From an uncultured Planctomycetales bacterium (GTDB lineage Bacteria; Planctomycetota; Phycisphaerae; UBA1845; PWPN01), in NCBI GenBank assembly GCA_964586235.1, contig CAZPIO010000004.1, positions 8,402 to 72,401 of the forward strand: DNA of 64,000 bases, written 5' to 3'. This document shows, one piece after another, positions 1 through 64,000 of this stretch. The stretch's first letter is position 1, and each line of letters begins with the position of its first letter. The position numbers were made by a program, and so were the translations under genes. Under the pieces are notes generated by a model. That model was not told where the DNA came from, made no database searches, and saw only the letters and a list, made by a program, of their open reading frames with translations.

Positions 1-716
1 GGCCCGCAACAGAGCAGCCCCTGCTCCAACAGGCACTTGTCCGGGTCGGGAATGATCTCCCAGGTGCGTTTGAAGCCCTTGATCTTTTTCTCTTCCCGCT
101 TCCGCTCGCACTCATCGCAAACCGTGGTCTGAGCCCCGATCACGGAACCGGGCGGCGGCAGCTTGCCCTCGAGTATCGCCACGACCGCGTCCCAGATGCG
201 CGGTGCTTCCGGAGGACAGCCCGGAAGGTAGTAGTCCACGGCCACCGTCTGCCCGAGCGTTCGAAGCGTGTCGTAGAAGACCGGCAGCGTCAGATGGAAC
301 CCGTTGACCTGCGTCTCCGGCAGGGGCACGACGCCCTCAGGATTGTCAGCCGAGGGGCTCTCGAGGTAGCAGGCCTCGAAGATCTCCTTGCGGTTCGTGA
401 GGTTGGCCAGGCCGGGGATGCAGCCCTCGGACGCGCAAGAACCGAAGGCCACCAGGACTTTCGACTTCTGCCGCAACAGCCGGGCCATGTATTCCTGCTC
501 GCTGGTGCGAATGCCGCCGTTGAACAGGCAGACGTCGATGGCCCCGTCGGCCATTCTCTCGATGTCGCGGGCCTTGGTATCCATGATGCACGGGCAGAAC
601 ACGATGTCGAAGGCATTGGCGACGTCGAGGATCTTCTCGTTCAGAGCGAGGATCGAGATCTCGCATCCGCCGCAGGATGCGGCCCAGTAAATGGCGAGTT
701 TGCCCTTGTCACTCAT
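1..716 (-). CDS. mvhG: MvhG-like [NiFe]-hydrogenase small (FeS) subunit, 3' end truncated by the window edge
   Basis: Absent from the ORF track because no stop lies in the window. Manual translation from the ATG at 716 gives MSDKGKLAIYWAASCGGCEISIL...FNGGIR...AFGSCASEGCIPGLAN...LPGCPPE...TVCDEC...CLLEQGLLCCG. The ATG overlaps the mvhD stop (ATGA). Confidence 0.9.
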   Translation of the reverse strand, partial: MSDKGKLAIYWAASCGGCEISILALNEKILDVANAFDIVFCPCIMDTKARDIERMADGAIDVCLFNGGIRTSEQEYMARLLRQKSKVLVAFGSCASEGCIPGLANLTNRKEIFEACYLESPSADNPEGVVPLPETQVNGFHLTLPVFYDTLRTLGQTVAVDYYLPGCPPEAPRIWDAVVAILEGKLPPPGSVIGAQTTVCDECERKREEKKIKGFKRTWEIIPDPDKCLLEQGLLCCG

Positions 717-1210
717 TGCGGCACCTCCATGGCTTCCGCGTGCTCGTGCAGAATCTTCTCCACGTCATCCAGATGCGCGCCGTCCTCGGCCCAGTTCCGC
801 GACCAGTTGAGCGGGCCGAGCGTGCGGACGTCCTCGACCATCTCGTCGATCGCCTCGGCCAGGTGGGTTGCCTCGCCGGCCGAGGCCCAGACCAGCCGGA
901 CCCGCCTGGGATCGATCCCCAGGCCCTCCAGCGTGTGCTTGAGCATGGTGAACCGCCGGATGGTCTTGTAGTTCTGTTCGATGTAGTGGCACTCTCCGGG
1001 GTGGCAGCCGGCGATCAACACCCCGTCGGCCCCGAGCGAAAGGGCCTTGAGGATGAAGGTGATGTCCACCCGCCCGCTGCACATCAGGCGGATGACCCGG
1101 ACGTTCGGCGAATGCTTGATCCTCGCCGTGCCCGCTCCGTCGGCGGCCCGGTACGAGCACCAGTTGCAGAAGAAGCCGACGATCTTCGGTTCGAACTGTT
1201 CCCGCTGCAT
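713..1210 (-). CDS. mvhD: MvhD/FlpD-type [2Fe-2S] hydrogenase delta subunit
   Basis: FEPKIVGFFCNWCSY, MCSGRV and GCHPGECHY motifs. Start moved from the track's 1375 to the ATG at 1210, which has a TAGGAG RBS overlapping the hdrA stop. Confidence 0.93.
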   Translation of the reverse strand: MQREQFEPKIVGFFCNWCSYRAADGAGTARIKHSPNVRVIRLMCSGRVDITFILKALSLGADGVLIAGCHPGECHYIEQNYKTIRRFTMLKHTLEGLGIDPRRVRLVWASAGEATHLAEAIDEMVEDVRTLGPLNWSRNWAEDGAHLDDVEKILHEHAEAMEVPQ

Positions 1211-1220
1211 GACAAGACTC

Positions 1221-3278
1221 CTACACAATAGCCGGCTCGGACGGCGTCTCGGCCGGACCGGGTGCCGCTTCGGTCCCTCCACCCGTATCCCGAAGAAGGC
1301 CTTCAAGCTCGGCCAGGATCTGCGTATTGCTGAAGTGGGCCCCGGTGATGGCCCCGGCCGGACAGGCCGCCACACAGGTGCCGCAACCTTTGCACAGCAC
1401 CGCGTTGACTTTGCTCACCTTATCGTCTTCGACGAACTCGATCGCGCCGAACGGGCACAGGTTGTTGCAGATGCGGCATCCCGAGCAATGGTCGGCGTCG
1501 ATGGTGGCGACCACCGGCTCGATCAGGACCGTTCCCTTGCTGATCATGCCGTCCACACGTGCCGCCGCCGCAGCTCCCTGGGCCACGGCGTCGGGGATGT
1601 CCTTGGGACCCTGGCAGGCGCCGGCGATGAAGATCCCTTCGGTCATGGTCCCGATCGGGTCGAGCTTCGGGTGACGCTCGATGTACCAGCCCGCCATGCT
1701 GCACGAGATCCCGACCTTGAGCCCCGTCTCACGGGCGTCGCGGCGCGGTTCGAGAGCCCCCATGAGCACCACCATGTCCACCGGGAGCCGCCGCTGCTTG
1801 CGCAGCAGCGTGTCCTCGACCTGAACAATGAGCTTGCCTTCCTCGCTTGGCGAGCGGGCCACCTCGGTGACTTCGGCCACCTTGCCCCGGATGAAGAGCA
1901 TGCCCTCGGCCAGCAGCCGCCAATAGAACTCCTCGTAGTCCTTCTTGTTGGGACGCATGTCGATGTAGCAGGCGTACACTTTCGCCTCGGTCTTCTCCAT
2001 GACCAGGTGGCCCAGCTTCAGCGACAGCATGCAGCAGATGCTCGAACAGTAGGTGTTGTAGCGCTGGTCCCGGCTGCCAACGCAATGCACGATGCACACC
2101 GATTTCGGCTCGGTCACGCCATCGCGAAGCACGATGCGGCCGCCGGTGGGGCCGGAGGCGTTGCACATCCGCTCGAACTCCAGGCTGGTGAACACGTTGG
2201 CCAGACGGCCGTAGCCGTACTGTGGGATGCGCCGGCAGTCGAACATGTCCCAGCCAGTCGCCAGGATGATGTTGCCGACGTCGACCTCGAGTATCTCGTC
2301 CTGCTGTTCGAAGTCGATGGCATTGGTGGGGCAGACCTTCTCGCAGACCCGGCACTTGCCGCGCTCGAACCAGATGCAGGCCTTCGTGTCAATCACCGGG
2401 ATCTTCGGGACCGCCTGCGGAAACGGCGTGTAGATCGCCTTGCGGTATCCCATCCCTGCCTCGAAATCCTCGTCGACGGTTTTGCGAGGGCATTTCTCGA
2501 TGCACAGCCCGCAACCGGTGCAGGTCTCATCCTTGACGTGGCGTGCTTTCTTGCGGATGCGGACGTGGAAGTTGCCGATCGAGCCGGACACCTCCTCCAG
2601 CTCCGAGTAGGTCAGCAGCTTGATGTTGTCGTGCTGTCCGACCTCCGACATCTTGGGCGTCAGAATGCAGGCAGCGCAGTCGAGGGTCGGGAACGTCTTG
2701 TCGTACTGGGCCATGTGGCCGCCGATGCTGGGATCGCGCTCCACCAGGTACACCGGGTAGCCGGCGTCGCCCAGTTCCAGCGCCGCCTGGATGCCGGCGA
2801 TACCCCCGCCCACCACGAGCGTGTGCGGGTTGACCGCAACGGGCATCGGCTCCAGCGGCTGGTGGTGCTTGACCCGCTCGACGGCCCCGGCCACGAGCGA
2901 TTTGACCTTGTCCGTCGCCGTCTCCTTGTGCTTGGTCACCCAGGAGACGTGCTCGCGGATATTGGACATCTGCAGCAGGAACGGGTTCAGGCCCGCGTTC
3001 GCGCAGGCACGGCGAAACGTCTTCTCGTGCAGATGGGGCGAACACGCCGCCACCACCACGCGAGTCAGGCCGTGCTCCTTGACGTCGTCCCGGATCATGG
3101 TCTGCCCGAGCGAGGAGCAGAGGAACTTGTAATCCCGCGACACGACCACCCCGTCCAGATTCTCACCCGCCCAGCGGGCGACCTCCTCGACGTCAACCAC
3201 CGCGGCGATATTACTGCCGCAATGGCAGACGTAAACGCCCACTCGCTCTTTCTCTTTGTGGCATTCTTGTCCAGCCAT
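1221..3278 (-). CDS. hdrA: Heterodisulfide reductase subunit A family FAD/FeS protein
   Basis: GVYVCHCGSNI, VVAACSP, GGGIAG Rossmann motif, FPTLDCAACILTPKM, inserted ferredoxin (CTGCGLCIEKCP, CRVCEKVCP), HCVGSRD, CSSICCM and a C-terminal ferredoxin (CSGCRICNNLCP, CKGCGTCVAACP). The ATG at 3278 has an AGGAGG RBS. Confidence 0.95.
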   Translation of the reverse strand: MAGQECHKEKERVGVYVCHCGSNIAAVVDVEEVARWAGENLDGVVVSRDYKFLCSSLGQTMIRDDVKEHGLTRVVVAACSPHLHEKTFRRACANAGLNPFLLQMSNIREHVSWVTKHKETATDKVKSLVAGAVERVKHHQPLEPMPVAVNPHTLVVGGGIAGIQAALELGDAGYPVYLVERDPSIGGHMAQYDKTFPTLDCAACILTPKMSEVGQHDNIKLLTYSELEEVSGSIGNFHVRIRKKARHVKDETCTGCGLCIEKCPRKTVDEDFEAGMGYRKAIYTPFPQAVPKIPVIDTKACIWFERGKCRVCEKVCPTNAIDFEQQDEILEVDVGNIILATGWDMFDCRRIPQYGYGRLANVFTSLEFERMCNASGPTGGRIVLRDGVTEPKSVCIVHCVGSRDQRYNTYCSSICCMLSLKLGHLVMEKTEAKVYACYIDMRPNKKDYEEFYWRLLAEGMLFIRGKVAEVTEVARSPSEEGKLIVQVEDTLLRKQRRLPVDMVVLMGALEPRRDARETGLKVGISCSMAGWYIERHPKLDPIGTMTEGIFIAGACQGPKDIPDAVAQGAAAAARVDGMISKGTVLIEPVVATIDADHCSGCRICNNLCPFGAIEFVEDDKVSKVNAVLCKGCGTCVAACPAGAITGAHFSNTQILAELEGLLRDTGGGTEAAPGPAETPSEPAIV

Positions 3279-3334
3279 CGATCTGGCCTCCTGTCGGGCC
3301 GCGCGCTGCGGGCCCGCCAAACTGAAACTCGGCC

Positions 3335-5368
3335 TCAGGTGCCCGCTCTCACCTCTGCCTCGGCCGGCGCGGTCGCCGGCTCCTCGCGTGTCACCTCTTC
3401 AACCAGTTCAATCAGGTCCTTCACGATGATCCTGCGTTCGAGCCCGGCGGTCTTGACCGCATCGCGGTACATGGTCAGGTCCTTCGGGCAGGCGACCACG
3501 AAGACACCCACGCCTTCCAGTGCTGCTGCCTCGCGGATCCGATTCTCGCTGGGCCGCTCCTTGACCGTGCCCTCGTCCATCCAGATCCGCCCGCCGCCGG
3601 CCCCGCAGCACAACGCCCGGTCGCGGTTACGCGGCATCTCCACTACCCGGCAGCCGATTGCCTGCAGCACGCGCCGGGGGGCATCGTACACGTCGTTGTA
3701 ACGCCCCAGGTAGCACGGGTCGTGATAGGTGACGGCGCAGCCCAGCTTGCGCCGAATCGTCAGCGTCCCATCGGTGACGGCTCGGTCAATGAGCTCCGAG
3801 TAGTGAAGAACAGGAACGTTCCGGCCGTCCCAGGGATACTCGTTCTTCAGCGCGTTGTACGTGTGAGGGTCGGTGGTGACGATCTCCTGGAACTCGCACT
3901 TGCCCATGACCGCGGCGTTTTTCTGAGCGAGCAGTTCGAACAGTCCCTCTTCGCCGGCCCGCCTCAAATCATTCCCCGCGTTGCGCTCGCCGTCGTACAA
4001 CAGGCCGAAGTCGATCGTGGCCTGCTGAAAGACGCGGGCAGTCGCCTGGGTGATTTCGGTCAGGGCCGGACTGTACGAAGCATAGTCGCCCACAAACCAG
4101 AGGGTCCGCGCCGGCTGCTTGCGAATGTCCTTGATCTTGAAATCCAGGCCGGTTGTCCACTTGGCCCGCTGCTTGTCCGATTTGCCGAACGAGTTGCCGT
4201 ACCGCCGCAAACTCTCCAGCGCACTGGTCAGCGTCTTGTCGGCCCGCTGTTGACTCAGCAGGTACCGCCGCATGTCCACGATCGGCTGGACGTGCTCGAC
4301 GAACAGCGGACACTCCTGGTCGCAGGCGTAGCAGGTCGTGCATGCCCAGATCGCCTCATCCGCGATCGCGTCGCCCGCCAGTCGCTTCTGGAGCACCGCA
4401 TCGCGATCGGGGGAGGCACCGTCCCGGGCGACCAGCGCCCGGCCGCGTTCAAACAGATGGGCACGCAGCCCCATGATCAGCAGCTTCGGCGAGAGGACGG
4501 CACCGCTGCTGTACGCCGGGCACACGTCCTGGCACCGCCCGCACTCGCTGCATGTGTACCAGTCCAGCATCTGGCGCCAGGTGAATTGTTCGATCTTCTC
4601 CACACCTTCAGAGCCGTCGGTCCGTGCCGGGGGGGCCAGCCTGCCGGGAGGTGCCAGATTGCGCAGGAGCACGTTGAAGACCGAGGTCACGACGTGGAAA
4701 TGCTTGCCGAGGGGCAGCATCGTCAGGAAAACCAGCACGGTGCCAAGGTGGATCCACCAGCAGACGCGCTCGGCGATGTGCTGGCTGTGGGCCGACAAAC
4801 CCTCGAAGAGCTTGCCTGCCAGTGCGGAGATCGGCTGCCAGGCCCGCGGCGAGCTCGCCGCCCCGAGGTTCTGCCGGATGCCGTTCTCGCAAAGCAGCGT
4901 TACCATGATGATGAGGATGAAGCAGAGCACCAGCGTGCCTTCGCCCTGGTGACTGCCCTTGTATCGTTCCGGTCGGGCGATCAAGCGGTAGTACAGCCCG
5001 TACAGGACGCCGAGGATGACCGTCAGGGCGATCAGGTCCTGCAAGAGCAGGAACGGCGCGAAAGTCGTGAAGAACGGCAGAGCAAAACCGGGGAACAGGC
5101 CCTCCACCATGGCCTGCAGGATGGTCGGGATGAGAAGCACGAATCCCCAGAAAATGAAGAAGTGCGCCAGACCCGTCCCGGGAAAGCGGAAGATGCGCGC
5201 CTGACCGGCCACAAAGACCAGCACGGATTTCAACCGCTCGCCCCAGTTCCCGAATGGCCCGGCCGGCCGGCCCAGACGCATGTGCCGGAATCGCTGGTAT
5301 ACCCGATACCCGAAAATGCCAAACGAGACGATCAGACCCAGCAGCACCAGGACGGATGTGAGCGTCAT
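3335..5368 (-). CDS. Membrane-anchored NarI-like/FeS/CCG-domain oxidoreductase (HdrF/FadF/ETF:menaquinone oxidoreductase-like)
   Basis: Hydrophobic N-terminal helices with histidines (AHFFIFWGF, WWIHLG, KHFHV); two [4Fe-4S] motifs (CSECGRCQDVCP, CTTCYACDQECP); CCG region (YHDPCYLGR, CCGAGGG, VACP). Lies next to etfAB. The ATG at 5368 has a GAGGA RBS. Confidence 0.85.
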   Translation of the reverse strand: MTLTSVLVLLGLIVSFGIFGYRVYQRFRHMRLGRPAGPFGNWGERLKSVLVFVAGQARIFRFPGTGLAHFFIFWGFVLLIPTILQAMVEGLFPGFALPFFTTFAPFLLLQDLIALTVILGVLYGLYYRLIARPERYKGSHQGEGTLVLCFILIIMVTLLCENGIRQNLGAASSPRAWQPISALAGKLFEGLSAHSQHIAERVCWWIHLGTVLVFLTMLPLGKHFHVVTSVFNVLLRNLAPPGRLAPPARTDGSEGVEKIEQFTWRQMLDWYTCSECGRCQDVCPAYSSGAVLSPKLLIMGLRAHLFERGRALVARDGASPDRDAVLQKRLAGDAIADEAIWACTTCYACDQECPLFVEHVQPIVDMRRYLLSQQRADKTLTSALESLRRYGNSFGKSDKQRAKWTTGLDFKIKDIRKQPARTLWFVGDYASYSPALTEITQATARVFQQATIDFGLLYDGERNAGNDLRRAGEEGLFELLAQKNAAVMGKCEFQEIVTTDPHTYNALKNEYPWDGRNVPVLHYSELIDRAVTDGTLTIRRKLGCAVTYHDPCYLGRYNDVYDAPRRVLQAIGCRVVEMPRNRDRALCCGAGGGRIWMDEGTVKERPSENRIREAAALEGVGVFVVACPKDLTMYRDAVKTAGLERRIIVKDLIELVEEVTREEPATAPAEAEVRAGT

Positions 5369-5405
5369 GACACGATCCTCTGCAAGTCCCAACAGCGCGG
5401 CCGCC

Positions 5406-6377
5406 CTAAGCCCGGTTCAGCTTCTCCACCAGTACCGGCATGAGTTTGAGTGCGTCACAGGTCGTGCCGTAGTGAGCGACGTCGAAGATGGGTGCTTTCG
5501 CGTCGGTATTGATGCCGATCATCAGATCGGCGTCCGGAACGCCTTCCACGTGCTCCGGCGCGCCGCTGATGCCGAGTGCCAGGTAGAGCTTGGGCTTGAC
5601 CTGCTTGCCGGACTTGCCGACCAGCCGGGTCATGGGCAACCACCCCTGGTCGATCACCGGGCGAGACCCCGCGACCACGCCGCCCAGCGCCTTCGCCAGC
5701 CTTTCGGCGAGGGCAACATTCTCCTTGTTCTGCATCCCGCGTCCCACCGAAACGAGGATCGCCTGCTTGGAGATGTCCACGTCCCCGGCCGGCGGCTCGA
5801 TGTACTGCTTGAAGCGGGTGCGGGCGGCGTCGAGATCGGCGGGCGCGGGCAGGCTCTCTACCGCCGAGGCCCTCGCGACCTTGCCCTCGTCGGCCTTGTA
5901 GCCCCCCGTCATGACGGTTGCCAGACAGCTTGGTGGCGGAAGGGGCCCTTCGGCGATGATCTTGCCGCCGCAGATCAAGCTGGAGTAAACCGGATTGTCG
6001 CCGACGACGGCAAATGTCCTGCACGAGACGGCGATCGGCAGGCCAAGCCGCTGGGCCACTCCACAGGCCAGATCCGTGCCCATCGCGGTGTGCCCGAAGA
6101 GTCCGATCCGCGGTTTCTGCCCGCCGAAAGCGTCCGCGACCACTCGAAGAAAGGCGTCCGGGTTGAACTCGGCCAGCGCGGCATGATCCACGCACAGCAC
6201 CCGGTCAGCAGCCCCCAACGCTCCCGCCATCTTCTGGACCTCGTGCCCGATCAGCAGGGCCGAGAGCTTGGTCTTCAGCCCGTCAGCCAGTCGACGCCCG
6301 GCGGCGAGCATCGTGCACGTCAGTTCGGTCACTTCGCCTCGAAGAGTCTCGACGACAACGCAGACTTCGCCAGTCAT
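5406..6377 (-). CDS. etfA: Electron transfer flavoprotein alpha subunit
   Basis: LVSVGRG, VAGSRPVID, LVGKSGKQVKPKLYLALGISGAPEH and INTDAKAPIF motifs. Start set at 6377 (GGGAG RBS); the track gives 6392. Confidence 0.93.
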   Translation of the reverse strand: MTGEVCVVVETLRGEVTELTCTMLAAGRRLADGLKTKLSALLIGHEVQKMAGALGAADRVLCVDHAALAEFNPDAFLRVVADAFGGQKPRIGLFGHTAMGTDLACGVAQRLGLPIAVSCRTFAVVGDNPVYSSLICGGKIIAEGPLPPPSCLATVMTGGYKADEGKVARASAVESLPAPADLDAARTRFKQYIEPPAGDVDISKQAILVSVGRGMQNKENVALAERLAKALGGVVAGSRPVIDQGWLPMTRLVGKSGKQVKPKLYLALGISGAPEHVEGVPDADLMIGINTDAKAPIFDVAHYGTTCDALKLMPVLVEKLNRA

Positions 6378-6392
6378 GATGATATCTCCCAT

Positions 6393-7163
6393 CTACGCGA
6401 CCACGCCGCGATCGCGCAATAAGCCCGCAAGAGTCTCCGCAACCTTCTGGACATCTCCCTCGATCATCTCCGCGTGGGCGCCGGTCTCGGGAACGGACAT
6501 CCGCGAGACCGTTACACCGCCCTCGACCGCCTCGCCGCTCGCCTCCGCCTCGTCGATCGTGGCCGACTTCATTGCCTCCATCACCTTGCTGGTCACGATG
6601 TACCGGGGCGGCTTTTCGGCGGCCTGGATGCCAAGGACGGCCGGCTTGTTCACCTCGATGTCGGCGTTCAGCCCGCCCGGGTATTCCTTGCGGGCGATGA
6701 CTGTTCCGTTCCGGGCTTCGACCCTGGTGACGTAGCCGACGTAGGGCAGGCCCATCTCCTCGGCGAGCAGGGCCCCCACGAATCCGTCCAGATCATCCAC
6801 CGCCTGCGTTCCGGTCAGGATCAGATCGCAGGATGTCTCTTTCAAAACGTCCTGGAAGATCGAACTTAACCTCCGGTTGCTCACTCCCTGGTCGAAACCT
6901 TCGCCGGTGATCTTGACCACCTTGTCTGCCCCCTTGGCCACGGCGGTATACAGGGTCTCATCCACGTCACCGGAGTCGATTGTCAGCACGGTGACCGTTC
7001 CGCCGTGCCGCTCCTTGAGCAGCAGGGCTTCCTCCAGAGCGTGGTCATCCAGCTCGTTGGGGATCAACCGCAGGAACGATCGGTCCAGCAGCCCCGACTG
7101 AGAGTCGATCTCCAGATCTTCCACCAGGTCGGGCACGAACTTGATCAAAACAACGATATTCAT
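6393..7163 (-). CDS. etfB: Electron transfer flavoprotein beta subunit
   Basis: MNIVVLIKFVPD, NELDDHALEEAL, LILTGTQAVDD and PRY motifs; AGGAGG RBS. Confidence 0.93.
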   Translation of the reverse strand: MNIVVLIKFVPDLVEDLEIDSQSGLLDRSFLRLIPNELDDHALEEALLLKERHGGTVTVLTIDSGDVDETLYTAVAKGADKVVKITGEGFDQGVSNRRLSSIFQDVLKETSCDLILTGTQAVDDLDGFVGALLAEEMGLPYVGYVTRVEARNGTVIARKEYPGGLNADIEVNKPAVLGIQAAEKPPRYIVTSKVMEAMKSATIDEAEASGEAVEGGVTVSRMSVPETGAHAEMIEGDVQKVAETLAGLLRDRGVVA

Positions 7164-7174
7164 CGCGCTGCCTC

Positions 7175-8368
7175 CTAGCCGAAAGCGGCTTCCGCAAGAA
7201 GTTCGACCACGTCCTTCACGACCAGCTTGCCTTCATTGCCGGTGCTCTTGACCGCGTCCTCGAATCGAGGCGTCTCGTAGGGGCAAGCGACGGCCAGTAC
7301 GTCGGCACCCGCAGCGATGGCCTCGCGTACACGCCATTCGGAGGTGCGGGTGCCGGTCTTTTCCCACGAGAAACCGTCCAGCCACATCCCGCCGCCCCCG
7401 CCCCCGCAGCAGATGCTCAAGGCCCGGTTGTGCGACATCTCCACCAGTTCCACCCCTGGAATGGCCTGAAGGAGCTGGCGCGGCTCCTCGTAGATGTTGT
7501 TCTCGTTCGCACGGCCGAGATAGCACGGGTCATGATAGGTCACCCGCATCGGCCCCCGGTTCTTCAGCCAGGACCCCAACTGTTTGATGTGCTCGAGCAG
7601 GAACTGTGTGTGATGCTTCACAGGGAAATTGAGCCGGAGGCGGGGATATTCGTACTTCAGAGCGTTGTACGCGTGCGGGTCGGCGGTCAGTATCTCCTTG
7701 AACGTGTATTTGGCCATGGCCTTGGCGTTCTTGCGGGCGAGCAGCTCAAACAGGCCCCACTCGCCGGTGAACGCCTGCGTGTCCCCGTCGCTGCTCTCCT
7801 CCGGGCCAAGGATGCCGAAATTCACCCTGAGCACGTGCAGGACCTTGGCCATCGCCTTGGTGACCAACTGGACGCGTGGGTGATAGGAGCCGTAATCGCC
7901 GACGAACCACAGCACGTCTACGGGTTCCTTGTGGTTGGCCAGTATTGGCACCGGCACGGTGAAATCCTTGGTCCAGTCGGCCCGCTTCCGCGGCGACTCG
8001 CCGAGGGCGTTGCCGTAACGGCGGGAGTTGCTCAGTGCGGTCTGCAGCTCCTGCGGGATGCTCCCGCCGACGAGCATTTCCGTCTTCAGCGTCGCCAGCA
8101 GCCCCCGGGTCAGCGGGATCTTGACCGGGCAGACGCTTGCGCAGGCAAAGCAGGAGACACACAGCCAGATGGTGTCGCTCTCCAGCACCCCGTGCCAGTC
8201 GTCGGCCCGGAGGGCGGCGATCAGCGACCGGGGCGGGTGGTCCATGGCAAATCCGTATGGACAAATGCCGCTGCATGTCCCACACTGGAGACATTTGCGG
8301 ATGTATTCGCCGTCGGGGGTAGCCCGGATCACCTTGTCGAGAAACTCGTATGAGGTCATGACCGACAT
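7175..8368 (-). CDS. Soluble HdrD-like (Fe-S)-binding protein (HdrC-like ferredoxin plus CCG region)
   Basis: CLQCGTCSGICP and CVSCFACASVCP ferredoxin motifs, then YHDPCYLGR, ICCGGGGG and VACPYE. GAGGTG RBS. First gene of the operon. Confidence 0.88.
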   Translation of the reverse strand: MSVMTSYEFLDKVIRATPDGEYIRKCLQCGTCSGICPYGFAMDHPPRSLIAALRADDWHGVLESDTIWLCVSCFACASVCPVKIPLTRGLLATLKTEMLVGGSIPQELQTALSNSRRYGNALGESPRKRADWTKDFTVPVPILANHKEPVDVLWFVGDYGSYHPRVQLVTKAMAKVLHVLRVNFGILGPEESSDGDTQAFTGEWGLFELLARKNAKAMAKYTFKEILTADPHAYNALKYEYPRLRLNFPVKHHTQFLLEHIKQLGSWLKNRGPMRVTYHDPCYLGRANENNIYEEPRQLLQAIPGVELVEMSHNRALSICCGGGGGGMWLDGFSWEKTGTRTSEWRVREAIAAGADVLAVACPYETPRFEDAVKSTGNEGKLVVKDVVELLAEAAFG

Positions 8369-8460
8369 CTTGGGACACCTCGCGTTTGGAGGAGCTGCAT
8401 GCGCTCCCGATGATGGACGGACCGCGTTTTACGCGCTGAAACCGGCTCTTGCCGACTGCC

Positions 8461-8565
8461 CGCGCAACAACAACGACAGCGGGGCGCCGCGCCGACCGGA
8501 ACTGACTGGCCACCCGATTGACGCGCTTCGGGCCTGCCCCGCTGTCGTTTACAGGATGTTGCGCG
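8461..8565. other. Large imperfect inverted repeat in the operon leader
   Basis: CGCGCAACA (8461-8469) pairs with TGTTGCGCG (8557-8565). AACGACAGCGGGGC (8472-8485) pairs perfectly with GCCCCGCTGTCGTT (8536-8549). The loop is 50 nt. Confidence 0.75.
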
Positions 8566-8767
8566 AAGGCTTCCCGAAGCAGGGCGTCGATGGCCAATCT
8601 CAGCCCGGCGGATGTCAGTCCCGCGGCCAGTCCCCGGTTCGTGAATCCGTGATGAAACGCATCGCGCACAGCCTGTCGTTTGTTGGGTGTGCTGAGGGTT
8701 CAGAGATGAACCACGCGGCGTCGAGAGCCGGTGATCAAGGTCGCCAGATACGGCGCGCACGCTCCAC

Positions 8768-8795
8768 GTAGCCATGGGGTGGCCTCCCACGGCTT
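8768..8795 (+). repeat. Single GTAG-headed REP-like hairpin
   Basis: GTAGCCATGGGGTGGCCTCCCACGGCT; the stem AGCCATGGG/CCCACGGCT resembles the arms at 25637-25717. Confidence 0.4.
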
Positions 8796-9029
8796 CGACC
8801 GGACGGTGTGCTGGTCGAGAGCCCGAAGTCTCTTTAGTCGATCGCCCGCGCACATCCTGAGCGCGCCAGCACTTCACTGGCTGCGCCCCCGCGGGCTGAG
8901 TCATCTTCAACTAACATTCAAACAAAAAACGCAGTCGACGGGCTCGCTCGGACAGACGCGAGCACTTCCGCCGGGAATTCCACCCACGCGGCCGCTCGCT
9001 TCGCCGTCGCGGATATACCTCGGCGGTCT

Positions 9030-9047
9030 TCGTGAAATCTTTCACAA
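9030..9047. promoter_or_regulatory. Rex (NADH/NAD+ sensor) operator
   Basis: TCGTGAA-ATCT-TTCACAA is one mismatch from the Rex consensus TTGTGAA-N4-TTCACAA. It abuts a -10 box upstream of a redox operon. Confidence 0.75.
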
Positions 9048-9075
9048 ATATACAGCATAACCCGCATGCATGCAA
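9047..9075 (-). promoter_or_regulatory. Sigma70-like promoter for the Hdr/Etf/Mvh operon
   Basis: Minus strand TTGCAT (9075-9070), a 17-nt spacer, then TATATT (9052-9047), within a locally AT-rich patch. Confidence 0.6.
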
Positions 9076-9211
9076 GCCAAAAGCAATAGTACGTTTTCGC
9101 CATTTAGCAGTGGATGCTTGAACCGGGTCTGAGATATATCCTCGGGGCGTGCCGGCCGGACAACCGCGGTTCCATCGAACGAGAGGCTTATACCTTGTTC
9201 CGCCCCTCGAT

Positions 9212-9548
9212 CATCGCAATTCGTGACCATGGCGTGCCTGAAGGCAAACAGGCCGGTCAACATGGATGCCCGGGCTCGGGTGCACAGACAGCAGTTCGTG
9301 TAGGCGTTGATAAAGCGGACGCCCTCACCGGCCAAACGGTCGATGTTGGGCGTCCGACAGGTCAAATTGCCGTTGCAGCCCGGCGTGTTGACGCGAAGCT
9401 GATCTACGCCAATCCAGAGAACGTTCGGGCGAGCGGCGCTGGAGGCCGTGCCGGCCGCCAACAACGCACCCGGAGACGCAAGAGGTACAAGTGCGGCGAT
9501 GACCGGCCACAGCAGCCGCCAAGCCGCCTTTGTCCTCGTCTGTCTCAA
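9212..9548 (-). pseudogene. Truncated sulfatase (N-terminal ~112 codons only)
   Basis: Signal peptide followed by RPNVLWIGVDQLR...TPNIDRLAGEGVRFINAY...CTRARASMLTG. The formylglycine motif CxPxR reads CTRAR. Similarity stops near 9212. The TTG start overlaps the upstream TGA stop. Confidence 0.85.
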
Positions 9549-10936
9549 TACTCGCGGTTTGTCTTCCGTCCGGGCATCGGCACCGGGTACTTGCCGTCCG
9601 CATCCGGCTGCAGCGGGGCGGGCGAATCCTCCGTCAGCTTGTCGAGCCCCGGCGCAAACTCGTGATCCGAGTTGAGTATCTGCTCGTAGGTGATCTCCCG
9701 CCCGGTATGAGCGGCCATGCGGCCGAGAGAGGTTACCAGGCTGGCCTCGACGCCGCGTTTCACTTCGTTGTACGGCTTGTCATTGCGGATGGCGCCTATC
9801 AGGTCGGTCCATTCATTCTGGTAGGGGCCTTCATCGCCCGGCAGGTTCTTGGATTCCCAGATCTTGTCTGCGTCTTTCATGCTCAGGCCCTTGTAGAGGC
9901 TGGAGGGGGCTCCGCAGTCGCCGCCCTTGGAGGCGATTCCCGAGCCCTTGGTGCCGTGCAGGTAACTCGCATAGGGTTCGCTGCAACCGGGTATGCACCG
10001 GCCGTCGAAGATGAACTTGGTCCCGTCGGCGTATGTGTATTCCACCCCGTAGCTGTCGAAGTTCTGGTCCACGTACGGCACGCCCTTGTCGTTGGTCTTG
10101 TAGTGGCGGCCGCCCACCCCCTGGGCCTTCACCGGCCAGGCATTCTTGATCCATCCCAGGTGATCGATGATGTGGATGTTGAAGTCGCTGAAGCCTCCGC
10201 CGCCGGACCACAGGAAGCTGTGGAAACGCTGAATCTGGTACATCAGGTGGCTGATGCCTTCGGGCTTGGGCGTGGAGGCGAAGCTGCCGATCAACCCGGC
10301 CATGCGATAGCCCCGCTGAAGTACGATGTCTCCGATCTCACCGTCATGCACGCGTTTGGCCAGTTGCTCCAAGTGCCGGCTGTGCCGGGACATCAGCCCC
10401 ACGCCCACCTTGAGGTTCTTCTTCTCCGCCGCCTCACCCAGCGCGAACATCCGCCTTGACGTGGGGCCATCCACGGTCACCGGCTTTTCCATGAAGACGT
10501 TCAGGCCCTTCTCGATCGCATAGGTGAAATGAACCCAGCGGAAGGCCGGCGGCGTGGCGAAAATGGCCACGTCGCCCGGCTTGAGACAGTCCATCGCCTT
10601 CTTGTAGGCATCGAAACCGAGGAAGCGGCGATCGGCCGGAACGTCCACCTTGTCGGCGTGTTGCTTGCTCAAACCATCGTACGAGCCCTTGAGCCGGTTC
10701 TCGAACACGTCGGCCATGGCCACCAGCTTGACAGACGCACCCTTGACGCCGAATGCGTCTCTGACCGCACCGCCGCCCCGACCACCACAGCCGATCAGGG
10801 CCAACTGGATGGTGTCGCTGCCGGCGGCGTGGACGGACGGAACGGCCGCCCCCGCCAGAGCCGATACCGCGGCAATCCGACCGGATGTCTTCAGGAATTC
10901 ACGTCGTGACGTTGTGTCTCGGGGAGTTTCGTTCAT
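9545..10936 (-). CDS. Tat-exported Gfo/Idh/MocA family oxidoreductase
   Basis: SRREFLK Tat motif, LIGCGGRG and FMEKP. The ATG at 10936 has a GGAGG RBS. Confidence 0.92.
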   Translation of the reverse strand: MNETPRDTTSRREFLKTSGRIAAVSALAGAAVPSVHAAGSDTIQLALIGCGGRGGGAVRDAFGVKGASVKLVAMADVFENRLKGSYDGLSKQHADKVDVPADRRFLGFDAYKKAMDCLKPGDVAIFATPPAFRWVHFTYAIEKGLNVFMEKPVTVDGPTSRRMFALGEAAEKKNLKVGVGLMSRHSRHLEQLAKRVHDGEIGDIVLQRGYRMAGLIGSFASTPKPEGISHLMYQIQRFHSFLWSGGGGFSDFNIHIIDHLGWIKNAWPVKAQGVGGRHYKTNDKGVPYVDQNFDSYGVEYTYADGTKFIFDGRCIPGCSEPYASYLHGTKGSGIASKGGDCGAPSSLYKGLSMKDADKIWESKNLPGDEGPYQNEWTDLIGAIRNDKPYNEVKRGVEASLVTSLGRMAAHTGREITYEQILNSDHEFAPGLDKLTEDSPAPLQPDADGKYPVPMPGRKTNREY

Positions 10937-10978
10937 GGCAGGCCTCCATAAATGAGTTAACAAACATTGACCGCCGGG

Positions 10979-11005
10979 ATTATAACCGTGGGTTCGGTGA
11001 TGCAA
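10979..11005 (-). promoter_or_regulatory. Possible sigma70 promoter for the oxidoreductase and sulfatase remnant
   Basis: A perfect TATAAT on the minus strand (10984-10979) with TTGCAT 15 nt upstream. The spacer is shorter than optimal. Confidence 0.45.
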
Positions 11006-11057
11006 TAGCGCGGAGCGCCGTGGTTGTGTTCGCGGGGTCCATGACACACTGGGGGAC

Positions 11058-11120
11058 TTGTAGGAGCGGTCTCCGACCGCGCCTTTGCTTCCGAATCGGG
11101 CTCAGAGAGCCCTCCTACAA
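11058..11120. repeat. GTAG-type REP doublet (REPIN/BIME-like)
   Basis: TTGTAGGAG...CTCCTACAA terminal inverted repeat, with internal hairpins GCGGTC-TCC-GACCGC and GGGCTC-AGA-GAGCCC. Confidence 0.8.
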
Positions 11121-11152
11121 GGATTCAGTTGCATGGTCCGCCAGGGCGGACC

Positions 11153-12646
11153 CTACAGCCTCCGCAGCAGGGCATGCGTGGCGGGGAGCAACTCGTGGTA
11201 CACCCCCAGGCGTTCCTGGTAGACCCGGTGCCGACTGGGGCAAGGCTCGAAAACGCGATCGTGCTCGACAAAGCGCGAGACGGCCTCGGCCGGGGAGGCG
11301 AACACCCCCGTTGACAATCCGGCCAGGATGGCGGCCCCGACCAGACTCGCCTCGGTGACGCGCGGACGAATGAACGGAACGCCGAAGATGTCAGCCTTGA
11401 TCTGAAGCCAGCGGTCCGACCTCGCGCCGCCGCCGGTGGCGACAAACTGGGTCGTATCGGCCCCGAGCCGGTTCAACGCCTGAATGCTCTCGACGAAGTA
11501 GAAGGTCACACCCTCCATGATGGCCTTGAGGATCTCACCCCGAGTGGTGTCAGTCCGAAGGCCCATGATGAGCCCGCGGGCATCTGAAACCAGTCGCGGG
11601 CAGACGGCTGGCTCGAAGTAGGGCAGGACCAGCAGGCGCGTCGGCTCGTCGGGCATCTCCTCGTTGAGCATCGCGTAGAGGTCCATGCCCTCGGGGGGCC
11701 GGTCGGCGGCCGCGAACGTGTCGCGGAACCATTTCACGAGCGTCCCGGCCTGGTTGAAGATGAATGAGACATAAAGGTCGGGGAGAAGGTGGTGCTCGAT
11801 GTTCAAACCGGCTTCAAGCATCCGCAGCGGATCCTCGACCTTGGAGTAAGCGGGCGTCAGGCACTCGAACGAGCCGATCCCGCAGACGGCCTGGCCCGGC
11901 GCAATCACCCCGCTGCCGAGCGCGTTGCAGCACTGATCGTGACCGCCCGCCACGACCGTCACCCCATCACGCAGGCCAAGGTCCGCGGCGGCCTGGCGGG
12001 AGATCGTTCCCAGCACCGTGCCGCCGGGAACCACGCGTCCGAGACGCCGGCGGTCGATGCCGCTCCATTGCAGAAGCGGCTCCGACCAGTCGTTCCGTGC
12101 CAGATCGAACAGCAGGGTACGGTTGGCGAGCGAGTTGCACGCGATCGGCTCGCAGCCGAGCATGAACGGGACGAGATCACCCCACAGCAGGAAGTAGTCG
12201 GCCTGCTCAAACACCGCCGGCTCATGGTCGCGCAGCCAGAGCAGCTTGGGCAGCGAATACTGTGGGCCGAGCGTGTTCGGGTTGATCGCGTAGAAGGTTC
12301 GATCGTCAAACGATTGCCGCAGGCGGTCAATGTACTCGGCCCCGCGGGCATCGATGCACAGGATGCTCGATGCGAGAATCTCGTGATGCCGGGTCACCGG
12401 GACCATCGCCTCGCCCAGCGAGCTGAAGGACACCGCCGAGACCGGGTCACCGCCTGCTGTCTGGGCAACCTGCCGGATCACACCCCGGACAGCCTGCCAT
12501 ACGGCTCGGCTGTCGAGTTCCGCAAGCCCGGGAGCCGGATGCAGCGTCTGATACTCGCGATAGGCCAACGTCAGGCAGCGCCCATCTTCCGTGAAGGCCG
12601 CGGCCTTGCATCCCGTCGTGCCGATATCCACGCCGAGCAGGCTCAC
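11153..12646 (-). CDS. FGGY family carbohydrate kinase (xylulokinase/ribulokinase-like)
   Basis: LGVDIGTTGCK, AGGHDQCC, GIGSFE and ATGGGARS motifs. The GTG start at 12646 overlaps the upstream TGA (GTGA). Confidence 0.92.
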   Translation of the reverse strand: MSLLGVDIGTTGCKAAAFTEDGRCLTLAYREYQTLHPAPGLAELDSRAVWQAVRGVIRQVAQTAGGDPVSAVSFSSLGEAMVPVTRHHEILASSILCIDARGAEYIDRLRQSFDDRTFYAINPNTLGPQYSLPKLLWLRDHEPAVFEQADYFLLWGDLVPFMLGCEPIACNSLANRTLLFDLARNDWSEPLLQWSGIDRRRLGRVVPGGTVLGTISRQAAADLGLRDGVTVVAGGHDQCCNALGSGVIAPGQAVCGIGSFECLTPAYSKVEDPLRMLEAGLNIEHHLLPDLYVSFIFNQAGTLVKWFRDTFAAADRPPEGMDLYAMLNEEMPDEPTRLLVLPYFEPAVCPRLVSDARGLIMGLRTDTTRGEILKAIMEGVTFYFVESIQALNRLGADTTQFVATGGGARSDRWLQIKADIFGVPFIRPRVTEASLVGAAILAGLSTGVFASPAEAVSRFVEHDRVFEPCPSRHRVYQERLGVYHELLPATHALLRRL

Positions 12647-14043
12647 AGGTCGATCACCTCGTATCGCAGGTAGCGGATCAACGCCTCTCGCAAGACGCAA
12701 GCGACCTTGCCGAAAGTCAGGCTGACGTGGTGGCGATACCCGCCGTATCCGATCCGTTTGAGCTTCTGCTGGAGGCCGTCGATACGGGCAACACCCGCGC
12801 AGCCGAAGAAATCCTCGGGGATCGGGTCCGCGGTGATCTCACCCTGGTCGACGTAGAAAGTCAGCCTGCCCGCGTCCGTCTTGCAGCTTGCGTAGGTCAT
12901 CGGGCTCGGTGCAATGCGCCCGACGTTGGGGCCCCAGCCGCAGCCGGCCCCGAGGGCCCTGGCGAGCATCGGATGATCGACGACCTGCCCCTTGCCGTTC
13001 ATCAGCGACTGCGGAACCGGCCCACAGTGGAACAGGATGCACTTGTCAGGCTCGTCGCCGTAGTTGTTGTTCCAGTCGAGGCAGGCGGCCGGTCCAGCCG
13101 ACGCCAGCGAAAGGGCGTACATCGCGATGGCGTTGCACACGTCCACCTCGCACGCCGCGGGGATAAGACGGTCGTTCATTTCGCTCATCAGGACACACGG
13201 TGCGACCTTGAGTTCCTGCTCGAGTTCCAGCCAGCAGCGGATGGCGAGGGCCTGGAGCGAGAATTCCTCAACGATCTCGTCGAGCACCACGCCCAATTTC
13301 GCCAGCGTGTCGAACGACTCCTCGGGAGCGCCCTTCCAGCGGGTGTACTCCCGGAGTCGCCGGGCTTTCTCCCGGCAGCGGGTATCCGCCGTGGGCAGGC
13401 TGCGCACGCGCTGAATGACCGTGCTCAGGTCAAGCGTTTCCGTGGTGATTCCGTAGCCTTGCAGGGCGAGCTCGTCGAACCGGACCGTCTTGAACGGGGT
13501 GGTGCGGGCACCGACCGCGCCGACCGCCATTCGGCGCATGCCGCTGCAGACGCGGCAGACGGCCGCGAACTCATGAAGGTGGCGGGCGAACTCCTCCGAT
13601 CGCGGGTGGACGGTGTGGGGCGCAAGAGCGGTGAACGGGATGTGGTACTGGCAGAACACGTCCATGATGGAGAGCTTGCCGCAGAAGGCGTCGCGGCGCT
13701 GCGCCGGCCCCATCTGATCGAACTGATCGGGATAGGCCTGCACGAGGATGGGCACGTGGGCGTCGTGAAGGGCGGCCACGGCGCCGTTCTCGTCCCCGAA
13801 ATTGGGCAGGCAGAGGATCACCCCGTCTAACTTGCCGCGGTTATCCTCGAGAAAACGGGCATACTTGCGTCCATCCTCGACGGATTCGACCGCTCCGTGA
13901 GCCGTGGCGGCCGCATCCATCATCAGCGGGCGATAGCCCAACTGCGTGACGCGCTCCTCCATCTCCTCCCGCGCCTTGGCGATCAGCGACTCGGGGAAGA
14001 ATCCGCGATTGCCGAAGAACAGAGCGAACGTGGCTGCTTGCAT
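12643..14043 (-). CDS. L-fucose/D-arabinose isomerase (FucI)-like protein
   Basis: NFGDE, AIRCW, AACEVDVCNAI (candidate catalytic Glu/Asp), ILFHCGP and YRHHV motifs. The ATG at 14043 has a GGAAGG RBS. Confidence 0.85.
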   Translation of the reverse strand: MQAATFALFFGNRGFFPESLIAKAREEMEERVTQLGYRPLMMDAAATAHGAVESVEDGRKYARFLEDNRGKLDGVILCLPNFGDENGAVAALHDAHVPILVQAYPDQFDQMGPAQRRDAFCGKLSIMDVFCQYHIPFTALAPHTVHPRSEEFARHLHEFAAVCRVCSGMRRMAVGAVGARTTPFKTVRFDELALQGYGITTETLDLSTVIQRVRSLPTADTRCREKARRLREYTRWKGAPEESFDTLAKLGVVLDEIVEEFSLQALAIRCWLELEQELKVAPCVLMSEMNDRLIPAACEVDVCNAIAMYALSLASAGPAACLDWNNNYGDEPDKCILFHCGPVPQSLMNGKGQVVDHPMLARALGAGCGWGPNVGRIAPSPMTYASCKTDAGRLTFYVDQGEITADPIPEDFFGCAGVARIDGLQQKLKRIGYGGYRHHVSLTFGKVACVLREALIRYLRYEVIDL

Positions 14044-14045
14044 GT

Positions 14046-15731
14046 CTAATCCTTCCAAACCTCGGTCGCCGTTCGGGCGATCCTTTCGTACACGTTTTTC
14101 GCCTCACGATACACGGCTTGAACCTCCGAGCGATCCTGCTCGGAAGCGTACCGCTTCGGCCGGTTACTGATTTCGAGAATGCGATCGATCCAGCGGATCA
14201 TATACTCGGCGTCTTTCTTGGACGCCGTTGGCTTCTTGTCAACAGTGATGTACACCGGGCTGGTGTGTGCCTGGTGCAGGCTTCCGTCGGCGCACTTGAA
14301 CAGTGCCCGGGCCGCCACCCAGCCGCTCCGCTTCGGTTCCAGCGTGCCCCAGAGGGTCGCCTCCAGCTCCGGCGATGCAGGTCGGTGGGCCAAGCGATGC
14401 TCCTTGAACACCTCCCCGTTGCTGATCAATTGCACGCACTCGATCGGCTGAATACTGCACAGGTTTGCCTGAACGCGAATCATAGGGAGCAAGGCTTCCT
14501 CGCTTTGTGAAGACCACTCGATGGTTGCCCCGCAGCCCTCGCCGTTCACCGTCAGAATCAGCATCGGCCCGGTGGTCGCGAACGTCCGCCCGGCCCGGAT
14601 GGCCTTGAGCAGGTTCGCCTCGCTGAGAGGTCCGTCCAGCTTTGCGTACGTCCGGCTGTACCCGAGCGGAACCGGCATCACTCCGATGGCCGACCCGCCC
14701 GAAGCCGCCAGCCGAAAACCGCAGTTCAGCCAGCGGTAATAGATCTCATTCGTGCGCATGAGCATCTCGCTCGTGCCCCAGTCCCTCTTCTCCTCTTCGA
14801 GATCCGTCCCGATCATCCCCCAGCCCATGCGAAACGTCTTGTCGCGGTGATAGTGGTTGTGGCACAACTGCACGCAGTCGAACAGCCCCAGGGCGGCGCC
14901 GACCACGTTCTCGGCCCACAGGCTCTTGTCCGTGTCGATCACACAGTCGGGCGAGGTCTTCTTGGCCATACGGCACAGCACAGCGTCGCACGGATAGGTG
15001 TTGTCATGCCGGGGCACATACACCGGCTTGGCCAGCCCGAACATCAGCGGCGCGCCCACCGACGTGAACGGCTCCCCGTCGCCCGGGGCGATCCGTTCGA
15101 TCTCCTCGTTGTTCAGCGTCACCAGGTGCCCGGCATCGGCGCGAACGCTTGGCCCACCGGGCCAGTCTGGCCAACCCTCGTGCCAGTCGTTCCAGTACGA
15201 GAACGCCGGCAGCCAGTTCACGTCATCGGCCAGCGCAAGCTGCTTGAGGACCCGAATGTTTTCGGCGAACCTCTCAGGCTTCAGGATGCGCCGATCCTCC
15301 AGGATGTAGTGAGCGTGCAGATCGGCAGAGTACCAACCCTCTTTTGTCATATCGACCCATCTGTGGAGGGAGATGGTCACTTCCGCAGAGCGGTCCTGTT
15401 CAACGAGGACGGTCTCGTCAACCGGGATACACTCCTTGCCCCGCTCGACGTGGATGACCACCTTGCCGGCGGGGACCTCGATGGTGAATCGTCCGTTGCA
15501 GGTGAAGCTCTTGTCCCGGTCGTAAGGCGTACACTCCGGCGTGGCCGGCTTGAACAGCCGCTTCCCGGAAGCGTCCACCCATGCCCGACACGGCAGGAGG
15601 TGGTCGCTTCCGGCCTCTCGCACGGTTGCCGAGACCGTCCCGGTTCCCGCTTGCGGCTCACCGGCTTGGACAAGAGAGCTCGGCATCTCCAGCATGATCC
15701 CGCACACCGTCAGAATCGCGATGTATCTCAT
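14046..15731 (-). CDS. Secreted CehA/McbA-type (PHP-like) metallohydrolase
   Basis: Signal peptide, Ig-like N-terminal part (VERGKE), WYSADLHAHY, CHNHYH, WLNCGFRLAASGGS and GRTFATTGP. GGAGG RBS. Confidence 0.8.
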   Translation of the reverse strand: MRYIAILTVCGIMLEMPSSLVQAGEPQAGTGTVSATVREAGSDHLLPCRAWVDASGKRLFKPATPECTPYDRDKSFTCNGRFTIEVPAGKVVIHVERGKECIPVDETVLVEQDRSAEVTISLHRWVDMTKEGWYSADLHAHYILEDRRILKPERFAENIRVLKQLALADDVNWLPAFSYWNDWHEGWPDWPGGPSVRADAGHLVTLNNEEIERIAPGDGEPFTSVGAPLMFGLAKPVYVPRHDNTYPCDAVLCRMAKKTSPDCVIDTDKSLWAENVVGAALGLFDCVQLCHNHYHRDKTFRMGWGMIGTDLEEEKRDWGTSEMLMRTNEIYYRWLNCGFRLAASGGSAIGVMPVPLGYSRTYAKLDGPLSEANLLKAIRAGRTFATTGPMLILTVNGEGCGATIEWSSQSEEALLPMIRVQANLCSIQPIECVQLISNGEVFKEHRLAHRPASPELEATLWGTLEPKRSGWVAARALFKCADGSLHQAHTSPVYITVDKKPTASKKDAEYMIRWIDRILEISNRPKRYASEQDRSEVQAVYREAKNVYERIARTATEVWKD

Positions 15732-15906
15732 AACAGCACGGTGTCCTCCACAGGGCAGGGCTTACACCCGATCCGACCGACGCCGATCCGGCCGTCATTC
15801 ACGGCATGACCGACGATGGCAGCTCCCTCTTCACACGGCAGGTATTGTAAGCGCGAAGCGGCTGACGGCGAATAGGAGAACAAGAATGGCATGGCCGAAC
15901 CGCGAA

Positions 15907-15948
15907 GGGTGGCATGGCCAAGCCCCGGCTTGCCGGGGCGCCGCCATG
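15907..15948 (+). repeat. GGGTGG-headed REP-like hairpin
   Basis: GGGTGG-CATGGC-caa-GCCCCGGC-TT-GCCGGGGC-gcc-GCCATG in the divergent intergenic region. Confidence 0.55.
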
Positions 15949-16040
15949 TCTTGAGCGCCAACGTCACAACCGGCGAGTATGAGTGTAGGTCTGCGCTCCG
16001 CCATTTGAGGTTTCAGTCTCACGAGGCTACCTTGAATCTC

Positions 16041-19000
16041 ATGATATCGATAATGACATTCGTTCAACGGTATCTGCTCCTCACATCAGGTCTGCTTGTA
16101 CCGGTGGCCCTGGCGCACGCCGGAGAACCCGCAAGCGAGCCGGGCGACTTCAACGCGGCGACCTTCGGCACGGTGAGCCTGGCCTATGCAGACGGCGCCG
16201 GGGTGAATGTGACCCCGCTTGCGGATAGTGGGGCGGTCGGCGCCGCCCCAGTGGCTGCTGGCACATCCATCCAGGTTGAATGGCGTCAACCTCGCGATGT
16301 CCATGCCGTTCGTCTGGTGTTTGCCGGTGCGGCCCTTTCGGCGGATCAGGTCGAACTGGCCTGGTGGCACCATGTCTGGCCGGACAACGGCGAGGGAGGA
16401 TGGATGAAGGTCGACGACCCGTACAACGGGCGATTCGTTGTCGCCGCGGTAAATGCAAAACCCGCCGGCCCAGACAGCCTCCTGCTTCGTCTGAAGCCCC
16501 TTGAAAAGACCGAGAATGCGAAGATCGAAGCCGTGGGTTTCGCTTATCGTCGAACCTACAAGGTCCGGGTCACTTTCCGCGCGGCGGCAAAAGTGCGCCA
16601 GATCGAGTGCCTGACCGATTCCCACTGGAAAACAGCGGAAATCAAAGTAGAGCGCCTCGGCCACACGAGCCCTGCGCGTTTCGATGCCGTCAACGCCCGC
16701 ATTATCTCGACCGAGCGGCCGAGCGAGTCAGTCGCCACGCTCAAGCTCCAATACGCCGATAATCCGCGTCGGCTCAGCCCGGACCGCGGACATGTCATCG
16801 TCCGGCAGGACGGCCAGGGCCAGGACTTCTCCTTCTTCGTCGATGACGTGCTCCGAGAGGGCATCATCTTCGTCCGCGACATCAACGCCTACATCTCGGA
16901 CGCCACGAGAAACCTGTCCCCTGCATCGTGGCGAAAGCCCGCCGACGCATGGGACGCCACGGTGATCGAAAAAGTCGCCGCAATGCCCGAGCAAACCCGC
17001 GAACGCGCGACCACCGAGATCCCCCCGAAGTGGATTCCCGTTGCTCATCTCGGCCTTCCGATTCTCCGCCAGGAGATCAGCATCAACGAACGCAGCATGG
17101 TTTACACCGAATACCTCTCGCTCCGTAGCCCCGGTCCCGACCGCGCCCGCTCACCCAACCTGACGCGGGATGAGGCCCAACGTCACTACACACTCGTCAC
17201 GCGCCGCGAGCAGCCATTCGGTCCGGCCGGGCCCAAGGTCATCAAACGCTGGCTGGAGGATGGCTACCTGCCCATCATCCATTCGCAGTGGCAGCTCGAA
17301 GATGTCGACTATCACCAGACCGTCTTGGTCACCGCTCTGGATTCCGAGGTGCTGAACGAGTCCCTGGCTCTGCCGGTTGCTCCGCTTAAGCACGTCGGCA
17401 CCAGCCCGCATGCGGCCGACTTTGGCTCCGGCCTCCGCGGCGATGAACCGGTGGCCGGCCTCGCCCGTCTGGAAATGGAGAATCGCACCCAGACTGACCA
17501 GGTTGCCGGATTCTGGCTCAAGGTCGAGCGGCGTCCACCGATGCGTATCGAACCCAACGGCCTGCTTCGGCTCGAATCGCCGACCACCGCCCCGGCCGGC
17601 CCCGATTTGATCCCGCTGTGGGGCCAGATCGACATTCGAGGCCGCGGAGACCTCTCCTACAAACGCAACTTCTTCCCCGTCGACTCGAAAGAGCCCCGCG
17701 ACGTGATCCGCTATGACGTAAAGCTGGCTCCCGGTGAGAAACATGCCATCGTCCTGAAGGTGCCCTACATCGAGCAGTTCACCGTCGCCGAGGTGGCCCA
17801 ACTCACCGCTCTCGACTGGGAGTCAACGCACGCCGAGGTCAAACGTCTGTGGAATCTCCGGCTGGCGGCCGCGATCGACAACTACCAGGTTCCAGATCAG
17901 GCCCTCATGAACCTCTACCGCGCCAACCTCTGGCACGTGCTCATCACCACCGACCGCGACCCGTCGACCGGCCTCTACCAGCACGGTGCGGGCACATACG
18001 ACTATCCCAACTACCCCAACGAGGCCATGATGGTTGCACGCTCGCTGGAAATGCGCGGCGAACACGAAGAGGCCCGCCGGATCATCGAGCCGTGCCTCAT
18101 CTCCCAGGGGACGCGTTCGCTGCCGGGCAACTTCAAGAGCAAGGAAGGCCTCCTTTACGCGGCCGCGCCGCCCGGCTTCGATCACTACACCGCCCAGGGC
18201 TACAACATGCACCACGGGTTCATCCTGTGGGCCGCCGCCGAGCATTACCTCTGGACAGGCGACAGGCAGTACCTCGATGCCGTTACGCCGAACCTTATCT
18301 CCGCGTGTGAGTGGATCACCCGCGAACGGCAGGCGACGATGAAGCTCGACCCCGACGGCAGACGGCCGTTGGAGTGGGGCCTGGCCCCGGCCGGCGATCT
18401 CGAGGACGTCGCCGAGTATCTCTACTGGTATGCGACCAATGCATACTACCACCTCGGCATGAAGACGACCGCGCGGGTCCTGGCCCAGATCAATCATCCC
18501 GAAGCCGCCCGCATCGCCGAGGATGCCCGCGAGTACGCCGCCGACATCATGGCCAGCGTGCGCGAGTCAACCGCCCGCAGCCCGGTGGTGCGGCTCTTTG
18601 ACGGCTCATACGTCCCGTACATCCCCTCGCGGGCGTATGCTCTGACCGATCGCAGCGAAGGCTGGATCCGTGAAGGCCTCTACTGCTCGCTGCACCTGCT
18701 GGATGGCGACCTGGTCCGTCCTGACGACCCGCTGGTGACCTGGATCCTCAATGTTCTGGAGGACCGTATCTTCATGAGCGCCGAATCCGGCCACGGCCCC
18801 AAGGATCGCCTGACCGATCCGAAAGCTCAGTTCTTTTCCTGGGGCGGCTTCAACAACCAGCCGAACCTGCTGGACAACTCCATCGCGTACCTGAAACGCG
18901 GCCAGATCCCGCACTTCCTCCGGGCCTTCTGGAACACCTACGCGATGAGTCTCTATCCCGACATCCAGTGTTTCGCCGAGTCGGTCTCCTTCGGCATGGG

Positions 19001-19403
19001 CGGCGGGCCGCTCTACAAGACGCCGGATGAGTCCAAGTTCATCCAGTGGATGCACCAGATGCTGGTCTACGAGATGGACGGCGATCTATACATAGGCCGC
19101 GGTGTCCCGCGAGCGTGGATGGCCGACGGCCAGAGCGTGATACTCAAAAACGCCGCGACTTACTTCGGCCCGATCGACCTCAAGATCACCTCCGCCGCCG
19201 CCCAAGGCGAAATCACCGCCGACATCAACCTCCCCGGTCGCGACCCCGCCAAGGCTGCCCACGTCTCCCTGCGGCATCCCGACGGCCGCAAGATGAAATC
19301 GGCCAAGGTCAACAACCAGCCCTGGACCCAGTACGATCCCGCGACCGATACCGTGACCGTCCCCGGATCCTCCGGCAAGGTCGTGATCGTCGCTGGGTAT
19401 TAG
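16041..19403 (+). CDS. Large secreted protein with a probable C-terminal (alpha/alpha)6 glycosidase-like barrel; family unassigned
   Basis: Signal peptide (MTFVQRYLLLTSGLLVPVALAHA), start probably at 16041 or 16053. The helical C-terminal half has six-hairpin-type motifs (HGFILWAAAEHYLWTGDRQYL, GLAPAGDLED, WYATNAYY) and ends in a beta-sandwich (TYFGPIDLKI). Confidence 0.7.
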   Translation: MISIMTFVQRYLLLTSGLLVPVALAHAGEPASEPGDFNAATFGTVSLAYADGAGVNVTPLADSGAVGAAPVAAGTSIQVEWRQPRDVHAVRLVFAGAALSADQVELAWWHHVWPDNGEGGWMKVDDPYNGRFVVAAVNAKPAGPDSLLLRLKPLEKTENAKIEAVGFAYRRTYKVRVTFRAAAKVRQIECLTDSHWKTAEIKVERLGHTSPARFDAVNARIISTERPSESVATLKLQYADNPRRLSPDRGHVIVRQDGQGQDFSFFVDDVLREGIIFVRDINAYISDATRNLSPASWRKPADAWDATVIEKVAAMPEQTRERATTEIPPKWIPVAHLGLPILRQEISINERSMVYTEYLSLRSPGPDRARSPNLTRDEAQRHYTLVTRREQPFGPAGPKVIKRWLEDGYLPIIHSQWQLEDVDYHQTVLVTALDSEVLNESLALPVAPLKHVGTSPHAADFGSGLRGDEPVAGLARLEMENRTQTDQVAGFWLKVERRPPMRIEPNGLLRLESPTTAPAGPDLIPLWGQIDIRGRGDLSYKRNFFPVDSKEPRDVIRYDVKLAPGEKHAIVLKVPYIEQFTVAEVAQLTALDWESTHAEVKRLWNLRLAAAIDNYQVPDQALMNLYRANLWHVLITTDRDPSTGLYQHGAGTYDYPNYPNEAMMVARSLEMRGEHEEARRIIEPCLISQGTRSLPGNFKSKEGLLYAAAPPGFDHYTAQGYNMHHGFILWAAAEHYLWTGDRQYLDAVTPNLISACEWITRERQATMKLDPDGRRPLEWGLAPAGDLEDVAEYLYWYATNAYYHLGMKTTARVLAQINHPEAARIAEDAREYAADIMASVRESTARSPVVRLFDGSYVPYIPSRAYALTDRSEGWIREGLYCSLHLLDGDLVRPDDPLVTWILNVLEDRIFMSAESGHGPKDRLTDPKAQFFSWGGFNNQPNLLDNSIAYLKRGQIPHFLRAFWNTYAMSLYPDIQCFAESVSFGMGGGPLYKTPDESKFIQWMHQMLVYEMDGDLYIGRGVPRAWMADGQSVILKNAATYFGPIDLKITSAAAQGEITADINLPGRDPAKAAHVSLRHPDGRKMKSAKVNNQPWTQYDPATDTVTVPGSSGKVVIVAGY

Positions 19404-19421
19404 CGATTCAGCGCAAAGGTC

Positions 19422-19456
19422 GTGGGGCCGACGCCCTCGTCGGCCCTCCTTCTTCT
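19422..19456 (+). terminator. GC hairpin with a pyrimidine tail (terminator or GTGG-type REP)
   Basis: GGGCCGACG-CCCT-CGTCGGCCC followed by TCCTTCTTCT, about 20 nt after the 19403 stop. Confidence 0.5.
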
Positions 19457-19459
19457 GTG

Positions 19460-19536
19460 GCTGAGAGCTGACAGGTAGAAGGAAACGGAGTCAACGGAGG
19501 TCGGACTCGTCTCTGTTTTTTCCGTTGCCTCATGTT
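19460..19536. repeat. Short-period repeat remnant
   Basis: GCTGAGA-GCTGACA, then AAACGGAGT-CAACGGAGG, loosely mirrored by CTCTGTTTTTTCCGTTGCCTCATGTT. Confidence 0.45.
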
Positions 19537-19670
19537 GGACCTCACCCTCAGCCCCGCCCGCCTTTCGAAAGAAGAAGCTGGACAATCGATCGGAATTGTC
19601 AGATGATAGACAAGCGGGACCTTGACATTTCACGCTCTTCCAATCGGCTCGTGGCGTGAGAGGTAACCAC

Positions 19671-20903
19671 ATGATCACTGCGCTGCCGTTCAAGCTTGTT
19701 CCTGCCCTCGCCATTCTCGTGTCCGTGAATTCGGCGATCGCGGGCGAGGATCCCCAGGCCCGCAACCTGGATGTCCTGAACCGGGAGTTGAACTCCGGAC
19801 TGCAGGCCCTCGTCACTCGCGCGAAGGCCGATAGGATCGCGCCGCCGCTGATCCACTCGGAGTGGTATGTCAGCGAGTCCGGCCAGGCTCCAACAGGGCA
19901 ACTTGCTTTCGAACAACAGAAGAGGCGGTTCGGACGCCGGCTCCTTGAAGCGCTCGACAGGACCTCCGACGAGATCCTGGCCATGACGGATTCACCCTCC
20001 CGTGAACGCATTGCCACCACCCTGCTGGATCTGGGAGACTGGATTAGCGAGCGGCCCGGCTACGGCAACATGTTCATCTTCGAGCGATGCCAGGACATGG
20101 CCACCGTGCCGCTGGCCTACCTGGTCGCCGATCTGGGTTATCCGGTATCCAAGCTGGATGCTCCGACGGCCCGGCTGCGGACTTGGGTGGACTTCGCCAG
20201 GATGGCGCCGGACGCTCTGAACAGCGAGCTCCCCCAGCCGCTCTTTGTGGCCGGCCAGGGCAAGACGCTGGAGGAGGTGCAGGAACCGCTCATGCGAGCC
20301 TACCGCCAAGGACGGGTGCGCGTTCAGGAATGGGTGAAAGCCAACCTTGCCCGGTGGACCATTCCCGACGGAAAGCGCGTCCGCGAAAGCTTGCCTGCCG
20401 ACTTGCGCTTCTTCTGCGACGACGAAGTGCTCGGCTTCCACACCACCCTGGAGTTGTGGGATGCGAAGAACCACCGTCGGCTGGTTTCTGGCCTCGGCGG
20501 GGTCAGCGTGGACGAGATTCGGCACTTTCTACTGTTCCGCAAGAAAGTGGGCCGGTTCCCGACCGAACCACCGGCTGGGTGGACGCCCGGCGACAGGTTC
20601 GATACGCCGATCAGGGCTGCGTTCGACGACGCCTGGGAACCGTACAGAAAGGATCATGGGCCGATTTATGCCGATGCCGCTCTTGTCTACACCGGTGTCG
20701 TTACGAATACCTTCTACGACCGGGACACGACCGCCAAGCGAATCCAACAAGCGGGCTCCGCCTCTCGTCCTGCTTCAGGCAGACCTCCGGCAGGTCGAGG
20801 TCCCGGGCCCGGCACATACCAGCCTCCGCGATCTGGATCCGGGGGGGACCTCCCGTCTCGACCGGACCCGCGCAGAAACCCGACTGGACCCGTAGCACGA
20901 TAA
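19671..20903 (+). CDS. Secreted hypothetical protein
   Basis: GAGAGG RBS, a signal peptide (MITALPFKLVPALAILVSVNSAIA), a helical body and a Pro/Gly/Arg-rich tail. No recognisable motif. Confidence 0.7.
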   Translation: MITALPFKLVPALAILVSVNSAIAGEDPQARNLDVLNRELNSGLQALVTRAKADRIAPPLIHSEWYVSESGQAPTGQLAFEQQKRRFGRRLLEALDRTSDEILAMTDSPSRERIATTLLDLGDWISERPGYGNMFIFERCQDMATVPLAYLVADLGYPVSKLDAPTARLRTWVDFARMAPDALNSELPQPLFVAGQGKTLEEVQEPLMRAYRQGRVRVQEWVKANLARWTIPDGKRVRESLPADLRFFCDDEVLGFHTTLELWDAKNHRRLVSGLGGVSVDEIRHFLLFRKKVGRFPTEPPAGWTPGDRFDTPIRAAFDDAWEPYRKDHGPIYADAALVYTGVVTNTFYDRDTTAKRIQQAGSASRPASGRPPAGRGPGPGTYQPPRSGSGGDLPSRPDPRRNPTGPVAR

Positions 20904-21044
20904 CCGTTAACTCCCAGCCGGCCAGCCGCCCGGCTTTCCCTGTACATGAGCCTCGGTGAGACGCGACATGAGTTCGGCAACCGCATGAACGAGGGGCACA
21001 CGGCTCCCTATCAGGCGGCATGTCAGGATTAACAGCCGCCAGTA

Positions 21045-22712
21045 TCACGGCTTCGTACTAGGCTGTGACCCCTGCGCGCGGCTGGCTGCGGTTTTTGCGG
21101 GTAGAAACACCGAGGGTAGAAACTCCGAAACCGGGACGTCGGGATAGACGATCTCTCCCGCCCACATCTCGACTATATCGACCGTGTTTCGGGCCACCTT
21201 CGCGCTGCTGCGGAGAATGACCGAGCAACGCTCGGGTGCCGGCCGGCCGGATTCGACGGACAGAAACCGACGGACGCTCTTGCCGCCTGCGGCATGGACC
21301 TCGCCCATCCGGAGTTCCGTACCCTCAAACTGCGCAAACACCTCAAAGGCCACCCCCGCCGGCGGTTTGTCTATCTCGACCGTGACCCAGAGATGCTGCC
21401 CGCGACCCGCTTCGAATTTCTGTGTCTTACAGTGGATGCACTCGGTCAACGCCCGCCTCAACGACGAGTCGTTGACTTGGCGAATGTAAACGGCAGGCTC
21501 CTCAGCAAGGACTTCAAAGTCGGCGCTCAAACGAATCTGACGCTGGTGACGCAGTTTTACCCCGCCGTCCACCTGCCCCACGGGGCGCTCGCGCACCCGC
21601 ACCGTCAGAGCCAACTCGACGGTGTGCCGGCCGGCGGCATCACACTCGAGTGCCAACTGGTGAGAGATGTGTTCCCGATATCCGCTGTCGATGGATCGCA
21701 AGTCGTTCACCTCGATCGGCATCCGCGGACCGCCGTCCATGAGCTTGCCGTCCAGGTAGGGCAGCAGCATGTCGGTCATACGCTCATCCTCTGCCGGGCA
21801 GAACTCCACCCTGAACCCGATCGGGCCCCGCTGCCGGATGTCCAGCAGGATGGGCACCGGATCACCCAGGACGACCTTCTTGCGGGCGAGCAGCTCGATC
21901 GTGGCTATCTGCCGGAAGAACGCCTCTCGCTCGGCCTCCGAAAGCTTGCCCGCTCGATACAGCTTCTCCAGATAATCGACCATCGGCCGGTTCCATGCCC
22001 GGGCCTTGTCGAAAGGCTGCTGACTCAGGCACAGCGCCACCACCTGGCTGTGCTGTGAGGATGACAACTGAGAATCCGCGATGAGCGTCTCGACAACCGT
22101 CCACGCTTCATTCGGCGCCGGCGGCGGGTCCATCCCGAGCTGCTCAATGCACGTCTGAAACAGCGCGTTCACCGCTTCCTGCACCAACGTGGTATCCTTC
22201 ACTCTCTTGGTGAGCACGCGCCAGGACGCGTGCGCCCCGGCCGGCTTCGAACCACGAATGTACCGGACACAAAGAGCGTCCACCCCGGCCTGCTGCCCGG
22301 GTGACAGCACGCTGTCCTCCTGGCGTCTCTGCAACTCGGCCCATCCCCGGCCGGACCTTGCCGCAGAACCGAATTCGGCATCCTGGCAGACCCAGCTCAG
22401 CGGGTAGGACTGGTACAAGTTGCCCTGACGCACGAAGAGGTAAACCTCAAACCCGCCCCATAGCCAGCAGGCGATGGCGGCATACAAAAGCCGACGTTTT
22501 CTCACTGTTTCCCCCTGAGGGGTCGATTTCGGGTCAAACGGCGTGCCGCACTCAGGGCAGCGACCGCTCTGCAGGCCTGTCAGGTTGTAGTCGCACTTCC
22601 CACAATGCGGCGCCTGACCCTTGCGCGGGGGCCATCGCCATCCGATGAAAAAAGAAACCCCGATCAGGAAGGCCATCGCAACCTGCAGGAGTAGTGCAGT
22701 GACTTCCATCAT
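21045..22712 (-). CDS. Membrane-anchored hypothetical protein with a zinc ribbon
   Basis: N-terminal TM helix, CGKCDYNLTGLQSGRCPECG, a second TM helix, then a soluble domain. GGGAG RBS. Confidence 0.8.
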   Translation of the reverse strand: MMEVTALLLQVAMAFLIGVSFFIGWRWPPRKGQAPHCGKCDYNLTGLQSGRCPECGTPFDPKSTPQGETVRKRRLLYAAIACWLWGGFEVYLFVRQGNLYQSYPLSWVCQDAEFGSAARSGRGWAELQRRQEDSVLSPGQQAGVDALCVRYIRGSKPAGAHASWRVLTKRVKDTTLVQEAVNALFQTCIEQLGMDPPPAPNEAWTVVETLIADSQLSSSQHSQVVALCLSQQPFDKARAWNRPMVDYLEKLYRAGKLSEAEREAFFRQIATIELLARKKVVLGDPVPILLDIRQRGPIGFRVEFCPAEDERMTDMLLPYLDGKLMDGGPRMPIEVNDLRSIDSGYREHISHQLALECDAAGRHTVELALTVRVRERPVGQVDGGVKLRHQRQIRLSADFEVLAEEPAVYIRQVNDSSLRRALTECIHCKTQKFEAGRGQHLWVTVEIDKPPAGVAFEVFAQFEGTELRMGEVHAAGGKSVRRFLSVESGRPAPERCSVILRSSAKVARNTVDIVEMWAGEIVYPDVPVSEFLPSVFLPAKTAASRAQGSQPSTKP

Positions 22713-22895
22713 GAGTCTCCCGCGACCCTTCACCGCCAGGTGCTGGCCGCTACCCCCATGCCGCCGATGCCACGTCGTGCAACCATCGTCGCGACGCCGT
22801 CGAGAATCCTAATCCTGGGTTTCCCGCACCACAAGCCACCGGCGACGCACGAGACTGTGCGGATCCGTGATCTTCTCTGCGTTCTTCCCGATTCT

Positions 22896-22927
22896 TCTTG
22901 GCGTCTTGGCGTCATGGCGGTTCAATC
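22896..22927. repeat. 8-bp tandem repeat
   Basis: TCTTGGCG-TCTTGGCG-TCATGGCG-GTTCAATC. Confidence 0.7.
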
Positions 22928-23101
22928 TCTACGTTCCTCTTGTTCCGCCTCGACCGCATTCTGCCGAACACGCCGCCGTGTTATACGCATATCGGGAACA
23001 GCGGAGACACCGCGCGCTGACAGGGATAAACCTGACCGCGCCGTCGGCCATCCTCGTCCCGCGTTCTTTGACAAGTGAATCGCGTCGAACGGCCCCGTCT
23101 G

Positions 23102-23217
23102 GCTGATGGCTGAGTGCTGAAAGCTGACAGCTCATTGCGCCAAACGAACCCAAAAGTCAAGATGGAGAACCTCTGCCTTCTTCTCTCCGCGTCTCCGTGT
23201 CTCCGAGTCCCCGTGTC
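23102..23217. repeat. Cluster of 7-bp and 8-bp tandem repeats
   Basis: GCTGATG-GCTGAGT-GCTGAAA-GCTGACA (23102-23129), GCGCCAAACGAACCCA, and TCTCCGCG-TCTCCGTG-TCTCCGAG-TCCCCGTG (23184-23215). Confidence 0.7.
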
Positions 23218-23271
23218 GGAGTTTACCCGCCGTGGCGGGCGTCTTTCTTCCCAGCGGGCGCCGCCCTCGCA

Positions 23272-25548
23272 TCACGGCCCCTGGCGCGTAGCCGCCACGC
23301 CGTATTTCTTCTTGAACGCCTCGTAGGCTGGCGCGGCCTGGCTGGCCTCCAGCCCGTCCTTGGCATTGGCATGGCGATAGGCCACCTGGACGAGATCGAC
23401 GACGCCGCGAAGCCGCTCGGCCATACGTTCCACGGCCACAAACTCACGACGGGCCGCCGCCTGCTCACCCCGCTGGTCAAACAGGCTTATGCGGACCAGG
23501 TGGTACAGGAAGCCGAACATCGCTTCCCCGTAGGCGAATCGGCGTTCATCCTCCAGCAGCCGGGCGCGTTCCGTGGGATCCCCGCATTCGACGAGGGCTG
23601 CGTCGATGTCCTGCCTGGCCAGACGCATCAATTCGATGATGTCCACCACGTCCGGGGCGTCGTTGAGCAGGGGGTGATGTGCCTGATAGTGCAGGTGATC
23701 CATAGGGAATAGATCCTTATCACCACTATCTAACTTGCCAGGCAGGCAGTGATAGGCGTTGCCGACCCAGACGTGGTGCTTGTAGGCCTTGATGTTGGCC
23801 GTGGCCGATTCCAGGTGTCCGTAGAAAGCCCGCATCCGCTCCGACGTCGTCGGGTAGTACAGGTGGAAATAATCGTCGAGCAGAGCGTCCGCGTCGGCAT
23901 CCGGGTTCCAGAGTAATTTAGCCAGCAAATGCTGGTTAATGGTCCACGTACCCCACAGCGAGGTCGGCGTGTGCATGTAGTGGAAGTGCCGCACGCCGCT
24001 GCGGTAGTACCAGGGTATATCCGTCGCCAGGATGCGCGTGTACACCACCGGCAGCGTCTTGATCGAGCTGACGTTGTAGTACTCGCCGATGAACAGGCCG
24101 CCCTTGTAGAACCGATCGCCGGTCAGCGCCCAGTTCTGGTAGCACGCGAGCGTGTGGCGGTTGATCTCCGTGCACGTCGGGTCGGCCAGCGGGTGGGCGT
24201 AACACCGCGAGATGGGATAAAAGGTGACCAGGCAGTTCTCGTAGTCGAAATCCGCGGGCAACGGCCGTGTCGGTGCCGGCAGCGTCTCGAGGTACGCGAG
24301 GCTCACCAGTTGGATGTTGCGGTGCAGCCGGCCTTCGCGCCGGGCCGCCTGGATGTCCTTGTGAACGCGGTACTGCAAGTCGAGCATCCGATCCGTCGGG
24401 CTTCCCTGCCGGGCGCAGCCATCGCACTCGCACCACGGCCCGTGGTCCAGCATCATGAAGTTGATCACGTCAGCATCGCGATAGGGGCCGTCAATGAGGT
24501 TTGCAGTCAGATTCCGGGCCAGTTCGCGGCCGGCATCCGCGTTCGAGGTGCAGGTGTTGTAGCGAAGCGTGGGCTGACGATGGGCGTCGCGCTTGCCGTC
24601 ATGCTGGGCATACCACTCCGGATGAGCCTCCGCGTAGCTCAACTTCTTGCTGCCGTCGGCATCACCCAGGTACTGCGGGCTGACCGCGTAAGGATCCGCG
24701 GGCTTGGAGTCGTCACCGTCGAAGCGCGGATGATTGTACGGATACTCGGTTTGCGGCCCAAGAAAGTCAGACTGGATGCTGTGCCCGCCGGCGTCCAGCT
24801 TCATCCCCAGCTTCTTGAGGAACGGGACATTGTCCTCAACGGCGATCCAGTAGTTCATCCGGTTCCGGGCCATCCACAGGAAGAACTCACGGTTGCCGCG
24901 GTTCGTGCATCCCAGGAAACCGCGGGTGAGAAACTTCGGCTCCTCGGTAACATCGAGTTCGCCGGGCAACGTGGCGGGCTTGGTGGGATAAACCGTACCC
25001 TGCTGGCCGAGCCCGTAGAACCGCATGCCCAGACGCTCGAGCCAGGCATAGACTCCGTACAAGGTGCCGACGCGTCCTCCGCCCTCGATGACCGTGACCG
25101 TCCGGCCGTCTTTGGCCAGGGCGTGAAGGTGAAACGACTCTGGCGACCGAAGCGACTTGCTCTTATCCGCTCTCGGATCAACTTGATCGATCAGCGGGTT
25201 CGATGACCGGCTGCCCAGCAGAAAGACATCGCCTTCGGCCGGCAATCGATTCGGCGGCGACAGTTGAATCGCCTCCTCGTCGATGTCGAGGCACGCCGCC
25301 AGGAAGCGGCGCAGCTCGGCGGCGGCGAAGGACTCGGTGCAGGCCGTGTCATCGACTGCGTGTTTGTCACGGAAGTTGACATCTTGCTCGGAGACCGCCG
25401 CCTTCTGAATTGACTCGAACGGACCGGGGCTGGCCACGATGGTCGTGCTTGCCGCGACGGCACCGGCAACATGAGACAGCGGAAGGAGAACGGCTGCGAG
25501 AAGCGCGACCGGCAAGACAGTCCTCACACCGCAACGACAGTCTACCAT
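23272..25548 (-). CDS. DUF4838-type secreted glycoside hydrolase-like protein
   Basis: Signal peptide, a GH20/GH67-like N-terminal domain (GTLYGVYAWLERLGMRFY), FLTRGF, WMARNRMN, CTSN and KLLWNPDADADALLDDYFHLYY. The ATG at 25548 has an AGGAGG RBS. Confidence 0.8.
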   Translation of the reverse strand: MVDCRCGVRTVLPVALLAAVLLPLSHVAGAVAASTTIVASPGPFESIQKAAVSEQDVNFRDKHAVDDTACTESFAAAELRRFLAACLDIDEEAIQLSPPNRLPAEGDVFLLGSRSSNPLIDQVDPRADKSKSLRSPESFHLHALAKDGRTVTVIEGGGRVGTLYGVYAWLERLGMRFYGLGQQGTVYPTKPATLPGELDVTEEPKFLTRGFLGCTNRGNREFFLWMARNRMNYWIAVEDNVPFLKKLGMKLDAGGHSIQSDFLGPQTEYPYNHPRFDGDDSKPADPYAVSPQYLGDADGSKKLSYAEAHPEWYAQHDGKRDAHRQPTLRYNTCTSNADAGRELARNLTANLIDGPYRDADVINFMMLDHGPWCECDGCARQGSPTDRMLDLQYRVHKDIQAARREGRLHRNIQLVSLAYLETLPAPTRPLPADFDYENCLVTFYPISRCYAHPLADPTCTEINRHTLACYQNWALTGDRFYKGGLFIGEYYNVSSIKTLPVVYTRILATDIPWYYRSGVRHFHYMHTPTSLWGTWTINQHLLAKLLWNPDADADALLDDYFHLYYPTTSERMRAFYGHLESATANIKAYKHHVWVGNAYHCLPGKLDSGDKDLFPMDHLHYQAHHPLLNDAPDVVDIIELMRLARQDIDAALVECGDPTERARLLEDERRFAYGEAMFGFLYHLVRISLFDQRGEQAAARREFVAVERMAERLRGVVDLVQVAYRHANAKDGLEASQAAPAYEAFKKKYGVAATRQGP

Positions 25549-25568
25549 CTGAATACTCCTCCTGCCGC

Positions 25569-25842
25569 TCATGACCCTGGTCTGCGTTCCGCCGGGTGCC
25601 ACTGGCGGCTTGCCCGAGGTTGTCCGGGAATTCGGTGGGTGCCCCATGGCTTCAGCCGTGGGGGACATCAACTCGGCCGCGAGTTCGCTCCCCCATCGCT
25701 GAAGCGATGGGCCACCCGGGCGTGCATTCCGCCCGGTGAATTCCCGGACGGTCTCGGCTTGCCCGCCAGTGCACGGGCAGACAAGCTGCCCGTGGCACCC
25801 AACCGGGACGTGCCCTTCGGTCATGACCCTGGTTTGCGTTCC
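25569..25842. mobile_element. Nested REPIN / MITE-like / REPIN composite flanked by a 22-bp duplication of the upstream gene end
   Basis: Outer direct repeats TCATGACCCTGGT(C/T)TGCGTTCC at 25569-25590 and 25821-25842. REP pair A at 25594-25800. 11-bp direct repeat CGGCTTGCCCG at 25606-25616 and 25755-25765. 17-bp TIRs (14/17 match) at 25617-25633 and 25738-25754. Inner REP pair B at 25637-25717. Confidence 0.8.
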
Positions 25843-28157
25843 GGCTTGCCCGCGGTGACTGTCGGCCGGGTGTGACGCAACTGGTCCTCGATGAAATCCC
25901 GCTCGAAGAACCGTAGCCCGCTCCCGCCGTGCCCCTGTCCGGTCAACACGTCCAGATCACCGTCGCCGTTGAAGTCGATCACATCGGCCCCCGAAACCAT
26001 CTGTACCGTGAACGGATCGACAATCGGAACACCTTCCGGCGACTCGAAGCGGGGTTCATCGCCCGGCTTGCCCGTGCCGACATTCTTGTAGAACCGCACG
26101 TCCACCTCGAAGTAACAGCCGATGAAATCCTGCTTGCCGTCGCCGTCCCAGTCGATGCACTTGCCCAGGTTGGGACGCACGTAATCAACACGCTTGCCGT
26201 TGAACAGGATGAACTTGCCCTCGCCGAGAACCGGAGCAGCATCCGTCCCGACGTTCTTAAACCACATGTAGCCGCCGTTCTGTTTGACGTCCTGGTCGGC
26301 AAAGACCAGATCTTTCTTGCCGTCCCTGTCCCAGTCGCAGACCATCACGCTCGATCGGCCGCCTGTTCCCTTGATGGGTTTGCCGGCCGCCTCGACGGTG
26401 TGCCCCGCATCGAGGACCGGGCGTGCGTCCGTGCCGGTGTTCAGATAAAGAGTCACCGCCCCGGCGCCGTCGGCGACAATCAGATCCTTCTTGCCGTCGT
26501 TGTTCCAATCGCAAAGGTCGGGACGAACGTGTCCGCCCTTGCCGTAGAAGCTGAGCAGTTTGCCGCCGGCCATCATCCGCCGCCCGGTGGCGAAAACGGG
26601 GAAGCGATTATCCGTTTCGTTGTGGAAGTACCAGAGGATGCCGTCGGTGTCGCCTGCGAGCAGGTCCAGCCGTTTGTCGTTGTCCCAGTCGACCGCCCGC
26701 ACGGCGTTCTGCTGAACCGCGTCGCAGATCTGAAACCGCTTCGTGTGCGGCGAACCATGGCTCGCATCGACCGGTCTGAACTTCGGGGCCGTCGCCGTGC
26801 CCACGTTCCGGAACAGGCCGCCATAGTATCGCGGTTTCTGCATCAGCGAGGGCGGTGTTCGCTCCCAGAACCGGCCGCCGACGAAATCGATTCGCCCGTC
26901 GCCGTCGAAGTCAGCCGCCTTCACGCCGGTGTGGGCGTCGGCGATCAAGTAGGGCTCCTCGTAGGCCACCACCTTTCCGGCCGCGAGCACCGGTGCGGTC
27001 CGCGTGCCGGTGTTCACGAACAGCGAGATTGGCCCCCGGTTCTGGGCCGCGAAAAGATCGAGGTCACCATCACCGTCAACGTCCGCGGCGTCCAGCTTGG
27101 ACACGTCCGGGGCAAAGTCCTTGCCGTCGGCCTTCAGCGCGATGCCCTCTGCCAGCTCGATATGTTCGAGATCCCGCTGCGCGCCAACGTTGCGGAAGAA
27201 CATCGGGTTCTGGTATCCAGCGCCCAGGATGTCCTTCTTCCCGTCGCCATCCCAGTCGACCATGCTGATGGCCACAAATCGCCCGCCGATGGACTTGCCA
27301 TCCCGGCTCTTGAGTTCGCCGCGATCAGTGAACGTGACCAGGCCGCCCCGGCTCGTGGTGTTCTCGTAAATGAGCATCTTGCCGGCCTGTGGGCCATCGC
27401 CCGGGCAGCAGAAGAGGTCCTTATCCCCGTCGCCGTCCCAGTCATCAAACTCAACCGTCGCCCATGCCCGGCCGTTGTCCTCGTGGCACGGCAGCATAAA
27501 CACCTTACCGCCCGATGTGAGAAGCCCGCGGCCGACCATCAGGTTGCGGCCGACGTTCTCATAGCAGCGGATGAACGGTTCGACCCCGCCTTTGAACAAA
27601 TCCAGGTCACCGTCGCCGTCGAAGTCGCAAAACGCGTCGAACCGGGTGGCGTTGATCTCTCGCGTCTTGTATCCCTCGCGGAAAAAGTCGCCGTCGCCGA
27701 TTAGTCCCGCATAACGCTCCGGCTTGCCCCGCTTTGACTCGACGGTGTCGAAGTAGACCGCGTAAAGCGTGCATGTCTCGTCGGGCATGACGAAATTCAA
27801 TGTCGCCCTGGAGATGCCGAAATACCCGTCCACCCGATGCGGCAGCAGGCATTGTGCTTCACGCGGGCGCGAAGCGTCGAAAGCTTTTGGCCGGCCTTCC
27901 GCGTCGAGCGCGACCACCTCGATCGTGTCATAGTCGACCGTTCCGGATGCGCCTGCCTCGGTTAGCGCGCGGGCGAAATCGATATCGACGGAGGCCGGCG
28001 AGCAGGATCTCTTCACCCCTTGCGGATCAACGCTCAGACCGATGCGATAGCCGTTCGGCGACGTCCACGGCAACTCGGCGGCAACGCCTGACAGGGGTGC
28101 CAGCAGAATAACGGCCGCCCACCAAACGCGATTCGTAGATACCGCCTCTTGCACCAT
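25821..28157 (-). CDS. Secreted FG-GAP/VCBS repeat beta-propeller protein
   Basis: Many DxDGDGDxDL loops (DFDGDGDLDL, DWDGDGDKDL, DVDGDGDLDL, DWNNDGKKDL, DFNGDGDLDV) and a signal peptide. The ATG at 28157 has an AAAGG RBS. Paralogue of 55075-57705. Confidence 0.9.
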   Translation of the reverse strand: MVQEAVSTNRVWWAAVILLAPLSGVAAELPWTSPNGYRIGLSVDPQGVKRSCSPASVDIDFARALTEAGASGTVDYDTIEVVALDAEGRPKAFDASRPREAQCLLPHRVDGYFGISRATLNFVMPDETCTLYAVYFDTVESKRGKPERYAGLIGDGDFFREGYKTREINATRFDAFCDFDGDGDLDLFKGGVEPFIRCYENVGRNLMVGRGLLTSGGKVFMLPCHEDNGRAWATVEFDDWDGDGDKDLFCCPGDGPQAGKMLIYENTTSRGGLVTFTDRGELKSRDGKSIGGRFVAISMVDWDGDGKKDILGAGYQNPMFFRNVGAQRDLEHIELAEGIALKADGKDFAPDVSKLDAADVDGDGDLDLFAAQNRGPISLFVNTGTRTAPVLAAGKVVAYEEPYLIADAHTGVKAADFDGDGRIDFVGGRFWERTPPSLMQKPRYYGGLFRNVGTATAPKFRPVDASHGSPHTKRFQICDAVQQNAVRAVDWDNDKRLDLLAGDTDGILWYFHNETDNRFPVFATGRRMMAGGKLLSFYGKGGHVRPDLCDWNNDGKKDLIVADGAGAVTLYLNTGTDARPVLDAGHTVEAAGKPIKGTGGRSSVMVCDWDRDGKKDLVFADQDVKQNGGYMWFKNVGTDAAPVLGEGKFILFNGKRVDYVRPNLGKCIDWDGDGKQDFIGCYFEVDVRFYKNVGTGKPGDEPRFESPEGVPIVDPFTVQMVSGADVIDFNGDGDLDVLTGQGHGGSGLRFFERDFIEDQLRHTRPTVTAGKPERKPGS

Positions 28158-28202
28158 GTCCGTAACCTTTCTCGCTGCCTTGACAACGTGTTGCAGCACT
28201 GT

Positions 28203-29141
28203 CTATTTACCTTCCAGGATCAGGTCGACACGACGGGAGATCTCCTGCAGGTAAGCTCGGTCACCCCGGTCGAGTTCGGGGCTCTTGTAGTTGGGCTCGA
28301 CGGTGAGGAACCCCTTGTACCCGATCTGCTCGATCGCACGGCGAACACTCGGCCAGTCCACGTCTCCATCGCGCAAGAGCACGAATCGTTTCCGGGCGAA
28401 ATCGCAATCCTTGAGGTGGATCTTCCTGATCCGCTGCCCGAGCGTGAGAATCCAATCCCGCGGATAGCCCCACAGCATCTGCGAATTGCCGATGTCGAAG
28501 TAGGCCCGCAGGAACGGATCGGCAAACTCGTCGACATAGCGGGCGAATTCGAGCGGGCTCAGCAGAAACCGGTTGCCGACGTTCTCAACCGCGATGGTGA
28601 CGCCGAGTTCGCGGGCCAGCGGCAGCATCTTCCTGATCCGGCTCTGCGATCGCTCCCACGCATCCTTGTAGCGGACCTCAGGCGTCACCACGGCCGGAAT
28701 AAACAGCACGGTGTCCGCTCCCAGGGCCCTCGCGCACTGAAGCGACCGGCGGAGCACCTCCAGCCCTTTCTCCACTTTCGCCGGATCGATGTCAGAGAGC
28801 GGATAGGTCCAGCTCTCCGAAGCCATTACCGAGTGGATGCGCACCGAGGCCTTGTCCGCCGCCGCTCGCAACGCATCGACCTCGCGATCGTCTGAAATGG
28901 TCGCCACCTCGACACCATGGAAGCCGAGGTCTGCCGTCAGCTTGAACCGATCGATAACCGGCAGCGATCCGGGGAGCATCGAGTAGCTCAGCCCCTTCAG
29001 CAGCGACGGCGCGGAGGGCCGCGACGTTGGCAGGGCCCCGCCCTCGGCCGCACCCGCAATGATCCGACCTGCGTGGACCCCGCTCAGCACGGCCGCCGCC
29101 GCGGTTCCCAGCAATGTGCGTCGATCGACGACCTGTGACAT
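28203..29141 (-). CDS. Tat-exported sugar phosphate isomerase/epimerase-like TIM-barrel protein (AP_endonuc_2 family)
   Basis: DRRTLLG Tat motif and metal ligands IAVENV, YFDIGN, IHLKD and LTVE. Confidence 0.88.
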   Translation of the reverse strand: MSQVVDRRTLLGTAAAAVLSGVHAGRIIAGAAEGGALPTSRPSAPSLLKGLSYSMLPGSLPVIDRFKLTADLGFHGVEVATISDDREVDALRAAADKASVRIHSVMASESWTYPLSDIDPAKVEKGLEVLRRSLQCARALGADTVLFIPAVVTPEVRYKDAWERSQSRIRKMLPLARELGVTIAVENVGNRFLLSPLEFARYVDEFADPFLRAYFDIGNSQMLWGYPRDWILTLGQRIRKIHLKDCDFARKRFVLLRDGDVDWPSVRRAIEQIGYKGFLTVEPNYKSPELDRGDRAYLQEISRRVDLILEGK

Positions 29142-29183
29142 CCGTGGTTGCTCCAGATCCCGACGGCCGGGCGGTTCGTTCGA

Positions 29184-30416
29184 TCACAGAATCTCACTCA
29201 TGAGTACTCGTCGGTTCTCATCCACCGCCTTGCGAACCAGCAATCCGCTGAGCGTTGCCTGGCGCCCGTTGCGGACGCCGACGATGGGCGGACGGCCGGT
29301 ACGCACCGAGCTCAAAAACGCCGCCATCGCCAGAATCGTCAGCTCGCCGCTGTTCTTCGGCCGGGCCAGCTCGATGACCTCGCCCTTGGGGTCTCGCGGA
29401 TAGATCTTGCCGTCTGTCAGGTCAATTCCGCCCTTCGGCCCGGCGATGCGCTCGAACGTACCGGTGAATCGCCCCTCGTCCCTGTTGGGGCAGAACCAGT
29501 TGTGCTCGAAGTCAACCAGCAGCCCGCCGGGGTACTCCACGTGGGCTAGGTAAAAGTCGGTCACGTTCCGTCCCGGATCCACGTCGGTGAAGATATCCCG
29601 GCGACCTTTTCCCGTTGCCGCCGCGGGTATCTGGCCGGTCACCCAGCACAGCACGTCCCACGAGTGGCAGGCCTGCTCCAGCATCCAGTCGCCGCTGAAC
29701 TCGCGCCGCCCGAACCAGAACCCGGTCCCCTTGGTCCCTTTGCCGCCCAGTGGTCCCCAGGCGTTGTTCCATGCGGCCCGGCCGCTGATCAGCCGACCGA
29801 TCTCGCCGTTCTGGATCCGCTGGATGCCTTGTTGGTAGCACTCACTGGCTCGCCGCTGAAAACCGATCTGGGCGATCACGGCCGGGTTCTTCTCCTGGGC
29901 CTGCACCAGCGCATCCGCCTCCGCGGCCTCGAGGCACATCGGCTTCTCGCCGTAAAAGTGCTTCCCGGCCGCAAAACACTCCAGGTACATCCGCCCATGA
30001 AGGTAGCAGGGCGTCGCCAGCAGCACCGCGTCGATATCCTCGCGTGCGATCAGCCTGCGGTAGTCCTCCTCGCCGGTGTAGAACTCGGGTGTGTCCCCGC
30101 TTTCCGCCTTGATGTATGCGGCGGCCTTGTGTCGATGCTCCTCGAACGGCTCGGCGATAGCCACGATGCTTACCCGCTGCTCTTCCTGCATCAGTGCCCC
30201 GCGAAGCAGCGCCCCGCCTCTGCCTCCGACGCCCACCAGGCCCAGACGGATCGCCCGACCGCCCTCGATCGGCTTGGGGGCTGGTCCAACGGGGGCGGGG
30301 ATCGCCGTTTTCTTCATTGCCGTGCACCCGCCCGCCGCCGAGAGGACCGCCAGGGCTGCGGTTTTCGTCGACCTGGCGAGGAACTCCCGCCGACTCTCTT
30401 CAGGCTGACTTGACAT
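29184..30416 (-). CDS. Tat-exported Gfo/Idh/MocA family oxidoreductase
   Basis: SRREFLA, LVGVGGRG, YGEKP, IGFQRR and EQACHSWD. The ATG at 30416 has an AGGAG RBS. Confidence 0.92.
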   Translation of the reverse strand: MSSQPEESRREFLARSTKTAALAVLSAAGGCTAMKKTAIPAPVGPAPKPIEGGRAIRLGLVGVGGRGGALLRGALMQEEQRVSIVAIAEPFEEHRHKAAAYIKAESGDTPEFYTGEEDYRRLIAREDIDAVLLATPCYLHGRMYLECFAAGKHFYGEKPMCLEAAEADALVQAQEKNPAVIAQIGFQRRASECYQQGIQRIQNGEIGRLISGRAAWNNAWGPLGGKGTKGTGFWFGRREFSGDWMLEQACHSWDVLCWVTGQIPAAATGKGRRDIFTDVDPGRNVTDFYLAHVEYPGGLLVDFEHNWFCPNRDEGRFTGTFERIAGPKGGIDLTDGKIYPRDPKGEVIELARPKNSGELTILAMAAFLSSVRTGRPPIVGVRNGRQATLSGLLVRKAVDENRRVLMSEIL

Positions 30417-30698
30417 GAGCGTACTCCTGTTCATGCCTCCGACGTCAGATGCCGCTGGCCGGCTGTGATGCTCGGGCCGAGCGGCGTCAACAATCTTCAA
30501 ATGACGGAAAGGGGCCGTTGAACGCTGCCCGATCCGGGTCACATATACCACATCACACTCCGGGTGCAAAGCAAAAGCCGTCGCGAACAGCGCGCGGGCA
30601 GAGTCATTTCATCTCGTAGCCTCCGATGGCACTGGACGCCGGGGTGTGACTTCGATAGCTTCTGACGCGTCCGTGTCCTTTTCCGGATGAGGTGAAAC

Positions 30699-32885
30699 AT
30701 GCGATTGGCGACCGCCGGTGTCGTGTTCGCATTTGTTGCGACAAATCCGCTCCAACTGCCAGGAGCTGCTCCAGCGGCGAGAGCCCCGCAGCCGGCGAGG
30801 TCTCCCGCGGGAGAGTTGCTCGACGTCATCATCTCCAGCAGTTGGTGCCTCTTTGATGCCGCCCAGCGGGTCGCCCTGGACGACGTCAATCGGCAGTGGC
30901 GAGAAGCCGAGCTTCAGGCAGAGAAAGCCACTAACCCCGGCGCGAGACAGGAAGCGCTGACTCGACGGCAGGCGATCGAAGATCAACTGGTGAAGATCGT
31001 CGGCAGTTGCAGTACCCTCATCGAGGTGAGATGTGAAGGCGGTCGCGCCATCCCGTCGAGAATCGAGCCCGTTGTGCTTCCGGGCGATGCTGGCGTTCTG
31101 CTGCTGTGCGTGAGGACCCGGCCCGGCGAGATGCACGCCATCGCAGCGGACTACGACTTGACGAAAAGTCGCGAGCCGATTCCGCTCAACGTGGCTGCTG
31201 AAGGTGACACCTGGGCCGTGATCCGACTGAGCGGCGTTTCGGGCGGCAGGAGTTCGCTGGTCCTCCATCTCAATCGGCCCGACGGCCGGTCGCTTCCCCT
31301 CATCGTGACGGTTCAGGCGCCTGAGCCTGCTCACGTCAAGGTGACCGCCTTATCGGGACAGACAGGCCGGCCGGTGCCGGCGATGATCAGCCTGGTCTGG
31401 AAAACCGATGGGCAGGACCGCCGTCCGGCCAACGCCGTGGATTTCAACCCCCAGTTCGAGGGGCTGGGCCGCCTCTCGCCCGGTCGGCATGCCGTGCTGC
31501 TCGGACGTCTCAAAGGCCGCGCCTGGTTCTGTGTGCCCGGGCCCTTCGACATGCCCGTGCCGCCCGGCGAGTGGGACATCGTTATCCGGCACGGCCTGGA
31601 GCATGTCCCGGTCTTCGAGACCTTTTCTGTCCAACCGGGGCAGAAGCTCGAGTTGACGTACAAGCTGCGGCAGTGGGCCGACATGCCCCGACTGGGCTGG
31701 TATTCAGGCGACGATCACGTCCACTGCCGCGTGGTGAGCGACGACGATGCGAGGCGGTTGATGGCCTGGGCCCAGGCGGAAGACGTGCACGTGGTCAACA
31801 TCCTCAAGATGAGCGATGTCTACCGCACCTGGTTCCAGCAGCGCGGCTTCGGCCCGGCGTTCCGCGTCACCGACGGCGACTACGTGCTTGTCCCGGGCCA
31901 GGAGTGCCCGCGCACACATTCCGACGGCTTCGGCCACACCATCTCGTTGAATACTCCCACCTATGTTCGCGACATCGACCGCTACTGGCTCTACGACTGG
32001 GTGGCCGACGAGGTGCACCGGCAGGGCGGGCTGTTTGGATTCGCCCACGCATACATCATCCACCCCTACATTCGCCGGGGCAGCAGTCTCATGGCCCCGC
32101 GCCCGCGGATCGATTTTGCCGAGATCATGCAACTCGCCCAGATGGGCACGGATTTCTACTACGACTGGCTCAACCTGGGCTACAAGATCGCCGTCTCGGC
32201 CGGCACCGACGTGCCCTGGCAGGGCACCGTGGGTGAAGTCCGCATGTACGCATATCTGGGCGATCAACCGTTCTCGGCCGATGCGTGGTTTGAGGCGGTC
32301 AGGCGAGGACGCACCTTCGTGACCAACGGGCCGATGCTCGATCTGCACGTGGACGAGGCGATGCCCGGTGACGAGGTGGCCGCGTCCCCGGCTCACAAGC
32401 TTCGCGTCCGGTGCCGCGCGTGGGGCGATCGGGAGTACATGGTCCCGACGAAACTCGAAATCATCCGCCACGGTGAAACGATCAAGACAGTCGAGTCGCG
32501 CGATCCAGCCAAAGACGAACTGTCCATCGATTTTGAGGTCGATTCCGGCGACGGCTTCTGGCTGGCCGCCAAAGCCGCCGGCAGCGACGGCTCCCTGGCT
32601 CACACGACACCGGTATACGTGGTTCGCAAGCCGCTGCGCTTCTGGAAACTCGACGTGGTTGATGCCCTGATCGCACAGCGCCTGGCGAACCTCGATGACA
32701 TCGAGCAACTGGTTGCTCGTGCAACGCAGGCCGTCGAGCAGGGCAAGGCCGACGACAACATGACCGCCCGGACGATGGCCGCCCAGGGGCCCGAACTGCT
32801 ACAACGGGTGGCCGAGGCCAGGCGATTCTTCGCCCAGCTTAGACAAACGGCCGAGAAGGAGAGGACCCTGCGATCCTCGCGTTGA
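30699..32885 (+). CDS. Secreted CehA/McbA-type (PHP-like) metallohydrolase
   Basis: Signal peptide, IRHGLEH, WYSGDDHVHC, GHTISLN, GFAHAY, WLNLGYKIAVSAGTD, GRTFVTNGP and AHTTPVYV. GAGGTG RBS. Confidence 0.82.
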   Translation: MRLATAGVVFAFVATNPLQLPGAAPAARAPQPARSPAGELLDVIISSSWCLFDAAQRVALDDVNRQWREAELQAEKATNPGARQEALTRRQAIEDQLVKIVGSCSTLIEVRCEGGRAIPSRIEPVVLPGDAGVLLLCVRTRPGEMHAIAADYDLTKSREPIPLNVAAEGDTWAVIRLSGVSGGRSSLVLHLNRPDGRSLPLIVTVQAPEPAHVKVTALSGQTGRPVPAMISLVWKTDGQDRRPANAVDFNPQFEGLGRLSPGRHAVLLGRLKGRAWFCVPGPFDMPVPPGEWDIVIRHGLEHVPVFETFSVQPGQKLELTYKLRQWADMPRLGWYSGDDHVHCRVVSDDDARRLMAWAQAEDVHVVNILKMSDVYRTWFQQRGFGPAFRVTDGDYVLVPGQECPRTHSDGFGHTISLNTPTYVRDIDRYWLYDWVADEVHRQGGLFGFAHAYIIHPYIRRGSSLMAPRPRIDFAEIMQLAQMGTDFYYDWLNLGYKIAVSAGTDVPWQGTVGEVRMYAYLGDQPFSADAWFEAVRRGRTFVTNGPMLDLHVDEAMPGDEVAASPAHKLRVRCRAWGDREYMVPTKLEIIRHGETIKTVESRDPAKDELSIDFEVDSGDGFWLAAKAAGSDGSLAHTTPVYVVRKPLRFWKLDVVDALIAQRLANLDDIEQLVARATQAVEQGKADDNMTARTMAAQGPELLQRVAEARRFFAQLRQTAEKERTLRSSR

Positions 32886-32894
32886 ACCGCGTTG

Positions 32895-32924
32895 TTGCGG
32901 ACCGTGACTTGTACCGGGTATGAT
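32895..32924 (+). promoter_or_regulatory. Possible sigma70 promoter
   Basis: TTGCGG-N18-TATGAT upstream of the MDR gene. Confidence 0.3.
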
Positions 32925-32988
32925 CGCCGCTCCAGTTCCATGCGGCCGCATGAAGCCCTGACCTTCGGAATGCTACGGAGGTACTGCG

Positions 32989-34077
32989 TTGTCAGCACCG
33001 AAGAACGAAGAACGCGCATACAAGACCCTGCTGTTTGCCGGCCCCTGGCGAATTGAGTTCCGCGACCAGCCGGTCGTGGACCTCAAGCCCGACGAGGTGC
33101 TCATCGAGACGATGTATACCGGCATCAGCCGCGGGACCGAGATGACCGTCTATCGCGGAACGTCGCCGTTCTACCGGAAGCGGTTCGATCCTGTGCCCAG
33201 GTTGTTCGTCGACGGCGACGAGACGTCCTTTCGGTATCCTATGGAATTCGGTTACGAGAACGTCGGACGCATCGTCGAGATGGGCACGGACGTCAGGGGT
33301 TACGAGCTGGGCGATATCGTCTTCACGCCGACGCAGCACGCCGAGAGCATTGTGATGAGCACGACGCAAACGGGCCCGTTTTTCGGCTCGCTCGTGCCGG
33401 TGGTCAAGCTCCCCGGCAACCTATCACCGGAACTGGGTCTGTTTCTGGCCCTGGGCGGCGTGGCCTACAACGCCGTGCTCGACGGTCAACTGTTACTCGG
33501 CGAGAACGTCGCCGTGTTCGGCGCAGGCGTCATCGGCCTGCTGACCGTGCAATTGTGCCGGCTGGCCGGCGCCGCCGGGATCTTCGTCATCGATCCGATC
33601 GAGTCGCGCAGGGCGCTGGCCCGGCGGTTCGGCGCGACCCACGTGTTCGATCCGGGCGGCGGCGAGGATGTCAGCCTGGCGATCCGCGGGCTGACCGGCG
33701 GCCGGGGGGCGGATCTGGCCATCGAACTCAGTGGCACCTATCCCGGCCTGCACGAGGCGATTCGCAGCGTCGGATACAACGGCCGGGTCGTCGTCAGCGG
33801 TTTCCCAATCGGAGCGGGCGAGGAACTCCGGCTCGGCGAGGAGTTTCACCACAACCGTGTCCGGTTGATCAGCTCGCAGTCGTTCGGCGTCTCGCCGCAT
33901 GTGTCGGACCGCTGGGACCCGGCTCGGCGCACGCTGGCGGTACTCGCGATGCTGCCGAAGCTCGATCTTACTCCGATGATCACGCATCGTTTCAGGTTCG
34001 CCGATGCCGCCAAGGCGTTCGAGTTGGTTGATACGCATCCCGAAGATGTCTTACAGGTAGTGCTGCAATATGAGTGA
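32989..34077 (+). CDS. Medium-chain dehydrogenase/reductase (zinc-ADH fold, zinc ligands degenerate)
   Basis: ISRGTE, GYENVG and the VFGAGVIG Rossmann motif. TTG start with a GGAGG RBS. Confidence 0.88.
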   Translation: MSAPKNEERAYKTLLFAGPWRIEFRDQPVVDLKPDEVLIETMYTGISRGTEMTVYRGTSPFYRKRFDPVPRLFVDGDETSFRYPMEFGYENVGRIVEMGTDVRGYELGDIVFTPTQHAESIVMSTTQTGPFFGSLVPVVKLPGNLSPELGLFLALGGVAYNAVLDGQLLLGENVAVFGAGVIGLLTVQLCRLAGAAGIFVIDPIESRRALARRFGATHVFDPGGGEDVSLAIRGLTGGRGADLAIELSGTYPGLHEAIRSVGYNGRVVVSGFPIGAGEELRLGEEFHHNRVRLISSQSFGVSPHVSDRWDPARRTLAVLAMLPKLDLTPMITHRFRFADAAKAFELVDTHPEDVLQVVLQYE

Positions 34078-35017
34078 GCCCTCGACAACCGTTTACCCGA
34101 AGGTCAATCTTGCGATCGGTTACGAAGTGGATCCCTCCTGGCCCCAACGTCCCGCTGGACTGGCTTGGGCGGCCGTGCCCGGTGTCGCCGTGGATGCGGA
34201 CGACCAGGTGTGGGTGTTCACGCGAGCCGAGGTTCCGGTTCAGGTTTTCCGTTCGGATGGCACGTTCATCCGCGCATGGGGGCAGGGGCTGGTCAAATCG
34301 GCCCACCACATCAAGATCGATCGGCAGGGCCACGTCTGGCTGGCGGACAACCTCCGGCATGTCGTCCGCAAGTTCACCCCCGAGGGCGAGTTGCTGACGA
34401 CGCTCGGCACGCCGGACGTACCCGGCTGCGACGAGACTCATCTCAACGGTCCGACCGACATGGCGATCACGCCGTCCGGCGATGTATTCGTTTCCGACGG
34501 CTATGGCAACAGCCGTGTCGCTCATTTCGACAGCCGCGGCCGGTTCGTCAAAGCGTGGGGTCGGCTGGGGGTGCGTCCCGGCGAGTTCAGCCTGCCGCAT
34601 ACCATCGGCATCGATTCGAGCGGCCGCCTGTACGTCGCATGCCGCAACAACGTCCGCGTGCAGGTCTTCGATCAGGATGGCCGCCTGCTCGATGAGTGGC
34701 GCCACCTCATCGTGCCCTGGGGTATGTTCGTGACCCCGCGTGATGACATCTGGATCGTCGGCTCATCCCCCATGCGATGGGAGAAGGATCAGGACCAGCT
34801 TGGCGGGCCGCCCAAGGACCAGGTCTTCATGCGATTCAGTCCCGACGGCCGGGTGCGTCAGCTCTGGACCGTGCCCAAGGCGGCGACTGGACAGGAAAAG
34901 CCCGGCGAGTGCAACATGGTCCACGGTGTCGGTGTTGACTCACGAGGCAGCATCTACGTCGGCGATATCGCCGGCCGTCGCTGTCAGAAATTCGTACGGC
35001 TGGATGCCGACGAGTGA
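34070..35017 (+). CDS. NHL-repeat protein, peptidyl-alpha-hydroxyglycine alpha-amidating lyase-like
   Basis: NHL repeats (AHHIKID, NGPTDMAI...SDGYGNSRV, SLPHTIGID...RNNVRVQVF, HGVGVD). The start overlaps the MDR stop. Confidence 0.85.
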   Translation: MSEPSTTVYPKVNLAIGYEVDPSWPQRPAGLAWAAVPGVAVDADDQVWVFTRAEVPVQVFRSDGTFIRAWGQGLVKSAHHIKIDRQGHVWLADNLRHVVRKFTPEGELLTTLGTPDVPGCDETHLNGPTDMAITPSGDVFVSDGYGNSRVAHFDSRGRFVKAWGRLGVRPGEFSLPHTIGIDSSGRLYVACRNNVRVQVFDQDGRLLDEWRHLIVPWGMFVTPRDDIWIVGSSPMRWEKDQDQLGGPPKDQVFMRFSPDGRVRQLWTVPKAATGQEKPGECNMVHGVGVDSRGSIYVGDIAGRRCQKFVRLDADE

Positions 35018-35053
35018 CAGGGCCTGTCGGCCCGATCCAGATTTGGTGCGGCC

Positions 35054-37069
35054 TCAATCCGGGTGGGTGCCTGGGCCCTTCTGCTTCTTTGCCGCCCGCA
35101 GTTCTTCCAGGTGCTCATCGATGAGCTTGAGTGCCTTGTCGGCGTCAGCCTTGTAGTCCACGCATCTCGCCATCGCCGCCCGGATGTCGTCGATTGCCTT
35201 CTGCATCAGGTCGAGTCCGGCCGCGCTTCGCCGCGAAGCCCCGGGCCGATACCGCTCGATTCGCTCTTCGATCTGCCCGAGACGAGCCATGTCTCCCTTG
35301 CCGTCGGCCAGCGTCTTGAACGAGCGGATCGTCGCGGCCGTGGCGGTCAACAGCCACTCCTTGTCCGCTTTGCGGGGAGTCGTCCAGATATCGTCGATGA
35401 TGGCCGGCAGGCTGGCGTTCGGCTGCAATTCCTCGCCGATTGAGTGGGTCAGCTCGATGTAATGGGCCTGGTTGAACCGGCGGAAGAACAACAGGTCATC
35501 GGCCATCTCCAGCGGCACCTCGGCCGAGAAATGCTCCCGGTGCAAACGCTCGAGAAGGGTCTTCTGGTCTATCTGAGGATCCCAGGTGAACTCGCGATAC
35601 AGAAACTGCGTGAGGCAGAACGGGATCAGACGGACCGGGAATGGAATCATCTTGGTGCCGTAGATCGAGCGGGTGGAGAAGCCCGGCTCATAGGCGGGCA
35701 GGTAGCCGTGTAACCCTTCGGCCACCGTCTGCTTGACCCGTGCCTGCATGTGTTCCGGCGCCATCTGGTAGTAGGCATCCCAATGATAGATGCGGTCGGA
35801 GAAGTAGGTCAGCGGCTTTTCCGTCCCGTCGGCCGCCGGCAGCTTCCAGCTCATCCGAACCTCGAGCCACTCCATTCGCGGGTCGCGCCCCATTTCGCGA
35901 ATGCGCTCGTAGTACTTCGGATCGTCCTTGTGGTTCGCATAGCCGATCAGCCAGATGAGTTTAGTCTTCGGGTGCTTCTTCCAGACGGTCTCGGTGAGCC
36001 GGGCCAGGAAGTCGAGTTCGGACTGTCCGAACTGCTTCGAGCCACGTTCGTCAAGCGGCTTCTGGCAGGTCGGGCACTTGCAGTCACCCAGCTCGTCGCG
36101 GATCTCGAGCATGTAGCCGTCGGCCTTCGGAAACACCTCGATCATCTCAGCAAGGTAATCGAGCGTGACGCGCTGGGCGGTCGGATTCGAAGGGCAGAGA
36201 TTCCGCCCGGTGTGATCGACGGCCTCGGGATAACGTTTCGCGAAACCCTCACCGGCCGCGAACCACGCGAACACGCCCGATCCGAAGAAGAACTCCATAC
36301 CTCGGTCGTGGGCGAAGCCGATCAGCCGCTGGATGTCGTCGGTCGTGAGCCGAACACCTTCGTAGTGCTGCCCCGGCTTGTTGAGAAACGCTTCCGGATG
36401 AGTCTGTGATCGAAACAGGCCGTCCATCCAGAACATGACCCGGTTCATGCCGGCCTCGGACATGGAGTCAATCGCGGCCTCCCAGGCGGCACGGTCATAG
36501 CGGGGGGCTGAGTTCCAGCACGTCAGACAGTACGTCCCCCGCGCCGATAGCGCCGGCTGGCGCCTGATGTCGCACATGCGGGCAAAGACGCCTCCGGTCG
36601 GGGTGCAGGTGACAACCTGGGCGAGCGCCTCCTGCACGCCGTAGAGCACCCCGCGGGCGTCCTTCCCCGCAATGAGGAGGCAAGGATGGCCCTCGACCGT
36701 CAGTGTACGCACCAGGAAACCTTCGGGAGCGAGCTTATCCAGCCCGAGCGCGGCCTGCTCGGCGACGCCGGCCAGGACGGCGTTTGTCGCACTGGTTCCG
36801 ATGAGGACCACGGGCCCGGCCTTCGGAAGCGCGTCGGTGATCGCAGGGGCCGTGCCGCCGTCGTGGCGGACACCCTCCACGAACGTGTTGACCGCCGTGC
36901 GAATGACCGCATCAGCCAATGGATCAGCGACGATCACGGCCCTGGGGAGCCCGCGGCTGACGAGGAGCACCGTGCCCTTCTCGTTCGCAGGTTGAGAGAA
37001 TGCGGCCGTGCACATCCACACGGCGAGGACCATGGATAACGACCAGGTGCTTCGGGATGTGATGCTCAT
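35054..37069 (-). CDS. Secreted unassigned glycoside hydrolase-like protein (GH20/GH67-like N-domain plus TIM barrel)
   Basis: Signal peptide, GPVVLIGT, EGFLVRT, IAGKDARGVLYGVQ, RGTYC, GMNRVMFW and LCPSNP. Start taken at the ATG at 37069. Confidence 0.7.
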   Translation of the reverse strand: MSITSRSTWSLSMVLAVWMCTAAFSQPANEKGTVLLVSRGLPRAVIVADPLADAVIRTAVNTFVEGVRHDGGTAPAITDALPKAGPVVLIGTSATNAVLAGVAEQAALGLDKLAPEGFLVRTLTVEGHPCLLIAGKDARGVLYGVQEALAQVVTCTPTGGVFARMCDIRRQPALSARGTYCLTCWNSAPRYDRAAWEAAIDSMSEAGMNRVMFWMDGLFRSQTHPEAFLNKPGQHYEGVRLTTDDIQRLIGFAHDRGMEFFFGSGVFAWFAAGEGFAKRYPEAVDHTGRNLCPSNPTAQRVTLDYLAEMIEVFPKADGYMLEIRDELGDCKCPTCQKPLDERGSKQFGQSELDFLARLTETVWKKHPKTKLIWLIGYANHKDDPKYYERIREMGRDPRMEWLEVRMSWKLPAADGTEKPLTYFSDRIYHWDAYYQMAPEHMQARVKQTVAEGLHGYLPAYEPGFSTRSIYGTKMIPFPVRLIPFCLTQFLYREFTWDPQIDQKTLLERLHREHFSAEVPLEMADDLLFFRRFNQAHYIELTHSIGEELQPNASLPAIIDDIWTTPRKADKEWLLTATAATIRSFKTLADGKGDMARLGQIEERIERYRPGASRRSAAGLDLMQKAIDDIRAAMARCVDYKADADKALKLIDEHLEELRAAKKQKGPGTHPD

Positions 37070-37220
37070 CGGAAAAACCCTCTGCCGGTCAACGCAACCG
37101 AGACGCCTGACGCGTTGGCCCAGCTTAAGCCGTGCGTTGCTGGCATTCAAGCCGGAACGGTCATCATGCGAGGCACGCATAACGGCCTCGATGGTCGCTC
37201 GCCTGGCCGTGTCAAACCGG

Positions 37221-38555
37221 TCACGACGGAAAGACCCAGGGCGAGCGATAGGGCGGTGCCGTCAGTCGATCCGCCTCGGTGATGTCCCTGATCGTCTCGG
37301 TTCTGCTGTCCCAGATGACCTTTCGCTCCGTTCGATAGGCGACGTTCGCCAGATGGCCGGGGATGGTGGAGCGATGACCGGTCAGGAGATCCGTGCCTTC
37401 GGGCAACTTGCGGTTCCTGACCGCGTCGACGAACGATCGCTGGTGGGGGCCTTCTACCACGGACCCCTTTTTCTCGATCGCGAGCGCTCGCACGACCTTG
37501 CGTTTGACGGGGTCATAAGCGTCGACGGGCTCAGGGATGACCTCCCAGCGGTCGCGATTGACCACCAGCGTGCCTTTCTCGCCGAAAAACGCATTGCCGT
37601 ACCACATTCCCTCGAACGGCAAACCGTTGCCGTGTCGATACGAGTAAATGGAGATGAAGCCGGGGTACTCGTAAACCGCTTCGAACGTGTCGGGATGCTC
37701 GGTGTTGTCCTGCCGTGCGAACTTGCCACCGGAGGCGACCGCCGACAGTGGGGCGTCCACGTTCATCGCCCAGTGGACGACATCGTGCATGTGCACCGCC
37801 CAGTCGCACTGCCAGCCGCCGCCGTAATCCCAGAAGAAGTGAAACGCATGGTAGCGGTTGGGGTTGTAGGACCTCTTGGGGGCCGGCCCCAGCCAGAGAT
37901 CCCAATCAAGGTCGCCCGGAGGCTTCTGGTCCGGTGGATTTCCGTAACCCTCCGGCGCCTGGTTCTCGAAGTTCCACGACCGCACCTCGCTGATCTTGCC
38001 GAGTTGCCCCGAGCGGATGTACCCCACGGCCTCCTGGTAGCTGGCCATGCTTCGCTGTTGCGTGCCGAACATCGCAAGGCGGCCGGACTTTCGAACGATC
38101 TCGACGATGATTCTGCCTTCCGCGATGGTTAAGGCCAGCGGCTTCTCCACGTAAACATTCTTGCCGGCCAGACAGGCATGACAGGCTGCCAGGCACTTCC
38201 AGTGCTCGGGCGTGGCGATGACCACAGCGTCAACTTCCGGCCGATCGAGCAGCTTCTGGTAATTCTGATAGACCTCCGGCCGTGCACCCCCGGTTTGTTC
38301 GACCAGTTGGGCGGCCGCTCCTGCCCGGTTCAGTGACACATCGCAGACCGCCGTGATCCGGGCATGGGGATGTTCGAGGAACGCGGGGATCAACTGCCTG
38401 CGTCGATTGCCGCATCCGATCAGGCCGAGATTCACAAGTTCATTGGCCCCGCGAGTTGCCGGGCTCTGGCCCAGAGCCGCTGCCATCGCCTGAAGCGAAC
38501 CGGCGAACGCTACCGACCTGCCCGCTTGTTTCACGAGTTCTCGACGTGTCAACAT
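37221..38555 (-). CDS. Tat-exported Gfo/Idh/MocA family oxidoreductase
   Basis: TRRELVK, LIGCGNR, ATPEHW, YVEKP, GTQQRS and DWAVHMHD. AAAGGA RBS. Confidence 0.92.
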   Translation of the reverse strand: MLTRRELVKQAGRSVAFAGSLQAMAAALGQSPATRGANELVNLGLIGCGNRRRQLIPAFLEHPHARITAVCDVSLNRAGAAAQLVEQTGGARPEVYQNYQKLLDRPEVDAVVIATPEHWKCLAACHACLAGKNVYVEKPLALTIAEGRIIVEIVRKSGRLAMFGTQQRSMASYQEAVGYIRSGQLGKISEVRSWNFENQAPEGYGNPPDQKPPGDLDWDLWLGPAPKRSYNPNRYHAFHFFWDYGGGWQCDWAVHMHDVVHWAMNVDAPLSAVASGGKFARQDNTEHPDTFEAVYEYPGFISIYSYRHGNGLPFEGMWYGNAFFGEKGTLVVNRDRWEVIPEPVDAYDPVKRKVVRALAIEKKGSVVEGPHQRSFVDAVRNRKLPEGTDLLTGHRSTIPGHLANVAYRTERKVIWDSRTETIRDITEADRLTAPPYRSPWVFPS

Positions 38556-38747
38556 GATGAGCCGTGTCCTTTCGTCAGAGTGCGGCACCATTACAGACCG
38601 ATCAACTCATTCTGGCAAGCGGCGCGACGCGTCCCATTCTGGACGACCTTCGGCTGCCGTCGTATGCTGCCACAGACGAGCAACGGTCCTCGCTGACCTG
38701 GCGGAAAGCCTGTTCCGCAGAGGGCCGCGCAGTCTGGAGATGCCGTA

Positions 38748-40112
38748 GTGAATCACAGGAAGCAGTGCGTGAGGCAAGGCGGGGCGATTCGGGTGGGTCG
38801 GGCAACGGCTTCGCGACTCGCGATCCTTGCGGTAATGGCTGTCGTCTCGCAGCTTTCTGAGGGCAGCAGGGCAGGCGAGACACGGCCGGCCCCGCGTGAC
38901 GCCGCTTTTCTGAAACGCGAGCGGCGAACCCCTCTGGCACCCGCGCCCCGCGTGTCCGATGTCACCCACACCATCCTTCATTATGACAAAAGCACGTACT
39001 GCGGGCATCCACGAATGGTGGCCTTCGAGTACTTCGGCGGCGGGGAGATTGTCGTCGGGCACTTCCACGCCCCCTGCAAGTACCAGGAGTACGCCGACGT
39101 TCGTCACGTGAACTACCAGTCACGGGCTGTATGCCTTCTTCAGCGATCGACTGACGGCGGAAAGACCTGGCCCAAGGAGAATGATATCGTCGTCTACGAC
39201 CGGACCGTCTCTGCCGAGCGGGAGAACGCGTTTCTCAACCAGCCGAACGCTCCTCGCGAACACTACGACATGTTCCGGCCGGGGTCCATGTTCTTCTCGC
39301 AGAACACCACCGAGCTTCGTGACAAGTCCTTCTGTTTCTTTCTTCGCTCACCGGACAAGGGGCACACCTGGGAGAAAGTGCCGACCGTTCTGACTCACCC
39401 TCGCGGCAACAGGTTCATGCTGCATCGCCATGACACGCCAATCATCCGCATGCCGGACCGCAAGACGCTGCTGGGGGCCTTCCAGATGTGCGATCCGGAC
39501 CGACAGGGGCCGAGCGAGGGAGACCCGGCTGTTTTCTCGAGCACCGACAACGGGCTGTCCTGGCAATTCCTCAGCCGGCCGATCGCGGACCTCTCGAGTA
39601 CGGGCGTTTTCGCTTACACGACGCTCCTGCTGTTGCCCGACGGCGAGCTTCAATGCTACGTCCTGCACATCGACCGCAAGAGCGAGGTGGTTGACGGCTT
39701 GCACTGCGCTATCGCAATGTGTGTCTCGAAGGATGGCGGCAGGGCGTGGGGCGAGGCGGTTCCCATCGTCGGCAAGGGCGGAGGCTGCTGGAAGCACCCC
39801 GGCACTGAGGGCGTGATCTATCGATCGCCCTGGCCGATCCTGCTCAAGGATGGCCGTATCCTGGTCCTGTTCGCCCGGCGGAGGATGCCCGGCGGGATCG
39901 GCGGGGTGGTCAGTTCCGACCAGGGCCGGACATGGAGCGAGGAATTCGTCCTTCGCGACGACGGCAAGTGGTGGGATCTCGGCTATCCGGTCGGCTGCCA
40001 ACTCGAGGACGGCCGCATCTTCACTGCCTACTACTTCAACATGCAGGATGGCAACGGACAGGGCGGCACGCGTCACATCGCCGCTACCTCGTTCCGGCTG
40101 GAGCAACAATGA
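38748..40112 (+). CDS. Asp-box (BNR) sialidase/exo-alpha-ulosonidase-like protein
   Basis: Five Asp-boxes (STDGGKTW, SPDKGHTW, STDNGLSW, SKDGGRAW, SSDQGRTW) and a C-terminal DLGYP. Hydrophobic signal region present. Confidence 0.8.
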   Translation: MNHRKQCVRQGGAIRVGRATASRLAILAVMAVVSQLSEGSRAGETRPAPRDAAFLKRERRTPLAPAPRVSDVTHTILHYDKSTYCGHPRMVAFEYFGGGEIVVGHFHAPCKYQEYADVRHVNYQSRAVCLLQRSTDGGKTWPKENDIVVYDRTVSAERENAFLNQPNAPREHYDMFRPGSMFFSQNTTELRDKSFCFFLRSPDKGHTWEKVPTVLTHPRGNRFMLHRHDTPIIRMPDRKTLLGAFQMCDPDRQGPSEGDPAVFSSTDNGLSWQFLSRPIADLSSTGVFAYTTLLLLPDGELQCYVLHIDRKSEVVDGLHCAIAMCVSKDGGRAWGEAVPIVGKGGGCWKHPGTEGVIYRSPWPILLKDGRILVLFARRRMPGGIGGVVSSDQGRTWSEEFVLRDDGKWWDLGYPVGCQLEDGRIFTAYYFNMQDGNGQGGTRHIAATSFRLEQQ

Positions 40113-42232
40113 GGAAGTGCAGAGGATCCTTGTCGATAGGGGTCATTTTGGCGTGCTGGTGTCCGATGATCGCTGCAGCGGCCGATCTGAGCTCCGAGCA
40201 GATGAACCGCATCATCGCCCGAGGGGACATCCATCGCATGCATGGGCCGCAGTCCAAGCAGGATTGGCTCGTCCTCTACCAGGGCAACGGCCGGTTCGGT
40301 TCCTGCTTCGGACCCTGGGGACTGCACGTCTCCCCGGCGAAGGCTCCTGATTATCAACTGATCGGCGTGACCCGCTTCACTCATCTCAAGCACTTCGTAC
40401 GAGCCAAATACAACGCCGACTACCTGCTGCCCCTGGCTTCGATCTATTGGGACGCCGAGCCGCAGGCCGTCAAGGCATACGAACAGCATCAAACGTTCTA
40501 CGACGGGACCATCCTGACCCGTTTCACAACCGACGCGTATAACGTGGAGGTCTTGAGCTGGTTCGATCCGGTGGATCGCGACGTTGCCGGCTTTCGGATC
40601 GACGCGCAAGGCCGCTGCCCGTCGATCACGGTGGCCCCGTTCCGCGACCTGACCGTGCATTACCAGCAGCAAATGCGGCAGTCATTTGACGGCGAAATCC
40701 AGGGCGATATGTGGCAGGCATCGCTGCGTTGTCTGAGCAGGCAGACGCCTTTCTCGGTCAAGACTGGCGCCGGGATGCAGGCCGTCGCGGAAGGCGTCCG
40801 ATTGAGCCTCAGGCCCGGCCGCAACTACATCCTGGTCGCCGCAGGCGACCGGATCGCCAAATCGGGCGAGGAGTCCCTTCGCCAGACGCTTGACTGGTGG
40901 CACACCACGTGGGATGGCAGCGGCTGGCTTGATCTGCCGGACGACGTGGCTCAGAGGGTTTGGGTGCGGTCGCTCACTTACACGTTCTACTCGCACAATG
41001 ACGACGGCGTCGGTTGCTCGCCGCCGACCGGCCTGGCTGGCAACGGCTGGCCGTTCCCCTTCCCGTTCGACTCCGGGTGCCGCCATCCGCTCTTGCTCTG
41101 GACCGGGCACATCGACGCGGCCCGAAAGTGGGTGGAGTTCTGGTCCAGTCGGTCCGAGGGTCTGTACAAATACACGCGTCGGATCTGGCACCGCGACGGA
41201 ACCATGCTGCCCCACGTATTCCCCTACGGGTCCGCGGAGGACTATCACCTGCCTGAGCCGCCAAACGTCAATTACTATCCCGTCTACCTGGCCGGGCACC
41301 TCGCCCGCATGGCCCATCAGACGGCCGTCATGGTGAACGACCCGCAGTGGACCCGGACGTATGCCGCCCCCCTCATCGAAGGCGCCGCACGGTTCTATCT
41401 TGATATCGCGAAAAAGGGTGAAGACGGCTTGTGGCATTTCACCGTGGTCCCGTCGATTGGCCTGGACGAAGACGGCGGCGTCGACCAGCCCGACTACATC
41501 TGCACTCTGGTCAGCGCCGACTACGCTTTCCATCGGGCGATCGAGTACGGTCTGGACAAGGATGGCCGGATGGCGACGATTCTTCGCGAAGGAATCGCAT
41601 ACAAGGCCCTTCTCTCCGATCGCGGCATCTACTACGCGAATCTTGGGACCGGCGCGAAAGACTGGAGCCACCAGAAGCATCCGGACCAGCTCAGTGCCCT
41701 GGTTCATCTTCCACTCGGCCCCGCCCCGGATGCCCCGACCGGACGAAGCCACGAATTCCGTTATGAGATCACCGCCGGCGCGAACAAACCCGCATTCATC
41801 GGCCATACCCTCGGTGAGATCATTCTTTCAAGTGCGAGGATGCAGAACGCCGATGCCTGGCGCCAGGACTGGGCCAAGGTCCAGCCGTCAAAATACGCAG
41901 ACCCGGACTGGATCCAGTTCTACGAGTCCAGCGGTAGCAATCTCCGCTACTACGTGACCACACATGGGCTTTTCGCCCAGGCGATCCTCGAGACGGTCGT
42001 TTCAACCTGGTGGGAGCGCCTGGATCTGGCTCCGTGCGTCCCCTGGCCGGGCAAAGTGCGATTCGGCAACCTGCGCACCCTGCTGGGGGTCACTGTCTGG
42101 GGCGAAGTGACCGACGGTCGGGGGACGGCCGAACTGGTGGCGTGGAAGGACACGACCGTTCTCCTTCGTGATCGCAAGATCACGCTCAAGAAGGGCGAAA
42201 GGATCATCATCGAGTTGACTCCGCCTCGCTAA
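40109..42232 (+). CDS. Glycoside hydrolase, GH95/GH65-like (alpha/alpha)6 fold
   Basis: Signal peptide, LYQGNGRFG, GLDE, HQKHPDQL and FYES, plus a C-terminal FGNLRT beta domain. The ATG overlaps the upstream stop (ATGA). Confidence 0.6.
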   Translation: MRKCRGSLSIGVILACWCPMIAAAADLSSEQMNRIIARGDIHRMHGPQSKQDWLVLYQGNGRFGSCFGPWGLHVSPAKAPDYQLIGVTRFTHLKHFVRAKYNADYLLPLASIYWDAEPQAVKAYEQHQTFYDGTILTRFTTDAYNVEVLSWFDPVDRDVAGFRIDAQGRCPSITVAPFRDLTVHYQQQMRQSFDGEIQGDMWQASLRCLSRQTPFSVKTGAGMQAVAEGVRLSLRPGRNYILVAAGDRIAKSGEESLRQTLDWWHTTWDGSGWLDLPDDVAQRVWVRSLTYTFYSHNDDGVGCSPPTGLAGNGWPFPFPFDSGCRHPLLLWTGHIDAARKWVEFWSSRSEGLYKYTRRIWHRDGTMLPHVFPYGSAEDYHLPEPPNVNYYPVYLAGHLARMAHQTAVMVNDPQWTRTYAAPLIEGAARFYLDIAKKGEDGLWHFTVVPSIGLDEDGGVDQPDYICTLVSADYAFHRAIEYGLDKDGRMATILREGIAYKALLSDRGIYYANLGTGAKDWSHQKHPDQLSALVHLPLGPAPDAPTGRSHEFRYEITAGANKPAFIGHTLGEIILSSARMQNADAWRQDWAKVQPSKYADPDWIQFYESSGSNLRYYVTTHGLFAQAILETVVSTWWERLDLAPCVPWPGKVRFGNLRTLLGVTVWGEVTDGRGTAELVAWKDTTVLLRDRKITLKKGERIIIELTPPR

Positions 42233-42351
42233 TCGCCGATGGCTCCTGGTTTGGTCAACCGCGCGCCCGGGGTCTTCCACTTGTTGAGGCTCGGCTTTGG
42301 TGGCATCCTATGAGATCGGCCTGGAACGCCGAGCTGCTTTGGAGCGCAAGA

Positions 42352-43233
42352 ATGAGAATTCAGGGACCGGTTTTTGCGATGGTCACGCCGTTCGATGCCG
42401 GAGGAGACGTTGACTTCGGCGCTCTCGATGACTACCTGCGGTTTCTCAGCGAGCACGGCGTACGGAACATCGCCGTCAATGGGACAACCGGCGAATTCGC
42501 CTCGCTGACCCTGCCGGAGCGCATGCTGATGGTCGAGCGCTGCCGGAAGGCATTCAACGGCACGATCGTTAACCACATCAGCTCTTGCAGCAGCCGCGAC
42601 TGCCGGATGCTGCTCGACCATTCCCGTGATCATGCCGACGCCGTTCTGCTCCTGCCGCCGTTCTACTATGCGAACGTCGAAGAAGCCGGATGCCTGGCGT
42701 TCATGAGGGAGGTGCTTGCTCAGAACACGATGCCGGCGTTTCTGTACAACTTCCCCGAGCACACGCAGTTCCGGATCAGTCCCGAGATGCTCCGGCTGCT
42801 GTCGGCGGAGTTCGAGTCTCTCGTCGGGATCAAGGATTCGGGCGGGGACCTTCGAGTATCGAGGGCCTACAAGCAAGCCGCACCGCGCCTGCAAGTGTTT
42901 GTGGGCAGCGATCGGTGGGCTCTGGAGGTTCTGAAGATGGGCCTGGACGGCTCGGTAACCGGATGCGGCAATCCCGTGCCCGAGTTCCCGGCGGCCCTGC
43001 ATGCCCGGTTCGTTTCGGGCGACGTTGAGGCGGCCGCCCGCGCGCAGCAGGCATTCGACCGCTGGACTGACTTCCGTGAGGCTCTGCCGATCAATCATTT
43101 GTCGGTCACCAAGGCTGGTCTGGCGGCTCGCATCCCGAATTTTCCTCCCTATGTCCGGCCTCCGTTCGTGACCGCCGACCCGGCGAGCATCGAGCGTGTT
43201 CGTGAGGCTCTGAAGGAGATGGGTCTTGATTGA
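42352..43233 (+). CDS. DapA/NanA-family class I aldolase, probably for a 2-keto-3-deoxy sugar acid
   Basis: AMVTPF, NGTTGE, PPFYY, LYNFPEHT and the Schiff-base motif GIKDS. The DHDPS Arg of YNVPxRT is missing. Confidence 0.88.
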   Translation: MRIQGPVFAMVTPFDAGGDVDFGALDDYLRFLSEHGVRNIAVNGTTGEFASLTLPERMLMVERCRKAFNGTIVNHISSCSSRDCRMLLDHSRDHADAVLLLPPFYYANVEEAGCLAFMREVLAQNTMPAFLYNFPEHTQFRISPEMLRLLSAEFESLVGIKDSGGDLRVSRAYKQAAPRLQVFVGSDRWALEVLKMGLDGSVTGCGNPVPEFPAALHARFVSGDVEAAARAQQAFDRWTDFREALPINHLSVTKAGLAARIPNFPPYVRPPFVTADPASIERVREALKEMGLD

Positions 43234-44317
43234 CCGCGTCGAGCGACTCCCTCGCCCGGACCCCGATGTCAGCCGCTTGACGGCCGTTATGCGGCGGCAG
43301 CGGCCGGATCGTGTGCCCCTTCTGGAGCTGAAGCTCGACGAGGAGGTGCGAAGCGCACTGGCCGGCGAGCCCCTGGTGCCGTGGTGGACGGGCGCACCGG
43401 CCGATCAGCGACGGCATGCGGTGCGGCAATTCGTGAAGCTGATGCACCGGCTGGGCTACGATGCATTCTGGGTCCCCACGAACGTGCCGTTCGTTTTTCA
43501 GACGGACGCGACCGTGGACACCGCGCTGCTGAATCGCGGTGAACGCAGATGGCAGAGCGAGCACGGTGGTCCTATCCAGTCGCTGCACGATCTCGAGCGG
43601 TATCCCTGGCCGAAGCTCTCGGACATCGATTTTGGCCCGGCCGAGGAGATTGCCCGCGTCCTTCCCGACGGCATGGGCTGCATCGGCTTCTGTAACGGTG
43701 TCTTCGAGTGGAGCAGTTGGCTCATGGGCCTGGAATCGTTCGCCCTGGCCCTGCACGACCAGCCCGTTCTCGTGCGAGAGGTGGTGGATCGTGTCGGCAG
43801 CTTCATCTATCAGGTCTATGGGGTCTGGGTGCAGCGCGAGGAGATGGTCGCACTCTGGAGCGGTGATGACATGGGCTTCAAAACGGGCACGCTCATCGCC
43901 CCGGATCACCTGCGCGAACACATCCTCCCCTGGCACAGGCGTTACGCTGAGTTGGCCCACCGCCACGGCAAGGCCTACATCCTGCATTCCTGCGGTAATC
44001 TCCGTGCGATCATGCCGGACCTGGCAGATGATGTGAGGATCGACGCCAAGCACAGCTTTGAGGATGTGATCGAGCCCGTCGAGGAGTTCCACCGGCAGTG
44101 GAGCGGTCGCGTGGCGGCTGTCGGCGGGGTGGACGTCGACCTGCTGGCCCGCGGAAGCGAGGAGGCCGTTATGCGCAGGACGCGGCAGATCCTCGAAGCG
44201 TGTGCACCACGGGGCGGGTACGCCGCCGGTTCGGGCAACACCGTGACCAACTACGTGCCCGTCGACAACTATCTGGCCATGGTCGAAACGATTCACCGAT
44301 TCAACGGCCGGCTGTAG
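43226..44317 (+). CDS. Uroporphyrinogen decarboxylase (URO-D/MtaA) superfamily protein
   Basis: RPDRVP, GDDMGFKTG, ILHSCGN, GGVDVD and GGYAAGSGNTV. TTG start with an AAGGAG RBS overlapping the aldolase end. Confidence 0.85.
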   Translation: MIDRVERLPRPDPDVSRLTAVMRRQRPDRVPLLELKLDEEVRSALAGEPLVPWWTGAPADQRRHAVRQFVKLMHRLGYDAFWVPTNVPFVFQTDATVDTALLNRGERRWQSEHGGPIQSLHDLERYPWPKLSDIDFGPAEEIARVLPDGMGCIGFCNGVFEWSSWLMGLESFALALHDQPVLVREVVDRVGSFIYQVYGVWVQREEMVALWSGDDMGFKTGTLIAPDHLREHILPWHRRYAELAHRHGKAYILHSCGNLRAIMPDLADDVRIDAKHSFEDVIEPVEEFHRQWSGRVAAVGGVDVDLLARGSEEAVMRRTRQILEACAPRGGYAAGSGNTVTNYVPVDNYLAMVETIHRFNGRL

Positions 44318-44369
44318 AGTGGAGTGAGGCATCGCCCAAATCGAGGCATCAAGCGGGAGGATACGACCC

Positions 44370-47066
44370 ATGTCCGATCAGAAGCGCACCGCGCACTATG
44401 TGGCGAGCACTCACTGGGACCGCGAGTGGTATGAGCCGTTTCAGGACTACCGCTTCCGGCTCGTCAGGCTCATGGATGAGGTCCTGGACTTCATGCAGGT
44501 TGAGCCGGAGTTCAAGTACTTCCACACCGACGGCCAGGCGATCCTCATCGAGGACTACCTGGAGGCCAGGCCGGAGCGGGAGGCCCAGTTGCGGGCCCTG
44601 GCCGAGGCCGGCCGTCTGCGGATCGGCCCGTGGTACGTCATGCCCGATGAGTTCGTCATCTCGGGCGAGTCTCTCATCCGCAACCTGCAACTGGGGCTGG
44701 CCACCAGCAGCCGTTACGGCCGGCCGTCCCGCGTCGGATTCGTCTGCGACATGTTCGGCCACATCTCGCAGTTGCCGCAGATTCTTCGCGGTTTCGGTAT
44801 TGATAGCGCGTTCTTCTTCCGGGGAACCAACGACCGAACGCATGGGGCCGTCTGGCGATGGCAAGGGGCCGACGGCTCGGAGGTCATCGTCAACCGTTTC
44901 CCGCGCATTCATGGTTACACCGCGTACGCGTATCACGTGCGGAAGGTCATGTCGCTGGACGAGCCGTTCGACCTCGATTCAGCGACGGCCGAGCTTGTGC
45001 AGATGGTGCATCGCGAGAAGAACCGCCACAGCACGCCCTCGTTCCTGCTCTTCGACGGCTCCGATCACATCGAGATCGAGCCGCAGACGATCGAGCTTCT
45101 GCGTCGGGTCAACGACAGGCTCCAGGATGTCCGGATCATCCACTCGAATCTTGAGGCCTTCGTCGAGGACCTGCGGGCCCAGCAGGCCCACATCATCGAC
45201 GTGTTCAAGGGCGAGCTTCGCGATCCGGCCGAAGTCGGTGACGACGCGCTGCTCCTGCACGGCGTGTTGTCCAGCCGGATGTACCTCAAGCAGGCCAACG
45301 CCCGCTGCGAAAACGAGCTCTGCCTGTGGGCTGAGCCGTTCGCTGCCTTCGCTGACCGGCTGGGCGAGCCGTATCCCCATCAGTTCCTGAACCTGGCCTG
45401 GCGAGACCTGATCACCAACCATGCTCATGACTCGATGTGCGGCTGCTCGCTCGACGCCGTGCACGAGGACATGATGGGCCGTTTCCGGCAGTCGTTGCAG
45501 ATCTCACGCCACGTGGCGACCGATGCGCTGCGGCAGATCGCCCTGAGCGTCGAGCGGCCGGCGATGAGCGAGAAGGACTTCACTGTTGTTGCGTTCAATC
45601 CCGGGGCGGATGACCTTGACGGCCCGGTGGATCTGACCCTTCGCTTCCCCGTCGATACCGATTCGCTGTTCCATGAGGGACTGGGCTACGAGCCGAAGGT
45701 GAGCTTCCGTCTTTATGATGCTGCCGGCACCGAACTGCCTTATCAGCTCGTCAACCAGCGATGGAATCGCCATGGTTTCCGCCGGCCTCTGAAGAAGTTT
45801 CCGGGTCCGGACGATCGGCACGAAGTGGACGTGAGCGTGCACCTCCGTATCCCGTCTTATGGATACACCACCCTTGTGTGTCGTCCGGCCGCCCGTGGAG
45901 AGCCGACAAGATACCCGGGTACGATGCTGGTCGATCCGCGTACGATCGAGAACGAGTACCTGCGCGTGCGCGTCCAGCCGAACGGGACGCTGTCTCTGCT
46001 GGACAAGCGAAGCAACCAGACATACGACGACCTGCTGATGTTCGAGGACTGCGCCGACATCGGCGACGGCTGGTACCACGGCCCTGCGGTCAACGACGAG
46101 GTGTTCAATTCGGGCGGTTGCGCGAGCGAGGTGGCGGTCGTCGCCAACGGGATCTGCAAGGCCACGCTGAAGGTGACGCTCAGACTCGATCTGCCGCGTT
46201 GTTTCCGCTTTGACCGCATGATGCGCAGTGAAGAGACGGCGCCGATGCGGATCACCAGCTTCGTGACGCTTCGACAGGAGACCGATCATGTCGAGGTGCA
46301 CACCGTGGTTGAGAACACGATCCGCGATCATCGGCTTCGGGTGCTCCTGCCGACCAGTGCGAAGGCGGACACCTATTTTGCCGACAGCGCGTTCGACGTG
46401 GTCGAACGGCCGATTGCTTTGCGGGCGGACAACGCCTCGTATCGCGAGATGGAGGTCGAGACGAAGCCCCAGTACACCTGGACGGCGGTCTGCGAAAGCG
46501 TGACTCAGGACCGCGGGTTGGCCGTGGTCAGCACAGGGCTGCCCGAGTCAGCGGTCTGCGATCTGCCGGGCCGGCCGATCGCCCTGACTCTGCTGCGATC
46601 GTTTATCAAAGCCTTCATGACCGATGGCAATGAGGGCGGCCAGATGCAGGGCACGCACGAGTTCGACTACCTGCTTGTTCCACTCAACGGCTCGTTGCAG
46701 CAAGTCAGGCTCTGTCGGCTCGGACAGAGACTGGCCGCTCCGCCGAGATGTGTGCAGATCGAGCGGCGGGATCTGGCCAACGCCCCGAAAACCGCCTTGC
46801 CCGCAGGCCACTCATTCCTGAAGCTTAACTCCGGCCAGTCAGTTGTCACCGCTGTTCACATGCTCAAGGACCGGCAGGGGTGGCTTGTCCGTCTGTTCAA
46901 TCCGACTGACGAGACGATCACCGAGACGCTCGAATGCCCCCATCCCATTCGTTCGGCTGAGCATGTTGACCTGGAAGGCCGGCCGATTACCGCCCTGGCC
47001 GTTTCAGGCGGCCGGGTCTCGCTGTCCCTGGATCCCCGGCAGATCGTTACCCTGCGGCTCGCGTAG
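44370..47066 (+). CDS. GH38 alpha-mannosidase family protein
   Basis: STHWDREWY, TDGQA, IGPWYVMPDE, CDMFGH, GSDH, NHAHDSMCGCS and RDHRLRV. GGAGG RBS. Confidence 0.93.
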   Translation: MSDQKRTAHYVASTHWDREWYEPFQDYRFRLVRLMDEVLDFMQVEPEFKYFHTDGQAILIEDYLEARPEREAQLRALAEAGRLRIGPWYVMPDEFVISGESLIRNLQLGLATSSRYGRPSRVGFVCDMFGHISQLPQILRGFGIDSAFFFRGTNDRTHGAVWRWQGADGSEVIVNRFPRIHGYTAYAYHVRKVMSLDEPFDLDSATAELVQMVHREKNRHSTPSFLLFDGSDHIEIEPQTIELLRRVNDRLQDVRIIHSNLEAFVEDLRAQQAHIIDVFKGELRDPAEVGDDALLLHGVLSSRMYLKQANARCENELCLWAEPFAAFADRLGEPYPHQFLNLAWRDLITNHAHDSMCGCSLDAVHEDMMGRFRQSLQISRHVATDALRQIALSVERPAMSEKDFTVVAFNPGADDLDGPVDLTLRFPVDTDSLFHEGLGYEPKVSFRLYDAAGTELPYQLVNQRWNRHGFRRPLKKFPGPDDRHEVDVSVHLRIPSYGYTTLVCRPAARGEPTRYPGTMLVDPRTIENEYLRVRVQPNGTLSLLDKRSNQTYDDLLMFEDCADIGDGWYHGPAVNDEVFNSGGCASEVAVVANGICKATLKVTLRLDLPRCFRFDRMMRSEETAPMRITSFVTLRQETDHVEVHTVVENTIRDHRLRVLLPTSAKADTYFADSAFDVVERPIALRADNASYREMEVETKPQYTWTAVCESVTQDRGLAVVSTGLPESAVCDLPGRPIALTLLRSFIKAFMTDGNEGGQMQGTHEFDYLLVPLNGSLQQVRLCRLGQRLAAPPRCVQIERRDLANAPKTALPAGHSFLKLNSGQSVVTAVHMLKDRQGWLVRLFNPTDETITETLECPHPIRSAEHVDLEGRPITALAVSGGRVSLSLDPRQIVTLRLA

Positions 47067-48611
47067 GCGGAGGTCCCACACCGTCAGGCCAGTCGAATCG
47101 CGCTTGCTCAGGTCCGGAAGGAGCAAGGACGCGATGTAGCCGACGGCGAACGAGGTGACATTCGAGCAGGTCGACAGCAGGAACGCATGGAACGGGAACC
47201 GGTATACTTGCCAGGCTTTCGGAAGGGTGATCTGCGCGAGCTCCAGCAGCTTGTCGGAGGTGCCCCAGGCGGTAACCGCAACGCCGGCCGCCAGACCGAT
47301 GTACACCCCCAGGGCGTGCGCCCGCCGCACGAGGAAAGCCAGCAGGAAAATGCCGAACAGGCCGCCGGCCAGGATTGAGTAGACCGTATAGCTGAAATCC
47401 AGCGCCTCCTGCACGCCGAGCATAGCCAGTCCCGCCGTGGTCCCGAGTGCCCCCCAGAAGCAGGTCGCGATCTTCGACAGCCTCAGGAGATGCCGGTCAG
47501 AAGCATGCGGGCGCACGCGGCGATAGAAATCGTTGATGGACACGAGCGCCATGCTGTTCATGTTCGTGTCGAGACAGGACACCCCCGCGGCGCACATCGC
47601 CGCGAGAACCAAACCGACCATTCCCGTCGGCAGGCAGGTCATCACGAAGTAAGGGAACACCCGGGTGTGCTCCGCAGCGATCTCCGCGGGCAGACGGCCT
47701 GGATAGATCTGGTATCGCGAGTAGAGCAGCGTGCCGATGAACATGAAAAGCGTCCAGGTGAACAGGCAGCCGCAGGCCCCGATCCAGACTCCCTTTCTCG
47801 CTTCGTGTACCGACTTCACGGCCAGGTAACGCTGCACGGTTTCCTGGGTCGTCGAGTAGCCGGAGCTGAAGCCGAAGAGCCCCATGAGCATCATGACCAG
47901 AATCGTCGGCTCGCTCAGATCGAAAGAGAGGTGAGCCAGTCGGAACTTGTCCGCACTGGCGGCCATCTCGATCATGTTCACCGGCCCGCCCGCGGTGGTT
48001 GTCAGGAGAACCGCGGCGCTGACCAGGCCGCCCAGCAGCAGCACGCCGGTCTGCAGGACATCCGTGCAGATCACGGCTTCGATGCCGCCGAGCACCGTGT
48101 AACCGATGGTGATCACCCCCGTCACCAGGATGACCAGCCGGACATCCCAGCCTGTCATGGTCTGGATGGCCTTGGCCTCGAGGAAGACGATAAAACCCAT
48201 CCGGAACAGGTTGTTGAGGATGTACAGCGTGGCCGCGAAGGCACGCGCGGGATATCCAAAGCGTTTTTCGAGGTACTCGTAGGGGCCGGCGCGGACCGTC
48301 CGGCGGTAGAACGGGATCACCACCAGGGTGATAAAGAGCACGGCAACAGGCAGCATGAAACCCGGCAGCAGGTTGGTCCAGTCGTCGCCGAAGCCGTCCG
48401 CCGGGTATGCCAGGAACGTCGCCGTGCTGATCGCCCCGGCGAAAAGTGAGATACCCGCCGCCCAGCCGGGTACGGAACGGCCGCCCATGAAGTACTCCTC
48501 GGTACTTGTTTGGCGGCGCGCGAACACCAGGCCGATCAGGGCAACGAGTCCAAAATAGACGACGACGACGCCCCAGTCTATCCACGTCAGAGTTTTGGCT
48601 GCCTCTTCCAC
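47004..48611 (-). CDS. Sodium:solute symporter (SSS), SiaT/sugar-type
   Basis: IDWGVVVVYF, EEYFMGGRSVPGWAAGISLFA, YEYLEKRFG, GGIEAVICTD and QETVQRY, with many TM helices. The GTG start at 48611 has a GAGG RBS. Confidence 0.92.
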   Translation of the reverse strand: MEEAAKTLTWIDWGVVVVYFGLVALIGLVFARRQTSTEEYFMGGRSVPGWAAGISLFAGAISTATFLAYPADGFGDDWTNLLPGFMLPVAVLFITLVVIPFYRRTVRAGPYEYLEKRFGYPARAFAATLYILNNLFRMGFIVFLEAKAIQTMTGWDVRLVILVTGVITIGYTVLGGIEAVICTDVLQTGVLLLGGLVSAAVLLTTTAGGPVNMIEMAASADKFRLAHLSFDLSEPTILVMMLMGLFGFSSGYSTTQETVQRYLAVKSVHEARKGVWIGACGCLFTWTLFMFIGTLLYSRYQIYPGRLPAEIAAEHTRVFPYFVMTCLPTGMVGLVLAAMCAAGVSCLDTNMNSMALVSINDFYRRVRPHASDRHLLRLSKIATCFWGALGTTAGLAMLGVQEALDFSYTVYSILAGGLFGIFLLAFLVRRAHALGVYIGLAAGVAVTAWGTSDKLLELAQITLPKAWQVYRFPFHAFLLSTCSNVTSFAVGYIASLLLPDLSKRDSTGLTVWDLRLREPQGNDLPGIQGQRDPAA

Positions 48612-48659
48612 TGTAAACCTCTTCGAATCCGGAACCACAGCGCTCGACAGGCGGCGAGC

Positions 48660-48689
48660 ATGCTAACCGCAGCGCAGGCCCGCAGGCAA
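48660..48689 (-). promoter_or_regulatory. Possible sigma70 promoter for the SSS gene
   Basis: Minus strand TTGCCT-N18-TAGCAT. Confidence 0.3.
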
Positions 48690-48862
48690 CACGGCGGGGG
48701 GCCTGCATCGCGCGATGGTCAACCCGATGGCTGAACCTGGCGGCTCGTCACGGAGTCGACCGCCTGTGCCTGACAGGCTGCCGATCAGCTCGTCTGACTG
48801 CATCCGGATTTGCGCGATCTCTTGAATCCGTTGACGTGCCGGTTGTCGTGCGTCGGCCGCCG

Positions 48863-50014
48863 TCACACCGAGGCCACGGACTGCCGCGGGATCAGATCGA
48901 CGTCGATGACTGCATGCTCGGGCTCGATATCGATCTTGGGCGTCTGCAGACGTCGCTCGAGCAGCTCCACCGCTTTCCTCCCGATCTCCGTCGGCCGCTG
49001 TGCGACCACGGTCACCGGAGGCGTTATCGCCCGTGTGATATCCGAGTCGTCGACGCAGATGATGGAGACATCCTTCGGGATGCGCAACCCCAGCTCGCGG
49101 CACGCCTCGAAAGCACCCCACGCCACGTAATCATTGAGCGCGAAAAACGCCAGGGGCGGCCGGCAGTCCTGCAGCAGGGGCAACACCGCCTCGTACCCCT
49201 CGAGCCACCGCTTGCCCTCCCGAATGCCGCGCTTCGAAGCCTCAGGGTCGATCCAGACCATGTGTTTGCGGGTTGGCTCGGTGTCGCCTGCGATCATGGC
49301 CCTCTCAAAGCCGCGGATTCTCGCTGCAATCGAGGTCATGACCGACGGTTGCCAGGTGATCATGAAAACCTGCCGGTGTCCGTGTTGGAGCAGGTATTCG
49401 GTGGCCAGGTAGCCGGCCTTCTCATGGTCCGACTCGACGAGATCGACCCTCAACCCCGGCACGCCGCGATCCACGAGCACGATGGTGTGTCCGGCGAGTT
49501 TGAGCTTTACGAGAGTCTCCAGATTGGCGTGGCCGCCGCTCGGCAGGATGATCGTCCCGCGCGCCCCGGAGTCGATCAGCCGGGTGAGGTTGCTGGCCTC
49601 GAGATCGTCGCTGAGGCGTGCGTCATAGATGAGCAGCTCCCAGCCGCGCTGCTGGCAGGCTTGCTCGATGCTGCGAGCGATCTGCATCTCGAACGCCCCG
49701 CCGATGTTGATGGTTGTCACGGCGATCGTCACGCGTTTCCCGGCCTTGCTCGGGAAGGAAGGATGGACAAAGGCTCCCACGTCGCGCACATGGTAAAGGC
49801 ACCCCTCTCGCTCCAATACGCGGATCGCCTGTCGGATCGTGTTGGTGCTCACATTGAACTGGGTGGCGAGATCGCGGAGGGCAGGCAGTTTCACCCCGGC
49901 GATCAGTTGACCGTCGGTCATCTGCCGGCGCAACGCCTCCGTCACCGCACGGTAACGCGGAGCCCGGGGACGCCCGAGGACGTTGCGGTCGATCTTGCTC
50001 TGTCTGGCCTTCAT
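48863..50014 (-). CDS. GntR-HTH plus LacI-type sugar-binding domain transcriptional regulator (AraR-like architecture)
   Basis: LPALRDLATQFNVSTNTIRQAIRVLEREG wHTH followed by a periplasmic-binding-protein domain (VLVDR, FFALNDYVA, IPKDVSIICVDD). Confidence 0.92.
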   Translation of the reverse strand: MKARQSKIDRNVLGRPRAPRYRAVTEALRRQMTDGQLIAGVKLPALRDLATQFNVSTNTIRQAIRVLEREGCLYHVRDVGAFVHPSFPSKAGKRVTIAVTTINIGGAFEMQIARSIEQACQQRGWELLIYDARLSDDLEASNLTRLIDSGARGTIILPSGGHANLETLVKLKLAGHTIVLVDRGVPGLRVDLVESDHEKAGYLATEYLLQHGHRQVFMITWQPSVMTSIAARIRGFERAMIAGDTEPTRKHMVWIDPEASKRGIREGKRWLEGYEAVLPLLQDCRPPLAFFALNDYVAWGAFEACRELGLRIPKDVSIICVDDSDITRAITPPVTVVAQRPTEIGRKAVELLERRLQTPKIDIEPEHAVIDVDLIPRQSVASV

Positions 50015-50027
50015 ACCTATAGGATAA

Positions 50028-50170
50028 TCACTTTGTGACAGCGATTCAAGAGGAAACAAGTCGCTGTGAGAGCTCTTTGGTAGTACCTAAAGTATTGTTA
50101 TAGAACATGTTAAGGCCGATGAGGTGAAAATCGACTTGTTTCTCTGAAAACGCGACGTCACATTGTGACG
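50028..50170. promoter_or_regulatory. Mirror-symmetric divergent control region with candidate operators
   Basis: TCACTTTGTGAC (50028-50039) and CGTCACATTGTGACG (50156-50170). Perfect inverted pair GAAACAAGTCG (50053-50063) / CGACTTGTTTC (50132-50142). AT-rich core with TG-T-TATAGA at 50096-50104. Confidence 0.6.
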
Positions 50171-50304
50171 CATCGGTTGAATCAGTTCACGACTTGTGGT
50201 ATTTTAGTAGCGGCTCCGCTTCTGCCGACAGCACCTGCGGATGCCGAGGAGGGCCGGATGGCATTTCACTTGGTGTGGTGTGTTGCGCGGATCGCATCTC
50301 GCGG

Positions 50305-50360
50305 TGCGGCGCCGGCGTCCCGCCAGGCACGGGCATTACCGGCAGGACGCCTGTGCCGCA
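50305..50360. repeat. REP doublet
   Basis: TGCGGCGCCGGCGTCCCGCCAG and, on the opposite strand, TGCGGCACAGGCGTCCTGCCGG, in inverted orientation. Confidence 0.6.
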
Positions 50361-50565
50361 AGTGCCGAAACCGCAGGATGCAGCAATCATGACTGACCAG
50401 ACCAGTACCCCCCTCGACAACCGCAACGAGATGTCGCGTGATGATTCGAGCTGCCGGCGGCGGATGCGGATGAGCGTTGGCCATCTGCCTGACTGTGGCC
50501 GGTGTGTCCAAAACGTTGGCCGGCCGCCCGGAGGCTGATCGCGGGCCCAGAAAGGAGCGTCTCAG

Positions 50566-53500
50566 GTGAAGGAATGCATGCGCAGCCCGCGATTCTTGGC
50601 CGGTGCCGTTTTCGCTGTCGCCTTGAATGGCGCTGCGGTCGCGCAGGTTCTGGTCCTTGAGGATCCCTTGCAGGGATCCAAGATCGGGACCTTCGACGGC
50701 GGAAGCGGACAGTTTGTCATCGGGGGCTGGAAGATCACCAGCAAGGCGGATGCGATCTACTGGCATCTTCCACATACCGTGTACAAAGGCGCTGCGGAGT
50801 TCTCCGTAAAGGGACTGAATCCGAACGAGTGCCGGCCCGGGCTGACGGACAAGTCCGAGCTCTTCCACATGTACGACTACACGTACGAGAACGCTGATAC
50901 CAACTACGGCGGTTACCGGAACAACCCCTTCAAGCACTTCATCCGGAAGATCGGGTGCGACGGCGCCTACAAGAACGTGGTCGACGCTCTGGAACTGGTC
51001 CTGGTAATCGCCCCGAACTACCAGGAGCCGGACACGGGCGTTCTCGGCTGGAACGCCAACACCACGTACGTCTTTCGCGAAGAATGGGGGCCGGACGGAC
51101 AGGGGAACTGCGTTTTCAGAACCTACCGGGACGGCATCCTCCTGAAGACCATGAGCGAGCCCGGGAGTTGGTCTCCGTTTGGACACAGCGTACGCATCGG
51201 GCGGGCCAGGATGGACGAGTGGTCGGGTGCACCGCTCGACGCGATTTTCAGTTACGTGAAGGTCTGGGACATGGAGACGGCCATACCGACCGCGCCCGTT
51301 CTTACCAGTCCCGGCATCGGCAAAACGGTCAACACAATTACCCCGTGCATCCGGTGGGCCTGGACGCCGACGTTCAATCGTTACCAGGTGCGGATCACGA
51401 CCGGCAACAGCCCGACCGCCGGCATCGTCTGGGACTCGGGTGAGGTGATCTCGGTCCGCAACTATGCGGACACCGGGCCCCTGGCGAACCTGGCCAACTA
51501 CTACGCCTGGGTCAGGCTCGGTAACGTCGTCGGATGGACCGGCTGGAGTGCATCCGGCCAGTGGTTCAGGGTCGACACTTCCTACACACCGTTCAACCAC
51601 GGCGTGACGAGCCTCATCGGCAACTCGCTGAGAGACAGCCGAGGCGAGTTCCTCGGTCTTGGCTTCACCTACATGGAAGGCCTCGGCTTCTGCAGAAACG
51701 ATCGCGCCCGCTTCGAAAGCGACCTGGCGTTCATGTCGTCGAGGGGCTTCAACTACATGCGTATTCTCTCGGAAGTGCCCGGGGCGTGCGATCAGGACTA
51801 CTGGTACGGCAGAAGCATCAACGCCTCAACCTACACGTGCCAACACGGGTCTGTTGCCAACGAGTGGCCGGACTACGACCAGCAGTTCAGGGACATGGTC
51901 GACATCGCCTACGACAAGTACGGTTTGCGCACCGAGGTGACCATCTTCGGTGGGGCGGGCGAGTCATTCCCGACCTATGCCGGCCGGCAGGCCCATTGCC
52001 AACGAATCGTGAACCTGATCGCAGGGCGGGAACACAAGATCGCCTATATCGAGATCGCGAATGAAGCCTGGCAGACGGGGTTTCCGTGGCCCCAGGGCAG
52101 AGAGGATCTGCGTGCCCTGTGCAAGTACGTTGCCGACCGTACGGATGTGCTCGTTGCGATCACATCCATGAACGGGACCAACGATGATTTGATGGATCTC
52201 TACCTGGGCAGTGCGGCGGACATCGCGACGGAGCACTTCACTCGGGACACAACCGAGAACAACTGGATCATGGTCAGGGACTGCTGGAGAGTGCAGGACG
52301 CGGTGAACCTGGGTGTTCCGGCGGTGAGCAGCGATGAGCCGGCCGGTCCCGGCTCGTCGGTGGTGTCGGAAACCGACCCCATCAAGCTCGTCTCGGCTGC
52401 GTGCTTCGCCTGGATCGCCAAGCTGCCATCCTATGTGCTTCATTCGAGAGCCGGGGTGCGCGGCGACTACCGGTTCGAGGACATGGCGGGTGTCAATGAC
52501 TTCAAATACCTCCAGGACATCATCCCTCCGGACGTGGCGAGTTGGGCGCGAAACGACGGCAAGGAATCGGCAGCGCCCTTCACGGTCTATTGCGACGGCT
52601 ATGCCAACCAGTACTGGACCGACCCCGGCAGGAGCGGGGCCGTCACCGGCTGCCACAGAAACATCGGCGGGATCAAGTGCCTGGACTTCGTGTGCTACCC
52701 GCAGGGGATTCGCAGCGGAGGAGTCACGCTCGCGGCCAGAAGAGACATGAGCTTCAACGTCTATCATCCCATGACCGGTGAGGTTGTGGACTCAAGAACG
52801 CTGATCGAGGGCCAGAGTCTCACGCTGCCGCCGGGCCCCGGGGCCTACATCATCAAGGGCACGTTTCCCGGCGGCGACACGAGCCCGCCCGCGCCGGTGG
52901 TCAAGTTCGCGGCCAATCCCGGTGACGAACAGAACGTCTTGACGTGGACCAATCCCAGCGACGCCGATTTCTGGGGAACGAGGATCATCTGTCGGACCGA
53001 TCGGTTTCCGGAATCGGTGGATGACGGCACGGTGGTATGCGACAGCAGGGGCGGTCCAGGGTCAAAGGCGCTGTACGTCCACGCGGGTCTGGCCAACGGA
53101 GCGGCCTGCTACTATGCAGCGTTTGCCTATGACTGTCTGCCGAACTACTCGACGGCTGCGACCGACACGGCAAAGCCGCTGGAAGGTTTGTGCCTTTCGG
53201 ACGAATTCACCTATCCCAACGGGGACCTGAACGGCAATGATGGGTGGGCAGGCTCGGCCGGCCCGTACATCCGAATCGCCAACGACACGCTGGCGATCGA
53301 GGGGAGCGCGACCAGTTATGACGCGATCAGGATGGTGAGCTGCTCGGATCCCGGCACCGGTTGCATCAAGGTGTCGGTGAAGGTCCGCAGCGGTGTTGGC
53401 GACGCGACCATGTGGAGCTTGTGGTGCGACGATCCCTCGGGCAAGAATCTGGCCCGCTGGTATGGCGGGGGCACAACGGCCCGCGGCCGGATCGGGGATT

Positions 53501-53946
53501 CAGGTATCGTGACGGCTCTCCAGACGTTGACCGATGGTTGGGATTATCTGGTGGTCAAGATCGATCCCGCGGCCAACACCTCGGAGTTTCTCCTCAACGG
53601 GACCTCCATCGGTGCGCTCGATCACACCGGCACCGGGGCGGGTGATACCCTGGGCAGGCTCCGGTTCGAGAGCATCGCCAACAGCGAGGCCACCGGCCAC
53701 TATCTGTATTTCGATGACCTGAGGATCGGCGAGCCCTTGATACCGGGCGATTTTGACGGCGATGAAGACGTCGATCAGGAGGATTTCGGTCACCTGCAGC
53801 AGTGCCTGTCTGGAGACGGCGCAAGTGTAGCGCCGCAGTGCCAGAATGCCGATCTGGACCCGGACGGGGACGTGGATCAGCTCGATGTGAGTCGGTTCGT
53901 AGAGTGCATGGGCGGGTCGGGTCAGGCGTCGCCGTGCGCTCAGTAG
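50566..53946 (+). CDS. Secreted multimodular protein: beta-sandwich, FN3-like, clan GH-A-like TIM barrel, FN3, LamG-like, C-terminal dockerin-like module
   Basis: Signal peptide; IEIANEAW (candidate acid/base) and SSDEP (candidate nucleophile); FN3 module DTSPPAPV...YYAAFAYD; GDFDGDEDVDQEDF...ADLDPDGDVDQLD at 53746-53943. AAGGAG RBS. Confidence 0.8.
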   Translation: MKECMRSPRFLAGAVFAVALNGAAVAQVLVLEDPLQGSKIGTFDGGSGQFVIGGWKITSKADAIYWHLPHTVYKGAAEFSVKGLNPNECRPGLTDKSELFHMYDYTYENADTNYGGYRNNPFKHFIRKIGCDGAYKNVVDALELVLVIAPNYQEPDTGVLGWNANTTYVFREEWGPDGQGNCVFRTYRDGILLKTMSEPGSWSPFGHSVRIGRARMDEWSGAPLDAIFSYVKVWDMETAIPTAPVLTSPGIGKTVNTITPCIRWAWTPTFNRYQVRITTGNSPTAGIVWDSGEVISVRNYADTGPLANLANYYAWVRLGNVVGWTGWSASGQWFRVDTSYTPFNHGVTSLIGNSLRDSRGEFLGLGFTYMEGLGFCRNDRARFESDLAFMSSRGFNYMRILSEVPGACDQDYWYGRSINASTYTCQHGSVANEWPDYDQQFRDMVDIAYDKYGLRTEVTIFGGAGESFPTYAGRQAHCQRIVNLIAGREHKIAYIEIANEAWQTGFPWPQGREDLRALCKYVADRTDVLVAITSMNGTNDDLMDLYLGSAADIATEHFTRDTTENNWIMVRDCWRVQDAVNLGVPAVSSDEPAGPGSSVVSETDPIKLVSAACFAWIAKLPSYVLHSRAGVRGDYRFEDMAGVNDFKYLQDIIPPDVASWARNDGKESAAPFTVYCDGYANQYWTDPGRSGAVTGCHRNIGGIKCLDFVCYPQGIRSGGVTLAARRDMSFNVYHPMTGEVVDSRTLIEGQSLTLPPGPGAYIIKGTFPGGDTSPPAPVVKFAANPGDEQNVLTWTNPSDADFWGTRIICRTDRFPESVDDGTVVCDSRGGPGSKALYVHAGLANGAACYYAAFAYDCLPNYSTAATDTAKPLEGLCLSDEFTYPNGDLNGNDGWAGSAGPYIRIANDTLAIEGSATSYDAIRMVSCSDPGTGCIKVSVKVRSGVGDATMWSLWCDDPSGKNLARWYGGGTTARGRIGDSGIVTALQTLTDGWDYLVVKIDPAANTSEFLLNGTSIGALDHTGTGAGDTLGRLRFESIANSEATGHYLYFDDLRIGEPLIPGDFDGDEDVDQEDFGHLQQCLSGDGASVAPQCQNADLDPDGDVDQLDVSRFVECMGGSGQASPCAQ

Positions 53947-53977
53947 GAATGACCTGCGATTAAGGAGAGAATCAGGC

Positions 53978-55078
53978 ATGAAACGATGGATCTACGTTGG
54001 GCTTGTTGTCTGGTCGCTGACGGGGCCGACGGATGCTGCTCTGCCGCCGATGGGCACCTCGGCCAAAATCCTCAAGCCCACTTTCTTCCCGGGTTGGCAA
54101 TGTCACAACGTTTGTTACCCCTTCGTGATCCCGGAACCGGGCACCGGCAGGTACCGGATGTACTACGCCGGGTCGGCGACGGAGCAGATCAACGACTCCT
54201 TCGCGGATCAGTGGGTGACCGGCTACGTTACCTCCGCTGCGGACACGACGGCCTGGACTTATCCGATCAACTATGAGCAGGTGCTGTTCGCGCGCCGGTT
54301 CATGGAAGGCGACGTTGTTGATCGCGACGAGACGGCGAGTGTCTTCGACTCGATCTATGCCATTGGCGCGTGCTTGATGGTCGAGGGCTCGACCTGGAAG
54401 GTCTGGTACACCGGCTGGAACGGCCAGACCGAGCCGACTGGTCCGGGCACCTGCAAGAAGATCAACTTCCGCATCGGCTACGCCACCTCACCGGACGGCA
54501 TCCGCTGGACCAAGGTTGCCGACTCAGCCGGTGCCGGGGCGGTCCTTGGTCTTGGTCAGGCAGGCGAAGCGGATTCCAAGGGCGCGGCCCATCCACACGT
54601 AATGAAAATCAGCGGCGCCTACCGCATGTGGTACGAGGGCTACGACGGGACCACCTGGCGGCTGATGGCCGCCACCTCATCGGACGGCCAGGCCTGGACT
54701 AAACAGGGCGTGGTACTCAACCCTGGTGGTGCCGGCAGCCTGGATGAGCGCGGCCTGCGCAACCCGCTGGTACTGAGCAGAAAAGGCTCGTATGAGCTCT
54801 GGTATCAGGGCCAGAGCGCCGCCGCTCCCAACTATCACGTGCTGCGAGCCACCAGCCCGGATGCTTCGACCTGGACCAAGGCGACCGGCGAGGTCACACT
54901 CCACCCGGACACCGCGCTGACCGGCGACGAGAGCATCCTGGTGGACAGCGCCATCGTCCAGCCCGACGGCAAGGTGCAGGTCTTCTTCGCCAAGCAGACC
55001 ACCAGCTCCAGAACCGCCACGTACGGAACGCTCACCCGGAGGAGCTACTGCATCTACACCGAGGTGGTGAACCCATGA
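53978..55078 (+). CDS. Secreted five-bladed beta-propeller glycosidase-like protein (GH43/32/130-like)
   Basis: Repeated blades YRMYYAG, WKVWYTG, IGYATSPDGIRWTK, HPHVMK-YRMWYEG, ATSSDGQAWTK and YELWYQG. AAGGAG RBS. Confidence 0.75.
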   Translation: MKRWIYVGLVVWSLTGPTDAALPPMGTSAKILKPTFFPGWQCHNVCYPFVIPEPGTGRYRMYYAGSATEQINDSFADQWVTGYVTSAADTTAWTYPINYEQVLFARRFMEGDVVDRDETASVFDSIYAIGACLMVEGSTWKVWYTGWNGQTEPTGPGTCKKINFRIGYATSPDGIRWTKVADSAGAGAVLGLGQAGEADSKGAAHPHVMKISGAYRMWYEGYDGTTWRLMAATSSDGQAWTKQGVVLNPGGAGSLDERGLRNPLVLSRKGSYELWYQGQSAAAPNYHVLRATSPDASTWTKATGEVTLHPDTALTGDESILVDSAIVQPDGKVQVFFAKQTTSSRTATYGTLTRRSYCIYTEVVNP

Positions 55079-57705
55079 ATATGCGGACACCATCTCAGCA
55101 GCATTCGCGAGGGGGGTTCTACATTGCAGCGATCCTCGTCGCGACACCATGCCTGATCCCGGCCGCGTCCCTCCACGCGGTCACGCCGTCCTGGACGTCC
55201 CCCGACCGCTATCGCATCCTCCTGACCGTGGATCCTCGCGGGCAGAATCGATCCAACTCGCCGGCCTCCGTTACCGTTGATTTCGCCCAGGCACTGGTCG
55301 CCAGAGGAGTCACCGGCACTTTCGACAAGGATACTGTGGAAGTCATCGCCTACGACGCCGCAGGCAACCCGGTGACCTTTGACGCCACGCGGCCCGGATA
55401 TGAGCAGTACCTGTTGCCCTGGCGGATCGACGCGGCCTACGGAATCAACCAGGTTGCCCTGAGCTTCGTCGTGCCCGACGAAGCTCATACGCAGTACGCG
55501 GTCTACTTCGACACGGCGCAATCCGGGCTCGGCCGGCCGGATCGATATCCCGGCATCGTCGGTGACGGCGATCGCTTCATCGAAGGCTATAAGCGCCGCG
55601 AAATCAATGCCAGCGGCTACGACACGTTCTGTGATGTCGACGGCGACGGCGATCTCGATCTGTTCAAGGGTGGCACCGAGCCCTATGTCTACGTCTACGA
55701 AAACGTGGGCGGCGACCGCATGGTCGAGCGCGGCCGTCTCACCTCCGGCGGAAGCGTGCTTCAATTCCCCATGGACGGCAACCACCGCAGTTGGAATTCC
55801 ATCGAGCTCTACGACTGGGACGGTGACGGCGATCAGGACATGTTCATCCATTCGCCGACCGGCCCTTACGCCGGCAGGGTCATTTGTTTCGAGAACACCA
55901 CTCTGGCCGGCGGGCTGCTGACTTTTGCCAGTCCCGTCATCGTGCTGACGCAATCGGGCAGGAGCCTCGGCACGCCGGTCCGGTTCGCGGACTTTGACGG
56001 CGATGGCAAGACCGACGTGATCGGTTCGCTGGACGGGCTGGTCGTCTTCTACAAGAACATCGGATCGAGCAGCAGCATCTCGAGCATCCAGTTGGCTGAC
56101 GGTGTCTACATCAAGGCCAACGGAATCGAGATCGAGGTCATGTCGGCCCAGGTCGAGTGCAAGGACATGGACAGCGACGGTGATCTGGACATGTTCGTCG
56201 GCACCGAGGAGGGGCGGGTCTACTACTTCGAGAACGTGGGCACGCGAACGCAACCGGTGTTCACCCTGGGCCAGCTAGCCGCGTTCTATGAGTTCATGGA
56301 CCAGCGGGTCGGCGTGCGGGTATTTGACTTCGACGGCGACGGGTTGCTGGACTTCGTGCCCGGCCGTTACTGGGAGCGCACCCAGTGGGGCGAGCAGCCG
56401 CGGGTTTACGGCCGGCTGTACAAGAACGTCGGAACGCCTACGGCTCCGCGATTCGAGGTCCGCGATGCCGACAACGGCGCCCCGTACACCGAGCGGTTCC
56501 AGATCGCCGACGCTGTTCGGCAGAACGGCGTCCGGGCGGTCGACTGGAACAACGACGGCAGGACCGACCTAATCGCCGGCGACACCGACGGCTTCGTATG
56601 GTACTTCCAGAATACCACCAACCAGCTCTTTCCCGTCTTTGCCGCCGGCGTCAAGCTCCAGGCCGACGGCCAGCCGCTGCGGGTCTACGGCGAGGACGGC
56701 TGGTACGACTCCGATAGCGGTACATTCGTCTGGCTGAACCGCGCCGCCGGTTACGCCCGAGTGGAGATCTGCGACTGGAACAATGACGGCCGAAAAGATC
56801 TTCTCGTCGCTGACGGCCGGGCCTGGCTCTGGCTCTATTTGAACACCGGCACCGATGCCGACCCCGTGCTGGCCGCCGGCACGCGGGTGAACGCCAACGA
56901 CAAGCCTATCGACGGGACCGCCCGCGGCAGCGTCCTGGTTTGCGACTGGAACGGCGACGGCAAGAAAGACGTCATCTTTGGCATGGCCTCCAACGAGAAC
57001 GCCTACAGCGAATACCACGATTGGCCCGACCGGGCCGATCAGCCCGGCAAATGGTGGATGCACGGTGGTTTCCTCTTCTACGAGAATACCGGCAGCGATG
57101 CCAGCCCGGTTCTGGCCGCCCCTGCCTGGATCAAGTTCAGCTCGGGCACGGTGATTACCTACAGCCGGCCCAACCTCGGCGACTTCGTCGACTGGGACGG
57201 CGACGGCAGGAAGGACTTCATCGGCTGCGAATTCGAGAACAGCGCTCGCATGTACCGCAACACCGGCACAAACGCCGCTCCCAGCTTCTCAGGATCGGAT
57301 GGCGTTCACATCGTTCAGCCCTACACGGTGCAAATGATGTCCGGGACCGACGCCATCGACTGGAACCAGGACGGTGACATCGACATTCTTACCGGCCAGG
57401 GACACGGCGGCAGCGGCCTGCGATTCTACGAGCGGGATTACATCAACGATTCTGTCAATAACACCTTCCCCGTCGTGACCGTCGGCCAGATCGAGACCCA
57501 GCCCACGGATGCCGATCTCGACGACGATAGCGACGTGGATCAGGCGGACTTTGGCGAGCTTCAGGAATGCATCAGCGGCAGGGGGGTTCCCTACGGCCCA
57601 GGATGTGCCGACGCTGACCTGGACGTGGATGGCGACGTGGATGAGTCCGACATTGCCGTGCTTCTGGACTGCATGGCGGGCTCCGATCAGCCTCCGGGCT
57701 GCTGA
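55075..57705 (+). CDS. Secreted FG-GAP repeat protein with C-terminal dockerin-like module
   Basis: Collinear with 25821-28157 (WTSPxxYRI, SPASV, R[YF]WERT, FQIxDAV, GQGHGGSGLRF[YF]ERD), plus DADLDDDSDVDQADF...ADLDVDGDVDESD at 57508-57702. Confidence 0.9.
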   Translation: MNMRTPSQQHSRGGFYIAAILVATPCLIPAASLHAVTPSWTSPDRYRILLTVDPRGQNRSNSPASVTVDFAQALVARGVTGTFDKDTVEVIAYDAAGNPVTFDATRPGYEQYLLPWRIDAAYGINQVALSFVVPDEAHTQYAVYFDTAQSGLGRPDRYPGIVGDGDRFIEGYKRREINASGYDTFCDVDGDGDLDLFKGGTEPYVYVYENVGGDRMVERGRLTSGGSVLQFPMDGNHRSWNSIELYDWDGDGDQDMFIHSPTGPYAGRVICFENTTLAGGLLTFASPVIVLTQSGRSLGTPVRFADFDGDGKTDVIGSLDGLVVFYKNIGSSSSISSIQLADGVYIKANGIEIEVMSAQVECKDMDSDGDLDMFVGTEEGRVYYFENVGTRTQPVFTLGQLAAFYEFMDQRVGVRVFDFDGDGLLDFVPGRYWERTQWGEQPRVYGRLYKNVGTPTAPRFEVRDADNGAPYTERFQIADAVRQNGVRAVDWNNDGRTDLIAGDTDGFVWYFQNTTNQLFPVFAAGVKLQADGQPLRVYGEDGWYDSDSGTFVWLNRAAGYARVEICDWNNDGRKDLLVADGRAWLWLYLNTGTDADPVLAAGTRVNANDKPIDGTARGSVLVCDWNGDGKKDVIFGMASNENAYSEYHDWPDRADQPGKWWMHGGFLFYENTGSDASPVLAAPAWIKFSSGTVITYSRPNLGDFVDWDGDGRKDFIGCEFENSARMYRNTGTNAAPSFSGSDGVHIVQPYTVQMMSGTDAIDWNQDGDIDILTGQGHGGSGLRFYERDYINDSVNNTFPVVTVGQIETQPTDADLDDDSDVDQADFGELQECISGRGVPYGPGCADADLDVDGDVDESDIAVLLDCMAGSDQPPGC

Positions 57706-57721
57706 GGGAAAGGACGGATTG

Positions 57722-60700
57722 ATGAGACGGTTGCGGCTGGCAGTGATGTGTATTGGTCTTATCGGCGGTGCGTTGGCAGCGGAGCGGCCCGCGCCGGCTG
57801 GATTGGTTCTGGACGATCCCTTGTCCGCGACGCCGCCTCCCTCGCCGCCCAATCCGGTACGGCTTGGCTCGGGCGGTGAGTTCGTCTCCGGCGGGTGGAA
57901 AGTCACCGGTAAGAACGACCACATCCTCTGGCATCTGCCCACCCTGACCGGCGGGGCGGTCGAATTCGACGTCACCGGGATTAACGCCGACGAATGCCGT
58001 GCGGGGATGCAGGATCATTCCGAGATCTTCCACATGTATGATTACACGTGGGGCAACTCGGATACGGTCTACAACGGCGGATACCGGGACAACCCGTACA
58101 AGTGTTTCCTCCGCAAGACCGGGGCGGGTTACTGGGCGGGCGACCCTGCCGTTTTCGTCGATTGCCGCGGCAACGCCAAGACCGACTCGATGGAGATCCT
58201 GTGGAAGATCTGTCCGGACAACGACTCCTCATGTCAGAGCAATTATCTCGAGAGTGACACCGCTATCCTGACCTGGAGCCCGGCCGTCACTTACCATTTC
58301 CGCCTGGAATGGGAGTCCAACGGCTCGACCACGACGCTCAGGACCTACCGCGACGGCGTCCTGATCATGACCCAGACGCTGTCCGGCACCTACTCGCCGG
58401 CCGGCCAAAGCACCCGCATCGGAGCCAGCAATCGCGGCGACACGTATGCGGGTGCGCCGATCGACGCCGTTTTCAGTAACGTCAAGGTCTACGATTCGCA
58501 GACCGGCGAGCCCGGCGTCCCCACGATCATCAGACCCGCCGGCGGTGCGACCATCAACACGACGACGGCCTTCGTCGAGTGGACCGGCGACCCGCAATCA
58601 CAGTTCCAGGTCCGGGTGAATACGTCCGATCAGCCGGACACGGGCGTGGCCTGGGATTCCGGATTGGTTACCTCCAGCCAGCGGTTCACCTGGACCGGCA
58701 GTCTGCTGAACAATGTGACCTACTATGTGTTTGTCCGGTTGGCCAATGGCGGTGAGCCCGGCCCGTGGAGCGCCGGCGGCCGAAGCTTTACGGTCAATAC
58801 CGCCTATGTCCCGCCCGGCGCGAGCGTCGTGCAGCTCTGGGGGAACTCGGTGGTGGACAATACCGGGCCGATTCACGGCCTCGGCGCGACCTACATGTCC
58901 GCCCTGCGCCGCTGCAAGTACGACCGCACGCGGTTCCAGAGCGATCTGGCCTTCCTGGCGTCCAACGGTATCAGATACATTCGCGTGCTGTCCATGGTGG
59001 GCTGGTATTCGGCCTGGCAGGGCAAGGAGATCGCCCCGGTCAGCTTCACCAGCCAGAACGGAACCTACGTCCCCGCCTGGCCGGATTACTGGCAGCAGTT
59101 CCGCGACATGATCGACATTGCCTATGACACGTACGGGATACGCATCGAGCTGACCATCTTTGCCGACGCCCAGCTCATGCCCACCAAAACCGCACGCATC
59201 GCCCACATGCAGACCATCCTGGACAATCTCCAGGGCCGGGTCGACCAGGTCAACCGCGAGCACAAGATCATGCACCTGGAGGTGGCCAACGAGGCCTGGC
59301 AGAACGGGTTCCCGGACAGCCAGGGCATAGCCGACCTGCGCGAGTTCTGCCAGTACTTGACGGACCGTACCAGCCTGCTGGTAGCCATCACCGACTCGCA
59401 GGGCGAAGGCAGCGCCACCGAGCAGCTTTACAGCGGCAGCACCGCCGACCTTGCCACCGAACACTTCAGCCGCGATATCGGAACCGTCGAGGGCGGCTGG
59501 CTGCCGGTGCGCGACCCCTGGGACTTCGAGCTGCTCAACGGCGTGCCGACGGGCAGCAACAACGAGCCTATCGGGCCCGGTTCGTCCGTCGCCCAGGAGC
59601 GCGACCCCATCAAGCTGGTCATGTGCGCGGCGTTTACCTGGGGGGCCAACCTGCCCTTGTACGTGTTCCACTCCGAGGCCGGCGTGTTCGGCAACACCAC
59701 CTTCGAGAGCAACCCGGGCATCCGCGACTATGTCCACATTCTCAATATCATCCCGCCTGACATGGTCAGTTGGGTGCGTAACGACGGCAAGGAAGCCGGC
59801 GCCGCGTTTACCACGTACTGCAACGGCCAGGCCAACAAGTGGTGGCCCGAGGTCAGCGGGGCCAGCAGCGGCGTGGTCCGCAACACCGGCAAGATCAAGG
59901 GCGGCGAGTTCCTCACCTTCCCGATTGGAATCCTCACCGGCGGCGTCGAGCTCGAGGCCCGCAGGCCCATGAGTTTCCAGGTCTACAACCCGTTGACCGG
60001 CGAGGTGGCCTACAACCTCACCAAGAACACCGGAGATCGCTTCACTCTTGCCCAGGGGTCGGGCGCATACGTCATCAAAGGCGTCTTCACCGACGTGGTG
60101 AATCCTTTCAACGATGCGACCATCGACCTGGGCTCGCCCGATGTGTCCAACGGGCTTGTCCTGACCACCAACGACGACGGCCACACCACGCCCGTGACCA
60201 TCGGCGGCCGGAGCTGCCGCCAGAACACCAACCCCGCGGCCGGCGACTACTACTTCTACTTCAATGTGAACGACGCGTTCGCCTTCCAGGGCAGCAAGCC
60301 GGACGTCTACATCATCCTCGAATACTACGATGCGGGCACGAGCACGATCACACTGGAATACGACTCGAGTACCGGCCCTGCACCGGATGCCTATTACCGC
60401 AACGGCGGCAGTGTGACCCTGGCCGACACGAACACCTGGAAGTTCAAGACCTTCCATGTGACCGACGCTTACTTCGGCAACCGCCAGAACGCCGACGCCG
60501 ACCTCCGCTTCGGTGATGTCGGCAATGTGTTCTACCTTGACACCGTGCGGATCACGACCGAGCCGCCGGTGGCACCGGTGATCGACGAGGTGACACCCGA
60601 TCCGGAGATCGCTCGGCCAGATACCGCATACACGCGGCAGTTGCTGCTGTCGCAGGGAAGCCCTGTGCCGGACTGGTCGGTGGTGCAGGGACCGGAGGGC

Positions 60701-61033
60701 GCTCAGGTCAGCCCAACGGGCCTGGTGAGCGGGTGGACCCCCGGTCTCACTGATTTCGGCTCCTTTGTTTTCGAGATCGAAGCGACCAATTCGGAGGGAT
60801 CGGACACAGAGGCCTGGGTCGTTCAGGTGGTGTCGTGGTCCGACCTTGACCTCGACGGTGACGTGGATCAGGCCGATTTCGGCCTCTTCCAGAAATGCCT
60901 CTCCGGCGACGGCCTGGGCTACGTCGACGGATGCGAGAACGCCGATCTGCAGGAGGATGGGGATGTCGATGCCTTGGATTTTCAGATCCTCCAATCCTGC
61001 ATGAACGGAGCCGACCGGCCCCCGCGGTGCTGA
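57722..61033 (+). CDS. Secreted multimodular protein paralogous to 50566-53946: GH-A-like barrel, CBM-like module, Ig/cadherin-like domain, dockerin-like module
   Basis: The ATG at 57722 has an AAAGGA RBS. Motifs HLEVANEAW, ATEHFSRD and SNNEPIGPGSS; YFYFNV...WKFKTFHVTDAYFGNRQN module; dockerin-like module at 60842-61030. Confidence 0.8.
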   Translation: MRRLRLAVMCIGLIGGALAAERPAPAGLVLDDPLSATPPPSPPNPVRLGSGGEFVSGGWKVTGKNDHILWHLPTLTGGAVEFDVTGINADECRAGMQDHSEIFHMYDYTWGNSDTVYNGGYRDNPYKCFLRKTGAGYWAGDPAVFVDCRGNAKTDSMEILWKICPDNDSSCQSNYLESDTAILTWSPAVTYHFRLEWESNGSTTTLRTYRDGVLIMTQTLSGTYSPAGQSTRIGASNRGDTYAGAPIDAVFSNVKVYDSQTGEPGVPTIIRPAGGATINTTTAFVEWTGDPQSQFQVRVNTSDQPDTGVAWDSGLVTSSQRFTWTGSLLNNVTYYVFVRLANGGEPGPWSAGGRSFTVNTAYVPPGASVVQLWGNSVVDNTGPIHGLGATYMSALRRCKYDRTRFQSDLAFLASNGIRYIRVLSMVGWYSAWQGKEIAPVSFTSQNGTYVPAWPDYWQQFRDMIDIAYDTYGIRIELTIFADAQLMPTKTARIAHMQTILDNLQGRVDQVNREHKIMHLEVANEAWQNGFPDSQGIADLREFCQYLTDRTSLLVAITDSQGEGSATEQLYSGSTADLATEHFSRDIGTVEGGWLPVRDPWDFELLNGVPTGSNNEPIGPGSSVAQERDPIKLVMCAAFTWGANLPLYVFHSEAGVFGNTTFESNPGIRDYVHILNIIPPDMVSWVRNDGKEAGAAFTTYCNGQANKWWPEVSGASSGVVRNTGKIKGGEFLTFPIGILTGGVELEARRPMSFQVYNPLTGEVAYNLTKNTGDRFTLAQGSGAYVIKGVFTDVVNPFNDATIDLGSPDVSNGLVLTTNDDGHTTPVTIGGRSCRQNTNPAAGDYYFYFNVNDAFAFQGSKPDVYIILEYYDAGTSTITLEYDSSTGPAPDAYYRNGGSVTLADTNTWKFKTFHVTDAYFGNRQNADADLRFGDVGNVFYLDTVRITTEPPVAPVIDEVTPDPEIARPDTAYTRQLLLSQGSPVPDWSVVQGPEGAQVSPTGLVSGWTPGLTDFGSFVFEIEATNSEGSDTEAWVVQVVSWSDLDLDGDVDQADFGLFQKCLSGDGLGYVDGCENADLQEDGDVDALDFQILQSCMNGADRPPRC

Positions 61034-61139
61034 ACATGGCAGACGAAGCGATGAATCAACCGCGTTCCAGACCGGCTGGCCTTGCCGGAGTCGACGTCAC
61101 GCTGCGGGCGATCGCGATCGCAATCAGAGGGCCAACGAA

Positions 61140-62909
61140 ATGAACAGACACGCCATCACGGTCTGGGCCCTGAGGATTCTCGCTGCGGGCATGGCGCACA
61201 CGCCCTTCGTGGTGAGCGCGCAGTCCACCGCCGGCGAGTTCCTTAACGAACCGTACAACGTGGGCGATGAACTGGCGAGTGACCAATGGCCACATCACAT
61301 CTGCTACAACCCCGACCGCAACGAATACCTGGTGGTCTTCAATGACAGGAGGGCCGACCCTCGCTGGATCATCTCCTACTATATCCTCGACGGAGAGGGA
61401 AGAAAGCAGACATCCAGGCCCCTGGGCAGCATCACCGATGATCCACTCGTCGGAAGCCACTACGGTGCCGCTACGTACGACCCCGGCAGCCAGGAGTACC
61501 TCATCGCCTACAGCGGCTGGCTGGGCACACCCCGTGTTGACGAACACGATCAGCTTCGTTCGCACAGAGTCAATGCCGACGGGAATCTGGTCGGAAGCAG
61601 CAACCTGATCCACGACGGCCAAGGCGGCATAGGCAACCCGCTGCGAGGCATCCAGATGGCCTATTCGCCGACCAGCGACGTACACCTCGTTGCCTGGAAG
61701 GACGACAAGGCGACAGGCTGTGAGGTCTATGCAACGCTCCTGGGCGGAACCACCGGCGTCCGAGTCAGCGCCCTCTTCAATCTCAGCCAAGGTGACCCCC
61801 GGTATTCCGATTGGCCGGTGGTGGCGTGGAATTCTGCGCGCGACGAGTTTCTCGTGGTCTACCAGGTCAGTTGCGAAGATGTCAACCAGGGATGGAACCT
61901 CTACGGGAGGCGAATTCACGCGGGCAATCAGATCATGAGCGGGCGTTTCCAGATAACCGACCGGCCAGGATGGGAGTGCGATGGCAACCTTGCCTACGAC
62001 GCCGATCTGGACCGCTACCTGCTGGCCTACGAAGATACGAGCGCCGGGCAGTGGGTCTGGGGGCAGTTCCTCACGCCGGACGGTGAGCCATCCGGCCCGC
62101 GCTTCGACCTGCTCGCTCCGCCCTACATCGGCCGCGGGGCATGGCTTACCTGGCACCCGATCACGCGGGACTTCCTGCTCGGCTGTATTCACCAGGAGAG
62201 CTTCGCCAATATCGGCCGGCGGATCTCTCAGGTCGGCGTGCCGTTAGGCGATCCTTTCGTTGTTACCGGCGCCATCAGTATCTTGCCGGGGAACTTCGAC
62301 CCGTTCCCGATTGCCAACACTCTCACTAACGACTACCTCTACGCCTGGTGCAGCGGCTACAAGGACGTCTATTCACGGCGATATAAAACGTTGCCTAGGT
62401 CTGACGTGACCCCGCCGGTCCCGGTCACTCAGTTCACGGCCACTGCCGGTCACGGACAGAACACTCTGAGTTGGACCAATTCGACCAGCGCCGATTCCCT
62501 GGGCACCATCATCCGCTGCAAGACGACCGGTTACCCGACCGATGCTCATGACGGATTGCCCGTGACGATCCGGCCCAAGTCGCCCGGTGCCAGCGACACC
62601 TTCGTACACGCCGGGCTCGTCCGGGCGAACACGTACTATTACGCCGCCTTTGCCTACGACGCGATTCCCAATCACGCGTCCGCGGCCCAGGTCAGCGCCC
62701 GGCCGCTGGCCCCGGCGGATTTCGACAGTGACGACGACGTGGATCAGCAGGACTTCGGGCATCTGCAGAGATGCTTTGGCGGCTCCGGCCAGCCAATTGC
62801 GGCCGGCTGTGAAGATGCCGACCTCGACGACGAGGGCGACGTCGATGCCGATGACATGGACGTTTTCATCGGTTGCATGAGTGGGGCGGACCGGCCCCCG
62901 GAATGCTGA
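61140..62909 (+). CDS. Secreted 7-repeat beta-propeller plus FN3 plus dockerin-like module
   Basis: Seven repeats (YNPDRNEYLVVF, YDPGSQEYLIAY, YSPTSDVHLVAW, WNSARDEFLVVY, YDADLDRYLLAY, WHPITRDFLL, NTLTNDYLYAW), FN3 DVTPPVPV...YYAAFAYD, and a dockerin-like module at 62715-62906. Confidence 0.82.
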   Translation: MNRHAITVWALRILAAGMAHTPFVVSAQSTAGEFLNEPYNVGDELASDQWPHHICYNPDRNEYLVVFNDRRADPRWIISYYILDGEGRKQTSRPLGSITDDPLVGSHYGAATYDPGSQEYLIAYSGWLGTPRVDEHDQLRSHRVNADGNLVGSSNLIHDGQGGIGNPLRGIQMAYSPTSDVHLVAWKDDKATGCEVYATLLGGTTGVRVSALFNLSQGDPRYSDWPVVAWNSARDEFLVVYQVSCEDVNQGWNLYGRRIHAGNQIMSGRFQITDRPGWECDGNLAYDADLDRYLLAYEDTSAGQWVWGQFLTPDGEPSGPRFDLLAPPYIGRGAWLTWHPITRDFLLGCIHQESFANIGRRISQVGVPLGDPFVVTGAISILPGNFDPFPIANTLTNDYLYAWCSGYKDVYSRRYKTLPRSDVTPPVPVTQFTATAGHGQNTLSWTNSTSADSLGTIIRCKTTGYPTDAHDGLPVTIRPKSPGASDTFVHAGLVRANTYYYAAFAYDAIPNHASAAQVSARPLAPADFDSDDDVDQQDFGHLQRCFGGSGQPIAAGCEDADLDDEGDVDADDMDVFIGCMSGADRPPEC

Positions 62910-62922
62910 AAAGAGTGTTCGA

Positions 62923-64000
62923 ATGAGCGACTCAAAAGCGATGCTCTTGACTGTCATCGCGGCCGGTGTGCTGCTGGCCGCGGGCCGTCCCGCCCAGGCT
63001 GGCATGATGCACGAGCCTCAAGCGCTGGACGAAGCCAACGGATGGAACCCGGATGTCGCCTTTGATGCGGAGCACGGCGTCTACCTGGCTGTCTGGTCCG
63101 GCGAGGGTGTCTGTGGTCGAATCCTCGACAGCGATGGGAAACCGGTGACTGGCAAATTCCACATCGCCGCTTCGGTCTGCTACAACGGCTACCCCGCTGT
63201 TGCCTACAACCCCGAGGACGACGAGTTCCTCGTGACCTGGGACAACTGCTCCATCTACGGGCAGCGGGTGAAGTCCCCGACCGGTGTCTTGGAGGGGAGC
63301 GTTTTCCTGATCAGCGCGACTCCTGGCGAGCGATCGGCCGTAGCCTGGGGTCCGGGTCCGGACGCGGAGAGTGGGTGCTACCTTGTTCTGTACTCCAATT
63401 GGGTCGACGTCTACGGGCAGCGCGTCAGCCGCTCGGGTGTTCTGGTGGGGGGCGAGCTCGCGCTCGGCGGTTATAGCTATCCGGCGGTGTCCTACAGCAC
63501 GTCAGCCAGGACCTTCCTGGGAACCTGGGACGACGGCTATGGCCGCATCGAGGCGAGATTGATCCCATTGAACCACGCCTTGCCGGTGGGAAGCTCTTTT
63601 CTGGTGACTCCCGAGGGCGTTGCCGATCGATCGCACATCGCGCGCGATGACGCCCTTGGCCGCTGGCTGGTGCAGTACCAGGATCAGAGTCGTATGGCGA
63701 CCCAGGATTATGACCAATTCGCCCGATTTGTGAACGACAACGGCACGCTTGGTCCCGGACCGTACCCGGCGGCCGACAGACCGGAATTCGAAGGCGAGAC
63801 CAATCTCGGCTGCGACATCGCCTTCGCTTCCAAGGCGGGCGTGTATTTCTCTGTTTTCGGCACGAATGACGGTATCTTCGGCCAGCTCCTCGATCACACT
63901 GGCATCAAGCGTCGGGGGCGGGTCGACATAGGTCTGGGCAACTACACTCTCCACAGCAACGCTGCCGACCCCGATCGAGACCGCTTCCTGACCGTCTATT
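62923..64000 (+). CDS. Secreted 7-repeat beta-propeller protein, 3' end truncated by the window edge
   Basis: Not in the ORF track. Manual translation is open from the ATG at 62923 to the edge: signal peptide, then FDAEHGVYLAVW, YNPEDDEFLVTW, GCYLVLY, YSTSARTFLGTW, DALGRWLVQY, SKAGVYFSVF and DPDRDRFLTVY. Confidence 0.82.
   Translation, partial: MSDSKAMLLTVIAAGVLLAAGRPAQAGMMHEPQALDEANGWNPDVAFDAEHGVYLAVWSGEGVCGRILDSDGKPVTGKFHIAASVCYNGYPAVAYNPEDDEFLVTWDNCSIYGQRVKSPTGVLEGSVFLISATPGERSAVAWGPGPDAESGCYLVLYSNWVDVYGQRVSRSGVLVGGELALGGYSYPAVSYSTSARTFLGTWDDGYGRIEARLIPLNHALPVGSSFLVTPEGVADRSHIARDDALGRWLVQYQDQSRMATQDYDQFARFVNDNGTLGPGPYPAADRPEFEGETNLGCDIAFASKAGVYFSVFGTNDGIFGQLLDHTGIKRRGRVDIGLGNYTLHSNAADPDRDRFLTVY

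Follow-up and report, generated by a model that had tools for sequence, protein, structure and literature searches.

The sequence data point to an operon of nine genes (hdrB3-like, etfB, etfA, emo, hdrA, mvhD, mvhG, mvhA and hycI) that would encode an H2:ferredoxin/menaquinone electron-bifurcating (reversibly, confurcating) system assembled from three known modules, a reading to which we assign a probability of roughly 0.55. Seven of these genes lie in the window, that is, the entire 64 kb stretch of planctomycete DNA that was analyzed. Their content and order were observed directly: all seven are on the minus strand and, as the initial annotation had described, share one orientation, with starts that leave gaps of 11, 15, 37, 56, 10 and -4 nt. 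The genes mvhA and hycI sit just beyond the window edge. The features of the unit are:

8368..7175, minus strand: HdrD-like protein, 397 aa
7163..6393, minus strand: EtfB, 256 aa
6377..5406, minus strand: EtfA, 323 aa
5368..3335, minus strand: membrane FeS/CCG protein (EMO/EtfD-type), 677 aa
3278..1221, minus strand: HdrA, 685 aa
1210..713, minus strand: MvhD, 165 aa
716..<1, minus strand: MvhG, 238 aa inside the window, truncated by the window edge
8369..8853, minus strand: upstream leader/promoter region, part of the unit, delimited by identity to the sister strain L167

All seven gene assignments are upheld by Pfam and NCBIfam, and an independent gene call in L167 (95% DNA identity) yields protein lengths identical to those of the window. 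Specifically, HdrA (NCBIfam HdrA2, 804 bits) aligns over its full length with the Methanothermococcus HdrA (PDB 5ODC_A; 717 bits), with all cysteine motifs matched. The LEFER and CCMxxLK segments to which the initial annotation had drawn attention are both present and align with LELER (E356) and CCMYAMK (K409) of 5ODC_A. Judged by these motifs, HdrA is a complete bifurcation-type flavoprotein, predicted to hold FAD and six [4Fe-4S] clusters. MvhD spans positions 1-123 of the 123 in Pfam FlpD (167 bits; also NCBIfam VhuD) and is the putative [2Fe-2S] adaptor linking the hydrogenase to HdrA. MvhG is a [NiFe]-hydrogenase small subunit (Oxidored_q6 and VhuG), the first 238 of its 339 residues falling in the window. 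Contig L001, which is 100% identical, completes it to 339 aa and runs into the start of the next gene (MTARHVTIDPITRLEGHGK...RGFE), and in L167 the operon continues with the [NiFe] large subunit MvhA (494 aa, with RICGVC and DPCFGC) and the HycI protease. The hydrogenase subunit scores lie well under the NCBIfam Vhu equivalog cut-offs. The initial annotation had suggested looking beyond base 1 for MvhA and had named a BamB/W-AOR-type gene there as evidence against its proposal; the gene is MvhA, and no BamB, BamC or BamGHI genes are present in the operon.

The membrane protein is, by its domains and ligands, an EMO/EtfD-type ETF:menaquinone oxidoreductase with a predicted NarI-like haem-b domain, two cubanes and one non-cubane cluster. 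It matches Pfam CCG and Fer4, aligns with Mycobacterium smegmatis EtfD (9OJN) across both domains (E=5e-100) and has five hydrophobic helices. H69, H225 and H207 align with the haem ligands of MsEtfD/SaEMO, and R278 with their propionate contact. The distal-cluster ligands are lost and the proximal ligands retained with CxxD; EMOs with this pattern form a separate subfamily, common to Chloroflexota, Zixibacteria and some Proteobacteria.

The first gene of the operon encodes a soluble HdrC+HdrB fusion of the sHdrB3/BamD type, in which no TM segment was found. Pfam recognizes Fer4_8 (2x[4Fe-4S]) and a single CCG stretch, giving two cubane [4Fe-4S] motifs and one non-cubane cluster site, and the protein matches EtfD 9OJN at residues 387-742 (E=4e-51). 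As observed directly in the ligand pattern, every distal-site cysteine is gone (D/S/D/A at the ligand positions) and the proximal ligands C, CC, C and H are retained, with CxxE. The HdrD-like protein is a paralogue of the soluble half of the operon's own EMO: the two are 38% identical, have both lost the distal site and share the CxxD/E motif. It is predicted to serve HdrA as the output subunit for high-potential electrons and to dock ETF. The absence of HdrB and HdrC claimed at the outset holds for separate genes, none of which tblastn detected in the whole 64 kb window, but the role of HdrBC is probably filled: gene 1 encodes an HdrC-HdrB fusion, and most relatives add separate HdrC and HdrB. 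Of the two ETF genes, EtfB (Pfam ETF) appears to be a small subunit of the non-bifurcating type, and EtfA (Pfam ETF and ETF_alpha, the latter over 1-80 of 81; 169 bits against 5OL2_A) the large subunit carrying the electron-transfer FAD.

Every component of the proposed system is intact, and homology and precedent suggest the following subunit contacts, ETF shuttling and overall reaction. MvhAG would oxidize H2 and deliver single electrons via MvhD to the FAD of HdrA, the presumed site of bifurcation. The low-potential electron would pass through the ferredoxin domains of HdrA to ferredoxin, and the high-potential electron would enter the HdrD-like protein at its HdrC-like cubane pair and come to rest on the single non-cubane cluster. 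The HdrD-like protein would thereby fill the place of HdrBC in methanogens, of BamD in class II benzoyl-CoA reductase and, as proposed, of sHdrB3 in type II sHdr. Its non-cubane cluster would reduce the FAD of the dedicated, non-bifurcating EtfAB, and the reduced ETF would leave to re-dock on the paralogous cytoplasmic domain of EMO; the two cubanes and haem b of EMO would then conduct the electron to menaquinone, the predicted high-potential acceptor instead of CoM-S-S-CoB. In an anaerobic-digester sugar degrader, the system might run in reverse and use reduced ferredoxin together with quinol/ETF-level electrons to form H2 at low H2 pressure; carbohydrate genes and occurrence in anaerobic digesters make a fermentative host plausible. 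The initial annotation had envisaged coupling among H2, ferredoxin, ETF/NADH and the quinone pool. Its H2-ferredoxin-ETF-quinone part is best supported, but NADH is unlikely as a fourth partner because the ETF is devoid of the signatures of bifurcating, NADH-using ETFs. A mobile ETF, alternating between two paralogous docking domains, is more likely than one held permanently in the complex.

The arrangement was surveyed in genomes and metagenomes as an HdrD-like gene (at least 54% identity) followed by EtfB, EtfA and EMO. Direct comparison shows that this module adjoins HdrA-MvhDGA in all loci with enough flank but one (L092, the sole locus without that link, within 8 kb). The linked loci belong to Planctomycetota, Chloroflexota and Zixibacteria, and both gene orders are among them. 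In the compact form of the window, without HdrC, HdrB and a two-component system, HdrA-MvhDGA follows directly (L084, L085, L087, L095, L006 and L167/L168). Most linked loci have a second form, V2, in which a histidine kinase (HK), two response regulators (RR), HdrC and HdrB stand between the modules, in the order HK-RR-RR-HdrC-HdrB-HdrA-MvhDGA (L086, L004, L090, L110, L008, L007, L097, L099, L100 and L102); L089, L091, L098 and L103 stop within the HK gene, and in L094 MvhA is convergent. In V2, whose HdrC and HdrB are canonical, a classical HdrABC-MvhADG reducing some disulfide could work without ETF and EMO, with the two modules perhaps transcribed separately. In the type II sHdr-LbpA clusters L005, L096 and L014, the same module, with a 46%-identical HdrD-like protein, adjoins a mini-sHdrA, so it is found with HdrA-family flavoproteins in two settings that are independent of each other. 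The gene arrangement is far beyond chance, the same order recurring in independent loci of several phyla, as the synteny survey called for by the initial annotation has now established.

Metatranscriptome and RNA-library contigs were observed to cross the EMO/HdrA gap (3123-3358; 3083-3343 at 100% identity), and RNA-library contigs also cross the HdrA/MvhD, MvhD/MvhG and EtfB/EtfA junctions, all of them strandless mixed-community assemblies, derived for the most part from relatives of 90-96% identity and perhaps in part from DNA. No terminator-like site was found in any intergenic gap of the operon. The upstream region, to which metatranscriptome contigs map at 8423-8591, shares 95.2% identity with that of L167 until synteny is lost at window position ~8853; between 8369 and 8853 it gave no Rfam match and no convincing sigma-70 site. 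The two modules form one conserved and apparently co-transcribed operon, in agreement with what had been proposed.

Considerably less probable is that the modules are independent neighbours, with EtfAB-EMO and an accessory Fe-S protein serving acyl-CoA dehydrogenases and similar enzymes in menaquinone reduction, and MvhADG-HdrA using another acceptor or an HdrBC encoded elsewhere in the genome (the search covered 64 kb). EMO and ETF are established in beta-oxidation (PMC13083937), and EtfBA with an EMO of the same distal-cluster-less subfamily stands alone in Proteobacteria such as Mesorhizobium (L009, L011 and L012; further L101, L104-106 and L109), so ETF-EMO also works without Hdr; moreover, the commoner V2 places its regulatory genes between the modules and has a self-sufficient HdrCBA-MvhDGA. 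However, the soluble HdrD-like gene occurs only where an HdrA-family gene adjoins and is missing from the Proteobacterial EtfBA-EMO loci, and neither the operon nor the rest of the 64 kb window encodes an acyl-CoA dehydrogenase or another ETF-dependent dehydrogenase. The near-universal linkage across phyla, the bridged emo/hdrA gap and the emergence of the compact form in more than one lineage also argue against independent neighbours.

A role in sulfur metabolism is more doubtful. On this view, catalysis would take place at the single non-cubane cluster of the HdrD-like protein (and at HdrB in loci that have it), with a di-, tri- or persulfide, either protein-bound or of low molecular weight, as the substrate. 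H2 would be coupled to the reduction of sulfur compounds, or the oxidation of thiols to menaquinone, as in sHdr or DsrMK. One-cluster CCG proteins such as DsrK are catalytic, and the HdrD-like protein, which keeps the CC pair of the CCG motif, groups with sHdrB3 of sulfur oxidizers (46% identity to B3 of the type II sHdr cluster L005, with a shared CPYExxRFEDA motif); V2 HdrB, both of whose CCG motifs are intact, has the catalytic pattern. The distal site needed for a second thiol is, however, wholly lost in the HdrD-like protein, and the non-cubane clusters of BamD and EMO, which are structurally studied and ETF-using, serve electron transfer and not catalysis. In addition, the operon and the scanned window genes yielded no LbpA, sHdrH, TusA, DsrE, rhodanese or DsrC, whereas L005 has LbpA genes.

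It is very improbable that the ETF itself bifurcates or admits NADH (EtfABCX/FixABCX-like), with ETF-EMO coupling NADH, ferredoxin and quinone and HdrA-Mvh as an add-on: with EtfABCX, a bifurcating ETF linked to quinone is already known (PMC10734219), and EtfA best matches the bifurcating ETFs 5OL2_A, 6FAH_A and 4KPU_A in the PDB, but the Arg 99% conserved at the bifurcating flavin site (5OL2 R136, TRPAFGGN) is Ser in the window EtfA and Ser or Ala in every member of its ETF clade, EtfB reads DDLDGFVGA where bifurcating ETFs have DGDTAQVGP and best matches the AMP-binding W3A1 ETF (1O94_C), and the ETFs shown docking on EMO and BamD are non-bifurcating.

The proposed H2:ferredoxin/menaquinone system was initially called undescribed, which is only partly so. 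A 2021 preprint notes a Group 3c hydrogenase/Hdr/ETF neighbourhood in Anaerolineae and Dehalococcoidia that matches in gene list and order, comprising 'ETF-QO', ETF beta, ETF alpha, HdrD, HdrC2, HdrB2, HdrA2, a hydrogenase Fe-S subunit and HycI (bioRxiv 10.1101/2021.08.23.457424); the passage deals with the HdrCB-containing form of Chloroflexi and offers no mechanism, whereas the window is compact and planctomycete. With the methanogen MvhADG-HdrABC (5ODC), the operon shares a full-length HdrA with all cluster motifs and FAD-site residues, and MvhD, MvhG and MvhA in the same order, MvhA reaching 372 bits against 5ODC_F, with HycI next. In contrast, an HdrC-HdrB fusion with one non-cubane cluster replaces separate HdrB and HdrC, ETF and EMO genes are included, and the predicted acceptor is menaquinone rather than the heterodisulfide. 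The EMO has the five-helix NarI-like haem-b domain, the HdrC-like and HdrB-like domains and the conserved haem ligands of Syntrophus aciditrophicus EMO and M. smegmatis EtfD, its gene directly following etfBA, but it has wholly lost the distal (FeS4/D1) site, carries Asp for the last Cys of the proximal site and is just 33-38% identical to actinobacterial EtfD.

Genes 1-4 correspond, in the same order, to the B3-etfAB-emo module of type II sHdr (shdrC1B1AHB3-etfAB-emo), in which sHdrB3, an HdrC2-HdrB2 fusion with one non-cubane cluster, is the proposed substitute for sHdrC2B2 on sHdrA, and EtfAB and EMO are proposed to carry electrons to menaquinone (PMC11094781). The partner here is, however, a six-cluster HdrA with MvhDGA rather than an sHdrA of ~355 aa; no sHdrH, LbpA or sulfur transferase accompanies it, the window has no C1B1, and sHdr B3 proteins keep some distal-site Cys where the HdrD-like protein keeps none. 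The wiring itself has a structural precedent in class II benzoyl-CoA reductase, in which the HdrA-like BamE bifurcates and passes the high-potential electron to BamD, where HdrB and HdrC are fused and the distal cluster is disrupted; in situ, a non-bifurcating ETF was seen bound at the BamD non-cubane clusters, with reoxidation by EMO proposed (bioRxiv 10.64898/2026.04.10.717634), and ETF docks via EtfB on the EMO non-cubane domain (bioRxiv 10.64898/2026.08.18.745454). BamBCDEFGHI of Geobacter metallireducens thus resembles the operon in its path from HdrA-type bifurcation over an HdrBC fusion, non-bifurcating ETF and EMO to menaquinone, and in an MvhD-like adaptor for the input electrons. It differs in that a [NiFe] hydrogenase here takes the place of BamGHI (NADH and ferredoxin), the low-potential output is presumably free ferredoxin instead of the tungsten BamBC ring reductase, and ETF and EMO are encoded within the operon. 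The parts are each known; the novelty lies in their combination, which predicts an H2:ferredoxin/menaquinone coupling enzyme.

The new data are consistent with a tentative reading in which the operon encodes an uncharacterised class of [NiFe] hydrogenase. Such an enzyme would bifurcate electrons from H2 to ferredoxin and, by way of a shuttling ETF, to menaquinone, would use the HdrD-like protein and the membrane ETF:menaquinone oxidoreductase EMO as paralogous ETF docks, and would be widespread among uncultured anaerobic Planctomycetota, Chloroflexota and Zixibacteria. We place its probability at roughly 0.45, a little short of even. Gene content, ligand patterns and linkage can be read directly. 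The ORF listing and translation bear out the seven co-oriented genes of the initial annotation, with gaps of 11, 15, 37, 56, 10 and -4 nt, and Pfam and NCBIfam matches bear out the assignment of all seven:

8368..7175, minus strand, HdrD-like gene (gene 1)
7163..6393, minus strand, etfB
6377..5406, minus strand, etfA
5368..3335, minus strand, membrane FeS/CCG protein (emo)
3278..1221, minus strand, hdrA
1210..713, minus strand, mvhD
716..<1, minus strand, mvhG, cut by the window edge

Beyond base 1, where mvhA and maturase genes were sought, the public contig L001 (100% identical) extends MvhG to its full 339 aa, and the next gene opens MTARHVTIDPITRLEGHGK...RGFE, as a [NiFe] large subunit does at its N-terminus. 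In the sister strain L167 (Phycisphaerae MAG GCA_030372985.1; DNA identity 95.2% to window positions 4..8853), mvhG is followed by a 494-aa MvhA with RICGVC and DPCFGC, then by HycI, a cNMP-binding protein and a response regulator; gene calls on this 95%-identical (DNA) strain yield the same protein lengths as in the window operon. The alternative of a class II benzoyl-CoA reductase, with a BamB/W-AOR-type gene downstream, is ruled out because the neighbour of mvhG in both sources is this [NiFe] large subunit, and none of the window genes that Pfam covered resembles BamB, BamC or BamGHI. Sequence matches to solved structures, with E values from 1e-51 to 1e-214, already settle the predicted folds of the operon proteins.

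Specifically, HdrA residues 9-665 align end-to-end with residues 2-653 of Methanothermococcus HdrA (5ODC_A; 717 bits), with every Cys motif aligned and one ferredoxin motif carrying a 5-residue insertion. The architecture comprises an N-terminal cluster domain, a TrxR-like FAD domain, and inserted and C-terminal 2x[4Fe-4S] ferredoxin domains; the NCBIfam HdrA2 score of 804 bits lies under the cut-off of 1100, since here the MvhD part has a gene of its own. The LEFER and CCMxxLK segments, which had been proposed to flank the bifurcating FAD, are indeed in place, since LEFERM and CCMLSLK line up with LELERM and CCMYAMK of 5ODC_A (E356, K409 region). Wagner et al. are said to have described, in 2017, roles for Lys K409 and Glu E356 of M. 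thermolithotrophicus HdrA at this flavin. Lys280 of BamE, the HdrA-like subunit of class II benzoyl-CoA reductase, bears out this role for the Lys (bioRxiv 10.64898/2026.04.10.717634).

Beside hdrA lies the gene set of a predicted group 3c (Mvh/Vhu-type) hydrogenase, namely MvhD (FlpD match, 167 bits), a small subunit (MvhG, with Oxidored_q6/VhuG matches in Pfam and NCBIfam) and a large subunit with RxCGxC/DPCxxC. The top NCBIfam match of MvhA is VhuA, and all three subunits score below the equivalog cut-offs of that database (VhuA, 377 against 800; VhuG, 173 against 450 on a partial sequence; VhuD, 124 against 215). MvhA matches both 5ODC_F (MvhA) and 7T2R_D, the large subunit of the bifurcating NiFe-HydABCSL, with 372-379 bits.

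The initial annotation had described the operon as devoid of HdrB and HdrC. This stands for separate genes, as tblastn with the HdrC and HdrB of a relative found neither in the operon nor in the 64 kb window, and HdrBC may be encoded elsewhere in the genome, beyond the window; it does not stand for gene 1, which is itself a predicted HdrC+HdrB fusion of the sHdrB3/BamD type. Gene 1 aligns with HdrC and with the soluble half of the M. smegmatis EtfD structure 9OJN (E=4e-51), and shares 38% identity with the soluble half of the EMO from the same operon. Its distal cluster site is gone, with the ligands replaced by D, S, D and A, its proximal site is kept as CxxE, and the motif CPYExPRFEDA is retained in all relatives. 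No TM segment was found in the protein. It matches the definition of sHdrB3 as a soluble fusion of HdrC-like and HdrB-like parts with one non-cubane cluster, encoded directly before etfAB-emo, and it is 46% identical to the B3 protein of a verified type II sHdr cluster (L005). A search for an exact protein record of the window's HdrD-like protein found none; a member of its cluster led to the L167 contig.

The membrane FeS/CCG protein is, judged by its sequence, EMO/EtfD: it matches M. smegmatis EtfD (9OJN) with E=5e-100 over both the membrane and soluble parts, and five hydrophobic helices form its NarI-like domain. Its ligands, compared with the lists in the EtfD paper (PMC13083937) and the S. 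aciditrophicus EMO preprint, give a distinctive pattern. The haem ligands H69, H225 and H207 (distal) correspond to H78, H241 and H223 of MsEtfD and are invariant in 12 relatives, the propionate Arg R278 is likewise kept and invariant among relatives, and both cubane [4Fe-4S] motifs are retained (CxxCxxCxxxC, twice). At the proximal non-cubane cluster C552, C587, C588, C627 and H502 are kept and the last Cys (MsEtfD C712) is replaced by Asp630, while the distal-cluster ligands C503, C538, C581 and C584 are all replaced, by D, N, D and T, the residue at the C538 position being taken from HMMER alignments. The canonical actinobacterial EtfD type keeps its distal Cys ligands. The ligand pattern of the window protein defines, at the level of sequence, a distinct EMO subfamily. 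The EMO preprint describes the distal cluster as variable; it is [3Fe-4S] in MsEtfD and [4Fe-5S] in SaEMO. Beyond this variability, no discussion of an EMO type with one non-cubane cluster was found in the EMO/EtfD text consulted. The emo gene adjoins etfBA, and ETF-dependent menaquinone reduction is the predicted activity. EMO proteins of the same subfamily (distal ligands all lost, CxxD proximal) also occur with EtfBA alone, with no HdrD-like gene, in Proteobacteria of the Alpha and other classes, one of them an aerobic rhizobium (L009, L011 from Mesorhizobium norvegicum, L012, L101, L104-L106 and L109).

The operon ETF appears to be of the non-bifurcating kind. Bifurcating ETFs carry an Arg at the bifurcating flavin (5OL2 R136, in TRPAFGGN) with 99% conservation; the window EtfA has Ser at this place, and all 22 family members examined have Ser or Ala. 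The EtfB segment DGDTAQVGP, found in 5OL2_B and 6FAH_B, contacts the second FAD; the window EtfB carries DDLDGFVGA instead, and the motif is absent from every family member examined. The best solved relative of EtfB is the AMP-binding W3A1 ETF, and Pfam shows an intact electron-transfer FAD domain in EtfA. A bifurcating (group 2, two FAD) or NADH-dependent ETF is rejected on the replaced Arg and the missing EtfB motif. In the suggested coupling of H2, ferredoxin, ETF/NADH and the quinone pool, NADH is an unlikely partner, and the proposed path retains H2, ferredoxin, ETF and quinone.

A consensus scan found no terminator-like site in any intergenic gap, with promoter and terminator counts otherwise at shuffle level. 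Contigs from RNA libraries cross the emo/hdrA gap (3123-3358; 3083-3343, the latter with 100% identity), hdrA/mvhD (1158-1307), mvhD/mvhG (572-725) and etfB/etfA (6267-6618). These contigs were assembled from unstranded metatranscriptomic/RNA-seq libraries that possibly include DNA, derive mostly from 90-96% identical relatives, and are short, and the RNA runs share only 5-7% of words, so that they serve for junction spanning only; they are weakly consistent with the operon genes lying on one transcript. Further metatranscriptome contigs map to 8423-8591, an untranslated stretch some 55-220 nt before the start codon of the HdrD-like gene; this region is 95% conserved in L167, matches no Rfam family, and may be a long 5' leader with a regulatory role.

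Upstream, the ORF at 9042-9548 (minus strand, 168 aa) matches only residues 4-75 of arylsulfatase models, and is hence read as a truncated sulfatase gene. Synteny with L167 ends at about 8853, beyond which that strain has an SSF transporter and an N_methyl protein, so that the operon is flanked differently in two close strains and lies beside a gene remnant, which suggests a rearrangement or insertion at its upstream edge (8853-9548). The remainder of the window (9545-64000) is, by Pfam, a polysaccharide and sugar-acid utilisation region, with an FGGY kinase, a fucose-isomerase-like protein, a xylose-isomerase-like TIM barrel, three TAT-signal Gfo/Idh/MocA-like oxidoreductases, a GH38 alpha-mannosidase, GH67N (GH67-like)/DUF4838 proteins, FG-GAP and BNR proteins, a DHDPS/NanA-like lyase (DHDPS family), an SSF symporter and several very large secreted proteins that have no Pfam match. 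Metagenomes from anaerobic digesters, sludge, bioreactors and marine sites contain the sequence, and a saccharolytic anaerobe is a plausible host.

The gene-order survey indicates that the linkage is not peculiar to this genome. Loci with an EMO alignment (80 genome and 80 metagenome), plus neighbourhoods of selected homologues, were scored by tblastn with all operon proteins and with HdrC, HdrB, MvhA and the regulators. The union of the four-gene module (hdrD-like, etfB, etfA, emo) with HdrA-MvhDGA recurs in a compact (V1) and a long (V2) form.

Arrangements at retrieved loci (L numbers) with the four-gene module and an HdrD-like protein of at least 54% identity
V1, compact, module then directly HdrA-MvhDGA: window, L084, L085, L087, L095, L006, L167/L168
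V2, long, module then HK-RR-RR-HdrC-HdrB-HdrA-MvhDGA: L086, L004, L090, L110, L008, L007, L097, L099, L100, L102
Contig end within the HK gene: L089, L091, L098, L103
Convergent MvhA: L094
HdrC-HdrB upstream: L093
No link within 8 kb: L092

The named sources include Chloroflexia, Anaerolineales/Anaerolineaceae, Zixibacteria, a Limnocylindrales-labelled cluster and Phycisphaerae, and in rough NJ trees the compact loci fall into more than one lineage. V2 is the commoner form; it retains canonical HdrC and HdrB, and its modules are parted by regulators. Its emo and hdrC genes are invariably separated by three regulators, namely a Cache/HAMP histidine kinase, a response-regulator/histidine-kinase hybrid and a response regulator with a single domain (L004:11977-15496, L086:12107-15653, also L007, L008, L090, L110 and others). 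The Phycisphaerae compact form (L084, L167) instead has the cNMP-binding protein and response regulator after hycI, and L085 has a divergent cNMP-binding gene upstream. In the compact locus L095 (4745-6700), EMO is only 53% identical to the window EMO and groups with Anaerolineales-type loci in the NJ tree, its neighbours being 73-86% identical (HdrD-like 84, EtfB 78, EtfA 73, HdrA 86, MvhD 79, MvhG 84); it seems that only the gene for EMO was exchanged. Genomic-context diagrams of a Chloroflexi preprint include a "ubiquinone biosynthesis protein" (bioRxiv 10.1101/2021.08.23.457424). In L086 a UbiA-family prenyltransferase gene (5777-6805, minus strand) stands immediately before the HdrD-like gene in divergent orientation, which may hint at a connection with quinones.

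Hydrogenases of the bacterial Mvh/Hdr type (group 3c) are widely encountered in digesters, aquifers and anoxic sediments, and to our knowledge their high-potential acceptor has stayed unknown, because these bacteria make no coenzyme M or coenzyme B. The operon, as one predicted transcription unit, gives a plausible complete acceptor route. In the proposed mechanism, MvhAG would oxidise H2 and MvhD would relay the electrons to the HdrA FAD, the predicted site of bifurcation, from which one electron would pass to ferredoxin and the other through the HdrD-like subunit, ETF and EMO to menaquinone. For this route we infer the subunit contacts, ETF shuttling, stoichiometry and direction. At about -74 mV (PMC10734219), menaquinone can energetically replace CoM-S-S-CoB. 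The reverse, confurcating direction would require low H2 pressure; if it is true, fermenters and syntrophs could make H2 from quinol- or ETF-level electrons by spending reduced ferredoxin, with no need for a membrane potential. The hydrogenase reading, if true, would also give the group 3c hydrogenases of bacteria without CoM-S-S-CoB, long a puzzle, their physiological acceptor, and models of H2 turnover and ferredoxin supply would change for the uncultured Phycisphaerae and Anaerolineae that abound in digesters and sediments.

The claim of an undescribed complex holds in part. Public annotations name the operon proteins only "(Fe-S)-binding protein", and literature searches on Mvh/HdrA together with EMO and EtfAB turned up no study of the H2-linked system; the neighbourhood, the module and the wiring are each known. 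The HdrCB-containing neighbourhood is drawn, and called potentially bifurcating, in the 2021 Chloroflexi preprint (bioRxiv 10.1101/2021.08.23.457424). The module recurs in L005, L096 and L014, where an HdrD-like protein (46% identity), EtfBA and EMO lie beside a mini-HdrA of ~355 aa, in L005 additionally with a CCG protein and two GcvH-like proteins (genes in the high-GC loci L005, L014 and L009 were read by targeted stop-to-stop extraction and Pfam). By gene content this context is identified as the published type II sHdr cluster shdrC1B1AHB3-etfAB-emo, in which sHdrB3 is proposed to take the place of sHdrC2B2 on sHdrA, and EtfAB and EMO to send electrons to menaquinone (PMC11094781). Genes 1-4 are therefore a known module shared by two HdrA-family systems, and what the window offers is a compact planctomycete form without HdrCB and a candidate acceptor, open to testing, for the group 3c hydrogenases of bacteria. 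The link to type II sHdr sulfur oxidisers suggests a general role for "B3/BamD-ETF-EMO" as a plug-in output module of HdrA-family flavoproteins.

In class II benzoyl-CoA reductase, the HdrA-like BamE bifurcates and BamD, an HdrBC fusion with two cubanes and a proximal non-cubane cluster, its distal cluster disrupted in most homologues, takes the high-potential electron; in-cell tomography places a non-bifurcating ETF at the BamD non-cubane clusters, and EMO is proposed to reoxidise it and reduce menaquinone (bioRxiv 10.64898/2026.04.10.717634). Cryo-EM of EMO:ETF places docking at EtfB, with the FAD 12-13 Å from the non-cubane clusters (bioRxiv 10.64898/2026.08.18.745454). If correct, the hydrogenase reading would extend the Bam finding, that HdrA-type bifurcation can pass the high-potential electron on to ETF and from there to quinones, to hydrogen metabolism. 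Compared with methanogen MvhADG-HdrABC (5ODC), the window lacks a separate HdrB, with its two non-cubane clusters, and HdrC alongside HdrA. Compared with type II sHdr-LbpA, its HdrA is of the 685-aa archaeal type rather than the short sHdrA, and neither the operon nor the window genes scanned include shdrC1, shdrB1, a short sHdrA, sHdrH, LbpA or sulfur transferases. Compared with class II Bam, it has an equivalent of every wiring element, with a [NiFe] hydrogenase as the input.

Follow-up and report, generated by a model that had tools for sequence, protein, structure and literature searches.

The stretch of DNA analysed here, referred to as the window, spans 64,000 nt and harbours a genuine gene cluster for glycan breakdown, conserved in part, from an uncultured Phycisphaerae-type planctomycete. 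All seven genes named in the original prediction, five co-oriented genes facing a SiaT-like symporter and its regulator, were found at the positions given there. They are listed below together with two genes nearer the start of the window.

32989..34077, plus strand: MDR-type dehydrogenase (Pfam ADH_zinc_N, Glu_dehyd_C)
34070..35017, plus strand: NHL/SGL-like propeller (Pfam NHL, SGL)
38748..40112, plus strand: BNR_2 propeller of 454 aa (PF13088, 36.5 bits) with five Asp boxes
40109..42232, plus strand: putative GH65-like hydrolase of 707 aa (fold GH65/GH95/GH139; no Pfam match)
42310/42352..43233, plus strand: putative class I aldolase of 293 aa counted from Met15 (PF00701, 138 bits)
43226..44317, plus strand: URO-D-fold protein of 363 aa (PF01208, 74.5 bits)
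44370..47066, plus strand: GH38 protein of 898 aa with all four GH38 Pfam domains
47004..48638, minus strand: sodium:solute symporter (SSF) of 544 aa, closest solved structure SiaT 5NV9
48863..50059, minus strand: regulator of the GntR-HTH/LacI-type sugar-binding kind (Pfam GntR plus Peripla_BP_1/3/4)

The five plus-strand genes from the BNR_2 propeller to GH38 are closely spaced, with a 4-bp overlap, an 8-bp overlap of the URO-D gene start with the aldolase stop, and gaps of 52 and ~119 bp. They converge with the symporter gene, the 3' ends of the GH38 and symporter genes sharing 63 bp, and the regulator gene lies upstream of the symporter gene in the same direction. Scans for promoters and terminators returned nothing above chance level, and Atlas look-ups nothing beyond Pfam names. 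The entire window is rich in glycan genes.

Gene neighbourhoods, built from related-locus and genome searches with our own ORF calling with tblastn, revealed three related loci. One (L002) holds the BNR gene, the GH65-like gene, the aldolase, GH38 and the symporter; another (L003) holds ARH, URO-D, GH38, symporter, aldolase, MDR, NHL and GH95, and there a single 140-bp spacer separates the divergent symporter and aldolase genes; the third (L001) holds aldolase, ARH and URO-D. Orthologues of the aldolase, GH38 and the symporter are thus linked in L002 and L003, and those of the aldolase and the URO-D protein in L001. The orthologous core occurs in only three other genomes, and the aldolase in 4 of 61 relatives. 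In L003, MDR and NHL orthologues of 70% identity directly follow the aldolase and continue into GH95; the window's own MDR and NHL genes lie 3.7 kb away, with two minus-strand genes between. The FucI-like/FGGY pair at 11-14 kb, which the original prediction had assigned to handling of the aldose, is unlinked in every orthologous locus, and it is MDR and NHL that are the conserved partners.

Similar sets recur within the same genome. C108 carries SSS, BNR_2, DHDPS, GH38 and regulator genes, its aldolase and symporter being 24% and 39% identical to those of the locus; C3 carries BNR_2, GH29, GH38, URO-D and an MFS transporter, and C123 a DHDPS fusion followed by URO-D. An SSS gene lies within 10 kb of three of the six non-DapA DHDPS matches (~0.2 expected under uniform placement), and a BNR_2 gene within 12 kb of 4 of the 10 GH38 matches (~0.3 expected), statistics that are weakened because glycan genes cluster anyway. 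GH38, SSS and GntR/PBP regulators are generic in many loci of this genome, such as those on C33 and C54. Given the linkage in L001-L003 and the analogous set on C108, chance alone does not account for the arrangement.

The BNR_2 propeller contains five Asp boxes of the form S-x-D-x-G-x-[TS]-W, and its AF2 model (pLDDT 87.5) has a hydrophobic helix at residues 20-38. The six-bladed Asp-box propeller, a feature of GH33, is present. The top Foldseek match was the uncharacterised Dfer_1899 of Dyadobacter fermentans (PDB 5HX0), followed by GH33 sialidases with TM ~0.5-0.55 and E ~1e-12. Dfer_1899 is the closest match in both sequence and fold and shares the DLGYP and YYFN motifs, but the H-P-R and Y-R-S-P motifs, invariant in the propeller's own family, are missing from it. 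Residues invariant in this family are H87, Y290, R359, R377, R378 and Y413. Because the family profile met sialidases only through Asp-box segments, out of register, we mapped residues onto Micromonospora viridifaciens sialidase (1EUR) via the C108 paralogue P0395, a sequence mapping at low identity. By this mapping, the RIP Arg of the sialidase triad is replaced by the family-invariant His87 and the second Arg by Leu306, and the third is possibly retained as R377/R378. The nucleophile Tyr is kept as the invariant Y413. Its Glu partner appears to be lost, being Gln in P0395 and falling around Y290 in the propeller, and H-A-P occupies the place of the D-A-P that bears the acid/base in sialidases. 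The original prediction had called this protein sialidase-like and had named lack of an Arg triad and of ulosonidase activity as grounds against its reading; with His87 and Leu306 in place, the triad is not intact. Since the active site is not sialidase-like, ketosides may not be substrates of the protein. Sequence and model together suggest a secreted or membrane-anchored six-bladed propeller with a non-canonical active site. At E <= 1e-80, the subfamily was not found in 300 other Planctomycetota, five candidates being scored per genome.

For the neighbouring GH65-like protein, no Pfam or NCBIfam match above threshold was found, and since this holds for the Pfam GH65 model it would represent a distant sister family of GH65 and not a plain member. 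Its family profile matched FjGH65A (7FE3) with E 9e-28, and Foldseek with the AF2 model (pLDDT 94) returned GH65, GH95 and GH139 folds at TM ~0.7, which bears out the earlier assignment as GH95/65-like. The general acid Glu472 and the general base Glu616 of FjGH65A have aligned counterparts in E454 and E606, respectively; with both catalytic glutamates kept, a hydrolase is predicted, not a phosphorylase. FjGH65A (PDB 7FE3; PMC8626586) comes from Flavobacterium johnsoniae and is an alpha-1,2-glucosidase. The window's protein shares its three-domain fold but does not retain the Trp-Glu pair of its +1 subsite. Together with an N-terminus resembling a signal peptide, these features point to a secreted inverting glycoside hydrolase of a rare, unclassified family, of which a search of 1.8 billion proteins yielded 182 representatives. 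In a metagenome scan with a narrow alignment of the family, most loci were without any of the window's genes, and relatives in Bacteroidota-like PULs have other neighbours.

SiaT (5NV9, E 1.4e-63) is the symporter's nearest neighbour among solved structures, ahead of SMCT1 and NIS. Of the substrate-binding residues of SiaT, the carboxylate-binding Arg135 as well as Ser60 and Thr63 are kept, and Thr58, Phe78 and Gln82 are replaced by Ala, Asn and Phe, respectively. The symporter would accordingly be placed in the SiaT/SMCT-like group of carboxylate carriers. SiaT itself is an SSS carrier of the ST5 family (PMC8461474). The regulator has 12 paralogues in the genome, heading other glycan loci.

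The aldolase matches PF00701 yet falls under all NCBIfam equivalog cut-offs. It carries the motifs GTTGEF, Y132-N-F-P-x-H137 and K161-D-S163; the Schiff-base K161 and the catalytic Y132 align with K165 and Y137 of Escherichia coli NanA, residues common to the whole superfamily. Direct alignment with E. coli DapA, NanA, YagE and YjhH agreed with the earlier observation that YNFP is present and the DHDPS Arg missing, His137 standing in its stead. An identity as DapA was rejected (His137 at the position of Arg138; TIGR00674 127 vs 206 bits) because a better candidate exists elsewhere in the genome: the true DapA on C152 scores 291 bits and groups with E. coli DapA at 100/100 support. The aldolase forms a clade separate from NanA, DapA and YagE/YjhH (support 99/97, stem 1.76), the deep branching not being settled. 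A NanA-like aldolase is contradicted alike by scores, residues and tree position: NanA models give 45.5 bits against a cut-off of 382 (TIGR00683) and 66.1 against 281 (PRK04147), and at NanA Ser47, Glu192 and Ser208, the sialic-acid-contacting residues of the E. coli enzyme, the window's protein has Thr, Arg (a position that varies in its family) and Gly.

The highest NCBIfam score of the aldolase, 130 bits, was to the archaeal KD(P)G aldolase model, and YNFP, K-D-[ST] and GEF are shared with YagE/YjhH and the archaeal KD(P)G aldolases. A further likeness, to non-phosphorylative Entner-Doudoroff schemes, is the linkage of a dehydrogenase and a lactonase-like propeller to the aldolase. However, the window's protein is only 24-25% identical to YagE/YjhH, stands outside their clade and has His for Leu after YNFP-x, and its locus is without a dehydratase partner such as YagF. 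It is best described as a putative class I pyruvate aldolase in its own, non-DapA clade of the DHDPS/NAL superfamily. Distant members of the clade are found in Nocardia, methanotrophs, Beggiatoaceae and Sumerlaeota next to unrelated genes, and for this reason its substrate may be a common metabolite. These distant relatives have no gene context in common; among their neighbours are rpoB and genes for a Tn3 transposase, a lytic transglycosylase, a pterin-binding protein and a type IV secretion ATPase.

In the URO-D-fold protein, H254, C256 and C326 are invariant, and a zinc site is probable, judging from these residues. The invariant His-x-Cys with a distal Cys ~70 residues on resembles the zinc site of MtaA, and the fold is that of MtaA/MtbA-type zinc methyltransferases. 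Matches to MtaA/CmuA are weak, though, and the protein scores 47 against 244 bits, far under the family cut-offs. In further difference from MtaA/MtbA, the locus has no corrinoid protein, and the window's protein sits in glycan operons and belongs to an expansion of 32 URO-D-family matches in the genome. None of the window's genes is B12-binding; the genome contains 16 of this kind, and on C110 one adjoins another URO-D paralogue. HemE was also rejected as an identity for the locus protein, a better candidate lying elsewhere in the genome: the true HemE is probably a 415-bit match on C179. A URO-D paralogue on C56 adjoins an SGL lactonase and an MGH1-like GH63-type hydrolase. Our literature search found no paper linking URO-D with glycan loci.

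The protein of the last plus-strand gene has the N-terminal, middle and two C-terminal domains of GH38, all above Pfam cut-offs, and matches the MngB model PRK09819 from end to end (456 bits, under the cut-off of 1138). No signal peptide was seen in it, while the propeller and the GH65-like protein carry N-terminal hydrophobic leaders; a cytoplasmic alpha-mannosidase-type hydrolase is predicted. Its orthologues in L002 and L003 show 71% identity.

Taken together, the cluster probably serves to free a sugar bearing a carboxylate from a glycan that contains mannose, to import it and to split it. A glycan-utilisation locus for such a sugar is the best explanation overall, one that we favour tentatively and with somewhat less than even confidence. 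Gene identities and linkages are what was observed of the pathway proposed here; from these we infer all of its reactions. The exported propeller and the GH65-like inverting hydrolase would trim the glycan outside the cytoplasm, and the SiaT-like sodium symporter would take up an anionic mono- or oligosaccharide, from which cytoplasmic GH38 may take off alpha-mannose. The URO-D-fold protein, probably a zinc enzyme, could perform some tailoring step before the class I aldolase would cleave a 2-keto-3-deoxy acid into pyruvate and an aldehyde. The MDR dehydrogenase and the NHL propeller may oxidise this aldehyde or the freed hexose, and the GntR/sugar-binding regulator presumably governs the set.

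Known nan clusters (GH33 NanH, SiaT, NanA) offer a close likeness, with an exported sialidase-fold protein, a SiaT-like symporter with a carboxylate-binding Arg, a DHDPS/NAL-superfamily aldolase and a dedicated regulator. They differ in that the window's propeller is without an intact Arg triad and Tyr/Glu pair, its aldolase lies outside the NanA clade without NanA's sialic-acid contacts, NanE, NanK and NanM are missing from the locus, and GH38, the GH65-like hydrolase and the URO-D-fold protein are integral to it. That no nanE was visible had been noted before, and NanE (PF04131) was likewise not found in the 90%-complete genome. Of the ulosonic-acid scavenging put forward in the original prediction, the outline survives, namely a sialidase-fold secreted protein, a SiaT-like symporter and a non-DapA pyruvate aldolase, a trio that recurs on C108; nothing singles out Kdo or Kdn, and an ulosonic acid becomes one candidate among several for the acid sugar.

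In its full form, that proposal has a Kdo, Kdn or sialic-acid ulosonidase act on LPS, capsules, algal scales or other microbial glycans, an ulosonic-acid symporter import the product, and the aldolase yield pyruvate plus D-arabinose, D-mannose or ManNAc. We consider it unlikely. The sialidase fold with Tyr at the nucleophile position (Y413), the Arg135 retained in the symporter and the BNR_2/DHDPS/SSS trio on C108 are consistent with it, the aldolase-linked hexose dehydrogenase and lactonase-like pair could accept the freed aldose, and GH38 would suit a Man-ulosonate disaccharide. Yet His87 and Leu306 stand at triad Arg positions, the Tyr is without its Glu partner, H-A-P replaces D-A-P, and the closest structure is an uncharacterised protein and no sialidase. 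The aldolase reaches 45-66 bits with NanA models whose cut-offs are 281-382, has the NanA contacts Ser47, Glu192 and Ser208 changed and is placed outside NanA by the tree; replacement of SiaT Thr58, Phe78 and Gln82, a search of the 90%-complete genome in which NanE was not found and the lack of synteny for FucI/FGGY add to this. A rival reading is the non-phosphorylative oxidation of a neutral sugar freed by the glycosidases, for instance mannose via GH38 or a deoxyhexose via the GH65/95-like enzyme. In it, MDR would form a lactone, NHL open it, a dehydratase (possibly the URO-D-fold protein) turn the product into the 2-keto-3-deoxy acid and the aldolase split this acid. The string of aldolase, MDR, NHL and GH95 in L003, the overlap of MDR and NHL in the window, the match of MDR to the C-terminal domain of archaeal glucose dehydrogenase, the top score of the aldolase with the archaeal KD(P)G model (130 bits) and its YagE/YjhH motifs all argue for such a route, as does the C56 URO-D paralogue with its SGL lactonase and GH63-type hydrolase neighbours. 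We nevertheless regard it as improbable: the locus is without a recognised sugar-acid dehydratase, a neutral sugar needs no carboxylate-type symporter, the aldolase is not in the YagE/YjhH clade, and the window's MDR and NHL genes are 3.7 kb off behind two minus-strand genes.

Use of a mannosylglycerate-type solute, mannosylglycerate or mannosylglucosylglycerate, imported by the carboxylate symporter and hydrolysed by an MngB-like GH38, appears extremely unlikely. The score of 456 bits in the full-length MngB alignment is far under the cut-off of 1138, the GH65-like and BNR proteins are exported, a pyruvate aldolase would be superfluous for glycerate, and BNR, URO-D, MDR and NHL would be left without a role. 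On its side are the alignment itself, the resemblance of the symporter to a carboxylate carrier, alpha-1,2-glucosides as substrates of GH65 enzymes, the URO-D paralogue adjoining an MGH1-like GH63 gene, and the fact that Rhodopirellula makes mannosylglucosylglycerate. It is also very unlikely that the genes serve no single pathway and are neighbours merely through the genome's dense packing of unrelated glycan genes. The density of glycan genes across the whole window, the recurrence of GH38, SSS and this regulator type in many loci and the different neighbours of GH65-like relatives in Bacteroidota-like PULs would fit such packing; overlapping start and stop codons, linkage kept despite rearrangement in L001-L003 and the analogous set on C108 oppose it.

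Returning to the carboxylate-bearing sugar on a mannose-containing glycan, we can speculate on a more specific form, conceivable if somewhat unlikely: a route for a modified (e.g., O-methylated), mannose-linked keto-deoxy acid sugar, in which a sialidase-fold enzyme would act with a His/His/Arg set in place of the arginine triad, zinc-dependent tailoring by the URO-D protein would be obligatory either ahead of the aldol cleavage or following it, and the cleavage itself would fall to a new DHDPS clade. If so, the way in which URO-D-fold, BNR_2, GH38 and DHDPS genes repeatedly pair up in this genome would mark a general type of pathway in Phycisphaerae. For four of the seven proteins, namely the propeller, the GH65-like protein, the aldolase and the URO-D-fold protein, the respective subfamily, family or clade has no characterised member. 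Harvesting of an acidic keto-sugar by the module would give these four groups a first function and would hint at what feeds uncultured Phycisphaerae in biofilms and sediments, for example acidic glycans of microbes or algae. The likeliest place for new chemistry is the URO-D-fold expansion, several of whose 32 members in the genome lie beside GH38, DHDPS or BNR_2 genes.

The ORF listing and profile searches bore out the positions claimed for seven genes in a window of 63% G+C throughout that is rich in glycan genes (dockerin and FG-GAP proteins, DUF4838, a GH130-like gene, and Gfo/Idh/MocA). Judged from named relatives, the source organism belongs to the uncultured Phycisphaerae.

38748-40112, plus strand: BNR_2 protein with five Asp boxes and a hydrophobic N-terminal helix (the propeller)
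40109-42232, plus strand: 707-residue GH65-like protein with a signal-peptide-like N-terminal leader
42352-43233, plus strand: DHDPS-family aldolase
43226-44317, plus strand: URO-D-fold protein
44370-47066, plus strand: GH38 protein without a leader
47004-48638, minus strand: SSS symporter
48863-50059, minus strand: GntR/PBP regulator

The likeliest start of the 707-residue gene (40109) gives a 4-bp overlap with the propeller stop, and that of the aldolase is Met15 (42352), matching the starts of database homologs. The URO-D-fold gene overlaps the aldolase stop by 8 bp and is followed after 52 bp by the GH38 gene, on which the symporter and regulator genes converge, with 63 bp (47004-47066) shared by the 3' ends of the GH38 and symporter frames.

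The conserved and repeated combination of a sialidase-fold protein, a carboxylate symporter, and a pyruvate aldolase fits best with a pathway in which an acidic keto-deoxy sugar is released, imported, and split. Release would fall to the sialidase-fold protein, import to the symporter, and cleavage to the aldolase; GH38 would take off attached mannose, and the URO-D-fold protein might perform a tailoring step of unspecified kind. The aldolase is present in 4 of 61 related genomes. Locus L002 holds the propeller, GH65-like gene, aldolase, GH38, and symporter but no URO-D gene, and L001 comprises the aldolase, an ADP-ribosylglycohydrolase-family gene (ARH), and URO-D. In L003 the order is a FAH-family gene, ARH, URO-D, GH38, symporter, aldolase, MDR, NHL, and GH95, with symporter and aldolase divergently oriented. 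Within the source genome, contig C108 carries a second locus of the same architecture with very divergent parts, contig C3 one long operon, and contig C123 a second DHDPS/URO-D adjacency.

C108, L097:4721-17905: SSS symporter (39% identical to the window's), DHDPS-family protein (24% identical), BNR_2 protein P0395, uncharacterized 645-aa protein, GntR/PBP regulator, GH38
C3, L149:4835-18049, minus strand: uncharacterized 402-aa protein, MFS sugar transporter, URO-D-fold protein (407 aa), uncharacterized 513-aa protein, GH38, uncharacterized 727-aa protein, Tat-exported GH29 fucosidase, BNR_2 protein
C123, L150:5214-10999: acid-sugar-kinase::DHDPS fusion (765 aa), then URO-D-fold gene (467 aa), GKRP/MurQ-like SIS protein

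The kinase half of the C123 fusion is a four-carbon acid-sugar kinase with SBD_N and NBD_C domains, and contig C112 combines BNR_2 with GH38. These co-locations are about tenfold over uniform expectation, which is only indicative because glycan genes cluster anyway.

By both sequence and fold, the closest solved relative of the propeller is the uncharacterized protein Dfer_1899 (5HX0). GH33 sialidases rank after it in fold match (TM ~0.5-0.55), and the family profile aligned with sialidases out of register, through Asp-box segments only. P0395 (PF13088, 172 bits) aligned in register with Micromonospora viridifaciens sialidase, having Arg at both the Arg276 and Arg342 positions, a retained nucleophilic Tyr, His for the RIP arginine, and Gln for Glu260. 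Via P0395, the active-site residues of the propeller were mapped onto this sialidase through low-identity alignments. Family-invariant H87 (in H-P-R) then occupies the RIP arginine position, L306 the second Arg position, and invariant R377/R378 the third; invariant Y413, within G-Y-P, falls at the nucleophilic Tyr position, Glu260 has no equivalent in this mapping, and H-A-P replaces the sialidase D-A-P acid/base. Thus the propeller has the fold of a sialidase but, judged from such low-identity alignments, probably lacks the canonical catalytic residues. Its homologs P0143, P0155, and P0159 are fusions to a GH130 domain or Laminin_G_3 domains.

Aligned directly with E. coli NanA, DapA, YagE, and YjhH, the aldolase keeps the Schiff-base Lys and Tyr and displays the motifs GTTGEF, YNFP-x-His, and K-D-S. 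YNFP and loss of the DHDPS Arg had been correctly recognized, the DapA Arg138 position being His. NanA Ser47, Glu192, and Ser208 are replaced by Thr, Arg, and Gly, every equivalog model scored under its cutoff, and in a maximum-likelihood tree the family formed a separate clade (support 99/97), with a copy on contig C152 as the true DapA of the genome. The clade extends to Nocardia, Pseudonocardiaceae, methanotrophs, Beggiatoaceae, Chloroflexota, and Sumerlaeota, and neither a common nor a sugar-related gene context was found around these distant members. Those from Nocardia (L018), Methylomicrobium (L061), and Halobeggiatoa (L071), 39-46% identical, lie in surroundings free of sugar genes, next to rpoB, a Tn3 transposase remnant, and a lytic transglycosylase. 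A 50% identical homolog, P0043, is recorded in the gene set of the green alga Tetraselmis striata and may reflect bacterial contamination or gene transfer. Kdo-type acids are abundant in the thecae of Tetraselmis.

The original prediction, scavenging specific for Kdo, Kdn, or Neu, is an unlikely, minority reading. It called for an ulosonidase with an Arg triad, of which two positions carry His87 and Leu306 in the low-identity mapping, and for a Kdo/Kdn/Neu aldolase, and the protein is not NanA-like in contact residues, model scores, or tree position. NanE, noted as missing from the window, did not turn up in a search of the 90%-complete genome either; elsewhere the genome has a single AGE-family gene, and two NagA-like genes score below threshold. 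The FucI-like/FGGY pair proposed as the aldolase's partner has no synteny tie to it. By the L003 gene order (aldolase, MDR, NHL), it is the window's MDR and NHL pair (32989-35017) that is tied to the aldolase, which speaks for an oxidative route through these two proteins, a rival to which we give the same low weight.

Consistent with the favored reading of an imported acidic sugar, the symporter has SiaT, a carrier of sialic acid, as its top solved relative (E = 1.4e-63), ahead of SMCT1 and NIS. Retention of SiaT Arg135, Ser60, and Thr63 together with changes at Thr58, Phe78, and Gln82 suits a probable carboxylate cargo other than ordinary Neu5Ac. A single clade, uncharacterized groups included, has been reported for SSS sialic-acid carriers (PMC8461474).

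The 707-residue protein belongs to a rare family (182 representatives) and had no match in Pfam or NCBIfam. Its earlier labeling as GH95/65-like was correct: the family profile matched the GH65 hydrolase FjGH65A (E = 9e-28), the model (pLDDT 94) resembles GH65, GH95, and GH139 structures (TM ~0.7), and E454 and E606 align with FjGH65A Glu472 and Glu616, established by mutagenesis as general acid and general base (PMC8626586). From fold, profile, and aligned glutamates, we predict an exported inverting hydrolase. The propeller adjoins a GH65-like gene only in the window, L002, and L099/L100. In Bacteroidota-like metagenome loci, GH65-like relatives lie beside SusC/D-sized, melibiase-like, GH92, GH130-like, GH127, and Gfo/Idh/MocA genes; in four such PULs (L101, L103, L104, and L111), a conserved 715-aa melibiase-like protein precedes the GH65-like family, which is also accompanied by SusC/D-sized, GH92, and GH130-like genes.

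For the URO-D-fold protein, identity as HemE was rejected, a 415-bit HemE candidate being encoded on contig C179, and its scores for MtaA-type families stayed well under their cutoffs. H254 and C256 of a His-x-Cys motif and the more distal C326 do not vary within the family, which fits a putative His-Cys-Cys zinc site; the distal Cys had been claimed missing and is present as C326. URO-D-family matches number 32 in this 7.9-Mb genome and ~20 each in most relatives. Our literature search found no paper on URO-D-fold genes in glycan loci. One close paralog (contig C56) has a GH63-type hydrolase, an SGL lactonase, and GHL10 as neighbors, and another (C29) adjoins GHL10; only one paralog in the genome (C110) has a small B12-binding protein beside it. 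In two related genomes, the URO-D ortholog is immediately preceded by the ADP-ribosylglycohydrolase-family gene (L003:3044-4348 and L001:2187-3515), whose ortholog in the source genome (69% identical) is on a different contig (C47:471-1769).

Follow-up and report, generated by a model that had tools for sequence, protein, structure and literature searches.

Type I dockerins of clostridia (PF00404), such as those of C. thermocellum CelS and Xyn10B, are modules of about 60-70 amino acids with a three-helix fold. They consist of a duplicated F-hand of ~22 residues with 12-residue Asp/Asn Ca2+ loops, are C-terminal on Sec-exported, often glycan-active enzymes, and occur in many copies per genome. 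The four-cysteine (4-Cys) module described here resembles them in each of these respects, its fold being a prediction. SLH, RTX/T1SS, T9SS CTD and PEP-CTERM domains are also C-terminal on diverse exported cargo. They have no kinship with the 4-Cys module in sequence or fold, and the likeness is one of functional analogy.

In planctomycetes, dockerin-bearing enzymes were reported some time ago (PMC5264255, PMC6995999). Planctomycete dockerins are found on secreted hydrolases of Planctomycetes/Phycisphaerae, as is the 4-Cys module, and are proposed to dock in a non-cellulosomal manner at the outer membrane. The 'planctosome' hypothesis (Andrei et al. 2019, ISME J, PMC6461901) rests on co-occurring cohesins and on peptidase cargo in Nemodlikiaceae, whereas the cargo of the cluster described here is glycan-active and no cohesin is seen. 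None of these papers (PMC6461901, PMC5264255, PMC6995999) mentions a 4-Cys subtype.

The window, which is the whole 64-kb stretch of DNA analysed, ends in six closely packed plus-strand genes, P1 to P6, that run from 50566 to the window end in the ORF list. The features are as follows.

48863 to 50059, minus strand: regulator with a GntR-type HTH (Pfam GntR, 1e-14) and a LacI-type periplasmic-binding-like sugar sensor (Peripla_BP_3, 2.5e-32)
50566 to 53946, plus strand: P1, 1126 aa, secreted multidomain protein (ORF)
53749 to 53937, plus strand: 4-Cys dockerin of P1, 63 aa, followed by AQ and the stop (motif scan; Dockerin_1 E 8.7e-8, 32.7 bits)
53978 to 55078, plus strand: P2, 366 aa, secreted GH130-like beta-propeller protein (Pfam Glyco_hydro_130, 5e-6)
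55075 to 57705, plus strand: P3, 876 aa, secreted FG-GAP/VCBS-type repeat protein (Pfam FG-GAP_3) with terminal 4-Cys dockerin
57514 to 57702, plus strand: 4-Cys dockerin of P3, 63 aa, up to the stop codon (motif scan; Dockerin_1 E 2.1e-4, 21.8 bits)
57722 to 61033, plus strand: P4, 1103 aa, paralogue of P1 (BLASTP; ORF with signal-peptide-like start MRRLRL)
60842 to 61030, plus strand: 4-Cys dockerin of P4, 63 aa (motif scan; Dockerin_1 E 2e-8, 34.8 bits)
61140 to 62909, plus strand: P5, 589 aa, secreted, with seven repeats, an Fn3-like domain and a terminal 4-Cys dockerin
62718 to 62906, plus strand: 4-Cys dockerin of P5, 63 aa (motif scan; Dockerin_1 E 4.8e-4, 20.7 bits)
62923 to 64000, plus strand: P6, N-terminal 359 aa, cut by the window end, distant paralogue of P5

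The intergenic distances from P1 to P6 are 31, -4, ~16, 106 and 13 nt, and the start of P3 overlaps the stop of P2 by 4 nt. The start of P4 was set at 57722, at the signal-peptide-like MRRLRL; the longest ORF, from 57509, would overlap P3. On visual inspection and by a crude rule, each of the six proteins begins with charged residues, a hydrophobic core and an AxA-like site. Some 500 nt before P1, the regulator gene is transcribed divergently from the minus strand and is a candidate for control of the cluster.

Independent metagenomes from bioreactors and digesters contain the region at 95-99% identity, so it is not an assembly artefact. The same cluster is present in two other Phycisphaerae genomes, at loci L082 and L003. 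The orthologues of P3 are 67% (L082) and 62% (L003) identical, and that of P4 is 63% identical in L082. In L082, where the C-termini of all cluster proteins were read, seven of eight genes are tagged with the module; the untagged one is the GH130-like orthologue of P2. The P2 orthologue of L003 was counted by presence alone. The L082 orthologue of P6 (534 aa, 53% identity) has a terminal 4-Cys module, so P6 is very probably also tagged at its C-terminus. We read the region as a conserved operon for glycan utilisation in a planctomycete of the class Phycisphaerae, probably under GntR/LacI control; its substrate is likely of the mannan or N-glycan type.

P1 is composed of a signal peptide, an N-terminal domain of unknown family, an Fn3-like segment, a GH-A-like core, beta-rich domains and the 4-Cys dockerin. 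The core (aa 326-785, 51541-52920) has no match in sequence searches of Pfam, NCBIfam and PDB. It is predicted to form a (beta/alpha)8 barrel of the GH-A-clan type with a C-terminal beta-sandwich (AF2 model, pLDDT 90), and its top Foldseek matches are GH140, GH5 and GH30 (E 4e-15, TM 0.64). N174-E175 and E266 are invariant in 46 homologues of the core; this Asn-Glu pair and the second Glu stand where the acid/base and the nucleophile are expected. The core is, however, just 9-13% identical to its structural matches and looks like an undescribed family. P4 is 47% identical to P1 across 800 aa (BLASTP); it shares the core and the terminal dockerin but differs in its C-terminal spacer domain.

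P2 reaches 26.1 bits against Pfam Glyco_hydro_130 (cut-off, 26 bits), and its NCBIfam matches to beta-1,2-mannobiose phosphorylase and beta-1,2-mannosidase are weak. It is the sole complete gene of the cluster without the module. FG-GAP_3 matches P3 in six stretches (E 3.1e-37). P5 has no match in Pfam and PDB searches and contains seven sequence repeats of ~55 aa at a spacing of 52-62 aa; P6 is 23% identical to it. The original prediction, made from the sequence alone, had described six co-oriented genes with signal peptides, a shared terminal module in four of the five complete ones, GH-A-like barrels in P1 and P4, and FG-GAP in P3. All of this agrees with the results above, the barrels by fold search. 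A seven-blade propeller, proposed for P5, would fit the number and spacing of the repeats.

A six-frame motif scan places only four copies of the module in the window, within 0-6 nt of the positions first given for them; the motif has no match in 100 Markov-randomised windows, against six observed. The four copies are 63 aa long, are 51% identical to the P1 copy and share 27 invariant columns, the four Cys among them. All four match Pfam Dockerin_1, though marginally by comparison with clostridial dockerins; P1 and P4 lie above the curated cut-off of 22.9 bits. A near-identical metagenome fragment of the P4 module (P0001) carries a precomputed PF00404, 13 of 77 relatives of the module match Dockerin_1 at E<=1e-4, and one relative is annotated by JGI as 'Dockerin type I domain'. 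A profile built from the four copies matches solved dockerins (CelS, 7e-4; a C. thermocellum double dockerin, 6e-6). In the AF2 model, the P1 module has three helices (pLDDT 87), and all 22 of its best PDB fold matches are dockerins (top, 2y3n_B; TM 0.70/0.79, rmsd 1.5 A); the Foldseek E is weak (0.04), as expected for 63 aa. The module is therefore a member of the type I dockerin family with a duplicated F-hand, within which it stands apart as a 4-Cys subtype of very wide occurrence. Because Pfam and JGI already recognise such copies, and planctomycete dockerins and the 'planctosome' are published, its novelty is lower than was first assumed.

NCBIfam NF041540, the 'GC-type dockerin domain-anchored protein', is a curated dockerin subtype, and its name implies anchoring. 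It matches 4 of 20 relatives of the module weakly (best E 0.02) and none of the four window modules (E>10). NF041540 is a different subtype.

Each repeat of the module has a canonical 12-residue Ca2+ loop (D1, D3, D5, D9, D12), then a helix that ends in Cys19 and a 10-13-residue loop closed by a second Cys. This anatomy points to two local disulfides, C1-C2 and C3-C4. Of 528 F-hand repeats, 427 carry the complete Cys pair and 67 lack it altogether; just 34 carry a single Cys (odds ratio 105). Most likely, each repeat is stapled by one such putative disulfide, formed after export. In the alignments obtained, the solved clostridial dockerins, CelS for example, lack the fixed four-Cys pattern, as the original prediction had stated. 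The hosts differ too, that of the 4-Cys module being a diderm planctomycete.

The tag is widespread. A profile search recovers 13,058 protein clusters at E<=1e-3 (4,658 at E<=1e-10), and in most of them the module lies at the very C-terminus. The top 80 genomic matches all come from Planctomycetota/Phycisphaerae MAGs; at least two tagged genes occur in 31 of the 77 loci that have a regex match, and one 4.28-Mb genome has at least 29 copies within 18 of its loci. At least 57 Pfam families are represented in the cargo, among them sulfatase, GH18, GH99, GHL10, GDSL, PKD and FG-GAP, and many cargo proteins are non-enzymatic and unrelated. The tag is modular across its cargo.

Such a tag could be an export or sorting signal, a folded C-terminal domain read by a secretion or surface-attachment machine, as for T9SS CTD and PEP-CTERM/exosortase, with no permanent docking. 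The module ends <=5 aa from the C-terminus in 104 of the 113 proteins that match the strict 4-Cys regex (among the top 146 clusters) and <=5 aa from the stop in 115 of 127 ORFs at the 80 loci. It accompanies an N-terminal Sec-type signal (signal-peptide-like in 95 of 118 tagged ORFs), is carried dozens of times per genome by unrelated proteins, and is missing from the one operon protein that is an enzyme expected in the periplasm. Classical dockerins, however, are also mostly C-terminal and are not sorting signals. The module has no homology to known sorting domains, its NCBIfam matches are weak and of dockerin type, and no dedicated machinery gene recurs beside tagged genes. We consider a sorting signal distinctly improbable.

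None of 120 homologues of the P1 core, of which the few named ones come from several phyla, carries the module. All eight close homologues of P5 end in it, one of the eight being P5's own database entry (P0285). A distant relative of the P5 family has a confirmed C-terminal SLH domain. For three more, precomputed Pfam lists give an RTX domain, by presence and not by position. SLH binds cell-wall polymers, and its position in that relative, with no protein partner detected for the module, would suit Ca2+-dependent binding of a non-protein ligand such as an envelope polysaccharide, LPS, peptidoglycan or a substrate glycan. The cargoes, though, attack very different substrates, which makes substrate binding unlikely, and no dockerin is known to bind carbohydrate. 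This is the least probable of the explanations, and a very doubtful one.

Q10, F13, G14 and Q17 are invariant in 11 modules (window and L082), while their equivalents in repeat 2 vary. The same helix-1-only conservation is seen in 175 modules, in statistics to which the search pattern DVDQ[EAD]DFG and the profile used lend some bias. An invariant helix-1 face with a variable helix-3 equivalent suggests a single binding mode and argues against the dual-mode binding of clostridial dockerins. The near-universal Q10/G14/Q17 could equally reflect a structural need or a binding surface. Alternatively, the module may be a cap, stabilised by Ca2+ and disulfides, that binds nothing and either protects the C-terminus of exported proteins or helps them to fold, stay soluble or resist proteases. 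Core-type positions (F13, F/L16, Cys) are among the conserved residues, which are kept across thousands of clusters, and no partner of the module was found in the window and related loci. Dockerin-like modules of non-cellulosomal kind, with no known cohesin, are reported to be widespread (Peer et al. 2009, as cited in PMC6461901). A stabiliser, however, need not be strictly C-terminal on dozens of unrelated proteins per genome, nor would its absence from homologous cargoes of other lineages be expected. The tag also sits where the distant relative has its cell-wall-anchoring SLH, and Q10/G14/Q17 are spaced i, i+4, i+7 along a single helix, as would suit a stripe on the surface. A partner-less cap is unlikely.

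The original prediction went further and proposed a cellulosome-like multi-enzyme complex, although no cohesin or scaffoldin was visible to it. Cohesin (PF00963) matches no window protein, none of nine repeat-rich neighbours of tagged genes and none of the PDB sequence matches of three large candidates. A phmmer search with CipA cohesin finds no match in 5,728 six-frame ORFs (window and 83 loci). In all, the window and ~1.3 Mb of loci around 127 tagged genes yielded neither a cohesin nor a scaffoldin, which leaves the complex unproven. The dockerin-family module, the common C-terminal tag on unrelated Sec-exported and often glycan-active proteins, and the planctomycete-like (Phycisphaerae) host all stand; the complex is a hypothesis. 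That the partner of the module has a new fold is pure speculation, and the literature yielded no experiment on any member of the 4-Cys subtype.

In its strong form, the complex would be a 'planctosome' proper, in which the tags bind a multi-cohesin scaffoldin encoded elsewhere and assemble a glycan-attack complex at the outer membrane. The module is homologous to dockerins, many glycan-active cargoes are tagged and tagged genes cluster; moreover, cohesin/dockerin pairs and the 'planctosome' model are published for the planctomycete family Nemodlikiaceae (PMC6461901), and a two-cohesin scaffoldin for the PVC bacterium Limihaloglobus (PMC11557425). Besides the lack of cohesin matches in the window and related loci, numerous cargoes are non-enzymatic and unrelated. 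Cohesin-dockerin pairs are species-specific and cellulosomal recognition residues vary between species, whereas the recognition face of the 4-Cys modules is identical in distant genomes. This form of docking is improbable.

Homology with dockerins makes Ca2+-dependent docking the most likely function of the tag. Family membership, the predicted fold, the statistics of Cys pairing, the C-terminal position, the diversity of cargo, the range of taxa and the synteny are observed, whereas Ca2+ binding, the disulfides, docking, the kind of receptor and the place in the cell are inferred. We propose, at roughly an even chance, that the exo-proteins of this Phycisphaerae glycan operon carry a portable 4-Cys dockerin tag for Ca2+-dependent docking to a common receptor. 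Four tagged Sec-exported proteins are seen in the window, and P6 would be the fifth, on the evidence of its orthologue. Through the helix-1 face (Q10/G14/Q17), the tag would tether these exo-proteins, unrelated in other respects, to a single receptor that belongs to the cell envelope or to a scaffold, and the untagged GH130-like enzyme would stay soluble in the periplasm and finish off imported oligosaccharides.

Six forward-strand genes, P1 to P6, lie downstream of a divergently oriented regulator gene:

48863-50059, reverse strand: GntR-HTH/LacI-sensor regulator, divergent, ~500 nt upstream of the cluster
50566-53946, forward strand: ORF P1
53978-55078, forward strand: ORF P2
55075-57705, forward strand: ORF P3
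57722-61033, forward strand: ORF P4, with a signal-peptide-like start (MRRLRL) at 57722; the longest ORF, from 57509, overlaps P3
61140-62909, forward strand: ORF P5
62923 to past the window end, forward strand: ORF P6

The intergenic distances from P1 to P6 are 31, -4, ~16, 106, and 13 nt, and this spacing looks like that of an operon. Sec signal-peptide-like N-termini, assessed by eye and with a crude rule, are found on all six proteins. P1, P3, P4, and P5 end in a 63-aa module with four Cys residues (C1 to C4). The four copies are clearly homologous to one another, with 51% identity to the P1 copy and 27 invariant columns that include the four Cys. In a six-frame scan of the window, the Asp-rich/Cys motif occurs only at 53749, 57514, 60842, and 62718, and it did not occur in 100 randomised windows. 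Independent metagenomes from bioreactors and anaerobic digesters also contain the cluster sequence, at 95-99% identity, which confirms the observation. Thus, the six co-oriented secreted genes with a common C-terminal module described in the original prediction are real; its module sites were right, with positions that were 0-6 nt off.

No public contig matched P5 or P2 in an exact-sequence look-up, and the sole near-identical piece is a 1.4-kb JGI fragment. Sludge RNA-Seq runs gave no more than a few contigs of 151 nt over the region, too thin a basis for an expression call. A promoter/terminator scan returned sites no more numerous than in shuffles. The regulator-P1 intergenic region contains a 7-1-7 palindrome, CGTCACA-T-TGTGACG, in an AT-rich stretch (50156-50170; candidate operator) and a 20-nt inverted repeat with 85% complementarity (50305-50360; candidate leader structure). 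Logan contigs from two runs (X1 and X2) join the P1 module to the P3 module (53791 to 57517) and also jump between P3 FG-GAP repeats (56243/56246 to 56941), with anchors of 21-24 letters. These jumps are most likely repeat-induced mis-joins rather than true deletions.

The module is a member of the dockerin family. Pfam Dockerin_1 (PF00404) matches all four copies, with P1 (32.7 bits) and P4 (34.8 bits) above the curated gathering threshold of 22.9 bits and P3 (21.8) and P5 (20.7) just under it. A profile built from the four copies matches solved dockerins, including the Clostridium thermocellum double dockerin 8x39 (E 6e-6), CelS (7e-4), and C. cellulolyticum dockerins. Each module is composed of two tandem F-hands, a 12-residue Ca2+-binding loop followed by a helix, for which acidic or amide residues are expected at loop positions 1, 3, 5, 9, and 12. 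Asp occupies these positions in both repeats of all four copies, with the single exception of Gln at position 3 of P4 repeat 2, and each half reads as a textbook F-hand, D1-x-D3-x-D5-x-D7-V8-D9-x-x-D12 and then the helix. The loop pattern was compared with a logo of 175 relatives. The AF2 model of the P1 module (pLDDT 87) has three helices, at residues 14-23, 33-38, and 48-57, and the best 22 PDB matches in Foldseek are all dockerins (top 2y3n_B, TM 0.70/0.79, rmsd 1.5 A). The predicted fold of the module is therefore the three-helix dockerin fold. A plain EF-hand or calmodulin-type fold was rejected (EF-hand_6, E 0.6; calmodulin-type TM about 0.27), as was a TSP3 identity, since Pfam returns Dockerin_1 only.

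NCBIfam scans of the proteins and modules returned nothing meaningful. The NCBI-curated subtype NF041540, the "GC-type dockerin domain-anchored protein", matches none of the four window modules at E<=10 and 4 of 20 relatives with a best E of 0.02, and it differs from the 4-Cys module. Cys residues at the four module positions are absent from the solved dockerins aligned to the profile. Together with the Pfam, profile, and fold matches, this makes the module a dockerin-family domain to which a fixed pattern of Cys has been added, in line with the 4-Cys dockerin variant that had been proposed.

The Cys residues follow the repeat unit, which is composed of the Ca loop, the helix, Cys19, 10 to 13 residues, and a second Cys. 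Both Cys are present in 427 of 528 F-hand repeats (285 proteins) and both are missing from 67, which leaves 34 with a single one; the odds ratio is 105, in a statistic that ignores phylogeny. In variants with a third or degenerate last repeat, both Cys of that repeat are gone together. Because the two Cys of a repeat occur or vanish together, the sequences speak for a local disulfide within each repeat (C1-C2 and C3-C4) and against staples that cross between repeats. Such disulfides would fit folding after export.

The cargo of the module includes protein families without annotation. P1 and P4 are paralogues with 47% identity across 800 aa, and their shared core lies at:

51541-52920, forward strand: P1 core (P1 aa 326-785), the region modelled with AF2
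about 58790-60130, forward strand: P4 core, paralogue of the P1 core

The P1/P4 core has no match in Pfam, NCBIfam, or PDB sequences, and its 141 homologues are called "hypothetical" wherever a name exists. The AF2 model of the P1 core (pLDDT 90) matches GH140 (3kzs, 8t9w), BVU_2644 (4qfu), GH5 mannanase, and GH30 xylanases in Foldseek, with E-values of 4e-15 to 1e-10 and TM of about 0.64. Clan GH-A enzymes have a (beta/alpha)8 barrel, an Asn-Glu pair on strand 4 whose Glu is the acid/base, and a Glu nucleophile on strand 7. In an alignment of 46 P1-core sequences, N174-E175 and E266 are invariant and are the candidate catalytic residues. These residues and the fold matches support a GH-A-like assignment for the predicted core, which appears to be an undescribed glycoside-hydrolase family with a (beta/alpha)8 plus beta-sandwich architecture nearest GH140, GH5, and GH30. 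P3 is an FG-GAP_3 repeat protein by Pfam. Both the GH-A-like barrels and the FG-GAP cargo read from the sequence at first are thus backed, the former by the predicted fold. P2 has a weak match to GH130. P5 contains seven ~55-aa repeats, spaced 52-62 aa, that end in motifs like EYLVVF/DRYLLAY, and P6 is a distant paralogue of P5. This repeat family (P5, 61140-62705; P6, 62923-64000) has no family match in the Pfam version searched; its distant relatives bear a precomputed PF22847 assignment, in some cases together with SLH or RTX.

Upstream of the cluster, 38697-48662 encodes a BNR-repeat (sialidase-like) protein, an 807-aa protein without a family match, a DHDPS-family (N-acetylneuraminate-lyase-like) protein, a URO-D-like protein, a GH38 alpha-mannosidase, and an SSF symporter. 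GFO/IDH/MocA oxidoreductases are likewise found upstream. The 25-kb neighbourhood of the cluster suggests one glycan-utilisation island, and a mannan or N-glycan type of substrate is at most a reasonable guess. Further from the cluster, a second FG-GAP_3 repeat protein of 793 aa (25824-28202, reverse strand) has no dockerin module, and its neighbours encode GFO/IDH/MocA, xylose-isomerase-like TIM, and DUF4838/GH67N-like proteins. Six ORFs of 425-1175 aa with coding-like codon bias (14049-22808, 30696-32882, and 39809-42229) also have no dockerin module, and they gave marginal matches at most against Pfam at E<=1 (E>=0.026). An electron-transfer set at 3-8428 on the reverse strand (an NADH-quinone oxidoreductase 20-kDa-like subunit, a Fer4/FAD oxidoreductase, ETF alpha and beta, and two CCG-domain, HdrD-like proteins) has no relation to the tagged cluster.

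The operon is conserved in related genomes. One related locus, L082 (GCA_041890195.1), encodes orthologues of P4 (63% identity), P1 (58%), P5 (65%), P6 (53%), P2 (70%), and P3 (67%), plus an additional P5 paralogue and a GH99 protein; GH99 is thus present in relatives' clusters. A second locus, L003 from Phycisphaerae AMX-MBFR-13, retains orthologues of P1/P4, P5, P2, and P3 with order kept. In L082, the 4-Cys module ends seven of eight proteins. The complete P6 orthologue is among them, so the window P6 very probably carries the tag past position 64000. The GH130-like protein is the sole untagged operon member both in the window (53978-55078) and in L082 (13257-14354); its L003 orthologue lies at 10362-11549. 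It is possible that the tag separates a periplasmic GH130-like enzyme from surface enzymes.

Judged from homologous cargo on which it is present or absent, the tag is modular. It ends eight of eight close P5 homologues, one of which is P5's own database entry (P0285), and it was found on none of 120 homologues of the P1 catalytic core among the matches listed. The few P1-core homologues with names come from Verrucomicrobiae, Pirellulales, Armatimonadetes, and Abditibacteriota, among others, and several carry CBM6/CBM35 in precomputed Pfam lists. A distant P5-family relative from Chloroflexota has a confirmed C-terminal SLH domain, so the tag occupies the site where another lineage places an envelope-anchoring domain. 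Three other distant P5 relatives have an RTX domain, recorded in precomputed Pfam lists as domain presence without position.

The tag is abundant. An exhaustive profile search of 1.84 billion representative proteins yielded 13,058 clusters at E<=1e-3, of which 4,658 also pass E<=1e-10; a word-indexed homologue search with the module returned 17 short fragments. The strict 4-Cys regex is satisfied by 113 of the 146 best profile matches, and 104 of these 113 stop <=5 residues from the C-terminus. A genome scan with the pattern DVDQ[EAD]DFG, using one genome per species, matched more than 544 stretches, 340 of which were confirmed, and the best 80 loci are without exception from Planctomycetota/Phycisphaerae MAGs. 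These 80 loci contain 127 ORFs with the full module (115 within 5 aa of the stop codon), and two or more tagged genes are present in 31 of 77 loci with a regex match. Signal-peptide-like starts are found on 95 of 118 tagged proteins. At least 29 tagged ORFs were counted in 18 loci of the complete 4.28-Mb MAG CP070790.1. A rival explanation for a module of this kind is that it is a sorting signal.

Pfam assigns the cargoes of 77 tagged proteins to 57 families, among them PKD, TSP_3, LVIVD, BACON_2, Ig, DUF362, sulfatase, FG-GAP_3, GHL10, GH18, NAGPA, GDSL, and GH99. Dockerin_1 matches just 13 of these 77 proteins at E<=1e-4, and standard annotation therefore under-calls the 4-Cys subtype. One tagged protein, of 2848 aa (locus L036, 2240-10783), contains thrombospondin-type-3 repeats.

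The strong form of the original prediction, a cellulosome-like complex, may still hold but found no support here. With 57 cargo families, plant-cell-wall-degrading enzymes are not the main bearers of the tag, and a cellulase signature is absent. Pfam Cohesin (PF00963) was found neither in the about 40 window proteins, of which the unannotated ones were scanned at E<=1, nor in nine repeat-rich neighbours of tagged genes in related loci, several of which themselves carry variant dockerins. Cohesin is not among the 25 families listed for the 77 tagged proteins, and a PDB sequence search with three large candidate proteins returned none. Cohesin 2 of C. thermocellum CipA, its sequence verified against 1OHZ, had no phmmer match among 5,728 six-frame ORFs in 1.35 Mb, a search of low sensitivity with its single clostridial query. 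These negatives cover about 1.35 Mb, the window included, and are weak, as a planctomycete cohesin could be too divergent for detection. A report on the planctomycete family Nemodlikiaceae describes cohesins and a "planctosome" model (PMC6461901), and another describes a scaffoldin with two cohesins from Limihaloglobus, a PVC bacterium (PMC11557425). The anchor put forward in the "planctosome" model is a lamin-tail domain. In locus L063, a neighbour of a tagged gene (9278-14620) encodes a 1781-aa protein with a Lamin-tail domain, CotH, and CHB_HEX_C. A further rival is that the module binds a non-protein ligand.

The two repeats of the module differ in conservation. All 11 modules from the window and L082 have Q10, F13, G14, and Q17 in repeat 1, whereas the repeat 2 equivalents vary freely. 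In a set of 175 modules, partly skewed by the search pattern and profile, repeat 1 and repeat 2 differ at Q10 (75% vs 39%), G14 (81% vs 33%), and Q17 (87% vs 46%). Positions 10, 14, and 17 share one helix face. In clostridial type I dockerins, the residues that contact cohesin are at positions 10, 11, 17, 18, and 22. The helix-1 conservation is what one conserved binding face would give, but helix packing could also account for it. In another rival reading, the module is a stabiliser without a partner.

In the function that we consider most likely, and hold with about even confidence, the module would be a docking tag, stapled by disulfides and dependent on Ca2+, through which exported proteins attach to one shared receptor of the envelope or of a scaffold. 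A more novel reading seems rather unlikely: that the 4-Cys dockerin acts as an address label for a surface-display system found throughout Phycisphaerae, whose receptor would be an unrecognised envelope protein or machine rather than a cohesin. If true, diderm PVC bacteria would have a new class of sorting or anchoring tag, carried in each genome by dozens of exo-proteins.

Bacteria without cellulosomes were already known to encode dockerin-like modules. Earlier work saw them on planctomycete sulfatases (PMC6995999), and kelp-associated planctomycetes have expanded dockerin sets (PMC5264255). Literature searches on "GC-type dockerin" and on cysteine or disulfide dockerins returned nothing relevant to bacteria, and no description of the 4-Cys subtype was found. 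The 4-Cys subtype is thus a new, very abundant variant of a domain known outside cellulosomes.

The cluster includes two unannotated cargo families, the GH-A-like hydrolase core and the seven-repeat protein. Both are candidate new carbohydrate-active families because they are found in a conserved operon with GH130-like and, in relatives, GH99 enzymes. The invariant helix-1 face supplies point mutants, and the module can be used as bait for its receptor, cohesin-like or not. The tag also delimits a candidate surface or secreted proteome from sequence alone. Planctomycetes, notably Phycisphaerae, play a major part in degrading complex glycans in wastewater, in sediments, and on algae, and a single, readily recognised C-terminal tag, borne by dozens of unrelated secreted proteins in a genome and found in ~13,000 clusters, is a handle on how their exo-enzymes are positioned on or in an unusual diderm envelope.
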